From assembly GCA_965246965.1 (NCBI GenBank), contig CBDFGD010000002.1, positions 1,612,890-1,676,889 on the forward strand: a stretch of DNA of 64,000 bases, read 5' to 3'. This stretch comes from Vicinamibacteria bacterium. Its GTDB lineage: Bacteria > Acidobacteriota > Vicinamibacteria > Fen-336 > CBDFGD01. Below, piece by piece: positions 1-64,000 of this stretch. The notes under the pieces were generated by a model. The model was not told where the DNA came from. It did not search any database and saw only the letters and a program-made list of their open reading frames with translations. The stretch's first letter is position 1; every line of letters begins with the position of its first letter. The position numbers and the translations under genes were made by a program.

Positions 1-31
1 GCCGCCATCAACAGGCCGTCGACGAGCACGG

Positions 32-769
32 CTAGAAACCCACGCGGCGCATCACGGCGCGCGGGAGCCAGCGAATCACGAGCGTGATCAGCCCCCAGGG
101 CGCCGGAGCGTAGACGACAGGTTTGCCCCGATCGATGGCGCGCAGCACCCGGCGGGCCACGCTCTCGGGCTCACCGGCGAACGGCGGTGGCCTGAGCCCC
201 TCGGTCATTCCCGTCTTTACGAAGCCCGGCTTGACACAGACGGTCACGAGCCCCTGGGCGCGATATCTGTGATCCAGCGCTTCGAGGTAGCGGGTCAGGC
301 CCGCCTTGGCGGCGCCGTACAGGACGACGGGCTTGCGACCCCGCTCGCCTGCCACGGAGCTGAAGACGCACAACGTGCCGCCACCTCGCGCGAGCAGGCG
401 GCGCCTCGCCTCCTCGCAGAAGCTCACGGTGTGAGCGAAGTTCACGGTGAGCAGACGCCGCGTCAGATCGGCATCCGCTTCGAGCGTCTCCTGGGTCGCG
501 AAGAGCCCAGCCGTCACCACGACGGTGTCCAGGTCACCGAGGACCTCGACGGCGGCGTCGAGGGCCGGACCGAACTGCTCCGGCTGCTCCAGGTCGCAGC
601 GGGCCACGCCGATCGGATGGGTGCCCCCGCGCGCTTCGAGGTCACGTGCGCTGCGCTCCAGGTCCTCTACGTTGCGGCCCAGCAGGAACAGGGTGTCCCC
701 GCGGATCGCCATCTGCCGCGCGAGCGCCCGTCCCATACCCTTCGTGGCGCCGAGGATGGCGACCTTCAC
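32..769 (-). CDS. dprE2: Short-chain dehydrogenase/reductase, DprE2-like (decaprenylphosphoryl-2-keto-ribose reductase homolog)
   Basis: 245-aa ORF with an SDR Gly-rich NAD(P)-binding N-terminus (ILGATKGMGRALA). It has a YGAAK catalytic motif and C-terminal similarity to mycobacterial DprE2 as recalled from memory. Its start overlaps the stop of the upstream FAD oxidase at 766-769, the same order as dprE1-dprE2. Confidence 0.7.
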   Translation of the reverse strand: MKVAILGATKGMGRALARQMAIRGDTLFLLGRNVEDLERSARDLEARGGTHPIGVARCDLEQPEQFGPALDAAVEVLGDLDTVVVTAGLFATQETLEADADLTRRLLTVNFAHTVSFCEEARRRLLARGGGTLCVFSSVAGERGRKPVVLYGAAKAGLTRYLEALDHRYRAQGLVTVCVKPGFVKTGMTEGLRPPPFAGEPESVARRVLRAIDRGKPVVYAPAPWGLITLVIRWLPRAVMRRVGF

Positions 770-2076
770 GCCGGGTCACCGAGGACCCGAACCGATTGAG
801 CCGAGCGGAAGCGCCCTTCCGGGTCCCAACGCCGCCTGACCTCCCGCCACTCCGCGAGGCGCGGCTCCATCGCCGCGAAGTGATCGGGCCGGGTGAACTG
901 GTCCTTGGCGAGGTAGACGCGGCCGCCTTCCCGGATCACGGCCCCATTCAGCGCGTCGACGAGCGACTGAGTGTCGTCGCGAACCGGAATGTCGAGTGCG
1001 ATCGAGATGCCGCGCTTCGGAAACGACAGGAGACCTTCCCCTTCGTCACCACAGTCCTTGATCACACACAGCATCGACGCCCCGCCCCGCCGGCTCAGCA
1101 GCTCGAGGAAGCGGCGGGCGGCATCGCGACCCGCGGCCTTCGGCAGCACGCACTGGTACTGAGCAAAACCGCGCGGCCCGTACATCTTGTTCCAGCCGCC
1201 GATCGCGTCGAGCGGATAGAAGAACTTCTCCGGGTTCATCACGCGTCGACGCACGCCACGCGGATGCACGCCGTAGAGCAGGGCGTTGAAGATCCGGACC
1301 GACCAGCGATCGATGAGCCAACCCGGCAGAACGACCGGCAGCGCCGGGCGTTGCAACGGACCCGGGACGCCGCTCGGGGCCTCGTCCGACGCGGCCCAGC
1401 GGCCGCGCGCCAGGATGCCACGGCCGAGCGCCTTTCCGCGCGAGAGGCAGTCGATCCAGCCCATCGTGTACGGCCAGCCGTCGGCCGACGCCTTGAGAGC
1501 GTCGATGAACGCATCGATGTCCTGGACCCGCTCGCTCTCGACGAGCATCCAGGGCGACGGGATCGTGGCGAGCTTCAGCTCGACCTCGAGGATGGCACCG
1601 GTCAAGCCCATCCCTCCTACCGTTGCGCGGAACAGATCGGTGTTCTCCGTGGGAGAGCATTCCAGCACGCGCCCATCGGCCACCCGCATGCGAAGCCCCT
1701 GGACGTGTCGGCCGACACAGCCGTCGCGATGGTGGTTCTTGCCGTGGACGTCCGCGGCCACCATGCCCCCGAGGGTGATCTGCTGCGTGCCCGGCGTCAC
1801 GGGACTGTAGAAACCGCGGGGTAGGTAGAGACGGTTGAGGTCCCGCAAGGCGAGTCCCGCCTCGGCACGCAGCGTGGCAGTCGGTGAGTGGAACGAGAGG
1901 ATGCGATCCGCCAGCGTCGTCCCGGCGACGATCGGCTGGCCGGGCGGCGGCAGCGAGGAGTCCCCGTAGGACCGCCCCAGACCGCGACACAGCGTCGCGT
2001 CCCGCGTCAGCGCGACGAGGTCCTCGGAGCGCACCTCCCGGCCCGGGAGCGGCACCCGTCCCCAGCCGGAGAGCAT
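766..2076 (-). CDS. dprE1: FAD-dependent oxidoreductase, DprE1-like (decaprenylphosphoryl-beta-D-ribose oxidase homolog)
   Basis: The ORF runs to 2250, but similarity begins at MLSGWGRV (ATG at 2076). Motifs LGRSYGD, PGTQQITLGG, HGKNHH and TVGGMGLTG match the FAD-binding PCMH-type domain and mycobacterial DprE1 as recalled from memory. It is followed directly by the SDR gene. Confidence 0.7.
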   Translation of the reverse strand: MLSGWGRVPLPGREVRSEDLVALTRDATLCRGLGRSYGDSSLPPPGQPIVAGTTLADRILSFHSPTATLRAEAGLALRDLNRLYLPRGFYSPVTPGTQQITLGGMVAADVHGKNHHRDGCVGRHVQGLRMRVADGRVLECSPTENTDLFRATVGGMGLTGAILEVELKLATIPSPWMLVESERVQDIDAFIDALKASADGWPYTMGWIDCLSRGKALGRGILARGRWAASDEAPSGVPGPLQRPALPVVLPGWLIDRWSVRIFNALLYGVHPRGVRRRVMNPEKFFYPLDAIGGWNKMYGPRGFAQYQCVLPKAAGRDAARRFLELLSRRGGASMLCVIKDCGDEGEGLLSFPKRGISIALDIPVRDDTQSLVDALNGAVIREGGRVYLAKDQFTRPDHFAAMEPRLAEWREVRRRWDPEGRFRSAQSVRVLGDPA

Positions 2077-2240
2077 CTCGTCACGAGAGAGGGAGGTCGC
2101 GCCAGGCTCGCGCGCGGCCCTGGTCAGCTCGGCCTGCAAGCGTGTCGCGCGAGGGAGGGGCGCGGCGGCCGTTTGGAGCTTTCGTGCGGCGCCGGCATGG
2201 CGAGAGTGTAGCATTGGGCCGTTTTTCGATAGGAGAACCC

Positions 2241-5200
2241 ATGCGCCCATCGATGCTCAGCGCCGTGCTGCTCGCTTGCCTCGCACTTCCGGCCGGCGCC
2301 CAGGAGGACCAGGAGAAGGAAGAGGAGAAGTGGGACGTCGACAAACCACCGGGCCCGCACTCCTCCGTCGAGATCGACACCGACGAGGGGACGTGGCTCA
2401 GCGTCGACGTCTCCCCGGACGGGAGCGAGATCGCCTTCGATCTGCTCGGCGACATCTACAGGATCCCGATCGAGGGAGGAGACGCCGAAGCCCTGACATC
2501 GGGGGTGGCGTGGGACATGCAACCCCGCTACAGCCGCGACGGAAAGAGCATCGCGTTCACGAGCGACCGCGGCGGCGGCGACAACATCTGGGTCATGGGG
2601 CGCGACGGCTCGGAGGCCGTTACCGAAGAGACGTTCCGGCTGCTCAACAGCCCGGTCTGGACGCCTGACGGCGAGTACCTGATCGCGCACAAGCACTTCA
2701 CGAGCGCGCGCTCGCTCGGCGCCGGCGAGATGTGGCTCTACCACCGATCCGGCGGCGCGGGAGTGCAGCTCACCGAGAAGCCGAACGACCAGAAAGACGC
2801 CGGGCCGCACCTTCCAGTACAACAAGGACTCGAACACGGAGATCTACGTCATCCAGCGGCTCGACCGCGAGACGGGCGAAACGGAGGAGTACATCAGCGG
2901 CCCGGGCGGTTCGATCCGCCCGACGCCTTCGCCCGATGGGAAGTCGCTGGCGTTCGTGCGCCGGATCCGCTTCCAGTCCGTGCTCTTCGTCCAAGACATC
3001 GAGTCGGGTCTGGAGACGCCGATCTATCACGCCCTCGATCGCGACATGCAAGAGACCTGGGCGATTCACGGCGTCTACCCATCGATGGCCTGGACACCGG
3101 ACAGCTCTTCCATCGTGTTCTGGGCGGGCGGGAAGATCCGCCGCGTCGACGTCTCCTCGCACGAGGCTGCGGTCATACCGTTCCGCGTCAAGGCGACGCG
3201 TCGGGTCGCCGAGGCCCTTCGCTATCCGGTCGACGTGGCCCCCGAGAAGTTCCCCGTGCGCATGCTGCGCTGGGTGCAGGTGTCGCCGAGCGGTGACCGC
3301 GTCGTCTATCAGGCGCTCGGACACCTGTACGTGCGCTCGCTGCCGGACGGAACGCCGGAACGGCTGACGTCACAATCTGACCACTTCGAGCACTACCCCT
3401 CGTGGTCGCGTGACGGCAGCCAGATCGTCTACACCACTTGGGACGATGACGAGCTGGGCAGCGTTCGCGTCGTCTCGGCGATCGGCGGCGAGGGTCGCGT
3501 CGTGACGGACCGGAAAGGTCACTATCTGGAGCCGGTCTTCTCGCCCGACGGCGCGACGATCGTCTACCGCCGTGCTGCGTCTCCAGGGTTCATCCGCTCG
3601 CCGCTCTACTCGTCCGACCCAGGCGTCTACCAGGTCGACGCCAGCAGTGGCGTATCGAAGCTCGTGACGAGAAGCGGAGTGCAACCGCACTTCGGGGCCG
3701 CGAGCGACCGTGTCTTCTTGCTGCGTCGCGAGGAAGAGGACAAGCGCTCGCTCGTGAGCATCGAGCTCGACGGCAGCGATGAGCGTTCGCACCTGGGCAG
3801 CGTCAAGGCGACCGAGTACCAGGTCTCGCCCGACGGCAATTGGGTGGCCTTCGGTCACGGCTTCAACGCGTTCATCTCGCCGTTTCCTGCGACGGGCAAG
3901 AGGATCGAGATCGGGCCCGATTCGGAGGCACTTCCGGTGAAGAAGGTCTCCGGCGAGAGCGGCGAGTATCTCCACTGGTCGGGAGACAGCTCGCGCCTGC
4001 ATTGGTCGCTGGGGCCCGAGCTCTACACACGTGAGCTGAAGGACGCGTTCGACTTCCTGCCGGGCGCGCCGGAGGAGCTGCCCGACCCGCCAAGGAGCGG
4101 CGCCCCGATCGGCTTCACGGCGGACACGGATGTGCCGAGCGGTCGCGTCGCCCTCGTCGGAGGGCGCCTCATTACCATGCGCGGCGACGAGGTGATCGAG
4201 GATGGCGTGGTCGTCATCGAGCGGAATCGGATCGTCGCCGTCGGGCCAAGAGCGAGTACCAGCGTTCCGAGCGACGCCGAGACGATCGATGTCGCCGGAC
4301 ACACCGTCATCCCCGGGCTCGTCGACGTTCACTGGCACGGCGTGATCGGCACCCAGGAGTTCATCCCGGAGAGCAACTGGGTGCTCTACGCTGGTCTGGC
4401 GTTCGGTGTCACGACGGCTCACAACCCGTCGTTCGACACGAGCACCATCTTCTCCGGCGCCGAGATGGCGATGGCGGGTCGAGTCGTCTCGCCGCGCATC
4501 TTCTCGACCGGGACGATTCTCTACGGCGCGACCACCGCGTTCACCGCCGAGATCGACAGCCTCGACGATGCACGTTTCCACGTCGGGCGGATGAAGGCCG
4601 TCGGCGCCATCACCGTCAAGAGCTACAACCAGCCGCGGCGCGACCAGCGCCAGCAGGTGATCGCGGCGGCCCGCGAGATGGAGATGATGGTGGTTCCGGA
4701 GGGCGGGTCTCTCTACGAGCACAACATGACCATGGTCGTGGACGGCCACACCGGAATCGAGCACGCGATTCCCGTCGGGGCCATCTACGAGGACACTCTT
4801 CAGCTCTGGGGCGGCAGCGACGTTGGCTACACCCCGACGATCGGAGTCGGCTACGGCGGCCTCAACGGCGAGTCCTACTGGTATGCGAAGACGAACGTGT
4901 GGGAGAACGAGCGGCTGATGGAGTTCGTGCCCCGGCGCGTCGTCGACTCGAGGGCGCGGCGTCGCACACTCGCCCCGGACAATGAGTGGAACCATATGAA
5001 CATCGTGCGCATCGCGAAGGAGCTGACCGACGTCGGTGTCAGCGTCCAGATCGGCGCCCACGGTCAGCGCGAAGGTCTCGCAGCGCACTGGGAACTCTGG
5101 AGCCTCGCCCAGGGAGGCATGACGCCGCTCGAGGTGATCCGCGCAGGGACGCTGAACGGAGCCGAGTACCTCGGACTCGATGGGGACCTTGGCTCCATCG

Positions 5201-5388
5201 AGGTGGGCAAGCTCGCCGATCTCGCGGTGATCGGCGGCAACCCTCTCGAGGACATTCGAGAGACCGAGCGGGTGCGCTACACCGTCCTGAATGGTCGCGT
5301 CTACGACGCCGCCAACATGAACGAGATCGGCAACCACCCGAAAGAGCGCGGCAGTTTCTTCTGGGAGGATATGGACGGCGAGCGTTAG
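2241..5388 (+). CDS. TolB-like beta-propeller + amidohydrolase family protein; apparent +1 frameshift near 2805-2812
   Basis: A signal peptide is followed by repeated WD40-like/TolB-like 'SPDG...' blades and a C-terminal metal-dependent amidohydrolase domain (GLVDVHWHG, HT..EHA). The reading frame switches from frame 0 to frame 1 at about 2808 (…KDAGPH / TFQYNKDSN…). Both parts read as one continuous protein of about 1049 aa. Confidence 0.7.
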
Positions 5389-5426
5389 GGGTCGCTCGGG
5401 TACCGCTCCGGGGCAGGCCACGCTAA

Positions 5427-5458
5427 CCAAGGGCAGCGGTTACCACCGCTGCCCTTGG
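5427..5458. terminator. Perfect 13-bp stem hairpin (CCAAGGGCAGCGG-TTACCA-CCGCTGCCCTTGG) 39 nt after the amidohydrolase stop
   Basis: Perfect inverted repeat read directly from the sequence. It is not followed by a U-tract, so it is a putative rho-dependent or structural terminator. Confidence 0.45.
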
Positions 5459-5478
5459 TATCACATTCACCAAAGAGG
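5456..5478 (+). repeat. 23-bp direct repeat copy 1 (TGGTATCACATTCACCAAAGAGG)
   Basis: Identical 23-mer to 5544-5566. Relatively AT-rich. It overlaps the 3' arm of the hairpin and lies in the intergenic region upstream of the SGNH hydrolase gene. Confidence 0.6.
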
Positions 5479-5543
5479 CCTGCCCTACGCGGCACCACTC
5501 GCTCAGGCTGAACAGATCGCATCGTTCGCCGGCACCGCGCTCC

Positions 5544-5566
5544 TGGTATCACATTCACCAAAGAGG
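5544..5566 (+). repeat. 23-bp direct repeat copy 2 (TGGTATCACATTCACCAAAGAGG)
   Basis: Perfect copy 88 bp downstream of copy 1 and about 55 bp upstream of the start at 5620. It is a candidate regulator-binding or promoter element. Confidence 0.6.
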
Positions 5567-5619
5567 GCCACTCGTCGCGACAGCTCTGGCTTGGGCCGGA
5601 CGAGCCGAGTGTGTGAGGC

Positions 5620-6843
5620 TTGCGCATGAGTCTCGTGCCGCGGCGGGTGCTGGGCAACCTCGTCCTGCTCGTCGTCACAGCCGCGCTCAGTCTCGGCGTG
5701 CTGGAGCTCGGGATGCGAGCGGCTCGGCTGGGGCGAGGGGGTGGCAAAGAGCAGTCGGAAGTACTGCAGTACAACGAGTACGATCCGCTGCTCGGCTGGC
5801 GCAAGACGCCGGGAGCCCGCGTCAGCTACCACCGCCGTGAGTACTCGGTCGAAGTGGCCATCAACAACAAGGGTCTGCGAGACGTCGAGCGTCCCTACGC
5901 GCCGAGCGCCGGATCGAGTCGCATCCTCGCGCTGGGCGATTCGTTCGTCGAGGGCTACACCGTCCGAGCCGACGAGACCGTCACGGCGCAGCTCATGCGA
6001 GAGCTCGCCCGGCCCGGGTGCCTGACCGAGATCATCAACGCCGGAACCGCAGCGTACAGCACCGACCAGGAGCTTCTCTTCTTCCGAAGCGAGGGCATCC
6101 GCTATCAGCCCGAGATCGTGATCGTCTTCTTCTTTTACAACTACATCATCCACAACGATCGGCAGCTCTACTACGGTCGCCCCAAGCCGATCTTTCAGAC
6201 GACCGACGAGGGCATCGAGCTGCATCGGTATCCGCTGCCCCGCGTCAGCCCACCGCCGCCGAGCGGTGAAGCGCCCGGGGAGGCCGGCTCGGCGCTGCTC
6301 GGCTTCGTCCGTAGCCGACTGTATTCGGGAGCGCCGGACCTGCACGACCGTCTCGCGAAGCTGGGGCTCTGGCCCCCGATTCAGGAGCGGGGCGCGAGAT
6401 TGGAGCTGCGCGTCTTCGAAACGCGCGCTATCCCGGACCTGGAAGAGGCGTGGAGCAAGACGGCGGCGATCCTTCGAACACTGCGCGACGACGTCGAGGC
6501 ATCCGGAGCGCAGCTGCTCGTGGCCTACATCCCCAGCCGGATGGAAGTCCACGACGACTCGTGGCGTCTCACGCAGCGCCTCTACGGCTTCGAGCCGGGC
6601 TCATGGGACCGTCGCCGCGTGGCGGAGCGCCTGCTCGCCCTCGGCGAGCGCGATGGCCTCTCCGTCCTGGACCTGACGACCCCGCTGCGGGACGTCGACC
6701 GCGGGCTCATGGGACGCCCCTACTTCGACGACGACGGCCACTGGACCGCGATCGGCCATCGCGCCGCGGCCCAGGCGATCGCCAATCTGCTGAGGCTCGA
6801 GCGATGGCTGGAACCGTGCGAAGCAGGCTCAGCTGGAACGTAG
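5620..6843 (+). CDS. SGNH/GDSL hydrolase family protein (AlgX/AlgJ-like) with N-terminal transmembrane anchor
   Basis: GDSFVEG block I of SGNH hydrolases sits after an N-terminal transmembrane helix. The protein is 407 aa. Confidence 0.65.
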   Translation: MRMSLVPRRVLGNLVLLVVTAALSLGVLELGMRAARLGRGGGKEQSEVLQYNEYDPLLGWRKTPGARVSYHRREYSVEVAINNKGLRDVERPYAPSAGSSRILALGDSFVEGYTVRADETVTAQLMRELARPGCLTEIINAGTAAYSTDQELLFFRSEGIRYQPEIVIVFFFYNYIIHNDRQLYYGRPKPIFQTTDEGIELHRYPLPRVSPPPPSGEAPGEAGSALLGFVRSRLYSGAPDLHDRLAKLGLWPPIQERGARLELRVFETRAIPDLEEAWSKTAAILRTLRDDVEASGAQLLVAYIPSRMEVHDDSWRLTQRLYGFEPGSWDRRRVAERLLALGERDGLSVLDLTTPLRDVDRGLMGRPYFDDDGHWTAIGHRAAAQAIANLLRLERWLEPCEAGSAGT

Positions 6844-8007
6844 TCGCTTCAGTCGCGCCGTCGCCGCGATGCCGACCGCGGGGCCGAGTGCCAGGATGGG
6901 AAAGGCCCAGCGCCAGGAGAACGCGTCGGCCAGCATCGGAACCAGCTGAATGGTCACGATCGTGAGCAGGAACCCGAGCGAGGTCTGAAGCGCGAGCGCC
7001 GTTCCCACCGCGTGGGAAGGCGCTATCTCCGTCACCAGCGCGCTGAATTGGGCGGAGTCGGCGATCACGAGCACGCCCCACCCGAGAGAGACGATCACCA
7101 ATGGCCAGAGCGGGCCGCCGAAGAGGATTCCAGTGAGCAGACAGCAGAGCCCGCTGCCGAGCAGAGCCACCTGCACCAGGCGCTCCCGCCCCCAGCGATC
7201 CGCGAGCCAGCCACCTGCGACACAGCCGACGGCGCCGGCTGCGACGGCGAGAAACGCCACGAGATCCGTCGCGAAGGGCACGCCGCTGGCTGCGGCGCTC
7301 GCCGCCAGGAAGGCAGGCAGCCATGTCCACATGGCGTACAGCTCCCACATGTGACCGAGGTACCCGACCGTCGCCAGTCGGGTCGGACGATGCCGGAGCA
7401 CGATGCCGACCAGCGCCCAGCTGAAGGGTCGGCGCTCGAAAGTATGGGGGCCGTCCCGGTAGCCCGCGCCGATCAAAAGCGCCGCCGCGAAAGCGCCCAG
7501 CGACGTCGCGAGAACGACGGTCTGCAGATCGCCGCCCCCAAGCGAGCGGATCAGGTAAGGCGTCCCCTTGCCGATCGTCAGGGCCCCGACGACGGCGCCG
7601 ATCGCGAGGCCGCGAGCGTCCCTGAACCACGTCGCCGCCATCTTCATCGCGGGCGGATAGACGCCGGCCAGGCAGAAGCCGGTCAAGAAGCGCAGCGTGA
7701 GAGCGCCTTCGTAGCCCGAGGTCGCGAGAAGCGCCAGGTTGGCCAGCGCGGCCATCATCGCGCTCAGCGCGAACAGCCAGCGCGTCGCGATCAGGTCGAC
7801 GAGATTCAGAAGCGCGAGCATCGCCGTGCCGGCGACGAAGCCGATCTGCACGGCGCTCGTGAGAGCAGCGCTCCGCGAGGCGTCGAGGGCCCAGAGCGCC
7901 TGCATGTGCTGCGCGGCGGCACTGGCGCCAAACCACGGCGACATGCCCAGCAGCTCGGCCGTCGCGATCAACCCGAGCGCACGCCAACGACCGTCGTTGC
8001 TGGTCAT
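6829..8007 (-). CDS. MFS transporter
   Basis: About 12 predicted transmembrane helices with a typical MFS composition. Start chosen at the ATG at 8007 (MTSNDGRW…). It is convergent with the SGNH gene and overlaps it by 15 bp. Confidence 0.7.
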   Translation of the reverse strand: MTSNDGRWRALGLIATAELLGMSPWFGASAAAQHMQALWALDASRSAALTSAVQIGFVAGTAMLALLNLVDLIATRWLFALSAMMAALANLALLATSGYEGALTLRFLTGFCLAGVYPPAMKMAATWFRDARGLAIGAVVGALTIGKGTPYLIRSLGGGDLQTVVLATSLGAFAAALLIGAGYRDGPHTFERRPFSWALVGIVLRHRPTRLATVGYLGHMWELYAMWTWLPAFLAASAAASGVPFATDLVAFLAVAAGAVGCVAGGWLADRWGRERLVQVALLGSGLCCLLTGILFGGPLWPLVIVSLGWGVLVIADSAQFSALVTEIAPSHAVGTALALQTSLGFLLTIVTIQLVPMLADAFSWRWAFPILALGPAVGIAATARLKRLRSS

Positions 8008-8183
8008 CCTGATCGCGCAAGCTAGCACGTGGGGCCGCCACGACCCGGTGTTAGGCTGCCCCACCCCGACGCAATGATCCGCCGCGGTTTCCTGTCGCTC
8101 GGTTGCTACGGCTCCGTAGGGAGCTGGTTGCTCGGAGCTCGTCGGACCCAGGCCAGGCGCGCGGGCCAGAACCGAGGAGAGGC

Positions 8184-8948
8184 GTGATCCAGCTCGAGCA
8201 TCTGACGCGGCGCTTCGCGGGTGTCGCCGCGGTGGACGACGTGTCGCTCTCGGTGCGCGAAGGTGAGCTGCTCGTGCTGCTCGGCAGCTCGGGCTCCGGG
8301 AAGACCACTACGTTGAAGATGGTCAACCGGCTCATCGAACCGAGCTCGGGTCATATCGTCATCGACGGCCAGGACGTCCGCGACGTCGAGGTCCACGAGC
8401 TGCGACGTCACATCGGCTACGTGTTCCAGAAGGTCGGGCTCTTCCCGCACATGACCGTGTCCGAGAACATAGGCATCACGCCGCGACTGCTCGGGTGGCC
8501 TCGCGAGAGGATCGACGCCCGCGTTGCCGAGTTGCTCGAGTTGGTCGAGCTCGATCCTTCGCTGCTTGCGCGGCGTCCGGCCCAGCTCTCGGGCGGTCAG
8601 CAGCAACGCGTCGGCGTCGCCCGAGCGCTGGCGGCCGAGCCCTCGTTGATGCTGCTCGACGAGCCGTTCGGTGCGCTCGATCCGCTCACGCGCGATCGCC
8701 TCCAGCAATCCTTTCTCGAGATTCGACGCCGGTTGGGGATGACCGCGATCTTCGTGACGCACGACATGACCGAGGCCCTTCTGCTCGGCGATCTGATCGC
8801 CGTGATGCGGGCTGGGCGCCTCGTGCAGCTCGGCACGCCACGCGAGCTCGTGCAGCGCCCCGCCGATGACTACGTGTCGGAGCTCATGCAGACGCCGCGC
8901 AGGCAAGCCTCGGTGTTCGACGCACTCGCAAAAGGCGAGGGTCCTTGA
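8184..8948 (+). CDS. ABC transporter ATP-binding protein, glycine betaine/choline (Opu/ProV-like) type
   Basis: Walker A GSSGSGKTT, signature LSGGQQQRV and Walker B LLLDEP. GTG start at 8184 preceded by GAGGAGAGG. It is immediately followed by the permease/substrate-binding gene. Confidence 0.8.
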   Translation: MIQLEHLTRRFAGVAAVDDVSLSVREGELLVLLGSSGSGKTTTLKMVNRLIEPSSGHIVIDGQDVRDVEVHELRRHIGYVFQKVGLFPHMTVSENIGITPRLLGWPRERIDARVAELLELVELDPSLLARRPAQLSGGQQQRVGVARALAAEPSLMLLDEPFGALDPLTRDRLQQSFLEIRRRLGMTAIFVTHDMTEALLLGDLIAVMRAGRLVQLGTPRELVQRPADDYVSELMQTPRRQASVFDALAKGEGP

Positions 8949-10477
8949 GCGCGCAGCTGGCGCTGCTTCCCGAGCTACTCACGGCTCACCTGCAGCTGAC
9001 GCTGTCGGCGCTGCTGGTCGGCGTGCTGATCAGCGTGCCGGCCGGAATCGCGGTGACCCGAATCCGTTCGCTCGAACAGCCGGTACTCGGCGTCGCCAGC
9101 GTCATCCAGACGATTCCAGGCCTCGCGCTGCTCGCGCTGATGGTGCCGACGCTGGCCGCGCTGAACTTGCCGGCGATCGGGTTTCTGCCGGCGTTCCTCG
9201 GCCTCTGCCTGTACAGCCTGCTCCCCATCCTCCGCAACACGGTCACCGGCATCTCTCAGGTCGACCCCGCCATCATCGAGGCGGCGCGCGGAGTCGGGAT
9301 GACATCTCGGCAGCGACTCAGGCGAGTCGAGCTGCCGCTCGCGATGCCGGTCATCGTGGCAGGCTTGCGCACGTCGACGGTCTGGACCGTCGGCATGGCG
9401 ACGCTTGCGACACCGATTGGCGCCACGAGCCTGGGTAACTACATCTTCAGCGGGCTAGCGACCCGCAACTCGTACGCGGTCCTCGTGGGGTGCCTGGCAT
9501 CGGCCGCGCTGGCGATCCTGCTCGACGGCCTGGTGCGCCTGCTGGCAGAAGGCCTGGAACGATCGCGCAGGAGCTGGGTGGCGGGCTCGCTCGTCGTCGC
9601 CGGCGGGCTGTACGCCTACGCCGTCGTCGCGGCCGCGACGAGGCTCGCGGCTCCGAGCGGGCCATCTGTCGTCGTCGGCGCCAAGTCCTTCACCGAGCAG
9701 TACATCCTGCGGGCGGTTCTCGCCCTTCAGATCGAGCGGAGAACCGGACTGCCGACCCTGGCCCGTGAGTCGCTTGGATCGACGGTGGCCTTCGACGGCG
9801 TGCGCAGCGGCGACATCGACCTCTACGTCGACTACTCGGGGACGATCTGGGCGACCATCATGAAGCGCCCGACGCGTGGGGAGTCTCGACAGGCCGTGCT
9901 CGAGCAGGTTCGCGTTTTTCTGAAGACGGAGCACGAAATCACGATCGCCGCAGCCCTGGGCTTCGAGAACACGTACGCCCTGGCGATGCGCCGCGAACAG
10001 GCCGCTCGGCTCGACCTGGACAGCATCAGCGACCTGGCGCGTCACGCGCCAGGCCTGACCATGGGCGGCGACCTCGAGTTCTTTCAACGCGCGGAGTGGC
10101 GTTCCCTGCAGGAGGCCTACGGTCTCGAGTTCAGAGAGCGGCGCGACATGGATCCGTCCTTGATGTATCAGGCGGTCGCGGAGAGTGCCGTCGACGTGAT
10201 CAGCGCCTTCTCGACGGACGGCCGCATCGCGGCGTACGACCTCATCGTGCTGACGGACGATCGGGCCGCAATCCCACCGTACGATGCGATCGTCCTCGCC
10301 GGGGGGAGGCTCGCGCGGGAGCATCCCGAGGTGATGGCCGCCGTCGCCGCTCTCGATGGAACGATTAGCGCCGACAAGATGCGTGACCTGAATCACGCCG
10401 TGGACGAGCTCGGCCGACAGCCGGAGCAGGTCGCCGCGGATTTCTTGAAGGGGCTCGAGGCGGGGTCATCACCCTGA
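8945..10477 (+). CDS. Osmoprotectant ABC transporter, fused permease + periplasmic substrate-binding domain (OpuBC/OsmX-like)
   Basis: An N-terminal ABC permease domain (EAA-like loop region) is fused to a C-terminal OpuAC-type substrate-binding domain. The 4-nt overlap with the upstream ATPase gene suggests translational coupling. Confidence 0.75.
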   Translation: MSAQLALLPELLTAHLQLTLSALLVGVLISVPAGIAVTRIRSLEQPVLGVASVIQTIPGLALLALMVPTLAALNLPAIGFLPAFLGLCLYSLLPILRNTVTGISQVDPAIIEAARGVGMTSRQRLRRVELPLAMPVIVAGLRTSTVWTVGMATLATPIGATSLGNYIFSGLATRNSYAVLVGCLASAALAILLDGLVRLLAEGLERSRRSWVAGSLVVAGGLYAYAVVAAATRLAAPSGPSVVVGAKSFTEQYILRAVLALQIERRTGLPTLARESLGSTVAFDGVRSGDIDLYVDYSGTIWATIMKRPTRGESRQAVLEQVRVFLKTEHEITIAAALGFENTYALAMRREQAARLDLDSISDLARHAPGLTMGGDLEFFQRAEWRSLQEAYGLEFRERRDMDPSLMYQAVAESAVDVISAFSTDGRIAAYDLIVLTDDRAAIPPYDAIVLAGGRLAREHPEVMAAVAALDGTISADKMRDLNHAVDELGRQPEQVAADFLKGLEAGSSP

Positions 10478-10589
10478 GCCCCCGGGAACCGCGGACGATC
10501 AACGGATAGCCACGGAGACACAGAGACACGCAGGAGCTCGATCCTTCGCCATCCCAATCGAGGGCAGTTTCAGGGCGAACCCAGTAGTG

Positions 10590-10884
10590 CTGCGCTCGCC
10601 TCGGCCAGCGAGGTGAGATCTCTCCTCTGGTATCGAGTGAAGAGGAGCAGACGGATTCTTCGCTCCAGGCGGAGACGAGCGGTCTCTCAGAATGGCGAGG
10701 GGACGAACTTTCGATCGGGCCAACGGCGATTGACGGATCGTCTCCTCGTCATCCTGAGGCCGGGTCAGTCCCGCACGAGCCGAAGGATCCGCCGGCGAGG
10801 TGATGTGGCCGCCTGCGCTCCTGGGGAACGAGGAGCGGACGGATTCTTCGCTCCAAGCCGAGACGAGCGGTCGCTCAGAGTGAC
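10590..10884. repeat. Intergenic ~190-bp repeat family, locus A (about two tandem copies; inverse orientation relative to locus B)
   Basis: The reverse complement of 10646-10695 and of 10835-10884 matches the 5' ends of the locus B units (GTCATTCTGAGCGACCG…CGAAGAATCCGTCTGC). The internal segment …CTCCTCGTCATCCTGAGGCCGGGTCAG… is also shared. Confidence 0.7.
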
Positions 10885-12445
10885 GAAGCCTTGGCCGTTC
10901 TCTGTGCCTCCGTGACTCTGTGGCTTTCGTTGCGGGCAAAAAGCCACGTCACGTACGTCACGCATGCCAGGGCCGCGACGCTCGTCGCCGTGAACAGCTC
11001 GTCGTACCAACCCGTAAACGCGGGGATGACGCACGAGATGGCCGCGAACGCGAGGAGCGCGACGCCGACACGACGTTCCCGCGACCAGAGCAGGCCGAGG
11101 CAGAGGAAGCCCGAGAAGTAGTAGCAGGTCAGCTCCGACCCGACCGGGATCAGCCCCACGGCCAGGCAGGCCGTCACCCAGTCCTCGCGCCCCCGGATGG
11201 CCCGGGCAAAAAGCACGACGTAGAGGCTGACGGCCAGCCAGTAGAGCACCCGGCGTCTCGCGAAGGTGGAGCGACGGGCTTCCTTCCAGGGTGTGTAGGG
11301 ATCTTGAAGCGACTCGTCCTTGACGATGCGGGCGCGAGTCGCGTGATCGTAGGCGACGACCGTCGGTAGGCCCATGTCGTTCGTCAGCGACGTATCGAGA
11401 TGCAGCCGCGTGTTCCTGGCAAAATCGGTCCAGACGCCCGCGTCCCCGGCCACCCACATCGACGCGGGCACGAGCACGGCCAGCGCGACCAGAGCTCCCA
11501 TCGCGAAGCGTCGGTGTTCGGAGCTGACCATCACCCGCCGTTCGTCCCACATGCGCAGACCTGCCGCCATCCCGATCGCACCCAGAAACACGGCGGGGAA
11601 GACGCGAAGCGTCGCGCTCCACGCGAGCAGCGCCCCGGCCCACCCGTGGCAGCCGCGACGCAGGAAGCAGATCCCGATCACCGCGGCGCTCAGCCAGTCC
11701 TGTCGAAGAAACGACCCGCCGGTCCACCAGAAGCGGGCGGGGTAGTTGGAACCCCAGAAGATCGCGGCGACGCTGGCCGCACGCCACCCGAAGGCCCACC
11801 AGACCGCGATCCACATCACGACGAGCGACAGGGAGTCGATCAGCGCCAGGGCGGTGACGGAGAGCGTGGAAACGGGCGTCAGGTTGGCGAGCGGCGATCC
11901 CGCTACGAGCCAGGCGGGTGTGGCGTTGAAGCCGTGATCCTGCTGCGCTTCCCGCCAGCGCAAGGCCGACATCTGTCCCCTGAACCAGCCGATGTCGGCC
12001 TTGAAGGCCGCCCAGCGCTCGGTCGTGAAACGCGCCCCTCGCAACGGCCGGGGTCGTGGAGCACCGTCTCCGCTGATTCGATCCGGTTTGTCGCCAGGTT
12101 TCGGATCGAGCGCCCGCGCACGTCGTCGGCTCCCAACGCCTCGGCATCGGCCACCGTCGAGCAACGGTACAGGCCCTCGTAGCCGAGCTCGCGGAAGTAC
12201 TTGGCTCCGACGACATAGTGGTACAGCTCCCACCGATGCAGGTAGGTCGAGAAGTGGAACTTGCCGAGATTCCACCAGCAGAGCAGCGCGAAAAAGCCCA
12301 GGACGAGAAGCGCCTTGTCCCACGGGCGGCGGTGGCTCTCGCCCACGCGTGGCTCCCGAAGGACGCCCCATACCGCCAGCGCGACCCCCAGCACCGCCAC
12401 CCCGCCCTTGATCTGATCGAGATGGAGTTGGGTGAGCGGCGCCAT
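10875..12445 (-). CDS. Polytopic integral membrane protein (GT-C-like / DUF-type), apparent frameshift near 12030-12060
   Basis: The N-terminal 180 aa (12445 to about 12040) and the C-terminal roughly 400 aa (about 12060 to 10875) lie in different frames. Both parts are strongly hydrophobic multi-transmembrane sequence. Family assignment is tentative. Confidence 0.45.
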
Positions 12446-12628
12446 CCCCTAAAGCCTGTGTCGAGCGGGCGCTGGCCCAGCCGTTCTCCCGTGTTGGCGG
12501 GCGGCAAGGAGAGCGCCTCCCAGAGCGTGCATTCGTGTCACCTTAAACCATGCGGAGCGCCGCGACCGGGCCGTCGAGCGGCGCATGTTACTCTGGCTCA
12601 TCGGCACTGATTCGGCGGACCTCACTTC

Positions 12629-13384
12629 ATGAGAACGCGCTTCACAACTGCCACGGCGCTCATCCTCACCACGCTCGCCGGAAGCGCCTCGGCGGAGACC
12701 GACCCGACGAAAATCATCGAGCGCGTCGACCGGCTGCTGCGCGGTGATTCGAGCCGTGGGGTGGCCACGATGGAAGTGGCGACCGAGCACTGGAGCCGGA
12801 GCCTGAGTATGGAGGTCTGGTCCCTCGGAACCGACTACTCCCTCGTGCGCATCACGTCCCCTGCCAAGGAGGCCGGAACCGCCACGCTGAAGGCAGACGA
12901 CGACATCTGGAACTACCTGCCGAAGGTCGACCGGACGATCAAGATCCCGGCGTCGATGATGATGGGCGCCTGGATGGGCTCCCACTTCACGAACGACGAT
13001 CTCGTGAAGGACAGCCAGCTGATCGAGGAGTACGACATCACGATCAGCTTCGAAGGGGAGCGTGACGGGACCGAGGTCTGGGAGCTGAGGCTCACTCCAA
13101 AACCCGAGGCGCCTGTGGTCTGGGGGCACGTCGAGTACCAGGTCCGCAAGAAGGACATGATGCCGCTCCAGGCTCGCTACTTCGACGAGGACGGCGGGCT
13201 GGCTCGCACCATGACGTTCAGCGAGTTCCGGGTTCTGGGTGGACGCCTCGTTCCCTCGGTCATGACCTTGCAGCCGGAGGACAGGCCTGCCGAGAGCACG
13301 TCGTTTCGCTACGACGAAATCGAGTTCGACGTCGACCTCGACGAAGGCTTCTTCTCCCTCCGCGCCCTGAAGCGGCGGCGCTAG
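12629..13384 (+). CDS. LolA-like outer-membrane lipoprotein-sorting family protein (secreted)
   Basis: Signal peptide plus a LolA/DUF4292-like fold composition. It is the first gene of an operon with two FtsX permeases and an ABC ATPase. Confidence 0.55.
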   Translation: MRTRFTTATALILTTLAGSASAETDPTKIIERVDRLLRGDSSRGVATMEVATEHWSRSLSMEVWSLGTDYSLVRITSPAKEAGTATLKADDDIWNYLPKVDRTIKIPASMMMGAWMGSHFTNDDLVKDSQLIEEYDITISFEGERDGTEVWELRLTPKPEAPVVWGHVEYQVRKKDMMPLQARYFDEDGGLARTMTFSEFRVLGGRLVPSVMTLQPEDRPAESTSFRYDEIEFDVDLDEGFFSLRALKRRR

Positions 13385-13387
13385 CTC

Positions 13388-14650
13388 GTGGCGTCGAGCT
13401 CCCCCTGGTGGCGGATCGGCTGGCGCAACCTCGGGCGCAACCGCCGCCGCACGCTCCTCACCGCCCTCGGCCTGGGAGTGGGCTACTTCGCCGTCGTGTT
13501 CATCGTCGGCTGGGCGGATGGGCTAACGGCCGAGATGCTCGAAACCGGCACGGGGCTGCTGAGCGGACAGCTGCAGGTTCACGACGCCGACTTCCGCCCC
13601 GAGCGCAGCATCTACGACACGATCGGGGGGCGCAGCGGAGTCGACGTCGAGGAGCTCATCGATACGGTCACGCTCGACCCGGCCATCGCTGCGGCCACGC
13701 CGCGCGTCTATGCGGGTGGCCTCGTCAGCTCCGGCGAGTCGACCTCGGCGGGAATCCTGATGGGCGTCGACGTCGAGCGCGAGCAACGCGTCAGCCGCAT
13801 CATGGCGGGCTTGCAGTCCGGCCGACTCCCCGAGCCGGGCCGCAACGAGATCCTGATCGGTACCGAGATGGCGCGCCAGCTCGAAGTCGAAGTGGGTGAC
13901 GAGGTCGTCCTGGTCGCCCCGGGCGCCGACGGCTCGATGGGAAACGACGTCTACGGCGTCAGCGGAGTTTACCGATCGGGAATGGCCGAGCTCGACGGAT
14001 CGTACGCCCTCCTCCCGATCGCCGCCCTCCAAACGCTCTTGACGCTTTCACCGAACCGTATCCATGAGGTCGCCGCGTCCACGACTGACGCCTGGCTGGC
14101 TCCCGAGGCGGCGGCCCGTATCTCGACAGCGCTCGCGCCACAGGATCAGGGCCTGGAGGTCGTGGCCTGGACGCAGCTTCGGCCGGAGATGGTCGACTAC
14201 ACGCGGTTGCTGGAGTCCTACTACTTCGTCATCATCGCGATCGTCTTCGGCGTCGCGACGTTCGGTGTGGCCAACACGATGCTGATGGCGACATTCGAGC
14301 GACGCCGCGAGTTCGCGGTGATGCTGGCTCTCGGGACCACGCCGCTCCAGGTCGTGCGCGCCGTGATGTACGAGGCGCTCGCGCTCGGTGTGCTGAGCCT
14401 GCTCGTCGGCGCCGCTGTCACGTTCCCGCTGATTGCGTGGTGGCAAACAGCGCCGCCCGACATGAGCTGGGCTTTCGGCGAGCTGACGATGTTGGGCTCC
14501 CTGATCCGCCCGAAGCTGCGCGTCGAGTTCAACACGACGATCGCCGTCTGGGGCGCGATCGCATTGTTCGCGACGGCGCTGCTCGCGGCGCTCTACCCGG
14601 CGGCCCGCGCCTCACGGGTCCCGCCGGCCGACACGCTCTCGGGTCTATGA
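13388..14650 (+). CDS. ABC transporter permease, FtsX/MacB/LolC family
   Basis: N-terminal transmembrane helix, a large periplasmic domain and a C-terminal FtsX three-transmembrane-helix bundle. GTG start. Confidence 0.8.
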   Translation: MASSSPWWRIGWRNLGRNRRRTLLTALGLGVGYFAVVFIVGWADGLTAEMLETGTGLLSGQLQVHDADFRPERSIYDTIGGRSGVDVEELIDTVTLDPAIAAATPRVYAGGLVSSGESTSAGILMGVDVEREQRVSRIMAGLQSGRLPEPGRNEILIGTEMARQLEVEVGDEVVLVAPGADGSMGNDVYGVSGVYRSGMAELDGSYALLPIAALQTLLTLSPNRIHEVAASTTDAWLAPEAAARISTALAPQDQGLEVVAWTQLRPEMVDYTRLLESYYFVIIAIVFGVATFGVANTMLMATFERRREFAVMLALGTTPLQVVRAVMYEALALGVLSLLVGAAVTFPLIAWWQTAPPDMSWAFGELTMLGSLIRPKLRVEFNTTIAVWGAIALFATALLAALYPAARASRVPPADTLSGL

Positions 14651-15924
14651 ACCAGAGACTGAGCGTCTTGGCGGGGCTGGCGCTTCGCAACCTCCAGCGG
14701 AACCTCGGCCGCACTTTGCTCACCTCGTCCGCGATGGTCATCGGCGGCACCTTCCTGATGATTTCGCTGCCGCTCGGCGACGGCACCCACGAGGCCTGGA
14801 TCGAGTCCGCCGTGAGAATGGGGAGCGGTCACATCACGCTCCAGCATCCCGGCTTCCAGACCAGCCGAAAGATCGAGGACCGCCTCGGTGAGAAGACCCG
14901 CGCCGCAGGCGAGGCAGCCCTCGCGCGGCCCGAGATTCGAGGGATGGTCCGGGCCGTTTCGCCGCGCCTCACGATCGGCGGCCTCGCCAGCTCTCCGAGC
15001 GGGGCGCGCCCGGCGCAGGTCGTGGGCGTCGACCCGATCGCCGAGAGCGAGTTCTCGATCCTCGACGAGAAGGTCGTCGCGGGACGCTACCTGGAGCCCG
15101 CTGACCGCCTCGCGGCCTTCGTCGGCAGTGGCCTCGCCGAAGCTCTCGAGCTGCGCGTCGGCGCCAGGCTCGTCGTGACCGCCCAGGACGCGGAGGGCGA
15201 GATCGCCGGACAGCTCGTGAGGGTCGTTGGCCTCTTCCGATCAGGAGTCCCCGAAGTGGATCAGTCGCTGATCCACGTCCCCCTCGCTACGGCGGGGGCG
15301 TGGCTCCAGGTCGGAGATGCCGTGACCGGCCTGGCGGTCCTCGTCGAGAACAGCGGTGACGTTCCTCGTCTCACCCAGGCCCTCGGCGCTGAGTTGAGTT
15401 CGAGCGCCGACGCGAGCGCGTTGAAAGTCATGGGATGGCGCGAGTCGATGCCCGCACTCGACGCCGCCGTGAGGATCGACGACTTCGGCAACTATCTCTT
15501 TCAGGGGATCCTTTTCACGATCATCGGGCTCGGTATCGTCAATACCGTGCTCATGTCGGTGCTGCACCGGCATCGCGAGTTCGGGGTGCTCCAGGCCCTC
15601 GGCCTCACGCCGCGTCAGACCGGCGGCCTCGTCATGATCGAAGGGCTCGTGCTCACAGTCGTGAGCGGCGCCATCGGCATCGGCCTCGGCCTGTTCATCA
15701 CGTGGTTCTTCTGGGCGGACGGCCTGGACATCTCGGGAACGTGGAATGAGGAATGGAGCTTCTCCGGCGTCGTGATGGATCCGGTCATCGTCCCGGCGTT
15801 CGGGCTGGCGCGAGTCATCCAGGGGCTGGTCTTCATCCTCCTGATCGGGACCCTCGCCTCGATCTACCCTGCTTTCCGCGCCTCCCACATCGACGTCTCG
15901 GAAGCCATGAAGTTCGAGCGGTGA
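14647..15924 (+). CDS. ABC transporter permease, FtsX/MacB/LolE family (second copy)
   Basis: Same architecture as the upstream permease. The ATGA start/stop overlap indicates a translationally coupled pair. Confidence 0.8.
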   Translation: MNQRLSVLAGLALRNLQRNLGRTLLTSSAMVIGGTFLMISLPLGDGTHEAWIESAVRMGSGHITLQHPGFQTSRKIEDRLGEKTRAAGEAALARPEIRGMVRAVSPRLTIGGLASSPSGARPAQVVGVDPIAESEFSILDEKVVAGRYLEPADRLAAFVGSGLAEALELRVGARLVVTAQDAEGEIAGQLVRVVGLFRSGVPEVDQSLIHVPLATAGAWLQVGDAVTGLAVLVENSGDVPRLTQALGAELSSSADASALKVMGWRESMPALDAAVRIDDFGNYLFQGILFTIIGLGIVNTVLMSVLHRHREFGVLQALGLTPRQTGGLVMIEGLVLTVVSGAIGIGLGLFITWFFWADGLDISGTWNEEWSFSGVVMDPVIVPAFGLARVIQGLVFILLIGTLASIYPAFRASHIDVSEAMKFER

Positions 15925-15931
15925 TCCAGCC

Positions 15932-16636
15932 ATGAGCGAAACGACCCTCGCGGCCGTCCGCACCGACGAGGTCTGGAAGATCTTCCAGCAGGAGGCCGAG
16001 GAGGTCCGAGCCGTGCGCGGAGTCACACTCAGCGTGGAGCGAGGTGAGTTCACGGCCCTCGCCGGACCCTCCGGCTCGGGCAAGACCACGCTGCTCAACC
16101 TGATCGGCGGACTCACCCGTGCGTCGCGGGGTCGCGTGCTCGTGGCGGGCCGCGACCTGACCGAGATGTCGAACCCGCAGCTCGCCCAGCTGAGGCTCCA
16201 GGACGTCGGCTTCGTGTTCCAGGCCTACAACCTGCTCCCGGTGCTGACCGCGCTCGAGAACGCCGAGTTTCCGCTGCTGCTTCAGGGCCGGGGCGCCGAG
16301 GAGCGCCGGCAGCGGGTCAGCGAGCTGTTCGAGCGCACCGGGCTCGCCGGCCTGGAAGACCGCCGACCGGGCAAGCTGTCTGGCGGGCAGCAACAACGCG
16401 TCGCCGTCATCCGCGCCGTGGTCGGGCGCCCCGCGCTCGTCCTGGCCGACGAGCCGACCGCCAACCTCGACACGGCAGCGAGCGAGCTGCTGCTCGACAT
16501 GATGCTGGAGCTGAACCAGAGCCTCGGGAGCACGTTCGTTTTCGCGACCCACGACGATCGGGTGATGGAGCGCTGCCGTCGCATCGTGCGCCTCCACGAC
16601 GGCTCCATCTCCTCCGACGATTCAAGAGCGGGTTGA
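15932..16636 (+). CDS. ABC transporter ATP-binding protein (LolD/MacB-type)
   Basis: Walker A GPSGSGKTT, signature LSGGQQQRV and Walker B LVLADEP. Confidence 0.85.
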   Translation: MSETTLAAVRTDEVWKIFQQEAEEVRAVRGVTLSVERGEFTALAGPSGSGKTTLLNLIGGLTRASRGRVLVAGRDLTEMSNPQLAQLRLQDVGFVFQAYNLLPVLTALENAEFPLLLQGRGAEERRQRVSELFERTGLAGLEDRRPGKLSGGQQQRVAVIRAVVGRPALVLADEPTANLDTAASELLLDMMLELNQSLGSTFVFATHDDRVMERCRRIVRLHDGSISSDDSRAG

Positions 16637-17820
16637 CCCGCGCCGCAGCCGGCGCGATCGCGCTCGAGGCGCTGCTGCTGGGGGCCACGCCGCTCGCGGC
16701 CCAGACGACGGTCAGCGGCTACTACCAGAACGTCCCGCTGTTTGCGGAGCAGACGACTCTCGCTCCCGGCGGCTTCAGCGACTTCAACCGCCTGCGGCTC
16801 GGAATCGACTCGGGCTTCGGCCAGTTCACGTTCGTGGCGGCCTACGAGCAGCTCGCCACGCTTCGGGGGCACCGGTCAACGGACTTCTTCGTCGGCTCCG
16901 CGCCCGGGGGCGGCGAGTGGCTCGATCTCCAATGGACGATCGCCGATGACGAAAACCTGCTCTGGCAACACCGCTTCGATCGGCTGGAGCTCGGCTGGAC
17001 GCCGGCCGCGTGGATGGAGATCGGCGTCGGGCGTCAGGCCGTTTCGTGGGCGACCACGCTGTTCCTGACACCGGCCGATCCCTTCTCGCCACTCGATCCT
17101 GCCGATCCGTTCCGCGAGTTCCGCGCCGGAGTCGATGCCGCGCGGCTCAGGCTCTACCCCGGCGCGTTGAGCGAGATCGATATCGTCGTTCGCCCCACCG
17201 ACTCCGAGGATGTCGGTGAAGAGCTCACGGTGCTGGGGCGAGGGTTGACCGCCTGGAAGGGCTGGGAGCTGTCGACGTGGGCCGGGTCGCTCTACGGCGA
17301 CATCTCCTTCGCCCTCGGAGCCGCGGGCGCCATTCGTGGCACGGCCGTGCGTTTCGAGGGTGTGGTGCGCGAGGACGAAAGCAATGACGGCGTGATCTTG
17401 CGAACCACCCTGGGCCTGGATCACCGCTTCGCTCCGGGAGGCAAGGACCTCTTCGTCATCCTGGAGTACCAGCGCGACGAGCTGGGCGGCTCGAGCCCCG
17501 ACGACTACGTCAGCGTCCTCACTTCAAACTCTTTCGCGCGAGGCGAGCTTCAGGTCCTCGGAAGAGACGAGATCGTGGTTCAGGCCTCTTACCAAGTGCA
17601 CCCGCTCTGGAACATCGCGGCGCTCGGTATCTCGAACCTGAACGACGGTAGCTTCCTGCTCTCACCGAGCATCGCGTACTCGGCGAGTGGCGAGATCGCG
17701 CTGAGCGGGGGCGCGTTCTTCGGCTTCGGGGACGATGAGTCCACGCCGGCCCGGCCCCTCCCTTCGGAGTACGGCCTGGCCGGTACGACAGGCTACGCCT
17801 CCTTCAGCATCTTCTTCTAG
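16633..17820 (+). CDS. Putative outer-membrane beta-barrel protein
   Basis: Signal peptide, alternating beta-strand pattern, ends in a C-terminal …FSIFF. Overlaps the ABC ATPase stop, so it is co-operonic. Confidence 0.45.
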   Translation: MTRAAAGAIALEALLLGATPLAAQTTVSGYYQNVPLFAEQTTLAPGGFSDFNRLRLGIDSGFGQFTFVAAYEQLATLRGHRSTDFFVGSAPGGGEWLDLQWTIADDENLLWQHRFDRLELGWTPAAWMEIGVGRQAVSWATTLFLTPADPFSPLDPADPFREFRAGVDAARLRLYPGALSEIDIVVRPTDSEDVGEELTVLGRGLTAWKGWELSTWAGSLYGDISFALGAAGAIRGTAVRFEGVVREDESNDGVILRTTLGLDHRFAPGGKDLFVILEYQRDELGGSSPDDYVSVLTSNSFARGELQVLGRDEIVVQASYQVHPLWNIAALGISNLNDGSFLLSPSIAYSASGEIALSGGAFFGFGDDESTPARPLPSEYGLAGTTGYASFSIFF

Positions 17821-17829
17821 CGAGCAGCG

Positions 17830-18639
17830 CTACATCTGGACGAGGGTGGCGACGATCCCGATACAGTCGATTAGCAATATGTCGCCGTTCGTCGACCCCT
17901 GCGGACCGAGGTTGAGAACGATGTCCGAGTTGGCCGGAGCCTCGGGTACCAGCGCGAGCAGGTGGGGATTGATCGGATCGACGGGGGCGTACTGGCCGGG
18001 GTAGGGCGCGCCACCAGTCGGGAAAGAACTCGAGAACGAGTCGCTGAGCTGCACGTCACAGCTCTCAAAGGTGCCGAGACGATTGCCGTTGACGACGCCC
18101 GTGCTCGCGCTTATCAGATCGATAAAGTTCGGGGACCCTGTTATGTTCGCCCAGGTCCAACGGGCGGAAACACCGTCGGCGCTGAGGTTTCCCGGACCCG
18201 GGGCCACTATCTGAGGATCATCGACGATCCTTGCACTGAACGTGACCGTCAAATCGGTGATCGTGCAGTTGTCGGTATAGAGAACTTGCGCCGTCGCTCG
18301 AGCTGTCGATCCACCCAGCGGGGGAGTCAAGTTAGGAAACGGGCAGAGGACGGGGTCGGCACACAGCGTCGTGAGCAGGTCGGCACCCGTGAACGACTGC
18401 ACGCGGCTCCCGGGACAAATCGCAGGAGACGGGGTCGGGGTCGGCGTCCCGCCCGTTCCGCCACCGGTTGGCCCGCCCGTGCCGCCGCCCCCGGGGCCAG
18501 TCAATGCGCCGGCGGTTCCATCGCCGGGCTGCGTGTTCGCCGGCGTCGTGTCAGGCGCGACGGGCGAGCGAGAGTTCTGACACGCGATCGCTATCGCGGC
18601 TCCGAAGGCCACGACGACCAACCATCGAGTGGTCCTCAT
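17830..18639 (-). CDS. Hypothetical lipoprotein with Gly/Pro/Thr-rich linker
   Basis: Signal peptide with a lipobox-like AIAC followed by a GGGTGGPTGGGTGG linker. No recognisable catalytic motif. Confidence 0.45.
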   Translation of the reverse strand: MRTTRWLVVVAFGAAIAIACQNSRSPVAPDTTPANTQPGDGTAGALTGPGGGGTGGPTGGGTGGTPTPTPSPAICPGSRVQSFTGADLLTTLCADPVLCPFPNLTPPLGGSTARATAQVLYTDNCTITDLTVTFSARIVDDPQIVAPGPGNLSADGVSARWTWANITGSPNFIDLISASTGVVNGNRLGTFESCDVQLSDSFSSSFPTGGAPYPGQYAPVDPINPHLLALVPEAPANSDIVLNLGPQGSTNGDILLIDCIGIVATLVQM

Positions 18640-18909
18640 GACGCCCTCCAAACAACTCTCTGTGAGGCGGATCCTGGGTCAGGCAACTTGAGTCTAGTAT
18701 TGAGTGTCGCAGCGGAGTTAGGTACTGTCAACTCAGGAATCGCTTTAGATCTAGCTGCTCCGGGTAAAGCGGTGCACGCTAAATCTCGTTCGTGAAAGGA
18801 CTTTCCACCGTGACGGGCGTCACAGGTATCGGTCCCGAACTCGTCGCGGGCGGGGCTGTCGCGGCCCGGGGCATCCGCCAGACTCGCTCGGAATGACGAA
18901 CGGCAACCG

Positions 18910-20289
18910 TCAAGCCACCACGTAGGTCGGCACAGCGCCGCCTCCCGCGCTGATGTTGATGACGGCTTCGCGCGACAAGCGGGTGATCGCACCGACCTCG
19001 CCTCCGCTCACGTAGAACGGATTCGTATTCAGCTTCAGCGATTCGAACCGGAGGTCTCCATCGATGACCATCGGGAAGCGCTCCTCAGGGATCTCGACCC
19101 GCTCCTGAACGACGGTCGGACGGCGCAGCGCGGTCTCGACGGCCGCGAGCCACTCTGCCTCTGTGACCTGATCTCCCACCACGACAGCCTCGCCGCCGTA
19201 CCCTTCGGTGGGCTTCAGCACGAAATCCCGCCGATGCGCCAGGACGTGCGGGACCAGATCCACCTCCCGGGCATGCCACAGGGTCTTGCGATCCTCGAGG
19301 CGGCGCGTCCAGGGCAGGCAGCGCAGAACGAGATCGCGCTCTTCCTCGCTCAATAGGTGCGCCCAGCTCTCGTCCGTCAGGATAGCGAAGAACCCCTTGT
19401 CCTCGGAGAGGTTGCAACGGAATGTGTTGATGAAGAGCGCCAGGCCCCTCTCATACGCCGTGAGGAAGGCCATGAGCTCGTCCGCCCGCGGGGCGATCTC
19501 CCAGGAGACTCCCCTTCGGAAGACGACGTCGACCGGCATCTCACCGCAGTACAGCCGCTCGCGCCGAATCTCGACGTCACGCATGTCGGCCACCACGCAG
19601 CGTGCGCCGCGCGCCTTGAAAACCTTCGACAGGATTTCCTGATCCGGGCGCGCCTTCACGTCGGTCCAGTCCAGGACCGCGACGTTTGGCACGCCACGGC
19701 CCCCGCGCCGACGCCAGAGCGAGGCGAAGGCGTCGACGAGCACCCCCGCGGAGCGCTGGTAGTGGACGCTCTTCTCCTTCGCGAAGGTCCGGAACAGGGG
19801 CAACCGCGCGAACACGTTGGCCATGCTGTCGCCGTAGCCGAAGCCCGCCGGCGCATCCGAGTTGATCTCGATGAAGCGCGGGCCGTCTGCGGTCGGGAAT
19901 GCGTCGACGCGCGAGTAGACGACATCCGGCTCTCCGGGATCGACACGCAACAGGCGCGCCCGCTCTTCGGGGATCCCCAGGTGAGCGCATAACCTGTCGA
20001 CGTCGCCATCGAAGACGCGCCGGGCAACGCGAGCGGCGATCTCGACCACGCGCCGCGCGCTCTGCCGGAGCCGACGCCAGTCCTCGACGTCAATGAAATG
20101 GGGGCGCAGGCAGGTAGGCATTGCGCTTCCGCCGAACGTGATGCCGGCGCTCCGAAACGCGTCTTGGAGCCACTCGTGTTGCGCGACCGCCGCGCCCGGG
20201 TCCGCAGCCACCCGCTCGTTGTAGGCGGCCACGGCAGCCTGGGCGGGAGTCACCGGCGCCGGGTGCGGCGCTTCCCGGGGATCGGCCAC
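18910..20289 (-). CDS. ATP-grasp-fold protein (circularly permuted type-2 / COG2308-like), function unknown
   Basis: 459-aa ORF. The assignment rests on overall resemblance recalled from memory, so it is low confidence. The putative start overlaps the pyrC 3' end by 40 bp. Confidence 0.35.
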   Translation of the reverse strand: MADPREAPHPAPVTPAQAAVAAYNERVAADPGAAVAQHEWLQDAFRSAGITFGGSAMPTCLRPHFIDVEDWRRLRQSARRVVEIAARVARRVFDGDVDRLCAHLGIPEERARLLRVDPGEPDVVYSRVDAFPTADGPRFIEINSDAPAGFGYGDSMANVFARLPLFRTFAKEKSVHYQRSAGVLVDAFASLWRRRGGRGVPNVAVLDWTDVKARPDQEILSKVFKARGARCVVADMRDVEIRRERLYCGEMPVDVVFRRGVSWEIAPRADELMAFLTAYERGLALFINTFRCNLSEDKGFFAILTDESWAHLLSEEERDLVLRCLPWTRRLEDRKTLWHAREVDLVPHVLAHRRDFVLKPTEGYGGEAVVVGDQVTEAEWLAAVETALRRPTVVQERVEIPEERFPMVIDGDLRFESLKLNTNPFYVSGGEVGAITRLSREAVINISAGGGAVPTYVVA

Positions 20290-21563
20290 ACGCGCCGCCC
20301 GCCCACGAAGGTCATCTCGGGCCAGCCGGTCAGAGTCCAGCCGTGAAAAGGCGAGTTACGCCCCTTGCTCTCGAATGACCCGACGTCGACACTGCGGCGT
20401 CGCTTCGGCGCGATCACCGCCACATCGGCCGCAGCGCCGGGCGCCAGGGTGCCCCCCGGCAGCCCCAGGCAACGGGCCGGAGCAGTCGAGAGCGCATCGA
20501 CGAATCGCAGCCAGTCGATCAGCCCCGGTCGCACCAACCGGTCGAGGATCAACGGGACCGCCGTCTCCAAGCCGACGATGCCGAACGCCGCGCGGTCGTA
20601 CTCGACGAGCTTGTCGTCGATCGCGTGAGGGGCATGATCCGTGGCGATGCAGTCGATGGTGCCATCGCGCAGCCCCTCGACGACCGCTTCCCGATCCGCC
20701 GCGGAGCGGAGCGGCGGGTTCATCTTGGTCGCCGTGTCGTAGTCCGTCTCCCGCACCGCCGCATCGGTCAGCAGCAGATGGTGTGGGGTCACCTCGGCCG
20801 TGACGCGCACACTCCTCTGCTTGCCCCTGCGCACGGCATCCACGGCGCCGGCCGTGCTGATGTGAGCGACGTGCAGCCTGCCGCCGGTCAGCTGGGCGAG
20901 CTGTACGTTGCGCTCGACCGCGATCGTCTCGGCCGCCGCCGGAGCGCCTCGTAGTCCGAGGGTGGTGGACACGGGCCCCTCGTTCATAGGCGCTCCGCGA
21001 GACAGAGCGGGCTCGTCGCTGTGCTCGATGACCGGCAGATCGAAGGTGAGCGCGTACTCGAGCGCGCGCCTCAGCATTCCGGCGTCGGCCACAGGGCGGC
21101 CGTCGTCCGACACCGCCACGCACCCGGCGTCTTTGAGATCGCCGAACTCCGCCAGCTCTTCCCCCTGCGAGCCGCGTGTGATCGCCCCGATCGGGTAGAC
21201 GCGCGCGGCGCCCTGCTTCTCGGCTTTGTCGATGATCGATCGCGTGATGCCGGCGTTGTCGTTGACGGGATATGTGTTCGGCATCGCGCATACGGCACTG
21301 AAGCCTCCCGCAGCAGCCGACAACGTACCCGTCGCGATCGTCTCCTTGTCCTCCTGCCCCGGTTCCCGGAGGTGCACGTGCAGGTCGATGAAGCCCGGGC
21401 AGACGATGCGGCCAGCGACATCGACCGTCTCGGCGCCGCGACGCAGGACCTTCTTTCCACACTCGGCGACCCGGCCGTCGACGATGAGAATGTCGGCGTC
21501 GCCGTCGATTCCCTGAGAGGGATCGACGACGCGCCCACCGCTGAGCAGGATGCGGCTCACTGG
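20250..21563 (-). CDS. pyrC: Dihydroorotase
   Basis: Metal-binding HVHLREPG near the N-terminus, plus DHAPH and amidohydrolase motifs. GTG start at 21563, overlapping the pyrB stop. Confidence 0.85.
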
Positions 21564-22492
21564 CGTTCCTCCTGATTCGAACCGAGCAGCAGATAGAGCA
21601 CGGCCATCCGCACCGCGACGCCGTTGGTGACCTGGTCGAGGATCACCGAATAGGGACCGTCCGCCACTTCGCTGGCTATCTCGACACCGCGGTTCATGGG
21701 GCCGGGGTGCATGATCAGAACGTCCCGCACGGCGTGATCGAGGCGCGCCTCGGTGAGACCGAAGCGCTGGTGATACTCCCTCGTCGACGGGAGAAAGCCG
21801 CCGCTCATGCGTTCCCGCTGCAGGCGCAGCATCATGATCGCGTCGGCACCCTCGACTGCGCGATCGAGATCGTGAACGACGGGAGCCAACGCTTCGATGC
21901 CCGGCGGAATCAGAGTCGGAGGTCCGCACAGAACGACGCTGGCCCCCATCTTCGAGAGCAGCCAGAGGTTCGACCTCGCGACGCGGCTGTGGGTTACGTC
22001 GCCGACGATCGCCACGCGCAGGCCGGCGAGGCCGCCCGTGCGTTGCCGCAGCGTGAGCGCGTCCAGGAGCGCCTGGGTCGGATGCTCGTGGGCGCCGTCG
22101 CCCGCGTTGACGATGGACGAGCGACAGTTGCGCGCGATGAAGTGGGGCACGCCAGCCGACGGGTGTCGAATCACGATGACGTCCGGGCTCATCGCCTCGA
22201 GGTTCCGCACCGTGTCGAGGAGCGTTTCGCCCTTTTGCGCACTCGAGTTCGACGCGGCAATCGAAAGGCTGTCGGCCGACAGCACTTTCTCCGCCACCTC
22301 GAAGGAGGCGCGGGTTCGCGTCGAGGGCTCGTAGAACAGATTGACCACCGTCTTTCCCCGCAACGCCGGGACCTTCTTGATCGGGCGATCGAGAACCTCG
22401 CGAAGCCCCTCGGCTGTATCGAGCAGCGTCTCGATCTCGTCTTTCTCGAGCGTCTCGATGCCGAGCAGGTGACGCGTTCGCAGGCCGCTCAC
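21557..22492 (-). CDS. pyrB: Aspartate carbamoyltransferase catalytic subunit
   Basis: STRTR carbamoyl-phosphate-binding motif, HPTQ and an HP.QAL block. 311 aa. Confidence 0.9.
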
Positions 22493-23127
22493 GACCGTCC
22501 CCTGGCAGTACGCCGCTTCTTGACCGACCGATTCTTCCCGTCCGCCGGGGATCGCTTGATCGCTCGCGACTTCGCGAGGGTCCTCGGCTTGCGGGCGGCG
22601 CGTGCGCCCTTCTTCTCGAGCAACACCACCCGATCTGCGCCGTCCTGCTCCTCGACCGAGACCTGGACGTTCTCGTCCAAGCCGGTCGTCACCAGCTTGC
22701 CGGCGTAGTCCGCGTGTATCGGTAGCTCGCGGCGACCCCGATCGACGAGCACCGCCAGCTCGATGCGAGCCGGGCGGCCGAAGTCGATGAGCTCGTCGAG
22801 GGCCGCGCGCACCGTCCTGCCCGTGTAGAGAACGTCGTCGACGAGGATCACCGTCCGGGCGTCGATCGAGCCGGGGATGTCCGTGCCACGCAGTATCGGG
22901 TGCGGCGCCAGAGCCGTCAGGTCATCGCGGTACAGCGTGATGTCCAGGGCCCCCACGGGCGGCACCGAGCCTCTGGCAAGATCGCCGGTCAACTGTGCGA
23001 GGCGCGCGGCCAGCGGGACGCCGCGGCTGCGGATCCCCACGAGGACGACGCCGGAAAGACCCGGGTGGCGCTCGACGATCTCGGAGGCGATGCGACGCAG
23101 CGTGCGCGCCATGCGCGCGCGATCCAT
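22489..23127 (-). CDS. pyrR: Bifunctional pyrimidine operon regulator / uracil phosphoribosyltransferase PyrR, with an about 35-aa Lys/Arg-rich C-terminal extension
   Basis: PRTase motif [13 protein letters not shown] plus a PyrR N-terminal block. An alternative GTG start at 23163 would overlap the upstream phosphatase stop in a GTGA arrangement. Confidence 0.75.
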
Positions 23128-23159
23128 CAGTTCCCGGCGCTCCCGGAAGCCGTGAGGGG

Positions 23160-24743
23160 TCACGTGGCGAGCGCGGATCCTTTTGCCGCGGCGCTGGGCG
23201 GCATCTCGAGCCGCGTCTTCAAAACAACGAGCGTGGCGTCGTCCCGCGGCTCGGCGCGCCCGCGAAAGGCGCGCACGCCGTCCTGGACGTGGGCCAGCAT
23301 GCCGTCGACGGAACGCTCGCGCGACGCCACGAGTAGCTCGGCGAGCCGTTCCTCCCCCAGCTCCTCGCCCGTCGGATCCTCGGCCTCGGAGAGGCCGTCG
23401 GTGAAGGCGCACAGTGCGCCCCCGACGCCGAGCTCGATGCGTCCGACCTCGTAGCCGCCACCCGGCAGCAGCGCCAGTGGCCTACCGGTGGACGGGAGGC
23501 GCCGCCTCTCGCCGTTCGTCGCCACGAGCACGGGCTCGGCGTGACCCGCGTTCAGGTAACGCAGCTCTCGGCCGGCCGGATCGACGACTCCCGCGAACAA
23601 CGTGAGGTAGTGGCCCGTGTTGGTGCTGGCCGCGATCTCGTGGTCCAGCTCGTCGGCGACACGGGCGAGATCTCGCCTCGAGATCAGGCGCGCGCGAAGT
23701 GTCGCCTGGAGATTGGCCATCAAAAGGGCCGCCGGAACGCCCTTCCCCGAGACGTCCCCTACGAGTACGACGAGCGCGCCGTCCGGCAGCCGGAAGTAGT
23801 TGTAGAAGTCGCCTCCGACGGCGCGAGCCGCGACGGACCAGCCGCTCACCTCCGCCGTGAGCGTGCGCAGCGACGTGCGTGGAAGGAACTCGTTCTGGAT
23901 CCGCTGGCACAGCTCGAGCTCCCTGCGCAAGCTCTCGCGCCGCACCAGCTCCAGCTGGTGCAACGCCAGGTCCTCGGCCATCCGGTTGAAGGACTCGGCC
24001 AGCTCGCCGAGCTCGTCCTTGGAGCGGACCGGGACGCGCACGGTGAGGTCTCCCTTGGCCAGGCGCTCCGCGCCTTCGGTGACGCGAGCGAGATTTCGGG
24101 TCAGGCGGCGCGACAATGGACGAATCGTCAGCAGGGCAGCGATCGCCATGGCGAGCCCGTAGCCCAGGTTGCGCAGCGCAGCCTCCCGGATGTCCCGCAG
24201 CTCCGCGCCGACCGGTCGCGCGATCCCGAGCGTGAGGCCGGAGGCTGGATCGCGGCGCATCACTACGATCCAGTCGCCGAGCGCCTGGACCGAGCCGCCG
24301 GGGTCGGTCGGGGCCCGAAGGCCGGTCTCGGTGAAGGTGTTCAGCACGGGCTGATCGGTCGCGTGGCGCGCGATCAGCTGCCCGCCGGCGTCGAGTCCGA
24401 AAGGAATCTCGCCCTGCTCCACCTCGGCGCGAGCCAACACGCCCTGCAAGGTGTCGAGCGCCTGGTCCCGCTCGGCCTGGGCCAGCGCGTCGCGACGAGC
24501 CTTCTCGTAGTCTTCGCTCCGGTCCGGCTTGGGTTGCTGCAGAAGCCGGGCCATGCGCCGGCTGAGCTCCAGCGTGAAGCGCTCCATTTCGGTACCCATG
24601 CTCTCGGCGAGGGTTTCCGCCTCGGCCTCGACGGCCCGCCGGTAGCTGCCCTCCGAGCTGAAGTAGCCCTGCAGCGTCACGACCGTCAGCGGGACGATCG
24701 CCACGATCGCGAACGTCAACATCAGCTGGGTTCGCAGCCTCAC
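23160..24743 (-). CDS. HAMP-domain SpoIIE/RsbU-like PP2C serine phosphatase (membrane anchored)
   Basis: N-terminal transmembrane helix, a HAMP linker (…FNRMAEDL…) and a PP2C/SpoIIE domain (GDVSGKG, DG..E). Confidence 0.75.
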
Positions 24744-26614
24744 TTGACGGGCTCCTGGTCCTCGAGAGGCGGAACGTCGACGGGCGGCGGCGGGGGTTCA
24801 GTCACGGCGAGGCTCTCGTAGCTCGGGATGTAGGTTACGGGATGAGAGCGCGCGAAGCTCTCATCGAGCATGCCCGTGAGGACGACTCCCTCCATGTCCC
24901 GGGCCACCGGCAATCCCATCAGGTAGAGGACCGTCGGCGTCACGTCGAGCACCGAGGCGCCCAGCATCTCCGTGCCCGGCCGGATCCCCTCTCCGACTGC
25001 GATCAGAAACCCGGGGGGTGCACCGGCGTGGGATCCGCTCATCGACGAGCCGCCGAGCACACCGGTGATGGCGCGACGCCACAATGGGACGGGGCGCATC
25101 CCGTACCCGGACACGACCAGCAGCACCTCGTCCGGCTCCAACGATTCGTGAAGCTCCCCCACCCACTCGCCGAGCTGGGCCGTGTAGCGCTCGATCACAT
25201 CGCCGTAACGTCGCACCTCCATGGGAGTGACGTCGCCGAAGCGCTCGGGGTTCGCGAACCTGTGGAAGGTGTGCCCCACGATGTCCGCTCCGAAGAAATA
25301 GGTCGCAAAGAAAGCCGGCTGGTACGCCGCCCTCAGCACCTCCCCGGCCCTCTTGTAGGTGAGGTCCCGGGCCAGGGCGCGCTCCAACAGCTCGCGCTCC
25401 AGCTCCACGTCCACGGCATCGCCCGAGACCGAGACGTCTACGAAGCGACCGAGCGAGCTCTCGACGGCCGCGAACGACACGGCCCGCGCCCCGATCTCGT
25501 CGACGAGATCGGTCGGAAACAAGGTCTCGAGCCGGCGCCCCGGAACCTCGCCCAGCAAGTGAAAGTAGTTGGACAGCATGAAACCCGATACGTGCTCGGG
25601 TGGGTGAGTTCCCCAGAAGCGAATCACGCCCGCTTGAATCCCGAACGCGTTGAGCGCATGCCAGAGCGCCCGACGCCGCCGCGACGCCGCCGTCACCGGA
25701 GATCTCGTCACCAGGCGCAGGCCCTCGAGCGCGCTCACGAGCACGCCCTTCGGCAGCAGCTGCATCGGAGGGCCGTCCGCCGCGAGCCGGTAGTCCACGA
25801 AGCTCTTGACGCCGTGCGCGCTGGGCGAGCGCCCCGTGAAGATCGACGCCCAGATGGGCGGCCCCTCGGTCGGTTGAAGCGTGCCGAGGGACGCGAAAGC
25901 GCCTTGCCGCAGCAGCGAAGCGAAGACCGGCAGGCGCCCCGCGCGGGCCGCTTCCCGCAGCGCCTCGGCATCGACTCCGTCGACCCCCACCAGGATGACG
26001 CGTTTGACGGGGGCGACGGGCTCAGTCGCGAGCCTGGCGGGTTCCGCCCCCGTCGCGGGTTTCGGACGCAAAGCGAGCGGCACCGCGAGCGCAGCGCCGA
26101 AGGCCAGCACGATCAGCGCGGAATGCCCACCCCGTCGTCTGTAGGGGAACGCCAGGAGGGAAACACCCACCGCCAGCAGCAAGGCAACGATGCAGCTGAG
26201 GCCGATCGCTGACAACTCCAGGGCGTGAAGCGATGCCGGGGAGACGGAGTCCTCGTACGCGTAGCGATTGAACCAGTAGAGACCCGCCGTGGCCGAAACG
26301 GAGAGGAACAAAAGGGACGCAAACCACGGTAGCTCCACGATCAGGGCTTGCGACGCCCGTGGCCACCACTCGACGGCGCTGATCAAGCGCAGCACGAACA
26401 GGAGCGCGAGGGTGCCGACCACCCAGTACGGAAGGAACAGCGACCCAAACAGCGCCCCCGCGCTCGCGCCCAGCTCGAAGGAAGGATTGAGGATCAGCGC
26501 GAGAACCGTGATCCCCGAGGCGAGCTGGACGGCCGCCAGAGCGGCACTCGCCAGGATCCTGGTCCACACGGTGGCAATACTAGCCTTCCACCGTGGAACA
26601 GGAACGACAGCCAC
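24740..26614 (-). CDS. Membrane-anchored alkaline-phosphatase-superfamily protein (type I phosphodiesterase / sulfatase-like)
   Basis: Several N-terminal transmembrane helices, then VILVGVDGVD (metal-binding Asp block of the AlkP core) and GHTFH. Its start/stop overlaps the downstream phosphatase gene. Confidence 0.55.
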   Translation of the reverse strand: MAVVPVPRWKASIATVWTRILASAALAAVQLASGITVLALILNPSFELGASAGALFGSLFLPYWVVGTLALLFVLRLISAVEWWPRASQALIVELPWFASLLFLSVSATAGLYWFNRYAYEDSVSPASLHALELSAIGLSCIVALLLAVGVSLLAFPYRRRGGHSALIVLAFGAALAVPLALRPKPATGAEPARLATEPVAPVKRVILVGVDGVDAEALREAARAGRLPVFASLLRQGAFASLGTLQPTEGPPIWASIFTGRSPSAHGVKSFVDYRLAADGPPMQLLPKGVLVSALEGLRLVTRSPVTAASRRRRALWHALNAFGIQAGVIRFWGTHPPEHVSGFMLSNYFHLLGEVPGRRLETLFPTDLVDEIGARAVSFAAVESSLGRFVDVSVSGDAVDVELERELLERALARDLTYKRAGEVLRAAYQPAFFATYFFGADIVGHTFHRFANPERFGDVTPMEVRRYGDVIERYTAQLGEWVGELHESLEPDEVLLVVSGYGMRPVPLWRRAITGVLGGSSMSGSHAGAPPGFLIAVGEGIRPGTEMLGASVLDVTPTVLYLMGLPVARDMEGVVLTGMLDESFARSHPVTYIPSYESLAVTEPPPPPVDVPPLEDQEPVK

Positions 26615-26650
26615 GGAGGCGCAGAGACTCGGAGAACGGCCAAGGCGGCG

Positions 26651-27060
26651 TCATTGTGAGATTCCGACTCCGCAGCGTCATTCTGAGTGAGCGCTAGTCC
26701 CCGCTTGGAGGGAAGAATCCGTCTGCTCCTCTTCACTCGATCGTCAGCCGTTTCCACAAAGAGGGGCGGGCGGATCCTTCGGCCCGACCACGACTGACCC
26801 GGACTCAGGATGACGAGGAGTCGATCCGTCAATCGCCATCGCCGCCATCGAAAGCTTCGTCCCCTCGTCATTCTGAGCGACCGATCGTCTCCGCCTGGAG
26901 CGAAGAATCCGTCTGCCCTTCCTCACTTAATCGTCAGCCGTTTCCACAGAGAGGAGCTGGCGGATCCCTCGGCCCGGCCACGACTGAGCCGGCCTCAGGA
27001 TGACGAGGAGTCGATACCGTCGATCGCCGTCGACTTCATCGAAGTTGTGGCGCGTCTGCT
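26651..27060. repeat. Intergenic ~190-bp repeat family, locus B (two tandem units 26677-26866 and 26867-~27060, plus a partial upstream copy)
   Basis: The two units share a GTCATTCTGAGYGAVCG… start, an …AAGAATCCGTCTGC… segment, …CGTCAGCCGTTTCCACA… and …CTCAGGATGACGAGGAGTCGAT…. Its reverse complement is at locus A. Confidence 0.75.
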
Positions 27061-27196
27061 CCCCTTCCCCTCCCCGTGCATTCTCCACTGCTCCTCGCTC
27101 AACCCGAGTTCGTGACGACAGGAGACGCGCCGAGAGGCCTGTTATCATCAGCCTCGATCTCGTGACGCAAACGGCTCAGCGCAGCGCGCTCCGCAT

Positions 27197-28030
27197 TTGG
27201 CAGTAGATCTCGACGTCGCGCTCGTCGGCAAAGAACGCATCCTTGGCGACTACTTCCTACTGACCTTCGAACATGCCGAGGTCGCGGCGACGGCGCGGCC
27301 GGGCCAATTCGTCATGATCAAGGCGGGCTTGTCGCGAGAGCCCCCGCTGCGGCGACCGTTCTCGATCATGACGGTCGAGGCCAGGGCGTCCACGTTCACG
27401 CTGTTCATCAAGGCTATCGGCCCGGGCACCGCGGCCTTGTGCTCGCTCCAGGAAGGACAGTCCGCGCGCTGCCTGGGGCCGCTCGGCACACCGTTCAGCC
27501 TGCCGCCTCCGGGCGACCTGCTCGTTCTCGTCGCGGGCGGGTACGGCGTCGCGCCGTTCGTGATGCTGCTCGAGGAGCGCTCGGCCAATACGCGGCTCTT
27601 CTACGGCGGCCGCACGGCGAGCGAGCTTCCCCTTCTCGATCGTCTCGCCCCACACGGCTGGAACGTGGTGCCGGCGACCGAGGACGGCAGCGCGGGTGAA
27701 CACGGCCGGGTGACCCAGCCGCTCGAAAAGCACCTCGCCGATTCGCAGGCGCCCGCCACGCTGCTGGCTTGCGGCCCCGAGGCGATGCTCGAGGCGGTCG
27801 GCGAGATCGCAGAGCGAAGGGGACTTCACGCGCAGGTGAGCCTCGATCCCTGGATGGGCTGCGGGGTCGGCACCTGCCTCGGCTGCGTCGTCCCAATCCA
27901 GGAGGAGAGCGAAGATCGTCCGCGACTCCGCTGCGCTTGCACTCAGGGGCCGGTCTTCGACGCGCGCAACGTCGTGTGGCCCGGCGCAACCCGATCCGCT
28001 GCCGGAAGGCGAGCGCTGGCGAGCTCGTGA
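27197..28030 (+). CDS. pyrK: Dihydroorotate dehydrogenase electron-transfer subunit
   Basis: FAD/NAD-binding ferredoxin-reductase-like fold with a C-terminal 4-Cys cluster (CGVGTCLGC…C). Confidence 0.8.
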   Translation: MAVDLDVALVGKERILGDYFLLTFEHAEVAATARPGQFVMIKAGLSREPPLRRPFSIMTVEARASTFTLFIKAIGPGTAALCSLQEGQSARCLGPLGTPFSLPPPGDLLVLVAGGYGVAPFVMLLEERSANTRLFYGGRTASELPLLDRLAPHGWNVVPATEDGSAGEHGRVTQPLEKHLADSQAPATLLACGPEAMLEAVGEIAERRGLHAQVSLDPWMGCGVGTCLGCVVPIQEESEDRPRLRCACTQGPVFDARNVVWPGATRSAAGRRALASS

Positions 28031-28965
28031 GGCTCGCGGTCGAGATCGGCGCACTGAAACTGAAGAACCCCGTGATCGCCGCCTCCGGTACCTTCGGCTA
28101 CGGCGTGGAGGTCGCGAGCGTCACGGAGCTTTCGCGTCTAGGCGGTATCGTCACCAAAGGGCTCTACCTCGAGCCGCGAGAGGGTTGCCCGACTCCGCGC
28201 GTGGCCGAGACGCCTTCTGGTCTGCTCAATGCGATCGGGCTGCAGGGAGTTGGCGTCAAGGCCTTCGTGCGGGAGGTCCTTCCGAGGCTGGCCGAGCACG
28301 ACACGGCCGTGATCGTGAACGTGTGCGGAGATACGGTGCGTGAGTACGCGGACGTCTCATCCATTCTGGACGCTACCGCCGGTGTCTCGGCACTCGAAAT
28401 CAACATCTCCTGCCCGAACGTGGAGCGCGGCGGGCTTCAGTTCGGAATCGACGCCCGCATGACGCACGAGGTGGTCGCCGCGGTGCGCAAGGCGACGAGC
28501 CTACCGATCATCCCCAAGCTGTCCCCCAACGTTACGGACATCACGGTCTTCGCCCGGGCCGCCGAGGAGGCGGGAGCGGACGCCCTCTCCTGCGTCAATA
28601 CGCTGCTCGGACTGGCCGTCGACATCCAGACGCGGCGCCCGAAGCTCGCGTTCGGAACCGGCGGACTCTCCGGCCCCGCCATCCGTCCCGTGGCGCTGAG
28701 ACTCGCCTGGCAAGCCGTCCAGGCGGTTTCGATTCCCGTCATCGGAATCGGAGGCATCGCCGAAACGCCCGATGCTCTCGAGTTCCTGATGGCGGGGTGC
28801 CGTGCGGTCCAGGTGGGAACCGCCAACTTCGTGGACCCAGCAGCTGGCGCGGGAATCGTTGCCGGACTCGAGGACTACCTGGAACGCGAGGGGCTCGCTT
28901 CGATAGGCGAGGTGATCGGCACCCTTCAGATGCCGCGCCGCGAGCCAACGGCGGCGCCCGGTTGA
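28027..28965 (+). CDS. pyrD: Dihydroorotate dehydrogenase catalytic subunit (class 1B)
   Basis: N-terminal NPVIAASGTFGYG, catalytic Cys region and FMN-binding IGIGGI. GTG start overlaps the pyrK 3' end. Confidence 0.85.
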   Translation: MRLAVEIGALKLKNPVIAASGTFGYGVEVASVTELSRLGGIVTKGLYLEPREGCPTPRVAETPSGLLNAIGLQGVGVKAFVREVLPRLAEHDTAVIVNVCGDTVREYADVSSILDATAGVSALEINISCPNVERGGLQFGIDARMTHEVVAAVRKATSLPIIPKLSPNVTDITVFARAAEEAGADALSCVNTLLGLAVDIQTRRPKLAFGTGGLSGPAIRPVALRLAWQAVQAVSIPVIGIGGIAETPDALEFLMAGCRAVQVGTANFVDPAAGAGIVAGLEDYLEREGLASIGEVIGTLQMPRREPTAAPG

Positions 28966-29663
28966 CGGGCCGGGAGCGCCTGATCGTGGCTCTCGACGTG
29001 TCGAGCGCGGGCGCGGCACGGCAGCTCGTCGACCTTCTCGGTGGCCATGTAGGCATGTTCAAGGTGGGTAAGCAGCTCTTCACCCGAGAGGGACCCGGAT
29101 TCGTACGAGAGCTCATCGCGCAGGGCGAGCGGGTCTTTCTCGACCTCAAGTTCCACGACATTCCGAATACCGTCGGGGCAGCGGTGTCGGCGAGCGTCGA
29201 CCTGGGCGTCTCGCTCGTCAACGTTCACGCCGCCGGTGGAAGAAAGATGGTCGCGGCCGCCGCACGTGCCGTTGACGGCTCCGATACCCGTCTGCTGGCA
29301 GTGACAGTGCTCACCAGCCTCGACGATCTGGCCCTGGCCGAGACGGGAATGGCCGAACCGGTTGCAGCCACGGTAGCGAAGCTGGCGAGCCTGGCGCACG
29401 TCGCCGGCGCGGCGGGCGTCGTCGCGTCGCCACGCGAGATCGTTCACGTGCGCAAAGCCTGCGGCAGCAACTTCCTGATCGTCACTCCCGGCGTGCGTCC
29501 GGCGCACGCCGCCCAGGACGACCAGGCGCGCGTCGCCTCCCCGGGCGAGGCCGTGGCGCTCGGCGCCGACTACCTCGTCGTGGGACGCCCCATCACCAAA
29601 GCGGCGGACCCTGCGGGAGCAGCAGACGAAGCCGCGGCCGAAATCGACTCGGCCGGGCTCTAG
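28962..29663 (+). CDS. pyrF: Orotidine 5'-phosphate decarboxylase
   Basis: LIVALD…DLKFHDIPNT (catalytic DxKxxD). TTG start overlapping the pyrD stop. Confidence 0.85.
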   Translation: MTGRERLIVALDVSSAGAARQLVDLLGGHVGMFKVGKQLFTREGPGFVRELIAQGERVFLDLKFHDIPNTVGAAVSASVDLGVSLVNVHAAGGRKMVAAAARAVDGSDTRLLAVTVLTSLDDLALAETGMAEPVAATVAKLASLAHVAGAAGVVASPREIVHVRKACGSNFLIVTPGVRPAHAAQDDQARVASPGEAVALGADYLVVGRPITKAADPAGAADEAAAEIDSAGL

Positions 29664-29696
29664 GACTACCGCCCGGGCCGGTGGACAATCACGTCC

Positions 29697-30166
29697 GTGC
29701 GCTGCTTTAGGTGGCTGGACGACGGGATGCTGCGCATCGAGCCACGCGTCGCCGTCGAGGGCGCCGCCTCGTACGTCACCCGGCAGCGAGGCCCGGCGTT
29801 CATCGGCCACACGGTCAACAGCTACGCACTGATCCTGGCGGGTGTCGGCGTTCAGGCGCGCTGGCTCGTGAGTCGCAGCGCCCGCATCGGGCGACGGCAG
29901 GCCGCGATCCTGATCGCGAGTGCTCTGACGACGATGTTGGTAAACCTCATCTACCTCTTCGGCCCTTCGGTGCAGAGCGCGCGATCGAGCCCGTCTACAC
30001 GACGCGCCACGACGGAACCGGACTCGGGCTGGCCATCTGCCACAAGATGGTGTCGCTCCACGGCGGGCGACTGCGTGTCGGCAACGCCGAGACAGGCGGC
30101 GGGGAGGTTCGCCTGAGCCTGCCGAGAACGCGGCCACCGGATGCCGGGGCGGCCGCAGCCCGCTGA
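29697..30166 (+). pseudogene. Histidine-kinase remnant (transmembrane segments plus a C-terminal HATPase_c G2-box fragment in two frames)
   Basis: …HDGTGLGLAICHKMVSLHGGRL… lies in one frame. Hydrophobic transmembrane sequence lies in another. There are no H-box or N-box and only about 470 bp in total. Confidence 0.4.
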
Positions 30167-30246
30167 GCCGCGTGCTATAGTCCGGCTCCCTTCGCTCGGT
30201 AAAAGAAGCCCCGAACGGCTGTTGGGGCCCTACCGGGGCAGCGCAG

Positions 30247-30984
30247 ATGGGCGAGTTTTTCCAAGCGGCCTTCGCCTTCCCCACCGTGGTTCTCACGGCG
30301 CTGATGGGGCTGGTGCTCGCCTACTGGCTGGTCTTCATGATGGGGATGGCCGACCTGGACATCCTCGGCTCCGGCGACGCGATAGGCGGAGCGGGTGAAG
30401 AAGCGGCTGAGGCCGCAGTCGAGGCGGTCGCGGGGGATGGCGGCGGGGTCGATGGGCTGGACGGTGGTGAAGGCGGTTGGCTGGAGAGGCTCCGCAACGC
30501 CGGGCTGACCCAGGTCCCCATCACGCTGACGTTGAGCATCCTCATCTTCTTCTCCTGGACGCTCAGCCTGCTCGGCGTCCGGCTGCTCCAGCGCTTCGGC
30601 ATCGCCGCGGAGAGTGCCGACGGACCGGGGCCCGTGTGGGCGTCGGTCATTCTCGTGGCGGCTCTGTTCGGCGGCGCGCTGGCCACCCTCGCCTCGCTGA
30701 ACCCGCTGCGCCCGCTGTTCGTGCGCCACGACGCGCCTTCGCGCGCCAGCTTCGTCGGCACCGAGTGCACGATCTTCTCCCAGAGAGTCGACGCCAGCTT
30801 CGGCCTCGCCGAGATCGAGGACGGCGGCGCCGGATTGCGTGTCGACGTCCGCTGCCTCGAGGCGACCCTGAAACGCGGCGACAAGGCGCGAGTCGTCCGC
30901 TGCGACGAAGACGTCGAGGTCTTCTTCGTCCGCGCGCTCGAGGCCGCATCGAACGAGTCCCCCTCAACACCAACAAACAAGTGA
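30247..30984 (+). CDS. YqiJ-like inner-membrane protein with NfeD-type C-terminal OB-fold
   Basis: Two transmembrane hairpins separated by a Gly/Asp/Ala-rich loop, then a C-terminal beta-rich domain. Position immediately upstream of a flotillin gene matches the yqiJ-yqiK/nfeD-floT arrangement. Confidence 0.55.
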   Translation: MGEFFQAAFAFPTVVLTALMGLVLAYWLVFMMGMADLDILGSGDAIGGAGEEAAEAAVEAVAGDGGGVDGLDGGEGGWLERLRNAGLTQVPITLTLSILIFFSWTLSLLGVRLLQRFGIAAESADGPGPVWASVILVAALFGGALATLASLNPLRPLFVRHDAPSRASFVGTECTIFSQRVDASFGLAEIEDGGAGLRVDVRCLEATLKRGDKARVVRCDEDVEVFFVRALEAASNESPSTPTNK

Positions 30985-30991
30985 GGTCACC

Positions 30992-33010
30992 ATGTCGGGA
31001 TTGATACTAGGTCCGATCTTCGCCGGCGCGATCATCCTGCTCGGCCTGCTCGGCAGCCTGGCTCGCTTCTACAAGAAGGTCGAGCAGGGCAAGGCGCTCG
31101 TCGTCAACCGGCTGCGCCCCGACCAGCTGGACGTGACCTTCACGGGCACCTACGTCCTGCCGATCATCCACAAAGCCGAGCTGATGGACATCTCGGTCAA
31201 GACGCTCGAGATCGATCGCCGGGCCGAAGACGGCCTGATCTGCCAGGACAACATCCGTGCCGACATCAAGGTGACGTTCTTCGTCCGCGTCAACAAATCG
31301 AAGAACGACGTGATCAAGGTCGCCCAGTCGATCGGCTGCAAGCGGGCGTCGGACAAGGTGACGCTCGACGAGCTGTTCAGCGCCAAGTTCTCCGAGGCGC
31401 TCAAGACGGTCGGCAAGCAGCTCGACTTCGTCGACCTCTACACCAAGCGCGAGGAGTTCCGCGACCAGATCATCGGCGTCATCGGCCGCGACCTGAACGG
31501 CTACTTCCTCGAGGATTGCGCGATCGACTACCTGGAGCAGACGCCGCTCAAGGCTCTCGACCCGAACAACATCCTCGACGCCCAGGGGATCCACAAGATC
31601 ACCCAGCTGACCGCCTCCGAGCACGTCTCTACGAACGAGTGGCAGAACGACGAGCAGAAGAAGATCCGCAAGCAGGACGTCGAGGCGACCGAGGCGATCC
31701 TCGAGCTGAATCGTCAGCAGGCGGACGCCGAGGCCAAGCAGCAGCGCGAGATCCAGAGCGTCCGCGCCCGCGAGGAGGCCGAGACCCGCAAGATCCAGTC
31801 CGAGGAGCGGCTCAAGGCCGAGAACGCCCGCATCAAGGCCGACGAGGAGATCGCGATCAACGAGGAGAACATGCGCCGCCAGGTCGAGGTCGCGCAGAAG
31901 AACCGCGAGCGCGTCATCGGCGTCGAAACCGAGCGTGTCGAGAAGGACCGGCACCTGGAGCAGATCTCGCGCGAACGCGAGACGGAGCTGCAGACCATAG
32001 AGAAGGATAAGGAGGTCGAAAAGGAGAAGCGCGAGATCGCCAACGTGATCCGCGAGCGCATCGCCGTCGAGAAGACCGTCGCCGAGCAGGAGGAGGCGAT
32101 CAAGCGCGTGCGCGTCGTGGAGGAGGCCGAGCGCCTCAGGGAGGCGGCGGTCATCACGGCATCAGCGGAGGCCGAGGAGCTGCTGATCAAGGACATCAAG
32201 GCCGCCGAGGCGGCCGAGAAGGCGGCCAAACACCGGGCGCAGGAGCAGATCACGCTCGCCGATGCCGATCTCGAGGCGTCGGACCGGACCGCTCGCGCCA
32301 AGATCCGCCTCGCCGAAGGCGTGCAGGCCGAGGAGGCGGCGAGCGGTCTCGCCACTGTGAAGGTCAAGGAAGCCGACGCGATCGCCGTCGAGAAGCTGGG
32401 CCGCGCCGAGGCGATTGTCACGCGCGACAAGGGCGACGCCGAGGCCGAGGTGATCCGCAAGACGGGCCTCTCCGAGGCGGAGGCACTGCGCGAGAAGCTG
32501 CTCGGCGAAGCCGCGGGTCTGACCGAAAAGGCCACCGCGATGAAGGAGTTCGACGACGCTACCCGGGAGCACGAGGAGTTCCGCCTCGATATCGAGAACA
32601 AGCGAGTGCTGACGCTGGAAGAGATCCAGGCCCGCAAGGAGGTCGCCGAGGCGACGGCGAAGGTCCTCGCCACGGCGCTCAAGGAGGCCCGCATCGACAT
32701 CGTCGGCGGCGAGAGCATGTTCGTCGATCGCCTCGTCAGCGCGATCTCGATGGGCAAGGCGGCCGACGGCTTCGTGGATCGTTCCGACAAGACCCAGGCC
32801 CTGCTCGGGGAGTACCTCGACGGGCGCACGAGCCTGCCCAGCGAGGTGAAGGGAGCGCTCGAGGCCGTTGCCGCGAGCAGCGCCAGGGGCGTCACCCTCG
32901 GCGCGCTGCTCGGCAAGCTCGCCGAGCAGACCAGTGGACGCGACAAGACCGCGCTGCGCTCTCTGCTCGACAAGGTCAAGGAGCTCAAGCTGGACACACT
33001 CGGGACCTAG
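30992..33010 (+). CDS. Flotillin-family SPFH/band-7 protein (YqiK-like) with long coiled-coil
   Basis: N-terminal transmembrane helix, an SPFH domain and an extended E/A/K/R-rich coiled-coil with Ala-Glu-Ala repeats. 672 aa. Confidence 0.8.
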   Translation: MSGLILGPIFAGAIILLGLLGSLARFYKKVEQGKALVVNRLRPDQLDVTFTGTYVLPIIHKAELMDISVKTLEIDRRAEDGLICQDNIRADIKVTFFVRVNKSKNDVIKVAQSIGCKRASDKVTLDELFSAKFSEALKTVGKQLDFVDLYTKREEFRDQIIGVIGRDLNGYFLEDCAIDYLEQTPLKALDPNNILDAQGIHKITQLTASEHVSTNEWQNDEQKKIRKQDVEATEAILELNRQQADAEAKQQREIQSVRAREEAETRKIQSEERLKAENARIKADEEIAINEENMRRQVEVAQKNRERVIGVETERVEKDRHLEQISRERETELQTIEKDKEVEKEKREIANVIRERIAVEKTVAEQEEAIKRVRVVEEAERLREAAVITASAEAEELLIKDIKAAEAAEKAAKHRAQEQITLADADLEASDRTARAKIRLAEGVQAEEAASGLATVKVKEADAIAVEKLGRAEAIVTRDKGDAEAEVIRKTGLSEAEALREKLLGEAAGLTEKATAMKEFDDATREHEEFRLDIENKRVLTLEEIQARKEVAEATAKVLATALKEARIDIVGGESMFVDRLVSAISMGKAADGFVDRSDKTQALLGEYLDGRTSLPSEVKGALEAVAASSARGVTLGALLGKLAEQTSGRDKTALRSLLDKVKELKLDTLGT

Positions 33011-33034
33011 CCGCTCCTCCGCGAGAGCCATCGA

Positions 33035-36000
33035 GTGGCGGATCAAGAGCAGACCGAGCCGCAAGCGAGCCCGGAGATCGAACGCGGGGCCTACGAGGTC
33101 ATCCGCGAGCGACTCGTCGCGCGTGCGAAGGAGCTTCAGCAGAAGACGGACTCCCTCAACGAGCGCCGCGTCGAGCTGTTTGGTCGCACGGAGTTCGAGC
33201 TGCTCGGGACGGAGCGCCTGCGCACGGCGAACAACTGTGTGCCGCGGGACGTGGTGCAGGTGGGGGGTCGCCTGCTGTTCGGCTACAACGTGCACATCGG
33301 CCTGCGCACGGAGACGCGCGTGGACGACGTCTTCTCATTGCACCGCTTCGAGGCGGAGGAGAACGGCTTTCGCTTCGAGGAGATCCAGCAGGGACCGGAG
33401 CGAGCGTTCCTCGACGACGAGGCGTTCGTCCGGGACTTCAAAGAGCTGTACCAGTACTACAAGTCGGCGAGGCTGCTGCAGCTGCGCCAGCTCGAGACGA
33501 AGCTGCTCGCCGCGTTCCAGATCGGCGCCCAGCTCAGCGACATCAAAGTGTTCCGTTGGGACGTCGATGGGGATGGGCTCGCCAGCTACCGCGACAACCG
33601 CGGCGAGCGCGACCACGCCTTCCCCGCCCCCCACGACTTCGAGTGGACCCAGACGACCCGCGAGAACCACGTCCAGGGTCGCTTCCCACACGTCTCGATC
33701 CTCGACGAGGTCTTCGTCGAGACCGTCGGCGGCGACCTCACGATCAAGATCGAGAACAACACCGATGCTGGCCTCGGAATATATGCCGAGCCGGTCGAGG
33801 ACGAGCGCCAGTCTCTCGATGACGCCGAGATCCACTACGCCAAGGTCGGCCCCCTCATCATTATTAAGGTGCTTCCCTACCGGGAGCGCGAGTTCCGCTA
33901 CTTCGTCTTCAACACGCTGACACACGGCGTCGAACGGATCGACGCGATCGGCCAGGCGTGTCTCCAACTCCCCGAGGATCATGGCCTCGTCTTCCCCGGC
34001 GGCTACTACCTGCGCTCGGGCCACAAGAAGCTCTTCGACGGCGACTGGACCAGCCTCGAGTTCCAGCGGCAGGTCCGGGCGCCGAACGGCGAGGACGTGC
34101 TCTACGTGTTCCACGAGCGCGCTGAGGGGCGCTCCGTCCTGCTCCCCTACAACCTGATCCGCAAGGAGGTCCGCAACCCCGTCCCTTGTCACGGCTTCAG
34201 TCGCTTCGCCGACGGGCGCATGGTCGTGCTGCGCGCGCAATCGGAAGAGCCGACGCGGGTTCACCCGATGCAGACGTGGCAGACGCCATTCTGCAGCGAG
34301 GAGCACGCGGCCGAGGCACCGGAGGTGGAAGGCGACCTCGGCAAGATCGGCAACACCGAGCTGGTGCGCGGGATCTCCGAAGCTCTCAGCCTCGTGCGCA
34401 TGACGAATGACGTCGAGCCGACGCGCGAGGTCTACGAGGAGCTGATCTCGACGGCACAGCGGATGCTCGACGCGTACTACTGGCTGGACTCGCCCGACGC
34501 CTCGGGCATGAACGAGAGCGTCGAGTCGATTCGCGAGACGGCCGAGAAGGTCATCGACGAGTTCGAGAAGGTCGAGGCGATCCGCCGCTCGACGCGGGGG
34601 CGCGTCGCCGAAGCCGCCGGCAACGTCCAGGAGCTGCTTCGGACTCTCGACCCTGAGGCGTGGAAGAGCGTGCCGCCCTTCGTCGACGCGCTCGTCGAGC
34701 TGCGCCGTCAGCGCGGCATGGTCATCACGCTGCGCGACCTTCGCTACGTCGACCGGGCGGCGCTCGATGGCCTCGAGGCACGCGTCGTGGAGGCGTTCGA
34801 CAAAGTGGCCGCCGGGGCGACCGACTTCCTCGCCACCGAGGAGGCTCTCCAGCCCTATCACGCCGAGATCGCCGCGCTCGAGGAGGCGAGCGAGGCCGTC
34901 GCCACCGTCCATGAGCTGCAGCCTCAGCTCGAAGGGCTGAATGACCTCGCCGGCAAGCTGGATGCGCTCTCGGAGATCGTGACCGGCATCGAGATCGACG
35001 ACGCTACGGTGCGCACGCGCATCCTCGAGGGGATCTCCGAGGTGCTGGGCGGCCTCAACCGCGCTCGCGCCGTCGTCGAGGGGCGCCGCAAGCAGCTGCG
35101 CTCGGGTGAGGCGGTCGCGGAGTTCGGCGTGCAGTTCCAGCTCTTCAGCCAGAGCGTCACGAGCGCCCTGGCCATGGCCGATTCGCCCGAGCGCTGCGAC
35201 GAGCAGCTCTCGCGCCTGATGCTGCAGCTCGAGGAGCTGGAAGGGCGCTTCGGCGAGTTCGACGACTTTCTGCTCCAGCTTCAGACGAAACGGGAGGAGG
35301 TCTACGAAGCCGTCAGCTCCAAGAAGCAGCTGCTGCTGGACCAGCGCCAGCGTCGTAGCGACGCCCTCGTCGAGGCCGCCGAACGGATTCTCTCGAGCAT
35401 CACGCGGCGCACGGCCGGGATCGCCAGCGACGACGAGCTGGCCGCCTACTTCGCCGGCGACGCGATGGTCGCAAAGCTGCGCGACCTGGTCGAGAAGCTG
35501 CGCGCTCTCGGCGCGGCCGTGCGAGCCGACGAGCTCGAGGCCCGGCTCAAGGCAACGCGTACAGACGCGTCCCGATCGCTGCGCGACCGCGAGGATCTCT
35601 ACGAGGAGGGAGCGGAGGTCATCCGTCTCGGCAAGCACCGCTTCGCCGTCAACACCCGCCGCCTCGACCTGACCCTCGTCCCCCGCGGCGACGGCATGTC
35701 CCTGCATCTCACCGGGACCGAGTTCTACGAGCCGTTCGACGACCCGGAGTTCGAGAAGACGAAGGATCTATGGAGCCAGGAGCTGGTGTCGGAGACGACC
35801 GACGTCTATCGCGGCGAATACCTGGCCGCCGAGATCCTCGCCGCCGCAGAGGAAGAGCGCGACGGCTTGACGTTGTCCCTGTTGCTCGAGAAGTCACACG
35901 ACAAAGCCTCCGGCGAGCTGCTCGAGCTGGTTCGCAAGTACGCTTCGGAGCGATACGACGAGGGGTACGAGCGCGGCGTTCACGACGCCGACACCGCACT

Positions 36001-38533
36001 CATCCTCCAGAAGCTGCTCGGCATCTACGCCACGGCCGACCTGCTGCGCTTCGCGCCCCGTCCCCGCGCGTTCGCCTCTCTCTTCTGGTCGCAGCTGGGC
36101 GACCGTACGCTGCGTGAGTCGTGGCAACGGCGGGCGCGTAGCCTCGGACGGATGCGCGCGAGCTTCGCGCACAGCCCGGCGATCGATGCCTTCACGCTGG
36201 AGCTGGCGCGGGCCATCGGCGCGTTCTGTGAAGAGCGTGCCATCGCGCTCGACCCGCAGGACACACGCGTGGCCGGCTCCTACCTGTTCGAGGAGTTGGG
36301 GCGCGACCCCATGCGCTTCACCGTCAGCGCGGAGGCCGTGCAGCTGCGCGACGCCTTCTTCGAGCAGCTGGCGGCCGACGGCTCGCGCCGCGAGCTCGAG
36401 CACGACATCCGAGAACTGCAGGGAGACCTGAAGAACCTCTACTCCCTGGTCGAGGCCTGGGTGGCCGCCTTCGTCGACCGAACGGAGCGGCCGGAGATCG
36501 CCGATTTCCGGCCGGCGCTCGAAGGCGCGGCGGTGCTCATCGTCGCCGACGAGCGCCTCGATCGCGACACGTCGAGCGCGTTGCCGAAGGTGTCCGTCGC
36601 CGGCCTGCTCGGCCATCACGGTCGGATCAACGATCGCAGCCTCTCGTTGCGACTGGACGAGTTCCTCTCGCGTCTCGGTCGCTTCCGACACGAGCGCGTC
36701 CCGGCATTCCGGGCTTTCCAGGAGCTGCGCCACTCGCTGCTCGAGCGCGAGCGCCGCCGCCTCCGGATCACCGAGTTCGAGCCCCGCGTGATGAGCTCGT
36801 TCGTCAGGAACCGGCTGATCGACGAGGTGTATCTACCGATCATCGGAGACAACCTCGCCAAGCAGATTGGCGCCACAGGCGAGGGCAAGCGTACCGACCT
36901 GATGGGACTGCTGCTCCTGATCTCACCGCCGGGCTATGGCAAGACCACGCTGATGGAGTACATCGCCAATCGGCTGGGCATGGTCTTCATGAAGATCAAC
37001 GGGCCGGCCCTCGGCCACTCCGTCACCTCCCTCGACCCCGCCGCCGCGGGCAACGCAACCGCGCGCCAGGAGGTCGACAAGATCAACCTCGCCCTCGAGA
37101 TGGGCAGCAACGTCCTGCTCTACCTCGACGACATTCAACACACGCACCCGGAGCTGCTGCAGAAGTTCATCTCGCTGTGCGACGCGCAGCGCCGCATCGA
37201 AGGCGTGTGGAGGGACCACACGCGCACCTACGACCTGAAGGGCAAGCGCTTCTACGTGTGCATGGCCGGCAACCCGTACACCGAGTCAGGCGAGAAGTTC
37301 CAGATCCCCGACATGCTCGCCAACCGTGCCGACGTCTACAACCTCGGCGAGGTGCTCGAGGGGAAGGACGACCTCTTCGCGTTGAGCTACCTCGAGAACG
37401 CCCTCACATCGAGCGCGACACTGGCGCCCCTGACGACGCGAGATCACGACGACATCCACAAGCTGGTCGGCCTCGCGAAGAACGACGGGACGACGCCCGA
37501 CCAGCTCTCCCACCCCTACTCGGCACCCGAGCTGGAGGAGATCGTCTCCGTGCTCCGCAAGCTGATGAGCGTTCAGGAAGTCGTGCTGACGGTGAATCGT
37601 CAGTACATCCTCTCGGCATCGCAGGAAGACGCTTTCCGCACCGAGCCCCGCTTCCAGCTTCAGGGCAGCTACCGCAACATGAACAAGCTCGCCGAGAAGA
37701 CCGTCGCGGTGATGAACGATGACGAGCTGGAAGCGCTCGTTGACGACCACTACCTCGGAGAGTCGCAGACGCTGACGACGGGCGCCGAACACAACCTGCT
37801 CAAGCTGGCCGAGCTGCGGGGCCGGATGAGCGACGAGCAGAAACTGCGCTGGACCGAGATCAAGCGCACCTACGCCCGCATCCAGACGACCGGGGGCGAC
37901 GACGATCCGGTGACGCGGGTGACGGGTCAGCTCGGCCTCATGTCCGATCGTCTGGCAGACATCGCGGCGCGCATCGCGACGGCAGTGACGGACGGAGGGA
38001 GCGCGGCGGGAAGGCAGGACCTGGGAGCATCGCTGCTCCCCGTCCTCGAGAAGATGCAGCAGGCCGGCGTGGGCACGCCGCGCGAGACGGGCCTCAGCCC
38101 CGAGGCCGTCTCGGTCATCACGACGCACCTCGGTGAGCTGTCAGCCAAGCTCGGCGCGATCGGCGCGGCGATCGACGACGCCGCCAGCCGAGCACCCGCC
38201 GCGGCCGAAGCCGAGGCGCCGCTGCAGCCCTACCTCGACAAGCTGCAAGATGCCGTCGAAGCGATGTCGGCCAAGGGCGGCACGCGCCGCGAGGTGATTC
38301 AGACCCTGCCCGGCGGCGTCGGCGACCTGCTCGACGATCTGGCTCAGCAGGTCTCGGACTCGGTGATGCCGGCCCTACGGGGCATCTCGCGTCGCATCGA
38401 GGGCTCGGACGACAAGGTCGACCGCCGCGCCCGCACCGAAATCTCCAAGGCCCTCAAGCAGCTCGACCAGCTTCGCGATCTCGCCGGTGCGCTGCGGCGG
38501 CTGGACACCCGCGGCATCGGGGAGGAAAGCTAG
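33035..38533 (+). CDS. Giant (1832-aa) AAA+/P-loop ATPase-containing protein of unknown function, co-operonic with flotillin
   Basis: Walker A …LLISPPGYGKTTL… at about 36925-36950 and Walker B …VLLYLDDIQH… at about 37117-37143. Long predicted coiled-coil/helical regions. About 450-aa N-terminal and about 350-aa C-terminal regions carry no recognisable motif. Only 25 bp separate it from the flotillin stop. Confidence 0.7.
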   Translation: MADQEQTEPQASPEIERGAYEVIRERLVARAKELQQKTDSLNERRVELFGRTEFELLGTERLRTANNCVPRDVVQVGGRLLFGYNVHIGLRTETRVDDVFSLHRFEAEENGFRFEEIQQGPERAFLDDEAFVRDFKELYQYYKSARLLQLRQLETKLLAAFQIGAQLSDIKVFRWDVDGDGLASYRDNRGERDHAFPAPHDFEWTQTTRENHVQGRFPHVSILDEVFVETVGGDLTIKIENNTDAGLGIYAEPVEDERQSLDDAEIHYAKVGPLIIIKVLPYREREFRYFVFNTLTHGVERIDAIGQACLQLPEDHGLVFPGGYYLRSGHKKLFDGDWTSLEFQRQVRAPNGEDVLYVFHERAEGRSVLLPYNLIRKEVRNPVPCHGFSRFADGRMVVLRAQSEEPTRVHPMQTWQTPFCSEEHAAEAPEVEGDLGKIGNTELVRGISEALSLVRMTNDVEPTREVYEELISTAQRMLDAYYWLDSPDASGMNESVESIRETAEKVIDEFEKVEAIRRSTRGRVAEAAGNVQELLRTLDPEAWKSVPPFVDALVELRRQRGMVITLRDLRYVDRAALDGLEARVVEAFDKVAAGATDFLATEEALQPYHAEIAALEEASEAVATVHELQPQLEGLNDLAGKLDALSEIVTGIEIDDATVRTRILEGISEVLGGLNRARAVVEGRRKQLRSGEAVAEFGVQFQLFSQSVTSALAMADSPERCDEQLSRLMLQLEELEGRFGEFDDFLLQLQTKREEVYEAVSSKKQLLLDQRQRRSDALVEAAERILSSITRRTAGIASDDELAAYFAGDAMVAKLRDLVEKLRALGAAVRADELEARLKATRTDASRSLRDREDLYEEGAEVIRLGKHRFAVNTRRLDLTLVPRGDGMSLHLTGTEFYEPFDDPEFEKTKDLWSQELVSETTDVYRGEYLAAEILAAAEEERDGLTLSLLLEKSHDKASGELLELVRKYASERYDEGYERGVHDADTALILQKLLGIYATADLLRFAPRPRAFASLFWSQLGDRTLRESWQRRARSLGRMRASFAHSPAIDAFTLELARAIGAFCEERAIALDPQDTRVAGSYLFEELGRDPMRFTVSAEAVQLRDAFFEQLAADGSRRELEHDIRELQGDLKNLYSLVEAWVAAFVDRTERPEIADFRPALEGAAVLIVADERLDRDTSSALPKVSVAGLLGHHGRINDRSLSLRLDEFLSRLGRFRHERVPAFRAFQELRHSLLERERRRLRITEFEPRVMSSFVRNRLIDEVYLPIIGDNLAKQIGATGEGKRTDLMGLLLLISPPGYGKTTLMEYIANRLGMVFMKINGPALGHSVTSLDPAAAGNATARQEVDKINLALEMGSNVLLYLDDIQHTHPELLQKFISLCDAQRRIEGVWRDHTRTYDLKGKRFYVCMAGNPYTESGEKFQIPDMLANRADVYNLGEVLEGKDDLFALSYLENALTSSATLAPLTTRDHDDIHKLVGLAKNDGTTPDQLSHPYSAPELEEIVSVLRKLMSVQEVVLTVNRQYILSASQEDAFRTEPRFQLQGSYRNMNKLAEKTVAVMNDDELEALVDDHYLGESQTLTTGAEHNLLKLAELRGRMSDEQKLRWTEIKRTYARIQTTGGDDDPVTRVTGQLGLMSDRLADIAARIATAVTDGGSAAGRQDLGASLLPVLEKMQQAGVGTPRETGLSPEAVSVITTHLGELSAKLGAIGAAIDDAASRAPAAAEAEAPLQPYLDKLQDAVEAMSAKGGTRREVIQTLPGGVGDLLDDLAQQVSDSVMPALRGISRRIEGSDDKVDRRARTEISKALKQLDQLRDLAGALRRLDTRGIGEES

Positions 38534-38534
38534 C
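38291..38534 (+). repeat. 244-bp direct repeat copy 1 = native 3' end (last 77 codons plus stop) of the giant gene
   Basis: Aligns base-for-base with 40791-41034 at about 93% identity. Confidence 0.85.
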
Positions 38535-38558
38535 CGCCGCAGCAGTGCCGACCGGGGA

Positions 38559-39152
38559 TCAGAAAAGGCGGCAGCTCTTCATCACCATCTTGGTGATGCC
38601 TCTACCGTCGGTCGCGCGGGAATCGGACGGGTACTCAGTCTGGCCGGCGAAGTGCAGCGCTTCGTGAATCAGGATGATTGCGGCCCGTTTGTCGGACAGC
38701 CGGGCGAAGCGCGGGCACAGACCGACTGCCGAGCTTCCCACCGTCGTGACAGCGAGGCTGCCGCGACGGCAGTGCCTTCTCCGGTGTCTGGCGCCGGCGG
38801 GGTAGTACGAGCTGCTGTTGAGCTTCGCCTCGCCATCGACGCCGAAGCTCGCGACCAACGCTCGACAGGAAGGATTGTCGCGGAGGTGCTGCAATGCAAC
38901 CGGAATCGCAGTGTCGAGCCTGCTTGCGATGCCTGGTGACAGGCCCGGGTGCAGGACGGGTCCTTGCGCCGGAGTACCACTCGTGACCGCTGGCGGGCAC
39001 GAACGGCTCTCCAGAGAAGCGCGCTCCGAGGCGCCCTTCTCGACCGCCATCGCCCCCGGTTCTCCCGAGCCGGGATCCTGTTCAGACCCATAGACGACGG
39101 AAGCGACGATGACCGTCGTGAAGACGAGCGTCGAAGGACGATACGCCGACAT
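38559..39152 (-). CDS. Small secreted/membrane-anchored HExxH protein (putative zinc metallopeptidase)
   Basis: N-terminal hydrophobic segment and an ILIHEALHFAG motif near the C-terminus. 197 aa. Located inside the cassette bounded by the 244-bp repeats. Confidence 0.4.
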   Translation of the reverse strand: MSAYRPSTLVFTTVIVASVVYGSEQDPGSGEPGAMAVEKGASERASLESRSCPPAVTSGTPAQGPVLHPGLSPGIASRLDTAIPVALQHLRDNPSCRALVASFGVDGEAKLNSSSYYPAGARHRRRHCRRGSLAVTTVGSSAVGLCPRFARLSDKRAAIILIHEALHFAGQTEYPSDSRATDGRGITKMVMKSCRLF

Positions 39153-39574
39153 GCGAACACCCGAATCGCCCCCCGCGGCACGTCCACTCTCGCGTTCAAG
39201 CTCTCCGACTCGAACACGCCCTCTTGCTTAGTTAGTCACTTGGACGTCGGCGCGCGGGGTAAGGTTCGCGCGAAGTGCCGTTCACTTTCATTCTGCATGT
39301 TTTGCCACTTCGATAGTTCAAGCCCTCACACGAGTGCATGAGGATTGAACCGCAGATGCTCAATCTTTGAAACTAGTTGGCCATCGCCGAACGCAATCGT
39401 TCGCGGCCACGATCACGCAGATCAAACCATTCAATGAGTGGAACAACTCGGACGACACGGATGGTGAGACCGCGATCTCAGCGATGGCGCGCCTGACATC
39501 AGTGAGTGCGACGTCCAGGATCGCTGCCGCGGCGATGGAGACTACCGCGCCTCCCGACCAGCCCGATCACGCCG

Positions 39575-39778
39575 TCAGAAGATGGCGCCGACCTTCACGC
39601 GAACCCAGCGGACGTTCCTGTCCTGAAGGCAGTAGCAGGTGGCGGGCCCCTGGATCTCCCCGTCGATCCAACCGACCTCTTTCAGTACCTTGAGCTGCTG
39701 AGAGACGGTCGCCTGCGCTATGGCCCGGTGCTCGACCACATCCCGTGTGGCTGTTTCACTGCCTTCCCGCGTCAGCAC
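39575..39778 (-). pseudogene. ArsR/SmtB-family HTH regulator fragment (N-terminally truncated)
   Basis: …AIAQATVSQQLKVLKEVGWI…ATCYCL matches the ArsR recognition helix and wing. The N-terminal helices are missing. 67 codons. Confidence 0.45.
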
Positions 39779-39832
39779 GCATCGAGTAGTTGTTCGAATG
39801 GAGGAATCCGGCTGGCGGTCGCGCTCATCGCT

Positions 39833-40687
39833 GTGGCCGATCTCGCGCGGCTCGGGTTCGAGCGACGGCGCGGCTCGCCCGGCCTGATTCGGGCGGCAGC
39901 GTGGTATCTGACCGCAGCCGTGACCACTGCCCTGCTGTACCTATCTCAGGCCGGCTACGTGATGCACTATCTCGGTACCGGAAACCTGGCGGGGCGGCAC
40001 TTCCTGAAGCTGTCTGCCAGGTTCGCGTGGCAGCTGGCGGCGCGCTGGACGGTGGGCGACAACTGGGTCACCGTACCGGTTCTGCTCGCCTTTCTCGCGG
40101 GCGTCATCGCGATCCTGACTCGCCAGCGCGACGCGTACGCCCTTGCCAGGGCGCCTGACGAGCGGGGCTACCGACTGGCTCGGCTGGCCCGCCGCGAGGA
40201 GCGCCTGGAGGCCCTGTCATCTAGGCTCTCCCCGGCCGCGACGCTGCTCCGCTTCGATTTCGCCTACCAACCCGCCGGCCTGCTGATCTGGTTCGTCGCG
40301 CCGTTTCTGCCTTTCGTTGTGATTCCGTTCAGCAAGTTCTTCGATATCCGGTTCGTCATCGCCGCGCTGCCACCGTTCCTGTTGGTGAGCGCAACGGGCC
40401 TCGTCCACCTGGGACGGTGGGCGGCGGGCCTGGCTTCAACGCGCCAAGCGGACGCGAGGCGTCAGTCGTTGCTCCGTGTCGGGGTCCCAGCGCTGTTGAG
40501 CCTGGTGATCGTGTGCGCCAGCTCGCGGTCTTACATCGTGTTTCGAAGCACGGACTATCGGTGCAGCGACTTCTTCGCGCAGCCAGAACTCCTGTCCCGA
40601 AACGACGGCTTTTGCCGCGACCACATAATCCTCAACACGATCTACTCAGAGCACCGCTTCTTGCTGCGTCCGGCCCGTAACCCCTGA
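39833..40687 (+). CDS. Hypothetical polytopic membrane protein (start uncertain)
   Basis: At least 6 strongly hydrophobic helices. No confident start codon. The open frame overlaps the ArsR fragment in antisense, so the start must lie after 39778. Confidence 0.3.
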   Translation: MADLARLGFERRRGSPGLIRAAAWYLTAAVTTALLYLSQAGYVMHYLGTGNLAGRHFLKLSARFAWQLAARWTVGDNWVTVPVLLAFLAGVIAILTRQRDAYALARAPDERGYRLARLARREERLEALSSRLSPAATLLRFDFAYQPAGLLIWFVAPFLPFVVIPFSKFFDIRFVIAALPPFLLVSATGLVHLGRWAAGLASTRQADARRQSLLRVGVPALLSLVIVCASSRSYIVFRSTDYRCSDFFAQPELLSRNDGFCRDHIILNTIYSEHRFLLRPARNP

Positions 40688-40790
40688 GGAGCGACGCTCG
40701 AGCTCGTTCCCAGTGCCGACCACAACGACGTCGTGGGCGCCGTGGAACCCGGCTACAGCCGGCTCGCTCGGCTACGAATGTAGAGAGCAG

Positions 40791-41034
40791 GAGGTGATTC
40801 AGACGTTGCCGGGTGGCGTCGGCGACCTACTCGACGACCTCGCCCAGCAGGTCTCGGACTCGGTGATGCCGGCCCTGCGCGGCATCTCGCGTCGCATCGA
40901 GGGCTCGGACGACAAGGTCGACCGCCGCGCCCGCACCGAAATCTCCAAGGCGCTCAAGCAGCTCGACCAGCTTCGCGATCTCGCCGGCGCGCTGCGGCGT
41001 CTGGACACGCGAAGGATCGGCGAGGAAAGCTAGC
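40791..41034 (+). pseudogene. Orphan copy of the giant-gene 3' end (repeat copy 2), embedded in ORF 40713-41033
   Basis: About 18 nt differences from copy 1 but only 1 amino-acid difference (G to R) over 77 codons. Homology starts abruptly at GAGGTGATTCAGAC. Confidence 0.7.
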
Positions 41035-41394
41035 GGGCGAACCTCGTAGCGACTGCGTCGAGTCGAGTTGACGCCGCTACGCCGCCCGAGAATCGGGGGG
41101 CCGCTCATCTAGTTGCCGTTTCTCGAGCGGACGGTGTGGGTCGTCGGTGACGACGCCGTCATAGCGGCGGCGAGTGGGTCGTTCTACCGCGACGGCGAGC
41201 TACTGGCGCCGGAGGCGTACGGTGGACGGCTGGCCGAAGCCGAACAGCTGATGAGACTGTTCACCAGGCGTTAGCGGCAGGGGTCTCGTCGGGCGCGGCT
41301 GGCCTGCCAGCCGGCCGCGTATCGTCCTCGCGATCCCAGGAAGACATCGCTCTATCCGACTCCTCGAGGTTTTCTAAGCTTGTATCGCCGATCA

Positions 41395-41796
41395 CTACCC
41401 GAAGCGCGAGTGGACCAGGATCGTAACGCTGGCGCTGGCAACCGCGCGATTCGCCTTGTGCAGGATCAGGCGAACGCGGTGGTTGCCGGCGTGCCGGTAC
41501 ACGTGATACGCCGTGAAGTGGCGCTGCAGCTGATCCCCGGGCTCGAAGGGTGGACAGTCGGACTCGACGGCGCTGCGGCTGCCATCTCCCCAGTCCCAGA
41601 CGAGCCCCGGGCAGTAGTACTCCTCGAGGTCGTCGCCACCCTCCAGCTCTGCCACGACGAAAACGTCGATGGGCGAGAACGCCACCCGTCGCGCCGTTCT
41701 GAGGCTGAGGCGCGGTTCGTCCGCGTCGGCATCGCTGCCAGCCGTCGAGGGTAACAGGAGGGCGAGTCCCACAAGCATGCTCACCGCGGACCTCAT
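41395..41796 (-). CDS. Hypothetical small secreted protein
   Basis: Signal peptide and a 133-aa Cys-containing Asp/Glu-rich domain. No recognisable family. Confidence 0.3.
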   Translation of the reverse strand: MRSAVSMLVGLALLLPSTAGSDADADEPRLSLRTARRVAFSPIDVFVVAELEGGDDLEEYYCPGLVWDWGDGSRSAVESDCPPFEPGDQLQRHFTAYHVYRHAGNHRVRLILHKANRAVASASVTILVHSRFG

Positions 41797-42334
41797 GCAA
41801 CCCCCTCTCGCCGCCTCGCACGGCCATCATCCGGTCGTTCCTTCTTGCGCGAATCACATCGGCAATCCGCGATCGGCGGGAATCGCCGGTGTCGATCTCC
41901 CGCCCAATCGTTGTAAGTGCAATACGCATTCCCCGGGCCGAAAGGCCGTGAGCCGGATCACCCGGCTCAGTGATCAAGCTGCTTTCTGCCTCAGGGGGAA
42001 GGAGTTAGGCCGGCAAGGATGTGGTGCTACGGCCTCGGGAATCGCGGGCCTCCGCCGGCGGCACGACAGCCTCGGTGTCGAATGACCTCAAACCGGTCAA
42101 CTTGTGTCGTGCCGATGCTGAAGATCGCTTCGTAAAGCGGACCCGGTTTTCTTGGACACGAAACTAGGGAAAGTCATCTTGTTCAAGGAGACTCGATCGA
42201 TGAAGCAGGTCAGGCGCAAGAGGTCTGAGAGGAAGAAGGGGGTGGGCGAGACGGAGGGAGCCCGGAGGGCGACCGGAGTTTCGCCCACCGGCGGCGCGGT
42301 GGTGGGCGCCTTGGGTCCCGGGCAGCGTTGAAGC

Positions 42335-42613
42335 GTGGTGCGCAAGCGGGAGGTCGCACTGCGGCTGCTGCGCGGGGAGTCACTCGAAGCGCTGTCTCGT
42401 GAGCTGTCCGTGGAGATGCACCGGCTGCAGCGCTGGCGTGATCAAGCCATGGCCGGGATCGACGAGTCGCTGCGGGAGCGCAATGGCGACCCGCTGAAGG
42501 TGGAGCTGGACGCGGCGGTCAAGCGGGTGGGCGAGCTCAGCATGGAGAACGAGCTGTTGCGGAAGAAGATCGGGGCGGCCCGCCCTTTGGCCTTCGGGAG
42601 GTCGCGGCGATGA
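42335..42613 (+). CDS. IS3-family transposase OrfA (HTH / leucine-zipper)
   Basis: 92-aa basic protein with an HTH-like N-terminus and a leucine-zipper-like heptad C-terminus. GTG start. Confidence 0.7.
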   Translation: MVRKREVALRLLRGESLEALSRELSVEMHRLQRWRDQAMAGIDESLRERNGDPLKVELDAAVKRVGELSMENELLRKKIGAARPLAFGRSRR

Positions 42614-43503
42614 GTGCGGCGATCTCCCCTGCGACAGGCCGGGCCTACGGGGTGGAGCGGGTGTGCCGGGTGTGGAAGCTGGCCCGCTCGAGCTACTACT
42701 CCCAGCTCGGCGAGGCGGCTCCCGAGATGGTCCGCGCTGGCCGACGTGGTCCCAAGCCCAAGGTGTCTGACGAGGAGCTGTTGCGGCTGATCCGAGAGGA
42801 CCTGGCGGCCTCGCCGTTCGTAGGAGAAGGACATCGCAAGGTCTGGGCGCGGCTCAAGGTGCTGCGCCAGGTGCGCGTGTCGCGCAAGCGGGTGCTGCGG
42901 ATCATGCGTGAGCACCACCTGCTGTCGCCGCGTCGGGTACGCCAGGGCGAGGGGCTGCTCCACGAGGGGACGATCACAACCGATGCGCCCAACCTGATGT
43001 GGGGGACGGACGGGGCGAGAGTTCTCACGGCAAAGGACGGCTGGGGCTGGATCTTCGTCGGCGTCGAGCACTTCAACAGCGAGTGCGTCGGCTACCACGT
43101 GTGCAAGAAGGGGACGCGCTACGAGGCCCTCCAGCCCATCGCCATGGGGCTGACGCAGCTCTTCGGCTCGGTCGAGGCGGGTGTGGCTCGTGGCCTCGAG
43201 CTGCGCATGGACCACGGGACGCAGTACCTCTCGGACCACTTCCTCAACCAGCTGCGTTTCTGGGGCATCACGCCCAGCTTCGCCTTCGTCGAACAGCCGC
43301 AGACCAACGGAGTGGCCGAGCGTTTCATCCGGACTCTCAAGGAACAGATCATTCATGGCCGCGTCTTCCACACCCTCGAGGAGGTGCGCCAGGCCGTGGC
43401 TGCCTTCGTCAAGCGCTACAACCAGCAGTGGCGCGTCGAGAAGCTGGGATTCCTCACCCCGCGCGAGGCCCGCGACCAGCACGGCCAGGGAAAGGCCGCG
43501 TGA
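42610..43503 (+). CDS. IS3-family transposase OrfB (rve integrase core, DDE)
   Basis: Integrase-core motifs (…WGTD…, …HGTQY…, …NGVAERF…). -1 frame relative to orfA with a 4-nt overlap. Confidence 0.8.
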   Translation: MSAAISPATGRAYGVERVCRVWKLARSSYYSQLGEAAPEMVRAGRRGPKPKVSDEELLRLIREDLAASPFVGEGHRKVWARLKVLRQVRVSRKRVLRIMREHHLLSPRRVRQGEGLLHEGTITTDAPNLMWGTDGARVLTAKDGWGWIFVGVEHFNSECVGYHVCKKGTRYEALQPIAMGLTQLFGSVEAGVARGLELRMDHGTQYLSDHFLNQLRFWGITPSFAFVEQPQTNGVAERFIRTLKEQIIHGRVFHTLEEVRQAVAAFVKRYNQQWRVEKLGFLTPREARDQHGQGKAA

Positions 43504-43992
43504 ACCTCGAGGTCATCAAAGAGGGGCTACCCCAGGTATGGACTCACCCCGCCGCGTCGATCCTGGGGCATCCTCGTGCGTCGTTTTCGGGATCGTCTGC
43601 CAAACGAACCCGAGATCGTCAAACTGGTGTCCAAGAAACCGGGCGTGGTACATGAAGATCGCTTCGCGCTGCCGCGTGGAGGGGGGAGGCCCGGGCATGC
43701 GCGTCAATCCGCATCCGCACCTCCACCCCCTCGTTCCTCCGCGTCCCCTACGTGGATCCGGCTGTCGCGCAGCGCATCTTCCAGCACAAAATCCTCGCTC
43801 TACTCGAGCGCGAGGCACGGATCACGCCCGAGCGTTTCGCGCGACGGGAGCACCTGCGGTCTGCGGGCATTCCTCCCGAATCATGCGGAGCTTCCTCCCG
43901 GTGAGCGCCGACTGCGCTCCCTTGCTGAGACGCGCAAGCTCGGCGCGGCCCGGCACGCGTCTTGGAGGAAGCGTGGTCCGAGGGAGGAGGAC

Positions 43993-45189
43993 ATGGACCT
44001 GACACTGCCGTTGGGAACGTTGCTGCTGGCCGCGACGCTGGCGAGCGCCCTGGTGCCCCCGAGCCGGAAGCTGGCGCGTTGGGCCGGCGCCCTGGACGCG
44101 CCCGGTCACCGAAAGATCCACGCCAACCCCACGCCGCGGATGGGCGGCATCGCCGTCTTCGCGGCGTTCGCCGGGGTAGCCATCGGCGGCTATCTGCTCG
44201 TTCCGGCGCTGCAGCGCCTCGACGGACTCGGCGAGAGTCTCGGGCCAGCCGTCGCCGCTCTCGCCGAGGCCCACCGCATCGAGGGCCGGCTGGTGGCGCT
44301 GCTCCTGGGCGCCGCGGTCGTCTTTGGCGTCGGCGCGCTCGACGACGTGGTCGGCGTGCGCTTTCCGGCACGCCTGAAGGCCCTCGGACAGCTGTTCGCC
44401 GCGCTGATCCTGGTGATCGGAGGCGGCGTCACGACCTCGTTCCTGCCCTACGCCTGGATGAACGTCGCGCTGTCGCTGCTGTGGGTCGTTGGCATCACCA
44501 ACGCCTTCAACCTGCTCGACAACATGGACGGCCTCTCGGCGGGCGTGGCACTGGTCGCATCGGTGATTCTTCTCGGCAGCGCCTCCCTGCGCGGCGAGTA
44601 CTTCATCGCGCTGGTTCTCGCGGCGTTCATCGGCAGCCTCGCGGGCTTCCTGTTCTTCAACTTCAAGCCCGCCTCGGTCTTCCTGGGGGACTGCGGCAGC
44701 CACTTCGTAGGCTACATGATGGCGTCGCTGACACTGCTCGAGCGCTACGTGTGCGACGCCTCGAGCACGCTGTTCCCTGTGTTGATGCCGCTGGTGGTGC
44801 TGGCGGTGCCGATCGCCGACACCGCCAGCGTGGTCGCGCTGCGGCTCTACGAGAGGCGTCCGATCCACGTCGGCGACAGCCGCCACCTCTCGCACCAGCT
44901 CGTGGCGCTGGGCTTCTCCCAACGCGGCGCGGTGCTGCTCCTGTACCTGGTGACGGCGAGCTTGGGCCTGGGCGCCTTTTCGCTTCCCGACGCCACGCCC
45001 GTGCAGGGGCTTGCGCTCCTGGTTCAGGTGACGGTTCTCGTCAGCCTGACCATCGCTCTCGTGCTCGGGCCGACTGCCCGCGCCGCATGCGCCCGCCCGT
45101 CGCCCCCCCGCCAAGAGCGGGAGCCGGCCTCCCCGCAGCCTTTCGTCGCGCGCAGCCCCGGCGTCTACGCCCCCTTGTCTCTCACCTAG
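43993..45189 (+). CDS. Polyprenyl-phosphate N-acetylhexosamine-1-phosphate transferase (WecA/MraY GT4 family)
   Basis: About 10 transmembrane helices, an NAFNLLDNMDGL motif (DDxxD-like Mg site) and a VFLGDCGS block. ATG at 43993 preceded by GGGAGGAGG. Confidence 0.8.
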   Translation: MDLTLPLGTLLLAATLASALVPPSRKLARWAGALDAPGHRKIHANPTPRMGGIAVFAAFAGVAIGGYLLVPALQRLDGLGESLGPAVAALAEAHRIEGRLVALLLGAAVVFGVGALDDVVGVRFPARLKALGQLFAALILVIGGGVTTSFLPYAWMNVALSLLWVVGITNAFNLLDNMDGLSAGVALVASVILLGSASLRGEYFIALVLAAFIGSLAGFLFFNFKPASVFLGDCGSHFVGYMMASLTLLERYVCDASSTLFPVLMPLVVLAVPIADTASVVALRLYERRPIHVGDSRHLSHQLVALGFSQRGAVLLLYLVTASLGLGAFSLPDATPVQGLALLVQVTVLVSLTIALVLGPTARAACARPSPPRQEREPASPQPFVARSPGVYAPLSLT

Positions 45190-45300
45190 CCGCCAGGACG
45201 GCTCTTGCTCGCGAGTCGGGCACGGAACGAAGCGCTTGGACCAGATGAAGCATGGGCCGTCGGGAGCTGCCGGCGGCCCGTCCGCCCCGCCGCGGCCTTG

Positions 45301-45714
45301 TCAGCCGAGTGTGACGACGACCTGGTCGCCCTGGATCCGGGCCGGGTAGGTCTGCAGGCTGCGCGTCGCTGGTCCGTTGACGACGCCGCCGGACGTCGTG
45401 AATCGGGACCCGTGACACGGGCAGTCCAGCGTCGTCCCTGCCGCACCCGGCAGAAGCACCGTGCAGCCCTGGTGGGTGCAGACCCGAGAGACGGCGACGA
45501 CCATGCTCTCCGTGACACGCGTCACTGCGAGAGGACGGTCGCCATCGAATACCGGCGCCGTTTCGCCCACGCTCATCAAGGAAAGACGCAGCGTACGAGC
45601 CGCGGCGTCGGACGGCAACAACGGGCCCGTAGGAGAAGCCCCACCGCCGCGGCCCAGGCCGGCCGCGGCGGTGGCGGTCAGGGCTGCCTTTACGAACACG
45701 CGACGCTGGGACAT
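45301..45714 (-). CDS. Rieske (2Fe-2S) domain protein with Tat signal
   Basis: Twin-arginine SQRRVFVK in the N-terminus. Rieske boxes CTHQGC…CPCHGS. Confidence 0.7.
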   Translation of the reverse strand: MSQRRVFVKAALTATAAAGLGRGGGASPTGPLLPSDAAARTLRLSLMSVGETAPVFDGDRPLAVTRVTESMVVAVSRVCTHQGCTVLLPGAAGTTLDCPCHGSRFTTSGGVVNGPATRSLQTYPARIQGDQVVVTLG

Positions 45715-45750
45715 GCGCTCCACCCCTCGTTCAGACTTGGACCTTCGCAC

Positions 45751-47273
45751 GCTAGGAGTCTGCGCGGCAGTAGTTCAGCCCGGGTGTGTCATCGTGCCTT
45801 GTGACCCGAGAGATCATCTTGCCTGGGCTAAACGGCAGTAGTGGGCTCGCGGACGAGTGCTCGCGAGGGAGGACGGGCGGATCCAAGGCCGGGTGGTGGT
45901 CATACCCAGACCATCTTCCGATTGAGTCTCCTGAGGTTGAGCGCCAAGCAAACGAGATTCCACTCGGCGCTGGTTTTCTCAAGCCCTCGAAGGCTGAAGG
46001 ATTGGAAACCAAGCACAGCCTTGATCCATCCGAATGGCGGTTCGCCGAGTTTGCGCCGCTTGTACCACTTGCGACCACGTTTCGTCTTGAGCTTCGCCTT
46101 CATGCGGAGCGTCGCTTCGAGCTTCGAATTCGACGTTGGTGGAGAGTCTTTCTTTTCTCTCCCCAGAGCCACGAAACCGTCGATTCCGGTACGTTCCAAG
46201 TGCAGTAGGTTCTTTTCGGAACGGTAGCCGGCATCGGCCAGGGCACGCTTGGGCTTCTCACCGGTGTTGGCTTGAGCCGTTTTCAGCATCGGCTCGAGCT
46301 GACCGACATCCGCAGCGTTGTTGGTCAACCCGGTCGCAACGATCAGCTGCGATTTCTCGTCGACGGCGGCTTGGGCATTGAAGCACTGCTGGTAGCCACT
46401 CGAATCCTTCATGATGCGGCTTTCGGGATCGGTGAAGTTGTCCTGCTTCTTGTCCGGAGGTACGCCAAATCTCCTTTTGAACTTTGGCCCTCGCTTCGAT
46501 TCCTTGTCATCCCCTGGCCGACGTCCGGCCTGCTGATCTTCTTCCTTCTGACGGGCCTCCAGACGTGCCTTCGCTGCTTGGATTTTCTTGAGCCGTGAAT
46601 CTCGGCGCGCCAGCTCTTCTGGCAGTTCGTCGCCACGAAAATCAGGACCAAACTCGACGTCTTCCGCAGCATCTTCTTGTTTCGCAAGAGCGGTGATAGC
46701 CCGAATCTCTCGACGGAGCTGTTTCTCCGTTTTCTTCATACGCTCGTAGCTCATCGCCTTGTGCTTGCTGGCATTCGCCTTGACCTTCGTTCCATCCAGA
46801 ATCAACGTCCCAAGCTTGACCAAACCCACTTCTTGAGCCAGACGCACGACTTGGACGAATACAGATCGAAACTGGGACAAATGGTCACAACGGAAATCAC
46901 TGATCGTCCGGTGTGCCGGGAAATTGCCTCCGCTCAAATAACGGTATGCGACATCCTCTTCCAGCTTCTTCGCGATCCCACGAGACGAAAACGTCCCTGT
47001 CGCATAGCCGTAGATCAGAACCTTCAGCATCATTCGAGGATCGAATCGTCGGTTCCGACGTCCATCGCCCTCGTAGCGCTCGTAGAAAGCACGCACATCC
47101 ATCGCCTCCACCGTATCCGAGATGAAAAACGAAAGATGACCCTCCGGAAGCCAGTCTCGTGGATTCGACGGAAACAAACTCGATTGGTCAGGACTGTACG
47201 GACGGAAACTCGTTCCCATAACTTCAAAAACGCTCATTCACCCGATTTCGTTCCTGCCGCGCAGACTCCTAGC
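45751..47273 (-). mobile_element. IS1182-family insertion sequence, copy 1 (1523 bp)
   Basis: Perfect 17-bp terminal inverted repeats GCTAGGAGTCTGCGCGG / CCGCGCAGACTCCTAGC. Single intact transposase ORF. About 99% identical to copy 2, which lies in inverted orientation. Confidence 0.85.
45900..47237 (-). CDS. IS1182-family (DDE_Tnp_1 / DUF772) transposase, intact
   Basis: 445 aa. Conserved N-terminal block (…LIYGYATGTFSSRGIA…RYLSGG…) and DDE region. Confidence 0.85.
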   Translation of the reverse strand: MSVFEVMGTSFRPYSPDQSSLFPSNPRDWLPEGHLSFFISDTVEAMDVRAFYERYEGDGRRNRRFDPRMMLKVLIYGYATGTFSSRGIAKKLEEDVAYRYLSGGNFPAHRTISDFRCDHLSQFRSVFVQVVRLAQEVGLVKLGTLILDGTKVKANASKHKAMSYERMKKTEKQLRREIRAITALAKQEDAAEDVEFGPDFRGDELPEELARRDSRLKKIQAAKARLEARQKEEDQQAGRRPGDDKESKRGPKFKRRFGVPPDKKQDNFTDPESRIMKDSSGYQQCFNAQAAVDEKSQLIVATGLTNNAADVGQLEPMLKTAQANTGEKPKRALADAGYRSEKNLLHLERTGIDGFVALGREKKDSPPTSNSKLEATLRMKAKLKTKRGRKWYKRRKLGEPPFGWIKAVLGFQSFSLRGLEKTSAEWNLVCLALNLRRLNRKMVWV

Positions 47274-47274
47274 G

Positions 47275-48126
47275 CTCGAAAAAGACCCTGGATTCGCCCT
47301 GGCGTACACCGGCCTTGCGGAAATATGGGGAGCGCGCATGAACTGGGAACAGACGCCGCCGAGCGTTGGCATGCCCAAAGTGAGGGAGTTGGCGCTCCAG
47401 GCCATCGCTCTCGACGACTCGCTCGCCGAAGCTCACAACCTGTTGGCGAAGGCCTTCTACTACGGGGATTGGGACTGGCCGGCGGCCGAGCGGGAGTTCC
47501 GGCGAGCCATCGAGCTCAACCCCAACTATCCCTTCGCGCGCATGAACTACTCGTTGCTCCTGGGTTCCTCCAAACGCAACGAAGAAGGGATGGAACAGAT
47601 CGAGAGAGCCGTCGAATTGGACCCCCTCAATCTTCTTTGGAGAACGGGTCAGGGGTGGCAATTCATGATCTCGGATCGCTTTGGCGAGGCGATCGACGTT
47701 TTTCGGGAGACGCTGTCCGTAGGCCCCGTCATGCCAGCCCAACACTTTCTCTGGGCATCTTTGCGGCACGAAGGGAGGTTGGACGAGGCGTGGGCCGAGG
47801 GGAAGAAGACGTTCGTCCTCAGACGCGATCCGGAGGTCGTGGAAGCCTTGGACACGGGCTATCCGGAGTCGGGCTACGAGGGCGCGATGCACAAGGCGGC
47901 CGAGATCCTGGAAGATCGGTCGACGCGGGGGTACGTACAGGCGAGCATGATCGCACGGCTCTACGCCCACGCCGGGGAGGACGATCAGGCGATGGACTGG
48001 CTGCAAAGGGCGTACGAGGAGCGCGACATTATGATGACGCAGCTCGGGGTGGATCCGGACTGGGCCAGCCTCCGCGCCGACCCACGGTTTCGTGATCTCC
48101 TGGAGCGTATCGGGATTCCACAGTAG
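47275..48126 (+). pseudogene. C-terminal TPR-repeat fragment of a Ser/Thr kinase gene disrupted by IS insertion and inversion
   Basis: The frame is open from the IS boundary. …LEKDPGFALAYTGLAEIW… plus several 34-aa TPR-like repeats. It joins in-frame to the kinase fragment at 58728 once the IS is removed. Confidence 0.7.
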
Positions 48127-48179
48127 CCGAGGATCGACCCGTGACGATGGCGGCCCCAGGGAGAAAGGCAGGGAATCGC

Positions 48180-48791
48180 ATGAAGAAGGGACACACGGCA
48201 GCCGCATGCTTCCTGGCGCTGGGGTTTGGGACCATCACGTTCATTCTCTTTTTCGTCGAACCGGGAATGGGGTTCTCCGGGCCAGCCGACTTCTTCGATC
48301 CCGCGAAGGTCGTGAAGGGCAGCGCATCCCTTGCCTGGCTGGTGGGCGATCTCGTCCTTCTCGGCTTCGGCGCAGCGCTCGGGTATCTGGCCTCATCCTC
48401 CAATGACCGATACCTCCGTGCGAGCGGGCTGAGCGCCGCCGTCCTCTTTGTCTTCATCGGCTGCCTGGGGCGCGTTCTGGCCGGGCTCCCGGCCTTCATT
48501 GGGAACGCCGGCCACCTGGAGATCGCGGTGTTGGGGCTCGTCCCCGTTCGGCTCGCCGCACTCCGAACCGCAGTCCTGGCCTTCGGCTTCTTCGCCTGGC
48601 GCACCACCCGAGACAATGAGCCCGGGGAGCCGACTCCCGCCGCCTGGCGAGGCCTCGGCTATCTGGTGCTCGCCGCCAGTGCCGTCTTCGTCTTCGTCTT
48701 CGTTCCGGCGCCTCCGCTGTTCGCGATCTGGGCGGCCTGGTTCGCGCTCCGCCTGGCTCGAACGCCGAACGAGATAGATTCATCGGCCTGA
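48180..48791 (+). CDS. Hypothetical membrane protein
   Basis: Five hydrophobic helices. No recognisable family. Confidence 0.3.
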   Translation: MKKGHTAAACFLALGFGTITFILFFVEPGMGFSGPADFFDPAKVVKGSASLAWLVGDLVLLGFGAALGYLASSSNDRYLRASGLSAAVLFVFIGCLGRVLAGLPAFIGNAGHLEIAVLGLVPVRLAALRTAVLAFGFFAWRTTRDNEPGEPTPAAWRGLGYLVLAASAVFVFVFVPAPPLFAIWAAWFALRLARTPNEIDSSA

Positions 48792-48866
48792 GTCGCTCGC
48801 TGCCGATCTCGACGACCGTGTCCTCCATTCCGGCGCAGGCGCAGGAGGAGCTCCATGAAGGCGACG

Positions 48867-49700
48867 CTACTTGCCCATCCCGTCGGGGGAGCCCTTGTAG
48901 TACCGGAAGGTCTCCACGATCTTGCCGTCTCTCTCTATCAACCGGCCGCGGCGCAACTCTTCTTGGGCCTCCTGTTCTTCGGGTGCAAGCTCGGGTCCCG
49001 TGTACTTCTCCCACCCCGGGCGGGACTGGCTGACGTACCTGGTGCGGGCGCGCACCTTCCGCTCCGCGTAGTCCGTGATGTCCACCCAGGTATTGATCGC
49101 CTCCTGCGGCGTGTCGTAGAAGAGGAACTCCGGGATGCGGTGGGCCGTCAGACCCTCTTGAACGATCTGCCCCTCGAATAGGAGGCGCCACATGGCCACG
49201 CGGGTGGCATCGGCGGCGAGATAGGAGGCCGCCCGATGGTCCGACTTGTGCCAGCGCCGGTGGACGGGCCCTGAATCGAAGGCGAGCAGAACGTCGGGCT
49301 TGTGGGTGCGGATGATCCGCACGAGCTTACCGACGACTTCCATCTTGTCCGCGAACTCGAGCAACCCGTCGTCGTAGCCCAGGTTGATGTAGTGATCCTC
49401 GGGAATGCCGATATCGGCCATCGCGGCGAGCTGCTCTTGTCGGCGGATCTTCGCCAGCTCGAAGCGCGACAAGTCCGGATCCTGGGTCCCGACGTTGCCG
49501 GTCGTGATGAGCGCGATGTACACCTCGTTGCCGTGGTCCTGAAGCATCGACAACGTGCCGTGGGATCTGGAGTCGTCGTCGGGGTGCGCGCCGATCAACA
49601 GGATCGTCTTGCCGGTCCACTCCTCGACCGGCACCTCGGGCTGTGCAAGGGCTGGAGTGCACAGAAAGAGCGTTGCCAAAAGGAAGACGAATAGGGCCAT
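48867..49700 (-). CDS. PIG-L/LmbE-family N-acetylglucosaminyl deacetylase (secreted)
   Basis: Signal peptide and the zinc-binding AHPDDD motif of the LmbE-like superfamily. Confidence 0.7.
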   Translation of the reverse strand: MALFVFLLATLFLCTPALAQPEVPVEEWTGKTILLIGAHPDDDSRSHGTLSMLQDHGNEVYIALITTGNVGTQDPDLSRFELAKIRRQEQLAAMADIGIPEDHYINLGYDDGLLEFADKMEVVGKLVRIIRTHKPDVLLAFDSGPVHRRWHKSDHRAASYLAADATRVAMWRLLFEGQIVQEGLTAHRIPEFLFYDTPQEAINTWVDITDYAERKVRARTRYVSQSRPGWEKYTGPELAPEEQEAQEELRRGRLIERDGKIVETFRYYKGSPDGMGK

Positions 49701-49803
49701 CGATCACCTCCGGGGGAAACGACAAGATGCCATCGCTGCGGGCGTCCGCAACCCGTCAACGCGCTCCGGCCACTCGGATTCTCGCTCAACATGCCGTGCT
49801 TGA

Positions 49804-50313
49804 TCAGTCAGCCGCATTGGGCGCGGGTTCCGGCGTGTCTCCCCACCCGAGCCACCGCCTCAGCAGCGAATCGACGCTGACAGGCCCCGGTCCGAAGACG
49901 ATCAGCCAGATCAGGAACAGCAGGAAGACGACGGGGACGACGTCGGTCAGCCCAGCGGCGCCCGTGCCTCGCAGCGCGTCGAGAAATCCGCCTCGGTCGG
50001 CGGTCATCAGGGCCACCACCATCGTCGACGCGAGGCCGATCGCCACGAACCGGGTCAGCAAGCCCAGGATGATCGCGATACCCCCGTAGTACTCGAGGCG
50101 CGACACGAACGCCGCGTTCAGCTCCGGGAAGGGGATGCCGAGGCTCGTGAAGAACGCGATCACGTTCTCCATGTTCGCGAGCTTGCCACCGCCCGTCTGA
50201 TAGAAGGCCTGTCCGATCGCCAGGCGCGTCAGAAGGGGTGGTAGGAAGGCCAAAGCGGCGGCCGCGGCGAGGCCGATTCTCTGAATTCGCAGCAGATCGT
50301 CCGTCGTCGACAT
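49804..50313 (-). CDS. DoxX-family membrane protein
   Basis: Four transmembrane helices with a DoxX-like composition. ATG at 50313 preceded by GGAGGTGATC. Confidence 0.55.
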   Translation of the reverse strand: MSTTDDLLRIQRIGLAAAAALAFLPPLLTRLAIGQAFYQTGGGKLANMENVIAFFTSLGIPFPELNAAFVSRLEYYGGIAIILGLLTRFVAIGLASTMVVALMTADRGGFLDALRGTGAAGLTDVVPVVFLLFLIWLIVFGPGPVSVDSLLRRWLGWGDTPEPAPNAAD

Positions 50314-50547
50314 GATCACCTCCGAGCCGGTACGGCAGGTTAACTTTCTCTGGGCGGCAGCGGTGCCGGGGCCGCCCCCGGGGGAGCAGCCGGGCAAGTG
50401 GCTCCGATCGCGAGCGAATCGAAACAGCTCGCAGTCCGGCGCATCGTACGGCGGTCCAACGGGCGGCGCCCAAACCGACACTTGCTAGAGTTCACGCGAT
50501 GAAGCCGACGACTCGCTACCGGAACGCCGAAAGACTTCTGAGCGGTC

Positions 50548-52352
50548 GTGCATCGCCGTGACGCGTCGATCACACTCGGCGCCAGCCGCGCACGCGATCG
50601 CCGTCGACCTGGGCTTCAAGAAGCCGTCAGACGAAGCGTTCGATCGATCGCCCGGCTCGTGACCCGCAGTCCGACAGCTGTCCCGTCCAGCGCGGCGCGC
50701 CGTTGGGTCTACGCGCTATTGGCTATAGGGGTGCTGTTGCGACTCGCGCTGCTCGGGCGAGACCTCCCCTACTACGCCGTCGACGAGAACGACGTCGTCG
50801 AGCAGACGTACATCTTTCTAGCTGGGGATTTGCGCCCATCCTTCTTCAGCTACGGTCCGCTGGTCAGCTACCTCCTGGCCGGCCTTTGCGCGCTCGGCTG
50901 GGGAGTCATGAGTGTCGTCGAGGGCTGGCATCTCTCGGACGTGATCTATCGGGCAGTCTTCGAGCCCACGCCGTTCTACGCCGCGGCACGGCTGCTTCAC
51001 GCCTCGGCGGACGTCGCCGCCGTGGCGCTCGCCGCTCGTCTGGGGGCGCGCCACGTCAGCGGCCCGACGGGCTGGGCAATCCTGGGCCTCGGCTCGGCGC
51101 CATTGCTCAGCCTCAACACCGACTTCACGATCGGCAACGACACCTTCCAGGGCTTGCTCGCATTGGCCGCCCTCGGGTTCGTCGGAAAGAAGGATCGAGC
51201 TCCGAATCGGGCCGTCGCATTCGCCGGTGCTGCGGCGGGCCTGTCTCTCGCGGTCAAGCCGCTGCAGGGGTTGCTGGTGATGCCCGCGCTCCTCCTGGCC
51301 ATCGTGATTCCATCAGCAGCCGAGTCGCGCCGCGCGGGATGGCGTTCCGTAGCCGCTTCCGCGAAGCTCCTGGCGGTCTTCGGCGCCTCTCTGGTCGGGA
51401 GTCATGCGGTGGCGAACCCGTACTCGGTCCTCGAGTTCGGCCGGTTCTGGCGAGAGAACGCCGGCTGGATCGAGCGGACGGCCCCCTCCACCGGGTCGGG
51501 GTGGCATTTCGGCTGGTGGCTCGATCTGGCCGGCTGGCCGCTCGCTCTCTTCGCCGCCGTCGCCGTCGCGGCCGGGTTCACCCTCGTCCGCAACACCGCG
51601 CCGCGCGCGTTGCTGCTCTACGTCCTGACTGTCGTCGGTGTCTATCTCTTCGTCGGCGTTCGCCCCTATTGGTACAACGCCGTGCTGCCGGCGGTTCTGG
51701 TCCTGTGCGGAGCGCTGATCGCGAAGTTGTCGGGTCGCAGCGGCTGGCGGTCGGCCGACGTGGCGATCGTGCTGGGCTCGGTGCTCGCCGCCGTGCCGCT
51801 CGCCAACTCCGCCGGCGAGGCCTGGCGGGCCTGGTCGCCGGAGCCATCTCTCGAGCGGCGGCCCGACCGAGCCGCGCAGGTTTGGATCGAGGAGCGCTCC
51901 CCTCCGGCAGCCGCCTATTGGTCGTGGGACGCTACGGGCAAGGGGCGCCGCGCCTGGTGGCAGAGACGCCCAAGGTGCACGGGGTGTGGGCCGACCACTT
52001 CATGTACGGTCGCGGATCCAGCCGCAAATGGAACGACGTGTTCCGCACGGCCTACAGGCGACATCGCCATAGCGGAGCTCCGCTGTACTGGATTACGAAC
52101 GTGCGGCGCGACTACACCGATCGCTGGCCGGATCCCGTGGTGGTGGAGCGGATGCACGAAGTCCCGCCCGCCCTGGCCCGAATCGCGAATGCCCGCTACA
52201 TCGTCACGGCGTCCTCGTCGCGTTTCGTCGGGCGTTGGGAGGGTCGGAGCGACGTGCGGCTCCTCGCGACCTTCACCGCGGAGCCCGGGGCCCGCGCCGA
52301 GAGCGAAGTGAAGATCTTCGAACTGGTCGCATCCGAAGACGAGCCTCGATGA
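50548..52352 (+). CDS. GT-C superfamily membrane glycosyltransferase (family 39 / ArnT/PMT-like), apparent frameshift near 51850-51920
   Basis: Multiple transmembrane helices with the loop …YYAVDENDVVEQTYIFLAG… of a DE-containing GT-C type. The C-terminal roughly 140 aa continue in another frame (…LLVVGRYGQGAPRLV…). Start uncertain. Confidence 0.45.
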
Positions 52353-52391
52353 ACAATCGGGAGGGCTGCTTTCATGTCGGTTTCGTCGTGA

Positions 52392-52823
<432 letters not shown>

Positions 52824-53019
52824 TTGCTGGCTAGAGGCAAACTCCCAAAGGTGGCCCTGGTCGCTGGCATGAGGAAGTCTCCATAGATCTGGAACGAAAA
52901 GTAGACGAGGCCCAGGGCCAGCGTGCTCCCGCGTTGGTCCTCGTAGTTCTCAAAGATCGCATCGACGTGGACAGCACACCCGCCGGAGTCTGCGCGAACT
53001 TCCCGACCTGAGACCTGAC

Positions 53020-53074
53020 CCCACGTGCTTCGCCACGTGCTTCGTGACCCCACGTGCTTCAAGCCCACGTGCCT
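53020..53074. repeat. Tandem array of four CCACGTGC(T/C)TC motifs (E-box-like CACGTG palindromes) at 12-17-bp spacing
   Basis: Read directly at 53020, 53032, 53049 and 53064. Intergenic, between the IS110 remnant and the 3' end of the lipoprotein gene. Confidence 0.6.
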
Positions 53075-53129
53075 CAGCCGGTGCGAAGCTGCCGGCGCTC
53101 CAGAGCCAGAAGTGGCTTCTATGCGAGCG

Positions 53130-53591
53130 TCAGTTCTGGGCCGGTTGACGGTTGGGGTATACGGGAGCGCGAATCAGCTTGATTTCGGGGCGGGCGGCCA
53201 GCGACCGCAAGGCGGAGAGCGGGAGACGCGCCGCGACACGATCAGAAGCGACTGCCTCGACCTTTCCGCCTGCTTGCCCGATGGCGTCGGCCGTCAGGTT
53301 CGGGTCGGCGCCATCCATCAACTCGAGGACAACCAGTACCATCCCCGTCTCGGCCTGCCAAGCGAGATCCTCGGACTCGAAAGCCTCGCCGGCGGCTTCG
53401 GCCGCAATCGCCAGCTTCAGCTGATCGGAAAATTTGGCGTCCGCCTGGGCCGCGGTAACTTCCGCACTAGCGCTCTCTGGCGCCGCTGCGGACGCTGGGC
53501 TCCCGGGGGCCTGCTCCGGTTCGGGGTTCGGCGGCGAACAGCCCGCGAATGTGAGCGCGGCGCAGAGAATAGCGAATTGTCGACACATCAT
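53130..53591 (-). CDS. Hypothetical lipoprotein
   Basis: Signal peptide with lipobox LTFAGCS. Ala/Glu-rich mature part. Confidence 0.4.
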   Translation of the reverse strand: MMCRQFAILCAALTFAGCSPPNPEPEQAPGSPASAAAPESASAEVTAAQADAKFSDQLKLAIAAEAAGEAFESEDLAWQAETGMVLVVLELMDGADPNLTADAIGQAGGKVEAVASDRVAARLPLSALRSLAARPEIKLIRAPVYPNRQPAQN

Positions 53592-53974
53592 AAGATCCCT
53601 CCAAAATGATCCGCGGGCGACGGTATCCCGAATGGACGGGCGTCTGCAAAGCGGTCATCGGCAGCACACGACGTGCCAGGGCACGCTGGGCAGTGGGGGA
53701 GACCTCTGCGTAGTGATCCCACCCAACGGCCGGAGGCCGGATCGGCACCGCGGCCGCGTGGACTGGTCGCGGTGGGCGTGGTCCCCGGATGGTCGGCGGC
53801 GCCCCGCTTCTGCTCGATGGGGACGGCACGGCGACCTACGCAGTCGACAAAGACGCCACGGCGACCTCCGCGCGACTCACACGCGAGCGAACAATGGCGA
53901 GCAAGGAAGAGGAGCTTGACCAGGGTGAACATCGCGGCGAGGTACCGCCGTGCCATGGATCTCCGCTACTCCGG

Positions 53975-54502
53975 TCAACGCCGTACGATCCCGAGAGAGA
54001 ACCGCCACTGCGACGCCTGGTCGTCGAGGCCGGTGAGCCGATAGTCGACCTGGGCTGCCCGCAGCGTCCAGCGATCGGACAGGCGCACGTCGACCCCGCC
54101 TCCCAGCTCGGAGGCGAAGCTTGTGCTCCAGGGGCAGCCGCCGCGGCAGACGCCGGCGGCGCCGATGGCGAGGCCGAACACTTCGACCTGCCGCCGCGAG
54201 CGCACGGCCCCCCCGAGGGCGTGGACGAACGGACTCAGCCGACGCTTTCTCAGAAAGGAGAGCCGCGGACCGACCAGCATCGCCAGCTCGTCCAGGGACT
54301 CGCCCGCCGTGGTGCCGAACTGTCCGTTCGCGACCGCCTGGAGCATCAGCGTATCGCCGAGGGACAGCGCGAAGCCGAGGCTCGCGCCGTGCACACCGTC
54401 GCCGCCGAGGCGGAGCTGCGAATAGGCGCCGGACAGCTCGGCAGCATCGGACCGTAGCCCGCTCGCGAAGATGGCGAGCCCGAGGAGTGCGGCGCGGCGC
54501 AT
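53975..54502 (-). CDS. Small outer-membrane beta-barrel protein (OmpW/OmpA-N-like)
   Basis: Signal peptide, alternating amphipathic strands and a C-terminal …FSLGIVRR. The longer annotated ORF upstream is antisense to DUF1501. Confidence 0.4.
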   Translation of the reverse strand: MRRAALLGLAIFASGLRSDAAELSGAYSQLRLGGDGVHGASLGFALSLGDTLMLQAVANGQFGTTAGESLDELAMLVGPRLSFLRKRRLSPFVHALGGAVRSRRQVEVFGLAIGAAGVCRGGCPWSTSFASELGGGVDVRLSDRWTLRAAQVDYRLTGLDDQASQWRFSLGIVRR

Positions 54503-54567
54503 CGCGCTTCTCACGCGAAGATCCCCGGATCCGGACCGGCCGCACCGGGGACGACCTGGGACGAATC

Positions 54568-55737
54568 CTACACGCCGAGCCAGCGCGCCGCCGCCACGAA
54601 GACGTCCCGAAAATCGGCCGTGTGCGCCAACTCGCGTCCATCGTTGAGCGCGGAGGCCGACAGCCCGGGCCAGTCGCCGTGGACGCGGCCGCCGCGCACC
54701 GAGCCTCCCAGGAACAGACCGCAGTGCGCCGCCCCGTGGTCCGTGCCCTGGCTGCCGTTCTGCGCCGCGGTCCGGCCGAACTCCGTCGTCACCATGAGCA
54801 GCACGTCGTCGATGCGAGAGCCCAGGTCCTGGCGAAAGGCCACGAGCGCCTCGCCGAGCGGTAGGTAGTCTGCGCTGTTGCCCGCGAGCTGGTTGGCGTG
54901 GGTGTCGAACGCCCCCGGGACGTTGACGTAGATGCAGCGCGTCCCCAGGTCCGCCCGCACCAGCTGAGCGGCCTGCCGCAAGCCGGACCCGGCGGGGCCC
55001 ACGGGGTACTCGGCACCGCCCTCGGGTAGAGCGTGCAGGGCGGGCGTCGTGCGCGCCAGGGCCACGGCATCGAAGACGTCGCGTCCGCTGCGGTGCGCGA
55101 CAGTGTCCTGGGCCGCGTGAACCTCGCGGAGCAACGACTCGGCCTCGGCCGCCCAGTCGGCCGCTCCGCTGCCCGCGCGCAAGGCGAAGCCTTCGAGGCT
55201 CTGGGCCACCAGCTCCGGGTGGGGCCCGAGCACCGCGCGGGGAGTCCGGCTCGAGAGCGCCACGAGCTGCCACAGCTCTTCGCCGGGCAACAGCCGAGCC
55301 ACGCGCTCGAGCCAGCCGTCCCGCGTGGTCCTGTCGCCGGGCGTGCCCGTGTCCATGAAGTCCTGGGCGTCGAAGTGCGAGCGCGTGAGCTGCGCGTTGC
55401 CGATCGACGGGTGCAGCGCCAACACTCCCTCCCGGTACAGGGGCTCGAGAGGCGCCAGGTCCGGGTGCAGCCCGAAGAACCCGTTCAGGTCGACCACGCC
55501 ATCCCCGGCGCGCAGCGCGATATCCGGCCGCAGCGCGTAGTAGTCGGCGTCTCCGTGCGGCACGCAGAGATTCAGCCCGTCCGCGCCGCCGCGCAGGAAC
55601 ACCTGGACCAGGACGCGGCCGTTTGGCAGGGCCGCCTCGGCGGCGCGGGTCAAAAACGCGGAGGGCGACAGACCGAAGCCCACCGCGGGCAGGCCGGCCC
55701 CATGGACGAAGATGCGGCGCGAGGGATCGAAAGCCAT
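54568..55737 (-). CDS. DUF1501 family protein (Tat-dependent sulfatase-like)
   Basis: Characteristic DUF1501 blocks and the pairing with the upstream DUF1800 gene. Confidence 0.75.
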   Translation of the reverse strand: MAFDPSRRIFVHGAGLPAVGFGLSPSAFLTRAAEAALPNGRVLVQVFLRGGADGLNLCVPHGDADYYALRPDIALRAGDGVVDLNGFFGLHPDLAPLEPLYREGVLALHPSIGNAQLTRSHFDAQDFMDTGTPGDRTTRDGWLERVARLLPGEELWQLVALSSRTPRAVLGPHPELVAQSLEGFALRAGSGAADWAAEAESLLREVHAAQDTVAHRSGRDVFDAVALARTTPALHALPEGGAEYPVGPAGSGLRQAAQLVRADLGTRCIYVNVPGAFDTHANQLAGNSADYLPLGEALVAFRQDLGSRIDDVLLMVTTEFGRTAAQNGSQGTDHGAAHCGLFLGGSVRGGRVHGDWPGLSASALNDGRELAHTADFRDVFVAAARWLGV

Positions 55738-57124
55738 CTATTTCACCTGAAAGGCCGGGCTGGCCAGGGCCAGGCCCACGGCTCGGAACGCAGCGGGCAG
55801 CGCAGACGAGCCGCTCACCCGCCCGCAGGCCGCGAGCACCTCAGGCGGCAGCGTCTCCGCGAAGATCAACCGATCGACGGCCTGCGCCGCTGCGGCCGCG
55901 TCGCCGGGGTCGCCATTGCCGATCAACGCCCGCAAATCCACACCGATGCCCGGAAGGGTCTGGCTCACGACCGACAGCGCGAAGTTGAAGCGCGTCAGGT
56001 GCGAGCCGGGGTTCGGGATCCAGTCGGAGCCGCGGTCGCTCCAACCTGTGGGATCGAGCGCGCCGTAGGTGGGCATGCCCATGGACTGCAGCCCATCGGC
56101 CCCCAGTAGCGCGCGCGGGTTCGCGACCTCCGCCCCGACCGCGCGCAGCACGGCGGTCACGTACTCGTGAGGGGTGCGTAGCTTTCCCGAGCCAAAGGCC
56201 TCGTCCCACAGCTCGGCCGAGCCCAGCAGCGTCCGCATCACCTCGGAGAGGTCGCCGCCGCTACTCGAGAAGGACGAGGCGACCTGCCCGACCAGGCTGT
56301 CCGGCGGATCGTCGGAGACGAAGCGGCGCGCGAGCTTGGTGGCGACGAACCGTGCGGTCGCAGGATGGCTGGCCAGCAGATCCAGGACGTCCTCGCCGTC
56401 CTTCTGGCCCTGTCCAGGCGGGAGGCGCCGGCCGAGCACGTCCTTGGCGCCGTCGTCATGAAGCCGGCCGCGGTAGGCGAATCCGCCGCCCCGGTTGAGC
56501 CCCCAGCCGGTGAAGGCCCGGGCGACCTCCTCGACGTCGCGCTGCGAGTAGCCGCCGTCGACGCCCAGCGTGTGCAGCTCCATCAGCTCGCGGGCGTAGT
56601 TCTCGTTGATGCTGCGGGCGGAGCTCAGGTAGTTGTCGAGATAGGCCATCATCGACCACGAGTGCGCCACGGCGCCCAGCAGATCGCGAAAACGTCCCAG
56701 CACGAAGGGGCGGATGGCGTCGTACTCGTAGCGGATCAAGCCGAGGAGCGTCAGGCGATCGCCGCCGAACACGTTGAAGTGGTTGAACCAGAAATCGGTC
56801 AGCACCTCCTGGAGCTGGTTTTTCCCGTGCACCGCGCGGATGAAATGCGCGCCGAGCAGCTCGAGCCGCGCGGTGGCCAAAACGCGCGGGTTGGCTTCGG
56901 AGCGCGTGAGCAGCTCGCCGATCGAGGCGTTCAGGCTCGAGTGCCCGACGAGCCTGCCGTCCAGGTTGGGATCCGTTCCCGGGTCGAGCTGGTCTTCCAG
57001 CCAGCGTTCGATGCCGCGGTCGGTGACCTCCGCCAGGCTCTCGGGGCGCGGCCCGAAGCCGAAGCGGTTCAGCGCGAAGCGAGCGAGCCGGGCTCCCGGC
57101 GAGGGCGTGTTCATGGGGGCAGGC
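55738..57124 (-). CDS. DUF1800 family protein
   Basis: Conserved DUF1800 blocks. ATG at 57124. It abuts the DUF1501 gene, the canonical pair. Confidence 0.75.
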
Positions 57125-57203
57125 CTCTTGTGCTTGGACCGGTTTCGGGGACCCCTGGTTGAAGCGCCAGCCCGAAGAATCTGCGGGACCCGCTTCAACC
57201 CCG

Positions 57204-58727
57204 GCTAGGAGTCTGCGCGGCAGGAACGAAATCGGGTGAATGAGCGTTTTTGAAGTTATGGGAACGAGTTTCCGTCCGTACAGTCCTGACCAATCGAGTT
57301 TGTTTCCGTCGAATCCACGAGACTGGCTTCCGGAGGGTCATCTTTCGTTTTTCATCTCGGATACGGTGGAGGCGATGGATGTGCGTGCTTTCTACGAGCG
57401 CTACGAGGGCGATGGACGTCGGAACCGACGATTCGATCCTCGAATGATGCTGAAGGTTCTGATCTACGGCTATGCGACAGGGACGTTTTCGTCTCGTGGG
57501 ATCGCGAAGAAGCTGGAAGAGGATGTCGCATACCGTTATTTGAGCGGAGGCAATTTCCCGGCACACCGGACGATCAGTGATTTCCGTTGTGACCATTTGT
57601 CCCAGTTTCGATCTGTATTCGTCCAAGTCGTGCGTCTGGCTCAAGAAGTGGGTTTGGTCAAGCTTGGGACGTTGATTCTGGATGGAACGAAGGTCAAGGC
57701 GAATGCCAGCAAGCACAAGGCGATGAGCTACGAGCGTATGAAGAAAACGGAGAAACAGCTCCGTCGAGAGATTCGGGCTATCACCGCTCTTGCGAAACAA
57801 GAAGATGCTGCGGAAGACGTCGAGTTTGGTCCTGATTTTCGTGGCGACGAACTGCCAGAAGAGCTGGCGCGCCGAGATTCACGGCTCAAGAAAATCCAAG
57901 CAGCGAAGGCACGTCTGGAGGCCCGTCAGAAGGAAGAAGATCAGCAGGCCGGACGTCGGCCAGGGGATGACAAGGAATCGAAGCGAGGGCCAAAGTTCAA
58001 AAGGAGATTTGGCGTACCTCCGGACAAGAAGCAGGACAACTTCACCGATCCCGAAAGCCGCATCATGAAGGATTCGAGTGGCTACCAGCAGTGCTTCAAT
58101 GCCCAAGCCGCCGTCGACGAGAAATCGCAGCTGATCGTTGCGACCGGGTTGACCAACAACGCTGCGGATGTCGGTCAGCTCGAGCCGATGCTGAAAACGG
58201 CTCAAGCCAACACCGGTGAGAAGCCCAAGCGTGCCCTGGCCGATGCCGGCTACCGTTCCGAAAAGAACCTACTGCACTTGGAACGTACCGGAATCGACGG
58301 TTTCGTGGCTCTGGGGAGAGAAAAGTAAAGACTCTCCACCAACGTCGAATTCGAAGCTCGAAGCGACGCTCCGCATGAAGGCGAAGCTCAAGACGAAACG
58401 TGGTCGCAAGTGGTACAAGCGGCGCAAACTCGGCGAACCGCCATTCGGATGGATCAAGGCTGTGCTTGGTTTCCAATCCTTCAGCCTTCGAGGGCTTGAG
58501 AAAACCAGCGCCGAGTGGAATCTCGTTTGCTTGGCGCTCAACCTCAGGAGACTCAATCAGAAGATGGTCTGGGTATGACCACCACCCGGCCTTGGATCCG
58601 CCCGTCCTCCCTCGCGAGCACTCGTCCGCGAGCCCACTACTGCCGTTTAACCCAGGCAAGATGATCTCTCGGGTCACAAGGCACGATGACACACCCGGGC
58701 TGAACTACTACCGCGCAGACTCTTAGC
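57204..58727 (+). mobile_element. IS1182-family insertion sequence, copy 2 (1524 bp; inverted relative to copy 1)
   Basis: Same inverted repeats, with the right repeat carrying a T for C (…GACTCTTAGC). One extra T at 58326 relative to copy 1. Confidence 0.85.
57240..58578 (+). pseudogene. IS1182-family transposase, frameshifted (1-nt insertion at 58326 creates an in-frame TAA)
   Basis: ORFs 57240-58328 and 58216-58578 together equal the copy-1 transposase. GAGAAAAGTAAAGACTC here versus GAGAAAAGAAAGACTC in copy 1. Confidence 0.75.
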
Positions 58728-60280
58728 TCGAAGTACTCCCTGGCCCTCTCGACCTGATCGGGGTTCAAGCTGTAGAAGTGGAAAAGGCCCTTGAGATAGT
58801 CATCGTAGGCTTGGGGGTCGACTGCGTCGGCCTCGCTCAGCCGATTCTCTTCGTTGGGTGTCAGCTTGGCCTGGATCTCGCGGGCGACCGCCCGGGCGAC
58901 CTCACTCTGCAACGCCAGCAGGTCACCCACGTCGCGCATATAGGTGCGCGCCCAGAGGTGACGATCGGTCGGGGCGTGGACGAGCTGGGCGGTGATCCGC
59001 ACTCGGTCACCCAACCGGGCCGCCGAGCCCTCGATTACGGCTTCGACGTCGAGCTCCGAGGCGATTTCCGGCAGGCTCTTGTCTCTTGCTCCTTTGTACT
59101 GCATCACCGAGGTCCGCGAGATCACCCGCAGTGAGCTGATCTGGGCGAGATCGGCGCTCAGTGCCTCGGTCATCCCGTCCGCGAAGTACGCCTGGTTCGG
59201 GTCTCCGGAGAGGTTCTGGAGCGGCAGGACCGCCAGCGATCGAATCGCCGGCAGGGCGAGCTCGGTGGCAAACGGCTCCTCGGCACCTGGCGACCTGAGA
59301 GCCGTCCAGCCCACCAGCCCGCCGATGACGGCCACGGCGACGAGCCCTACCATCCACCGAACACCGGTTCGTCGTCTCGCTCCGACTCCCCTGGTTGCCC
59401 CCTGCAACCGCGTCTCGGGCTCCCCGCGGGTGGTGAGCTGCTGGCGAATCTCGTCGACATGCTGCGGCCGTTCGTCCGGGTCCTTCTCGAGACAGCGCCT
59501 GACGAGCTCGTCCAAATAGCCGGGCACCGACGGTTTGAGCTCTCCCAAAGGCTGCGGCTGATCCCGAAGAACAGCCGCGAGGAGGTCCGCCGCGCTCCCA
59601 CCGGCGAACGGCCGGCGGCCGCTCAGCATCTCGTAGAAGATCACGCCCAGGCTGAACAGGTCCGAGCGCTGGTCCACGGGCTTGCCCTGCGCCTGCTCCG
59701 GGCTCATGTAAGTCGACGTGCCCAAGACCTGGCCGTCCCTGGTCAGCGCTTCGGTGGTTTCGGTCGCCCCGCTTCCCGCCTCCATTCGTCGCTGCTTGGC
59801 GAGCCCGAAGTCGAGGACCTTCAGCCGCCCGGTGTCGGTGACCATGACGTTGCGGGGCTCGAGATCCCGGTGGGTGATCCCCTCGGCGTGGGCGGCGGCG
59901 AGAGCGTCAGTCAAGGGAACTGCGATCTCCATGAAGTCGTCGATGCCCATGCCGCCGCCGGGGATCAGCTCGGTGAGTGTCGAACCCTCGACGAGCTCGG
60001 TCGCCAAGAACCGGACTCCGTCGGCTTCTTCGATGGAATAGATGGTGAGGATGTTCGGGTGATTCAGCGCGGCGAGGGCTCGGGCCTCACGTGCGAAGCG
60101 GCTCAGCCGATTGGCGTCGCCAAAGAGCTTCTCCGGCAGCACCTTGATGGCCACCTCGCGCCCGAGCTTGGTGTCCTCCGCCCGGAAGACAACTCCCATG
60201 CCGCCCTGTCCGAGCTTGGCAGTGATCCGGAAGTGGGCAAGGCTTCTGCCGATCACGAAACGAAACTCGGCCGGTTGCAC
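58728..60280 (-). pseudogene. Ser/Thr protein kinase (Hanks-type), N-terminal portion; 3' end severed by IS1182 copy 2
   Basis: GQGGMGVVF, VAIK, HRDLEPRN, DFGLAK and SPEQ subdomains. A transmembrane helix and the start of a TPR region (…AREYFE|) end exactly at the IS boundary. Continuation at 47275. Confidence 0.75.
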
Positions 60281-60405
60281 ACCGATGACCTCGACGTCGC
60301 GGAAGTGCCAGACCGCACGACCGTCAATGTACGCGCGAGAAGGACCCCACCGGTGGCAGCGCCCAGGTCACCGGCGGCTTGCGTCGAGCCAGGACCTCGC
60401 TCTCC

Positions 60406-62768
60406 TCACCAACTGAAGGTCGTGTGCGCCAAGGTGCGTCGCCCCAGAAGATCACTACCGAAAGCCTGGTAGTGCTTTTCGTTCAGCAGATTGGTGACGT
60501 TGACGCCAACGGACCAACGGTCGTCGACTGCGTAGTTTGCGGTCGCGCTCACCAGGTTGTAGGAAGGCACGGGCCCCATCCAGACGCCGCTGCCCCAGAA
60601 GAAACTGTCCACCCAGCGATACCGCATGGAGACATCGAACTTCGGCTGCGAGTACGTGAAGCCGAAGGCCAGCTTGTGCTCCGGCGTGTTGGGGAACAGC
60701 GTTCCGCCGACGCCCTCGTCCTTCACCTCGAAATCGAACCACGAGTACGTGAGATCGAGCAGCCACCCGGTTCCGATCGCGTAGCTGACGGCGACGTCGA
60801 CACCCTGGACGTCCACCCGGCCGGCGTTGGTGAAGCCGAGCGGAATGAAGACCGGGCTGCCGTCGACGTCACTCAGGAGGAAGGGGAAGAACGGTCCCAC
60901 CTCGTTTCGGAGGGCTGCCAGTACGGGGCCGGGGTCCGGATGTCCCGGCGGCGGCTGGTAGGGAGCGAACCTGGAGTTGAACGTGCCAAACGGATCGAGC
61001 AGGGGTTGGGTGATGAAGTTCTGAATCTCGTTGCGATAGTAGTCGATCGTCACGAACGCCCGGTCGCTGATGATGACCCGGTACCCGGCCTCGATGCTCG
61101 TGACGCTTTCGACGTCGAGATCTTCGTTGCCAACCAGGCGAACCGAGGTCGGCGTCTCGAAGCCGCAGGAGACGCCGAAAGGCGTGCACTGGCTGGCTTC
61201 CACTGCCGTGAGGTCGACGGCTGGGAGCGGCCCTTGTGGCGTCGGAAGGAAGAACGGCAGGTCGAGAAAGAAGTCCCCGTAGGTCGGCGCCTGGAAGGCG
61301 TCGTTGTAGGTCAGGCGCAGAGTGTGGCGCGGAGTGATCCCCCAGACCAGGCCGGCCTTGACCGATGCTCGCCCATCGAACAGCGTGCCCTCGTCCCAGC
61401 GCGCCGCGACCACGAGCCGGACGTCGTAGGGGAACGCGTAGTCAGCCTGGCCGAAGACCGCTTTCGAGTCAGCCTCGAGGGGGCCGAACCAGCGCGTGAC
61501 CGATGTCGTCAGTGCGGTAGGAGGCACCACCAACCAACCGCAGCCGCCCAAACTCGTCATGGGCGAGGATCTCCAGATGTCGGCGTTGCGAGTCGTCGAA
61601 GAAGCTTCCGCCGGTGGACAGGTCGACGAACTCGGGAGCCTGACGATCGGTGTAGTAGGCGCGAGCCTCGAAGCGCCGGCTGGTGAAGTCGAGCCGCAGC
61701 CATTTCTGCTCGATGGGCTCGGTCAAGTTGAAGCGCCCTGGAAAGGCTACCGCAACAGGGTTCCCACTGAGTTTTTGAAAGCCGGGCTCCAGAGTCAGCA
61801 GGGAGCCGCTCTCGAAGTGCTTGTCGAGGCGCACGGCGATGGTTCCAGACCCGACGCCGTTGTCGGACAGGGGCAGCAGCTCCGTAGGCAGTCCGGCGTA
61901 CTCCGTAGACTCGTGGCGGGAACGGGTGAAGTACTCGCCGTCCTGGTAGTTCCCCACCAGCTTGAAGAACCACCCGGCGCCGAAGCTGGAAGCCCAGCGC
62001 AGGTCGCCACGTAGGAAGGCGGGGTCGCCCGCGGTCAACCTGAGGCTGCCACCCCTGGCTGTCCCTGGGGCGCTTGGTGGTCAGGTTCAAGACCCCGTTG
62101 AAAGCGTTGGCCCCGTAAAGTGAGGAACTGGGCCCCTTGACCAACTCCGCACTCTCCAGATCCATGAGGTTGCGCGGGAAGTACTCCTGGAACGCGGCGA
62201 AGGGTACCAATTGGTCCACCCCGTCGAGGAAGACCTGGACGCGTCGATTGCTGTAACCGTTGAAGCCGCGGGCGTTCACCTCGGACAAGAAGCCCGAGGC
62301 GTTGACCACATGGATCCCTGGAGCGGACTCCAGCAGCTTCGGAATCTCCCCGGCTCCCGACTCGCGGGCGATGGCTGCTTCGCTCAGCGTGGCGACCGCG
62401 GCCGGAGCATCGATCGCGCGCTCGACCCGGCGCGACGCCGCCACGGTGATGTCTTCGAAGAAGCGTTGCTGCCAGTCGACCGTCTCCTCGATCGTGCGTG
62501 TCTCGCCTTCCTTCACCTCGATCTCGGGAACGGAGCGCGTCTGCCCACCAAGGCTCAGGGTGACCGAGTAGACGCCTTCGGGAACCCGCTCCAAGAGGAA
62601 CGAGCCGGCTCGATCGGTGATTCTGCCCGCTCCAGTCGGGTCGAGCGTCACTTCTACACCGGCGACCCCTCGGCCCGCCTCGTTGAGAACACTTCCTTCC
62701 AGCCGGCCCCTGGCCAGGGCCAGGTTGCTCCCCGACAGCCAGACGATCAGGACCAGCGCTACTCTCAT
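60406..62768 (-). pseudogene. TonB-dependent receptor with at least two frameshifts
   Basis: N-terminal carboxypeptidase-regulatory-like plus plug domain in frame A (62768 to about 62050). Barrel segments in frame B (62038 to 61469) and frame C (61560 to 60406, ending …TTFSW). Junctions near 62045 and 61520. Confidence 0.7.
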
Positions 62769-63156
62769 ATCGACCGCAAGTCTCTCCTCAGCCTGTTGCC
62801 GCGTTGACCTGGTGGCACAACCTGGAGAGCGTCTCGAGCGAGTAGCGTGCCCCCGAGGACAGGTATTGAGACGCGCCAGTATAGCGTCCGAGCTCCAACC
62901 CTGACGGTATCATCGGCCGCTCGCGAGGCCTGGAACCATGGCCGTCGAGCGACTCGGGCCGTACGTCGTCGAAGGGACGCACCTCCGAGCACGGCATGGT
63001 CGCTGCCAGACACACCAGGAGCGTCGACTGATTCCGGAAGTCGGAGACGGGGTCGTAGACTCCCGCTGAGAAGAGAAGCGCGAGAGCGGGTGGGTGGCCG
63101 GCCAGGCACTCGGGCCCCGCCCGCCGTGGCAGAACGATCGGAGAAAAGAGTGACGC

Positions 63157-63743
63157 AACCCGAGGGGGCGCCGAAGCGACTGATCGTAGCGATCACCGGC
63201 GCGACCGGGTCGATCTTCGGGATCCGGTTGCTCCAGGTGCTGCAGGGCACCGACGTCCAGACGCACCTCGTGATCAGTCGCTGGGGGGCTCGCACACTCG
63301 TCCACGAGACCGCCCACAGCGTCGCGGAGATCGAGTCGATGGCGAGCGTGTTTCATCGCGAGAACGACCAGGGGGCGGCCGTCTCGAGCGGGTCGTTCGT
63401 CACGGCGGGTATGGTGATCGCCCCGTGCAGCATGAAGACACTTTCCGCGATCGCCAACGGGCAGGCGGACGAGCTGATCACGCGAGCGGCGGACGTGGTC
63501 CTCAAGGAACGCCGACGCCTCGTGCTGCTCGTCCGCGAGACGCCGCTCAACGACATCCACCTGGAGAACATGTTGAAGCTGTCGCGCATGGGCGTGGTGA
63601 TCGCCCCTCCGGTGCCCGCCTTCTACAACCGGCCGCAGTCGCTCGACGACATCGTCAACCACACCGTGAGCCGCACACTCGACCTATTCGACATCCACCT
63701 CGACATCGCCGAGCGCTGGGGTGGCATCAAGGGGTCGTCGTGA
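63157..63743 (+). CDS. ubiX: Flavin prenyltransferase UbiX
   Basis: …[19 protein letters not shown]… and …[18 protein letters not shown]… match the UbiX/Pad1 flavoprotein. GTG start at 63157. Confidence 0.85.
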
Positions 63744-64000
63744 CGACGGGCCCCCTATCCTTCTCGCGGCGGACGGATCCCGGGACGGTGCTGGGCACGG
63801 TCGGATACATGTCGCCGGAGCAGGTGCGCGGGCAGGCGACGGACCCGCGGTCGGACATCTTCTCCTTCGGGGCGATCCTGTACGAGATGCTGACCGCGGC
63901 AGCAGGCCAGCGCTCCTCGTCCGCGCGCAGCGTGACCGCGGCCACCGATGCGGCCGCAGGCTCCGCCCGAAGCCCGCACAGCGCTCCGGCTGGCGCGCGC
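63740..64000 (+). CDS. C-terminal-lobe fragment of a Ser/Thr protein kinase (partial, runs off the window)
   Basis: …[10 protein letters not shown]…[13 protein letters not shown]… (kinase subdomains VIII-IX) with no upstream catalytic lobe. It overlaps the ubiX stop. It may be an N-terminally truncated remnant. Confidence 0.3.

Follow-up and report, generated by a model that had tools for sequence, protein, structure and literature searches.

A 9.9-kb inversion between two opposed IS1182-family copies, with a Ser/Thr kinase-TPR gene split across its junctions

In a 64,000-nt window of the genome of a Vicinamibacteria bacterium, two copies of an insertion sequence (IS) lie in opposite orientation, copy 1 at 45751-47273 on the plus strand (1523 bp) and copy 2 at 57204-58727 on the minus strand (1524 bp). 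The initial annotation had put their identity at about 99%, and by alignment it is ~99.7%, with four transitions (IS positions 5, 18, 78, and 169) and a 1-nt insertion as the only differences. As inverted arms, the copies match over 1125 nt at 100% identity and over 406 nt at 99% identity, at a distance of 9,930 nt. All five differences fall within 402 bp on the left side, and the remaining 1,122 bp are identical. By our own arithmetic, the chance of finding five differences in the left part is (402/1523)^5, or ~0.001, and this clustering points to an exchange of sequence or a conversion between the copies instead of uniform decay. A 30-nt probe from the IS had no match in genome_contigs or metagenome_contigs.

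Copy 1 carries an intact transposase gene on the minus strand (45900-47237), a single ORF that fills the 1.5-kb element. The predicted protein of 445 aa contains DUF772 and DDE_Tnp_1/DDE_Tnp_1_6 domains (matches to PF05598, PF01609, and PF13751), and its relatives align to residues 6/7-445. It scored 363.8 bits against the NCBIfam model NF033551, "IS1182 family transposase" (cut-off 270, E=1.5e-108); the IS5, IS4, ISNCY, and IS1380 models of NCBIfam all remained below their cut-offs. Based on these matches, we assign both copies to the IS1182 family of insertion sequences. The corresponding gene of copy 2 (57240-58328, plus strand) is a pseudogene in which, as the initial annotation had recognized, a single inserted nucleotide disables the transposase: an extra A at 58326 shifts the frame, which limits the ORF to 362 aa and removes the C-terminal portion of the DDE domain.

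The limits of both elements had to be redrawn. Perfect 17-bp terminal inverted repeats had been described, yet they are perfect at only three of the four ends: copy 1 has CTAGGAGTCTGCGCGGCAG at both ends, and the left end of copy 2 reads GCTAAGAG..., a left repeat with two mismatches. Across 129 ends of related elements from unrelated hosts, CTAGGAGTCTGCGCGGCAG is conserved and CTAG is constant. Because the base outside CTAG varies among these ends (G 66, C 39, A 18, T 6), the outermost G/C of the supposed 17-bp repeat is flanking DNA and not part of the IS. With limits refined in this way, copy 1 has a core of 1513 bp (45756-47268), bordered by CTAG at 45752-45755 and 47269-47272 and by a flanking G at 45751 and C at 47273, and the core of copy 2 spans 57209-58722. 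Each of the four IS ends carries CTAG, mutated to CTAA in one of them (58726-58723, on the kinase side of copy 2), and both target sites read GCTAGC. The earlier statement that no target-site duplication is evident is thus not supported, since CTAG remains at every IS end and a single CTAG restores the interrupted gene without a gap. At a palindromic CTAG site, duplications of 4 bp (CTAG), 2 bp (TA), or 0 bp yield the same sequence. A literature search on CTAG as the target of IS1182 returned nothing relevant. Read on the strand that runs from the left to the right end of the IS, copy 2 additionally carries C>T at 58710, 58650, and 58559, and with its frameshifted transposase and its mutated terminal CTAA and inverted-repeat base it is a decayed copy.

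A gene for a Hanks-type Ser/Thr kinase is found in two parts, which adjoin opposite ends (left and right) of the two inverted IS copies. The N-terminal fragment (58723-60280, minus strand) encodes the kinase domain and, after a transmembrane (TM) segment and a middle domain, the first portion of the TPR region; its 3' end, ...GAG TAC TTC GAG CTA, adjoins the left end of copy 2. The remainder of this gene, a C-terminal TPR fragment (47269-48126, plus strand; stop codon at 48124-48126) starts with CTA GCG CTC GAA AAA GAC (L A L E K D) and adjoins the right end of copy 1. This geometry is as an inversion predicts, in agreement with the initial view of one kinase gene split by an IS-bounded inversion, and with the IS limits as first drawn, the kinase part ends at 58728 and the TPR part starts at 47274. 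The joined protein matches Pkinase (E=4.2e-47, residues 19-275) and TPR_2/TPR_14/TPR_17 (residues 570-766), so that a kinase domain, a TM segment, and TPR are combined in one polypeptide; full-length homologues have the same architecture. Whether both fragments align to a single homologue had been proposed as a check, and the joined protein indeed aligns end to end with single homologues of ~800 aa (750-900 aa), which cover 99% of its length at 45-57% identity. Proteins with this kinase-TPR architecture belong to a very large family; 7,996 matches were obtained at E<=1e-20. The best full-length homologue is 57% identical, and we found no close relative with an intact gene or an empty site.

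The initial annotation had further claimed a seamless in-frame join with zero extra bases. The frame is indeed kept (801 aa), but 6 nt are missing: the proposed join lacks the dipeptide L-A, which is present in all 93 aligned homologues and is encoded by bases that had been counted as IS ends. With one CTAG put back, the ORF has 803 aa, reads ...EYFELALEKDP..., and matches the homologues without a gap; as an empty site with a single CTAG, the intact junction would read ...TTCGAGCTAGCGCTCGAA.... When GCTAGC is placed between the N-terminal and the TPR part, the alignment to 92 homologues is gapless (0/93 sequences gapped across the 11 columns of the junction), and 91/93 keep the restored Ala. 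A model in which the IS includes both CTAGs and leaves no target-site duplication was rejected, as it frameshifts the kinase gene, with a stop at aa 540. We therefore take GCTAGC as the original target in the kinase gene. It sits in the imperfect palindrome TTCGAG-CTAG-CG-CTCGAA, and many related copies occupy palindromes of the type ...CCGGG-CTAG-CCCGG.... The second target site is intergenic (...CGCAC G CTAG C CGGGG...), and its half upstream of the DUF1800 gene (57116-57203, minus strand) adjoins the right end of copy 2. The two kinase parts constitute one gene, inactive whichever way the segment lies. The public annotation carries the N-terminal fragment into the IS as an ORF of 547 aa (P0001, 58637-60280); this annotated kinase is a pseudogene that has been truncated and fused to 29 residues derived from the IS.

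The inverted segment (47274-57203; 9,930 bp) contains, besides the TPR fragment, genes for PIG-L (48867-49700, minus strand), DoxX (49804-50481, minus strand), a membrane protein (50548-52311, plus strand), an IS110-type C-terminal remnant (52422-52823, plus strand), DUF1501 (54568-55737, minus strand), and DUF1800 (55738-57114, minus strand). This content largely agrees with the initial description, with two exceptions. The outer-membrane barrel that had been named there has no match in Pfam and NCBIfam, nor do several ORFs at 48.0-49.2 kb and 53.0-54.6 kb. The designation "GT39-like" goes back to a single weak match of the membrane protein to PMT_2 (E=0.005), which is below threshold. The outer flank of copy 1 is the upstream region of a gene for a Rieske [2Fe-2S] protein (45301-45716, minus strand) with a twin-arginine-type leader (MSQRRVFVK...). 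In the un-inverted arrangement, this gene would face the DUF1800-DUF1501 pair divergently at a distance of ~130 bp. No signal that could be used for a 10-kb inversion emerged from GC and AT skew over 30-64 kb.

We propose, with a probability of roughly 0.58, that IS insertion at two GCTAGC sites was followed by homologous recombination between the inverted copies, which flipped the 9,930 bp between them. A CTAG-targeting IS1182-family element would have inserted at two sites separated by 9.9 kb, with the copies opposed to each other, one copy inside the 803-aa Hanks-type Ser/Thr kinase-TM-TPR gene, between ...EYFEL and ALEKDP..., and the other in the short intergenic spacer between the Rieske protein gene and the DUF1800/DUF1501 pair. 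RecA-type recombination between the 1.5-kb inverted copies would then have turned the segment, so that the N-terminal part of the kinase came to adjoin copy 2 at its left end, and the TPR part copy 1 at its right end. What the analysis establishes is the structure of the repeats, the family of the IS, a CTAG at each end, and the continuity of the split gene; the order of events and the route by recombination are inferred. Inversions of this kind most often arise by recombination between IS copies, a process that accounts for ~70% of the large rearrangements in the long-term evolution experiment (LTEE) with E. coli (PMC4173774).

The initial annotation regarded the structure as the signature of insertion plus homologous recombination. 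This is the most likely route, but the signature is not unique to it, because one-step transposition gives the same structure (PMC4471558). A single resident IS in the Rieske/DUF1800 spacer could have attacked the GCTAGC of the kinase gene, through intramolecular replicative transposition "in trans" or a Tn10-type intramolecular strand transfer, and the same event would have made the second, inverted copy. By our derivation, such a step yields a-[L>R]-TPR ... DUF1800up-[R<L]-kinaseN, each of the two newly formed junctions carrying the target CTAG, and this is exactly the arrangement observed; that the copies hardly differ, 1,122 bp being free of any difference, is also in keeping with a common birth. 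Members of the related IS5 family point in the same direction, in that IS903 can form cointegrates at low frequency. For IS26, the one-step route is documented and has been argued to be more parsimonious than insertion and recombination (PMC4471558). The IS1182 family is, however, not known to transpose replicatively, and its member IS1272 is described as moving by "cut-paste-and-cut" (PMC5678879). Moreover, five differences within one 402-bp stretch of one copy are unexpected if both were born identical and decayed uniformly. An exchange of target-site duplications cannot separate this route from recombination, because both target sites carry the same CTAG, nor does their pairing demonstrate two independent insertions before the flip. 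Overall, we consider a one-step inversion from a single resident IS possible but rather unlikely, and we are slightly more doubtful that the transposase alone inverted the segment in one step, by intramolecular replicative or inside-end strand transfer into GCTAGC.

The remaining explanations concern the assembly and the origin of the two kinase fragments. It is improbable that the orientation is an assembly artefact or that the population is mixed, so that the chromosome, or most cells, would be un-inverted and the assembly would have followed the wrong path through 1.1-kb identical inverted repeats. Shorter reads could not fix the orientation across the right-hand 1,125 bp, which are 100% identical, and by our reasoning the two isomers do not differ in their junction sequences; inverted repeats of 1.5 kb are also expected to flip reversibly. 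Yet the kinase gene is indexed on a contig of 5,117,661 bp, which suggests a finished, probably long-read assembly, and the copy-specific variants in the left 402 bp were kept, so the copies were not simply collapsed. Far less probable still is an origin of the fragments from two paralogous kinase genes, each hit by the IS at the homologous site and deprived of its other half by an IS-adjacent deletion, or a composite transposon of 12.98 kb. The very large size of the kinase-TPR family would allow for paralogues, and by whole-part bit score the best matches of the N-terminal and C-terminal parts are different proteins. The fragments are nevertheless complementary to the codon and jointly restore the conserved ...EYFELALEKDP... 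without a gap. In a sliding-window affinity analysis, by which we rejected the paralogues, the same closest relatives (P0002/P0004/P0008) are preferred from about residue 450-470, that is, 50-70 residues before the junction at 519/520, and continue to be preferred across it; the higher similarity to these proteins begins before the junction and not at it. In a composite transposon, the two target halves would flank the outer ends and both be external to the element. Here the TPR half is inside, at the inner end of copy 1, and the kinase half adjoins copy 2 from outside, at its outer end; on these positions the composite transposon was likewise rejected.

The inversion is a real but ordinary IS-mediated rearrangement of a bacterial genome. 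It is without evident function, because the kinase gene is dead either way and copy 2 has decayed. Beyond this genome it carries little weight, as a further IS-mediated inversion and a further case of an inactivated sensor kinase. Its more general lesson concerns a widespread IS1182-family lineage: with CTAG-bounded ends and a CTAG target, IS boundaries and "missing" target-site duplications are easily misjudged from sequence, and a join that is in frame and looks seamless can still be wrong by 6 nt. Orientation across a 1.1-kb perfect inverted repeat is, in addition, a possible ambiguity of the assembly. If the one-step inversion were true, the locus would provide natural evidence for replicative transposition in the CTAG-targeting branch of the IS1182 family, the mechanism of which is essentially uncharacterised.

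For IS5 and the CTAG- or TA-targeting members of the IS5 family, ISfinder descriptions give CTAG as the target together with an apparent 4-bp (or, for TA, 2-bp) duplication. The element described here resembles this family in its CTAG target and apparent duplication and in a DDE transposase with an N-terminal DUF772 domain, but its transposase falls below every IS5-family NCBIfam cut-off and exceeds the cut-off for IS1182 alone. According to the summary in PMC5678879, which cites Siguier et al., the IS1182 family is heterogeneous, and some of its members target palindromes. Our element is similar to IS1272 and these IS1182 members in its transposase family (NF033551) and in its palindromic insertion context. 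IS1272, however, reportedly deletes the target stem-loop and leaves no target-site duplication (PMC5678879), whereas here nothing was deleted and CTAG stands on both sides. As in IS26 transposition "in trans" (PMC4471558), an inverted segment lies between inverted IS copies, and the target duplication and a gene or operon are split across the copies. IS26 belongs to the IS6 family, is replicative, and leaves diagnostic 8-bp target-site duplications, whereas the same CTAG at both sites makes this pattern uninformative in our case. The closest parallel to the reading we prefer is provided by the IS150 and IS1 inversions of the E. coli LTEE (PMC4173774), in which near-identical, opposed IS copies bound the inverted DNA, the breakpoints lie exactly at IS ends, and an IS-interrupted gene is split between the junctions. 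The inversion reported here differs from these in its small size (9.9 kb), in its high-GC host bacterium, and in being bounded by an IS1182-family element.

The window contains a single large inverted repeat, formed by two IS1182-family copies at 45751-47273 (copy 1) and, in inverted orientation, at 57204-58727 (copy 2), which are separated by 9,930 nt. One pair of arms, 46149-47273 and 57204-58328, is 100% complementary over 1125 nt, and the second pair, 45751-46156 and 58322-58727, is 99% complementary over 406 nt. In a global alignment, the copies (1523 and 1524 bp) differ in just five places: position 5 of the IS (G/A), positions 18, 78 and 169 (C/T), and 58326, where there is an extra A. 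The 445-aa product of copy 1 contains DUF772 and DDE_Tnp_1/DDE_Tnp_1_6 domains and lies above the curated cut-off of NCBIfam NF033551 'IS1182 family transposase' alone (363.8 bits against 270), and the transposase ORF of copy 2 stops after 362 aa. The inverted repeat, the family assignment and the frameshift of copy 2 proposed in the initial annotation are thus all borne out. The window has four matches to the 17-mer GCTAGGAGTCTGCGCGG, where 0.77 would be expected by chance; three are perfect and the one at the left end of copy 2 has a mismatch. Copy 2 is defective, combining the frameshifted transposase with a mutated terminal CTAG and a left repeat altered within its conserved GCGGCAG. G+C content is about 58% in the IS-centred 2-kb windows 46000-47999 and 57000-58999, compared with 64-72% in adjacent DNA, consistent with a horizontally acquired element.

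The two copies divide a gene encoding a Hanks-type Ser/Thr kinase. When the minus-strand ORF ending at 58728 is fused to the plus strand from 47274 onwards, as initially proposed, the result is an open 801-aa frame with a Pkinase domain (E=4e-47) followed by C-terminal TPR repeats, an architecture common to thousands of proteins. About 100 homologues of 750-900 aa, 45-57% identical, cover 99% of the joined protein, so that both fragments align to single homologues. The sole 100% match is the annotated truncated 547-aa protein (P0001), encoded on a 5,117,661-bp contig and consisting of the N-terminal kinase part and 29 IS-derived residues. The gene is disrupted whichever orientation the segment has, and we saw no sign of a regulated switch.

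The claim of a seamless join lacking a target-site duplication was wrong by 6 nt. The resulting protein is without two residues present in every aligned homologue (EYFE-LA-LEKDP). Because the kinase-side DNA (GAG TAC TTC GAG CTA/a) and the TPR-side DNA (CTA GCG CTC GAA AAA GAC) read through them, the bases previously assigned to the IS ends encode the absent Leu-Ala. We rebuilt the target site under three models. The original join is in frame yet two residues short of the homologues, and an IS owning both CTAGs leaves a frameshifted gene with a stop at aa 540. Retention of one CTAG (TTCGA GCTAGC GCTCGAA) yields an 803-aa protein in which 0 of 93 aligned sequences have gaps in the 11 junction columns and 91 of 93 share the restored Ala. 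The target site (58721-58740 joined to 47269-47285) is an imperfect palindrome, TTCGAG-CTAG-CG-CTCGAA, which is why the 6-nt-shorter join kept the frame and appeared seamless. The second, intergenic site likewise reads GCTAGC (CGCAC G CTAG/IS/CTAG C CGGGG).

Best matches by whole-part bit score differ between the N- and C-terminal parts, and we therefore checked for a mosaic using 30-residue sliding windows. Extra similarity to three of the closest homologues (P0002, P0004 and P0008) over other homologues emerges at about residues 450-470 and persists beyond the junction at 519/520; in windows lying entirely or nearly entirely upstream of that junction, it climbs to +16 to +24 points. By this sequence comparison, the change in affinity marks a domain boundary and not the IS junction. 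An origin of the fragments from two paralogues is very unlikely, given that the shift precedes the junction.

The IS-bounded inversion was correctly spotted; it is genuine and ordinary, an instance of an already known kind. Copy 1 has the upstream region of the Rieske gene at its left end and the TPR part at its right, whereas copy 2 is bordered by the kinase part on the left and by the upstream region of the DUF1800 gene on the right. One IS would have inserted into the kinase gene and another, inverted, into the Rieske/DUF1800 spacer, and recombination between them would have generated the present flanks. We favour this route, at a probability of roughly 0.58, because it is the general mechanism, because replicative transposition is undocumented for the IS1182 family and because the differences are clustered in copy 2. 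Such rearrangements stem mainly from recombination between IS copies (PMC4173774). The flank geometry is as expected for insertion and recombination and does not uniquely imply it: the product we derived for one-step, Shapiro-type intramolecular 'in trans' transposition matches the observed structure exactly, down to where the target duplication lies, and the same equivalence of end products has been argued for IS26 (PMC4471558). Since both sites carry CTAG, a target-duplication swap gives the same result for either route. We consider one-step transposition rather unlikely, considering its lack of precedent in the family and the restriction of all five differences to the leftmost 402 bp of copy 2, where cleanly duplicated copies would have decayed evenly along their length. 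An assembler error in orienting the segment across the perfect 1,125-bp repeat, or a population containing both isomers, would be compatible with the window, as junction sequences are the same in the two isomers; we judge this quite improbable.

These 402 bp adjoin the kinase part, and the remaining 1,122 bp contain no differences (p ~0.001 by our post hoc arithmetic). The differing stretches are 58559-58723 and 58326 in copy 2, against 45755-45919 in copy 1. On the kinase sense strand, each of the four substitutions reads as G>A or C>T. The clustering looks more like exchange or conversion between copies than uniform decay; possible origins are a mosaic involving a third copy, partial gene conversion, and read-through leading to transcription-associated deamination.

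Within the inverted segment, the PIG-L, DoxX, DUF1501 and DUF1800 genes were confirmed, as was an IS110-type C-terminal remnant (52422-52823, plus strand; Pfam Transposase_20, E=8.5e-14). No matching N-terminal domain lies nearby, and the fragment is a second, older mobile-element scar. The 'GT39-like' gene has only a sub-threshold PMT_2 match (E=0.005), and the 'outer-membrane barrel' finds no family support in Pfam or NCBIfam. The latter may correspond to a small minus-strand ORF with a signal peptide (MRRAALLGLAIFASG) at about 53975-54500; a minus-strand ORF at 53975-55273 has a C-terminal part resembling a small signal-peptide protein. Neither the small ORF nor a minus-strand ORF with a lipoprotein-like leader (LTFAGC) at 53130-53591 matches any Pfam or NCBIfam model. 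Elsewhere in the window, a ~190-bp unit occurs in tandem pairs (85-92% identical) at 10632-10931 and 26603-27015, about 16 kb apart and inverted, with motifs like TCGTCATTCTGAGCGA; these look like intergenic MITE/REP-type repeats. A 249-nt direct repeat (38291-38539 and 40791-41039; 92% identity, 2.5 kb spacing) probably represents two tandem paralogous genes or domains.

The IS ends were compared across 80 loci encoding transposases 58-64% identical, from hosts including Acidobacteriota/Terriglobia, Chloroflexi, Myxococcales, Marinobacter and Vreelandella. These loci and the window copies share the termini CTAGGAGTCTGCGCGGCAG ... CTGCCGCGCAGACTCCTAG. The 19-bp terminus CTAGGAGTCTGCGCGGCAG is near-invariant although the transposases are only ~60% identical and the hosts come from several phyla (L001-L080; for termini and flanks, loci such as L008, L014, L042, L045, L054, L067, L069, L071 and L076). 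Across 129 ends, CTAG is constant and the next outward base varies (G 66, C 39, A 18, T 6), so CTAG forms the boundaries of the element, and the terminal G/C initially assigned to it belongs to the flanks. Many related copies lie in repeated palindromic flanks, AATCCGGG/CTAG/CCCGGATT or ATGCGGG/CTAG/CCCGCAT, which suggests a target preference for REP-like palindromes centred on CTAG. Because CTAG is palindromic, duplication of all 4 bp (CTAG), duplication of the 2-bp TA and a CT^AG cut yield identical sequence; each of the three presupposes that the empty site had a single CTAG, and the kinase gene shows just one. This targeting resembles the CTAG targeting of IS5-type elements. IS1272, a member of the IS1182 family, was reported to delete its target stem-loop, leaving no target-site duplication (PMC5678879); by contrast, the element described here is bounded by CTAG and has one CTAG in its empty site.
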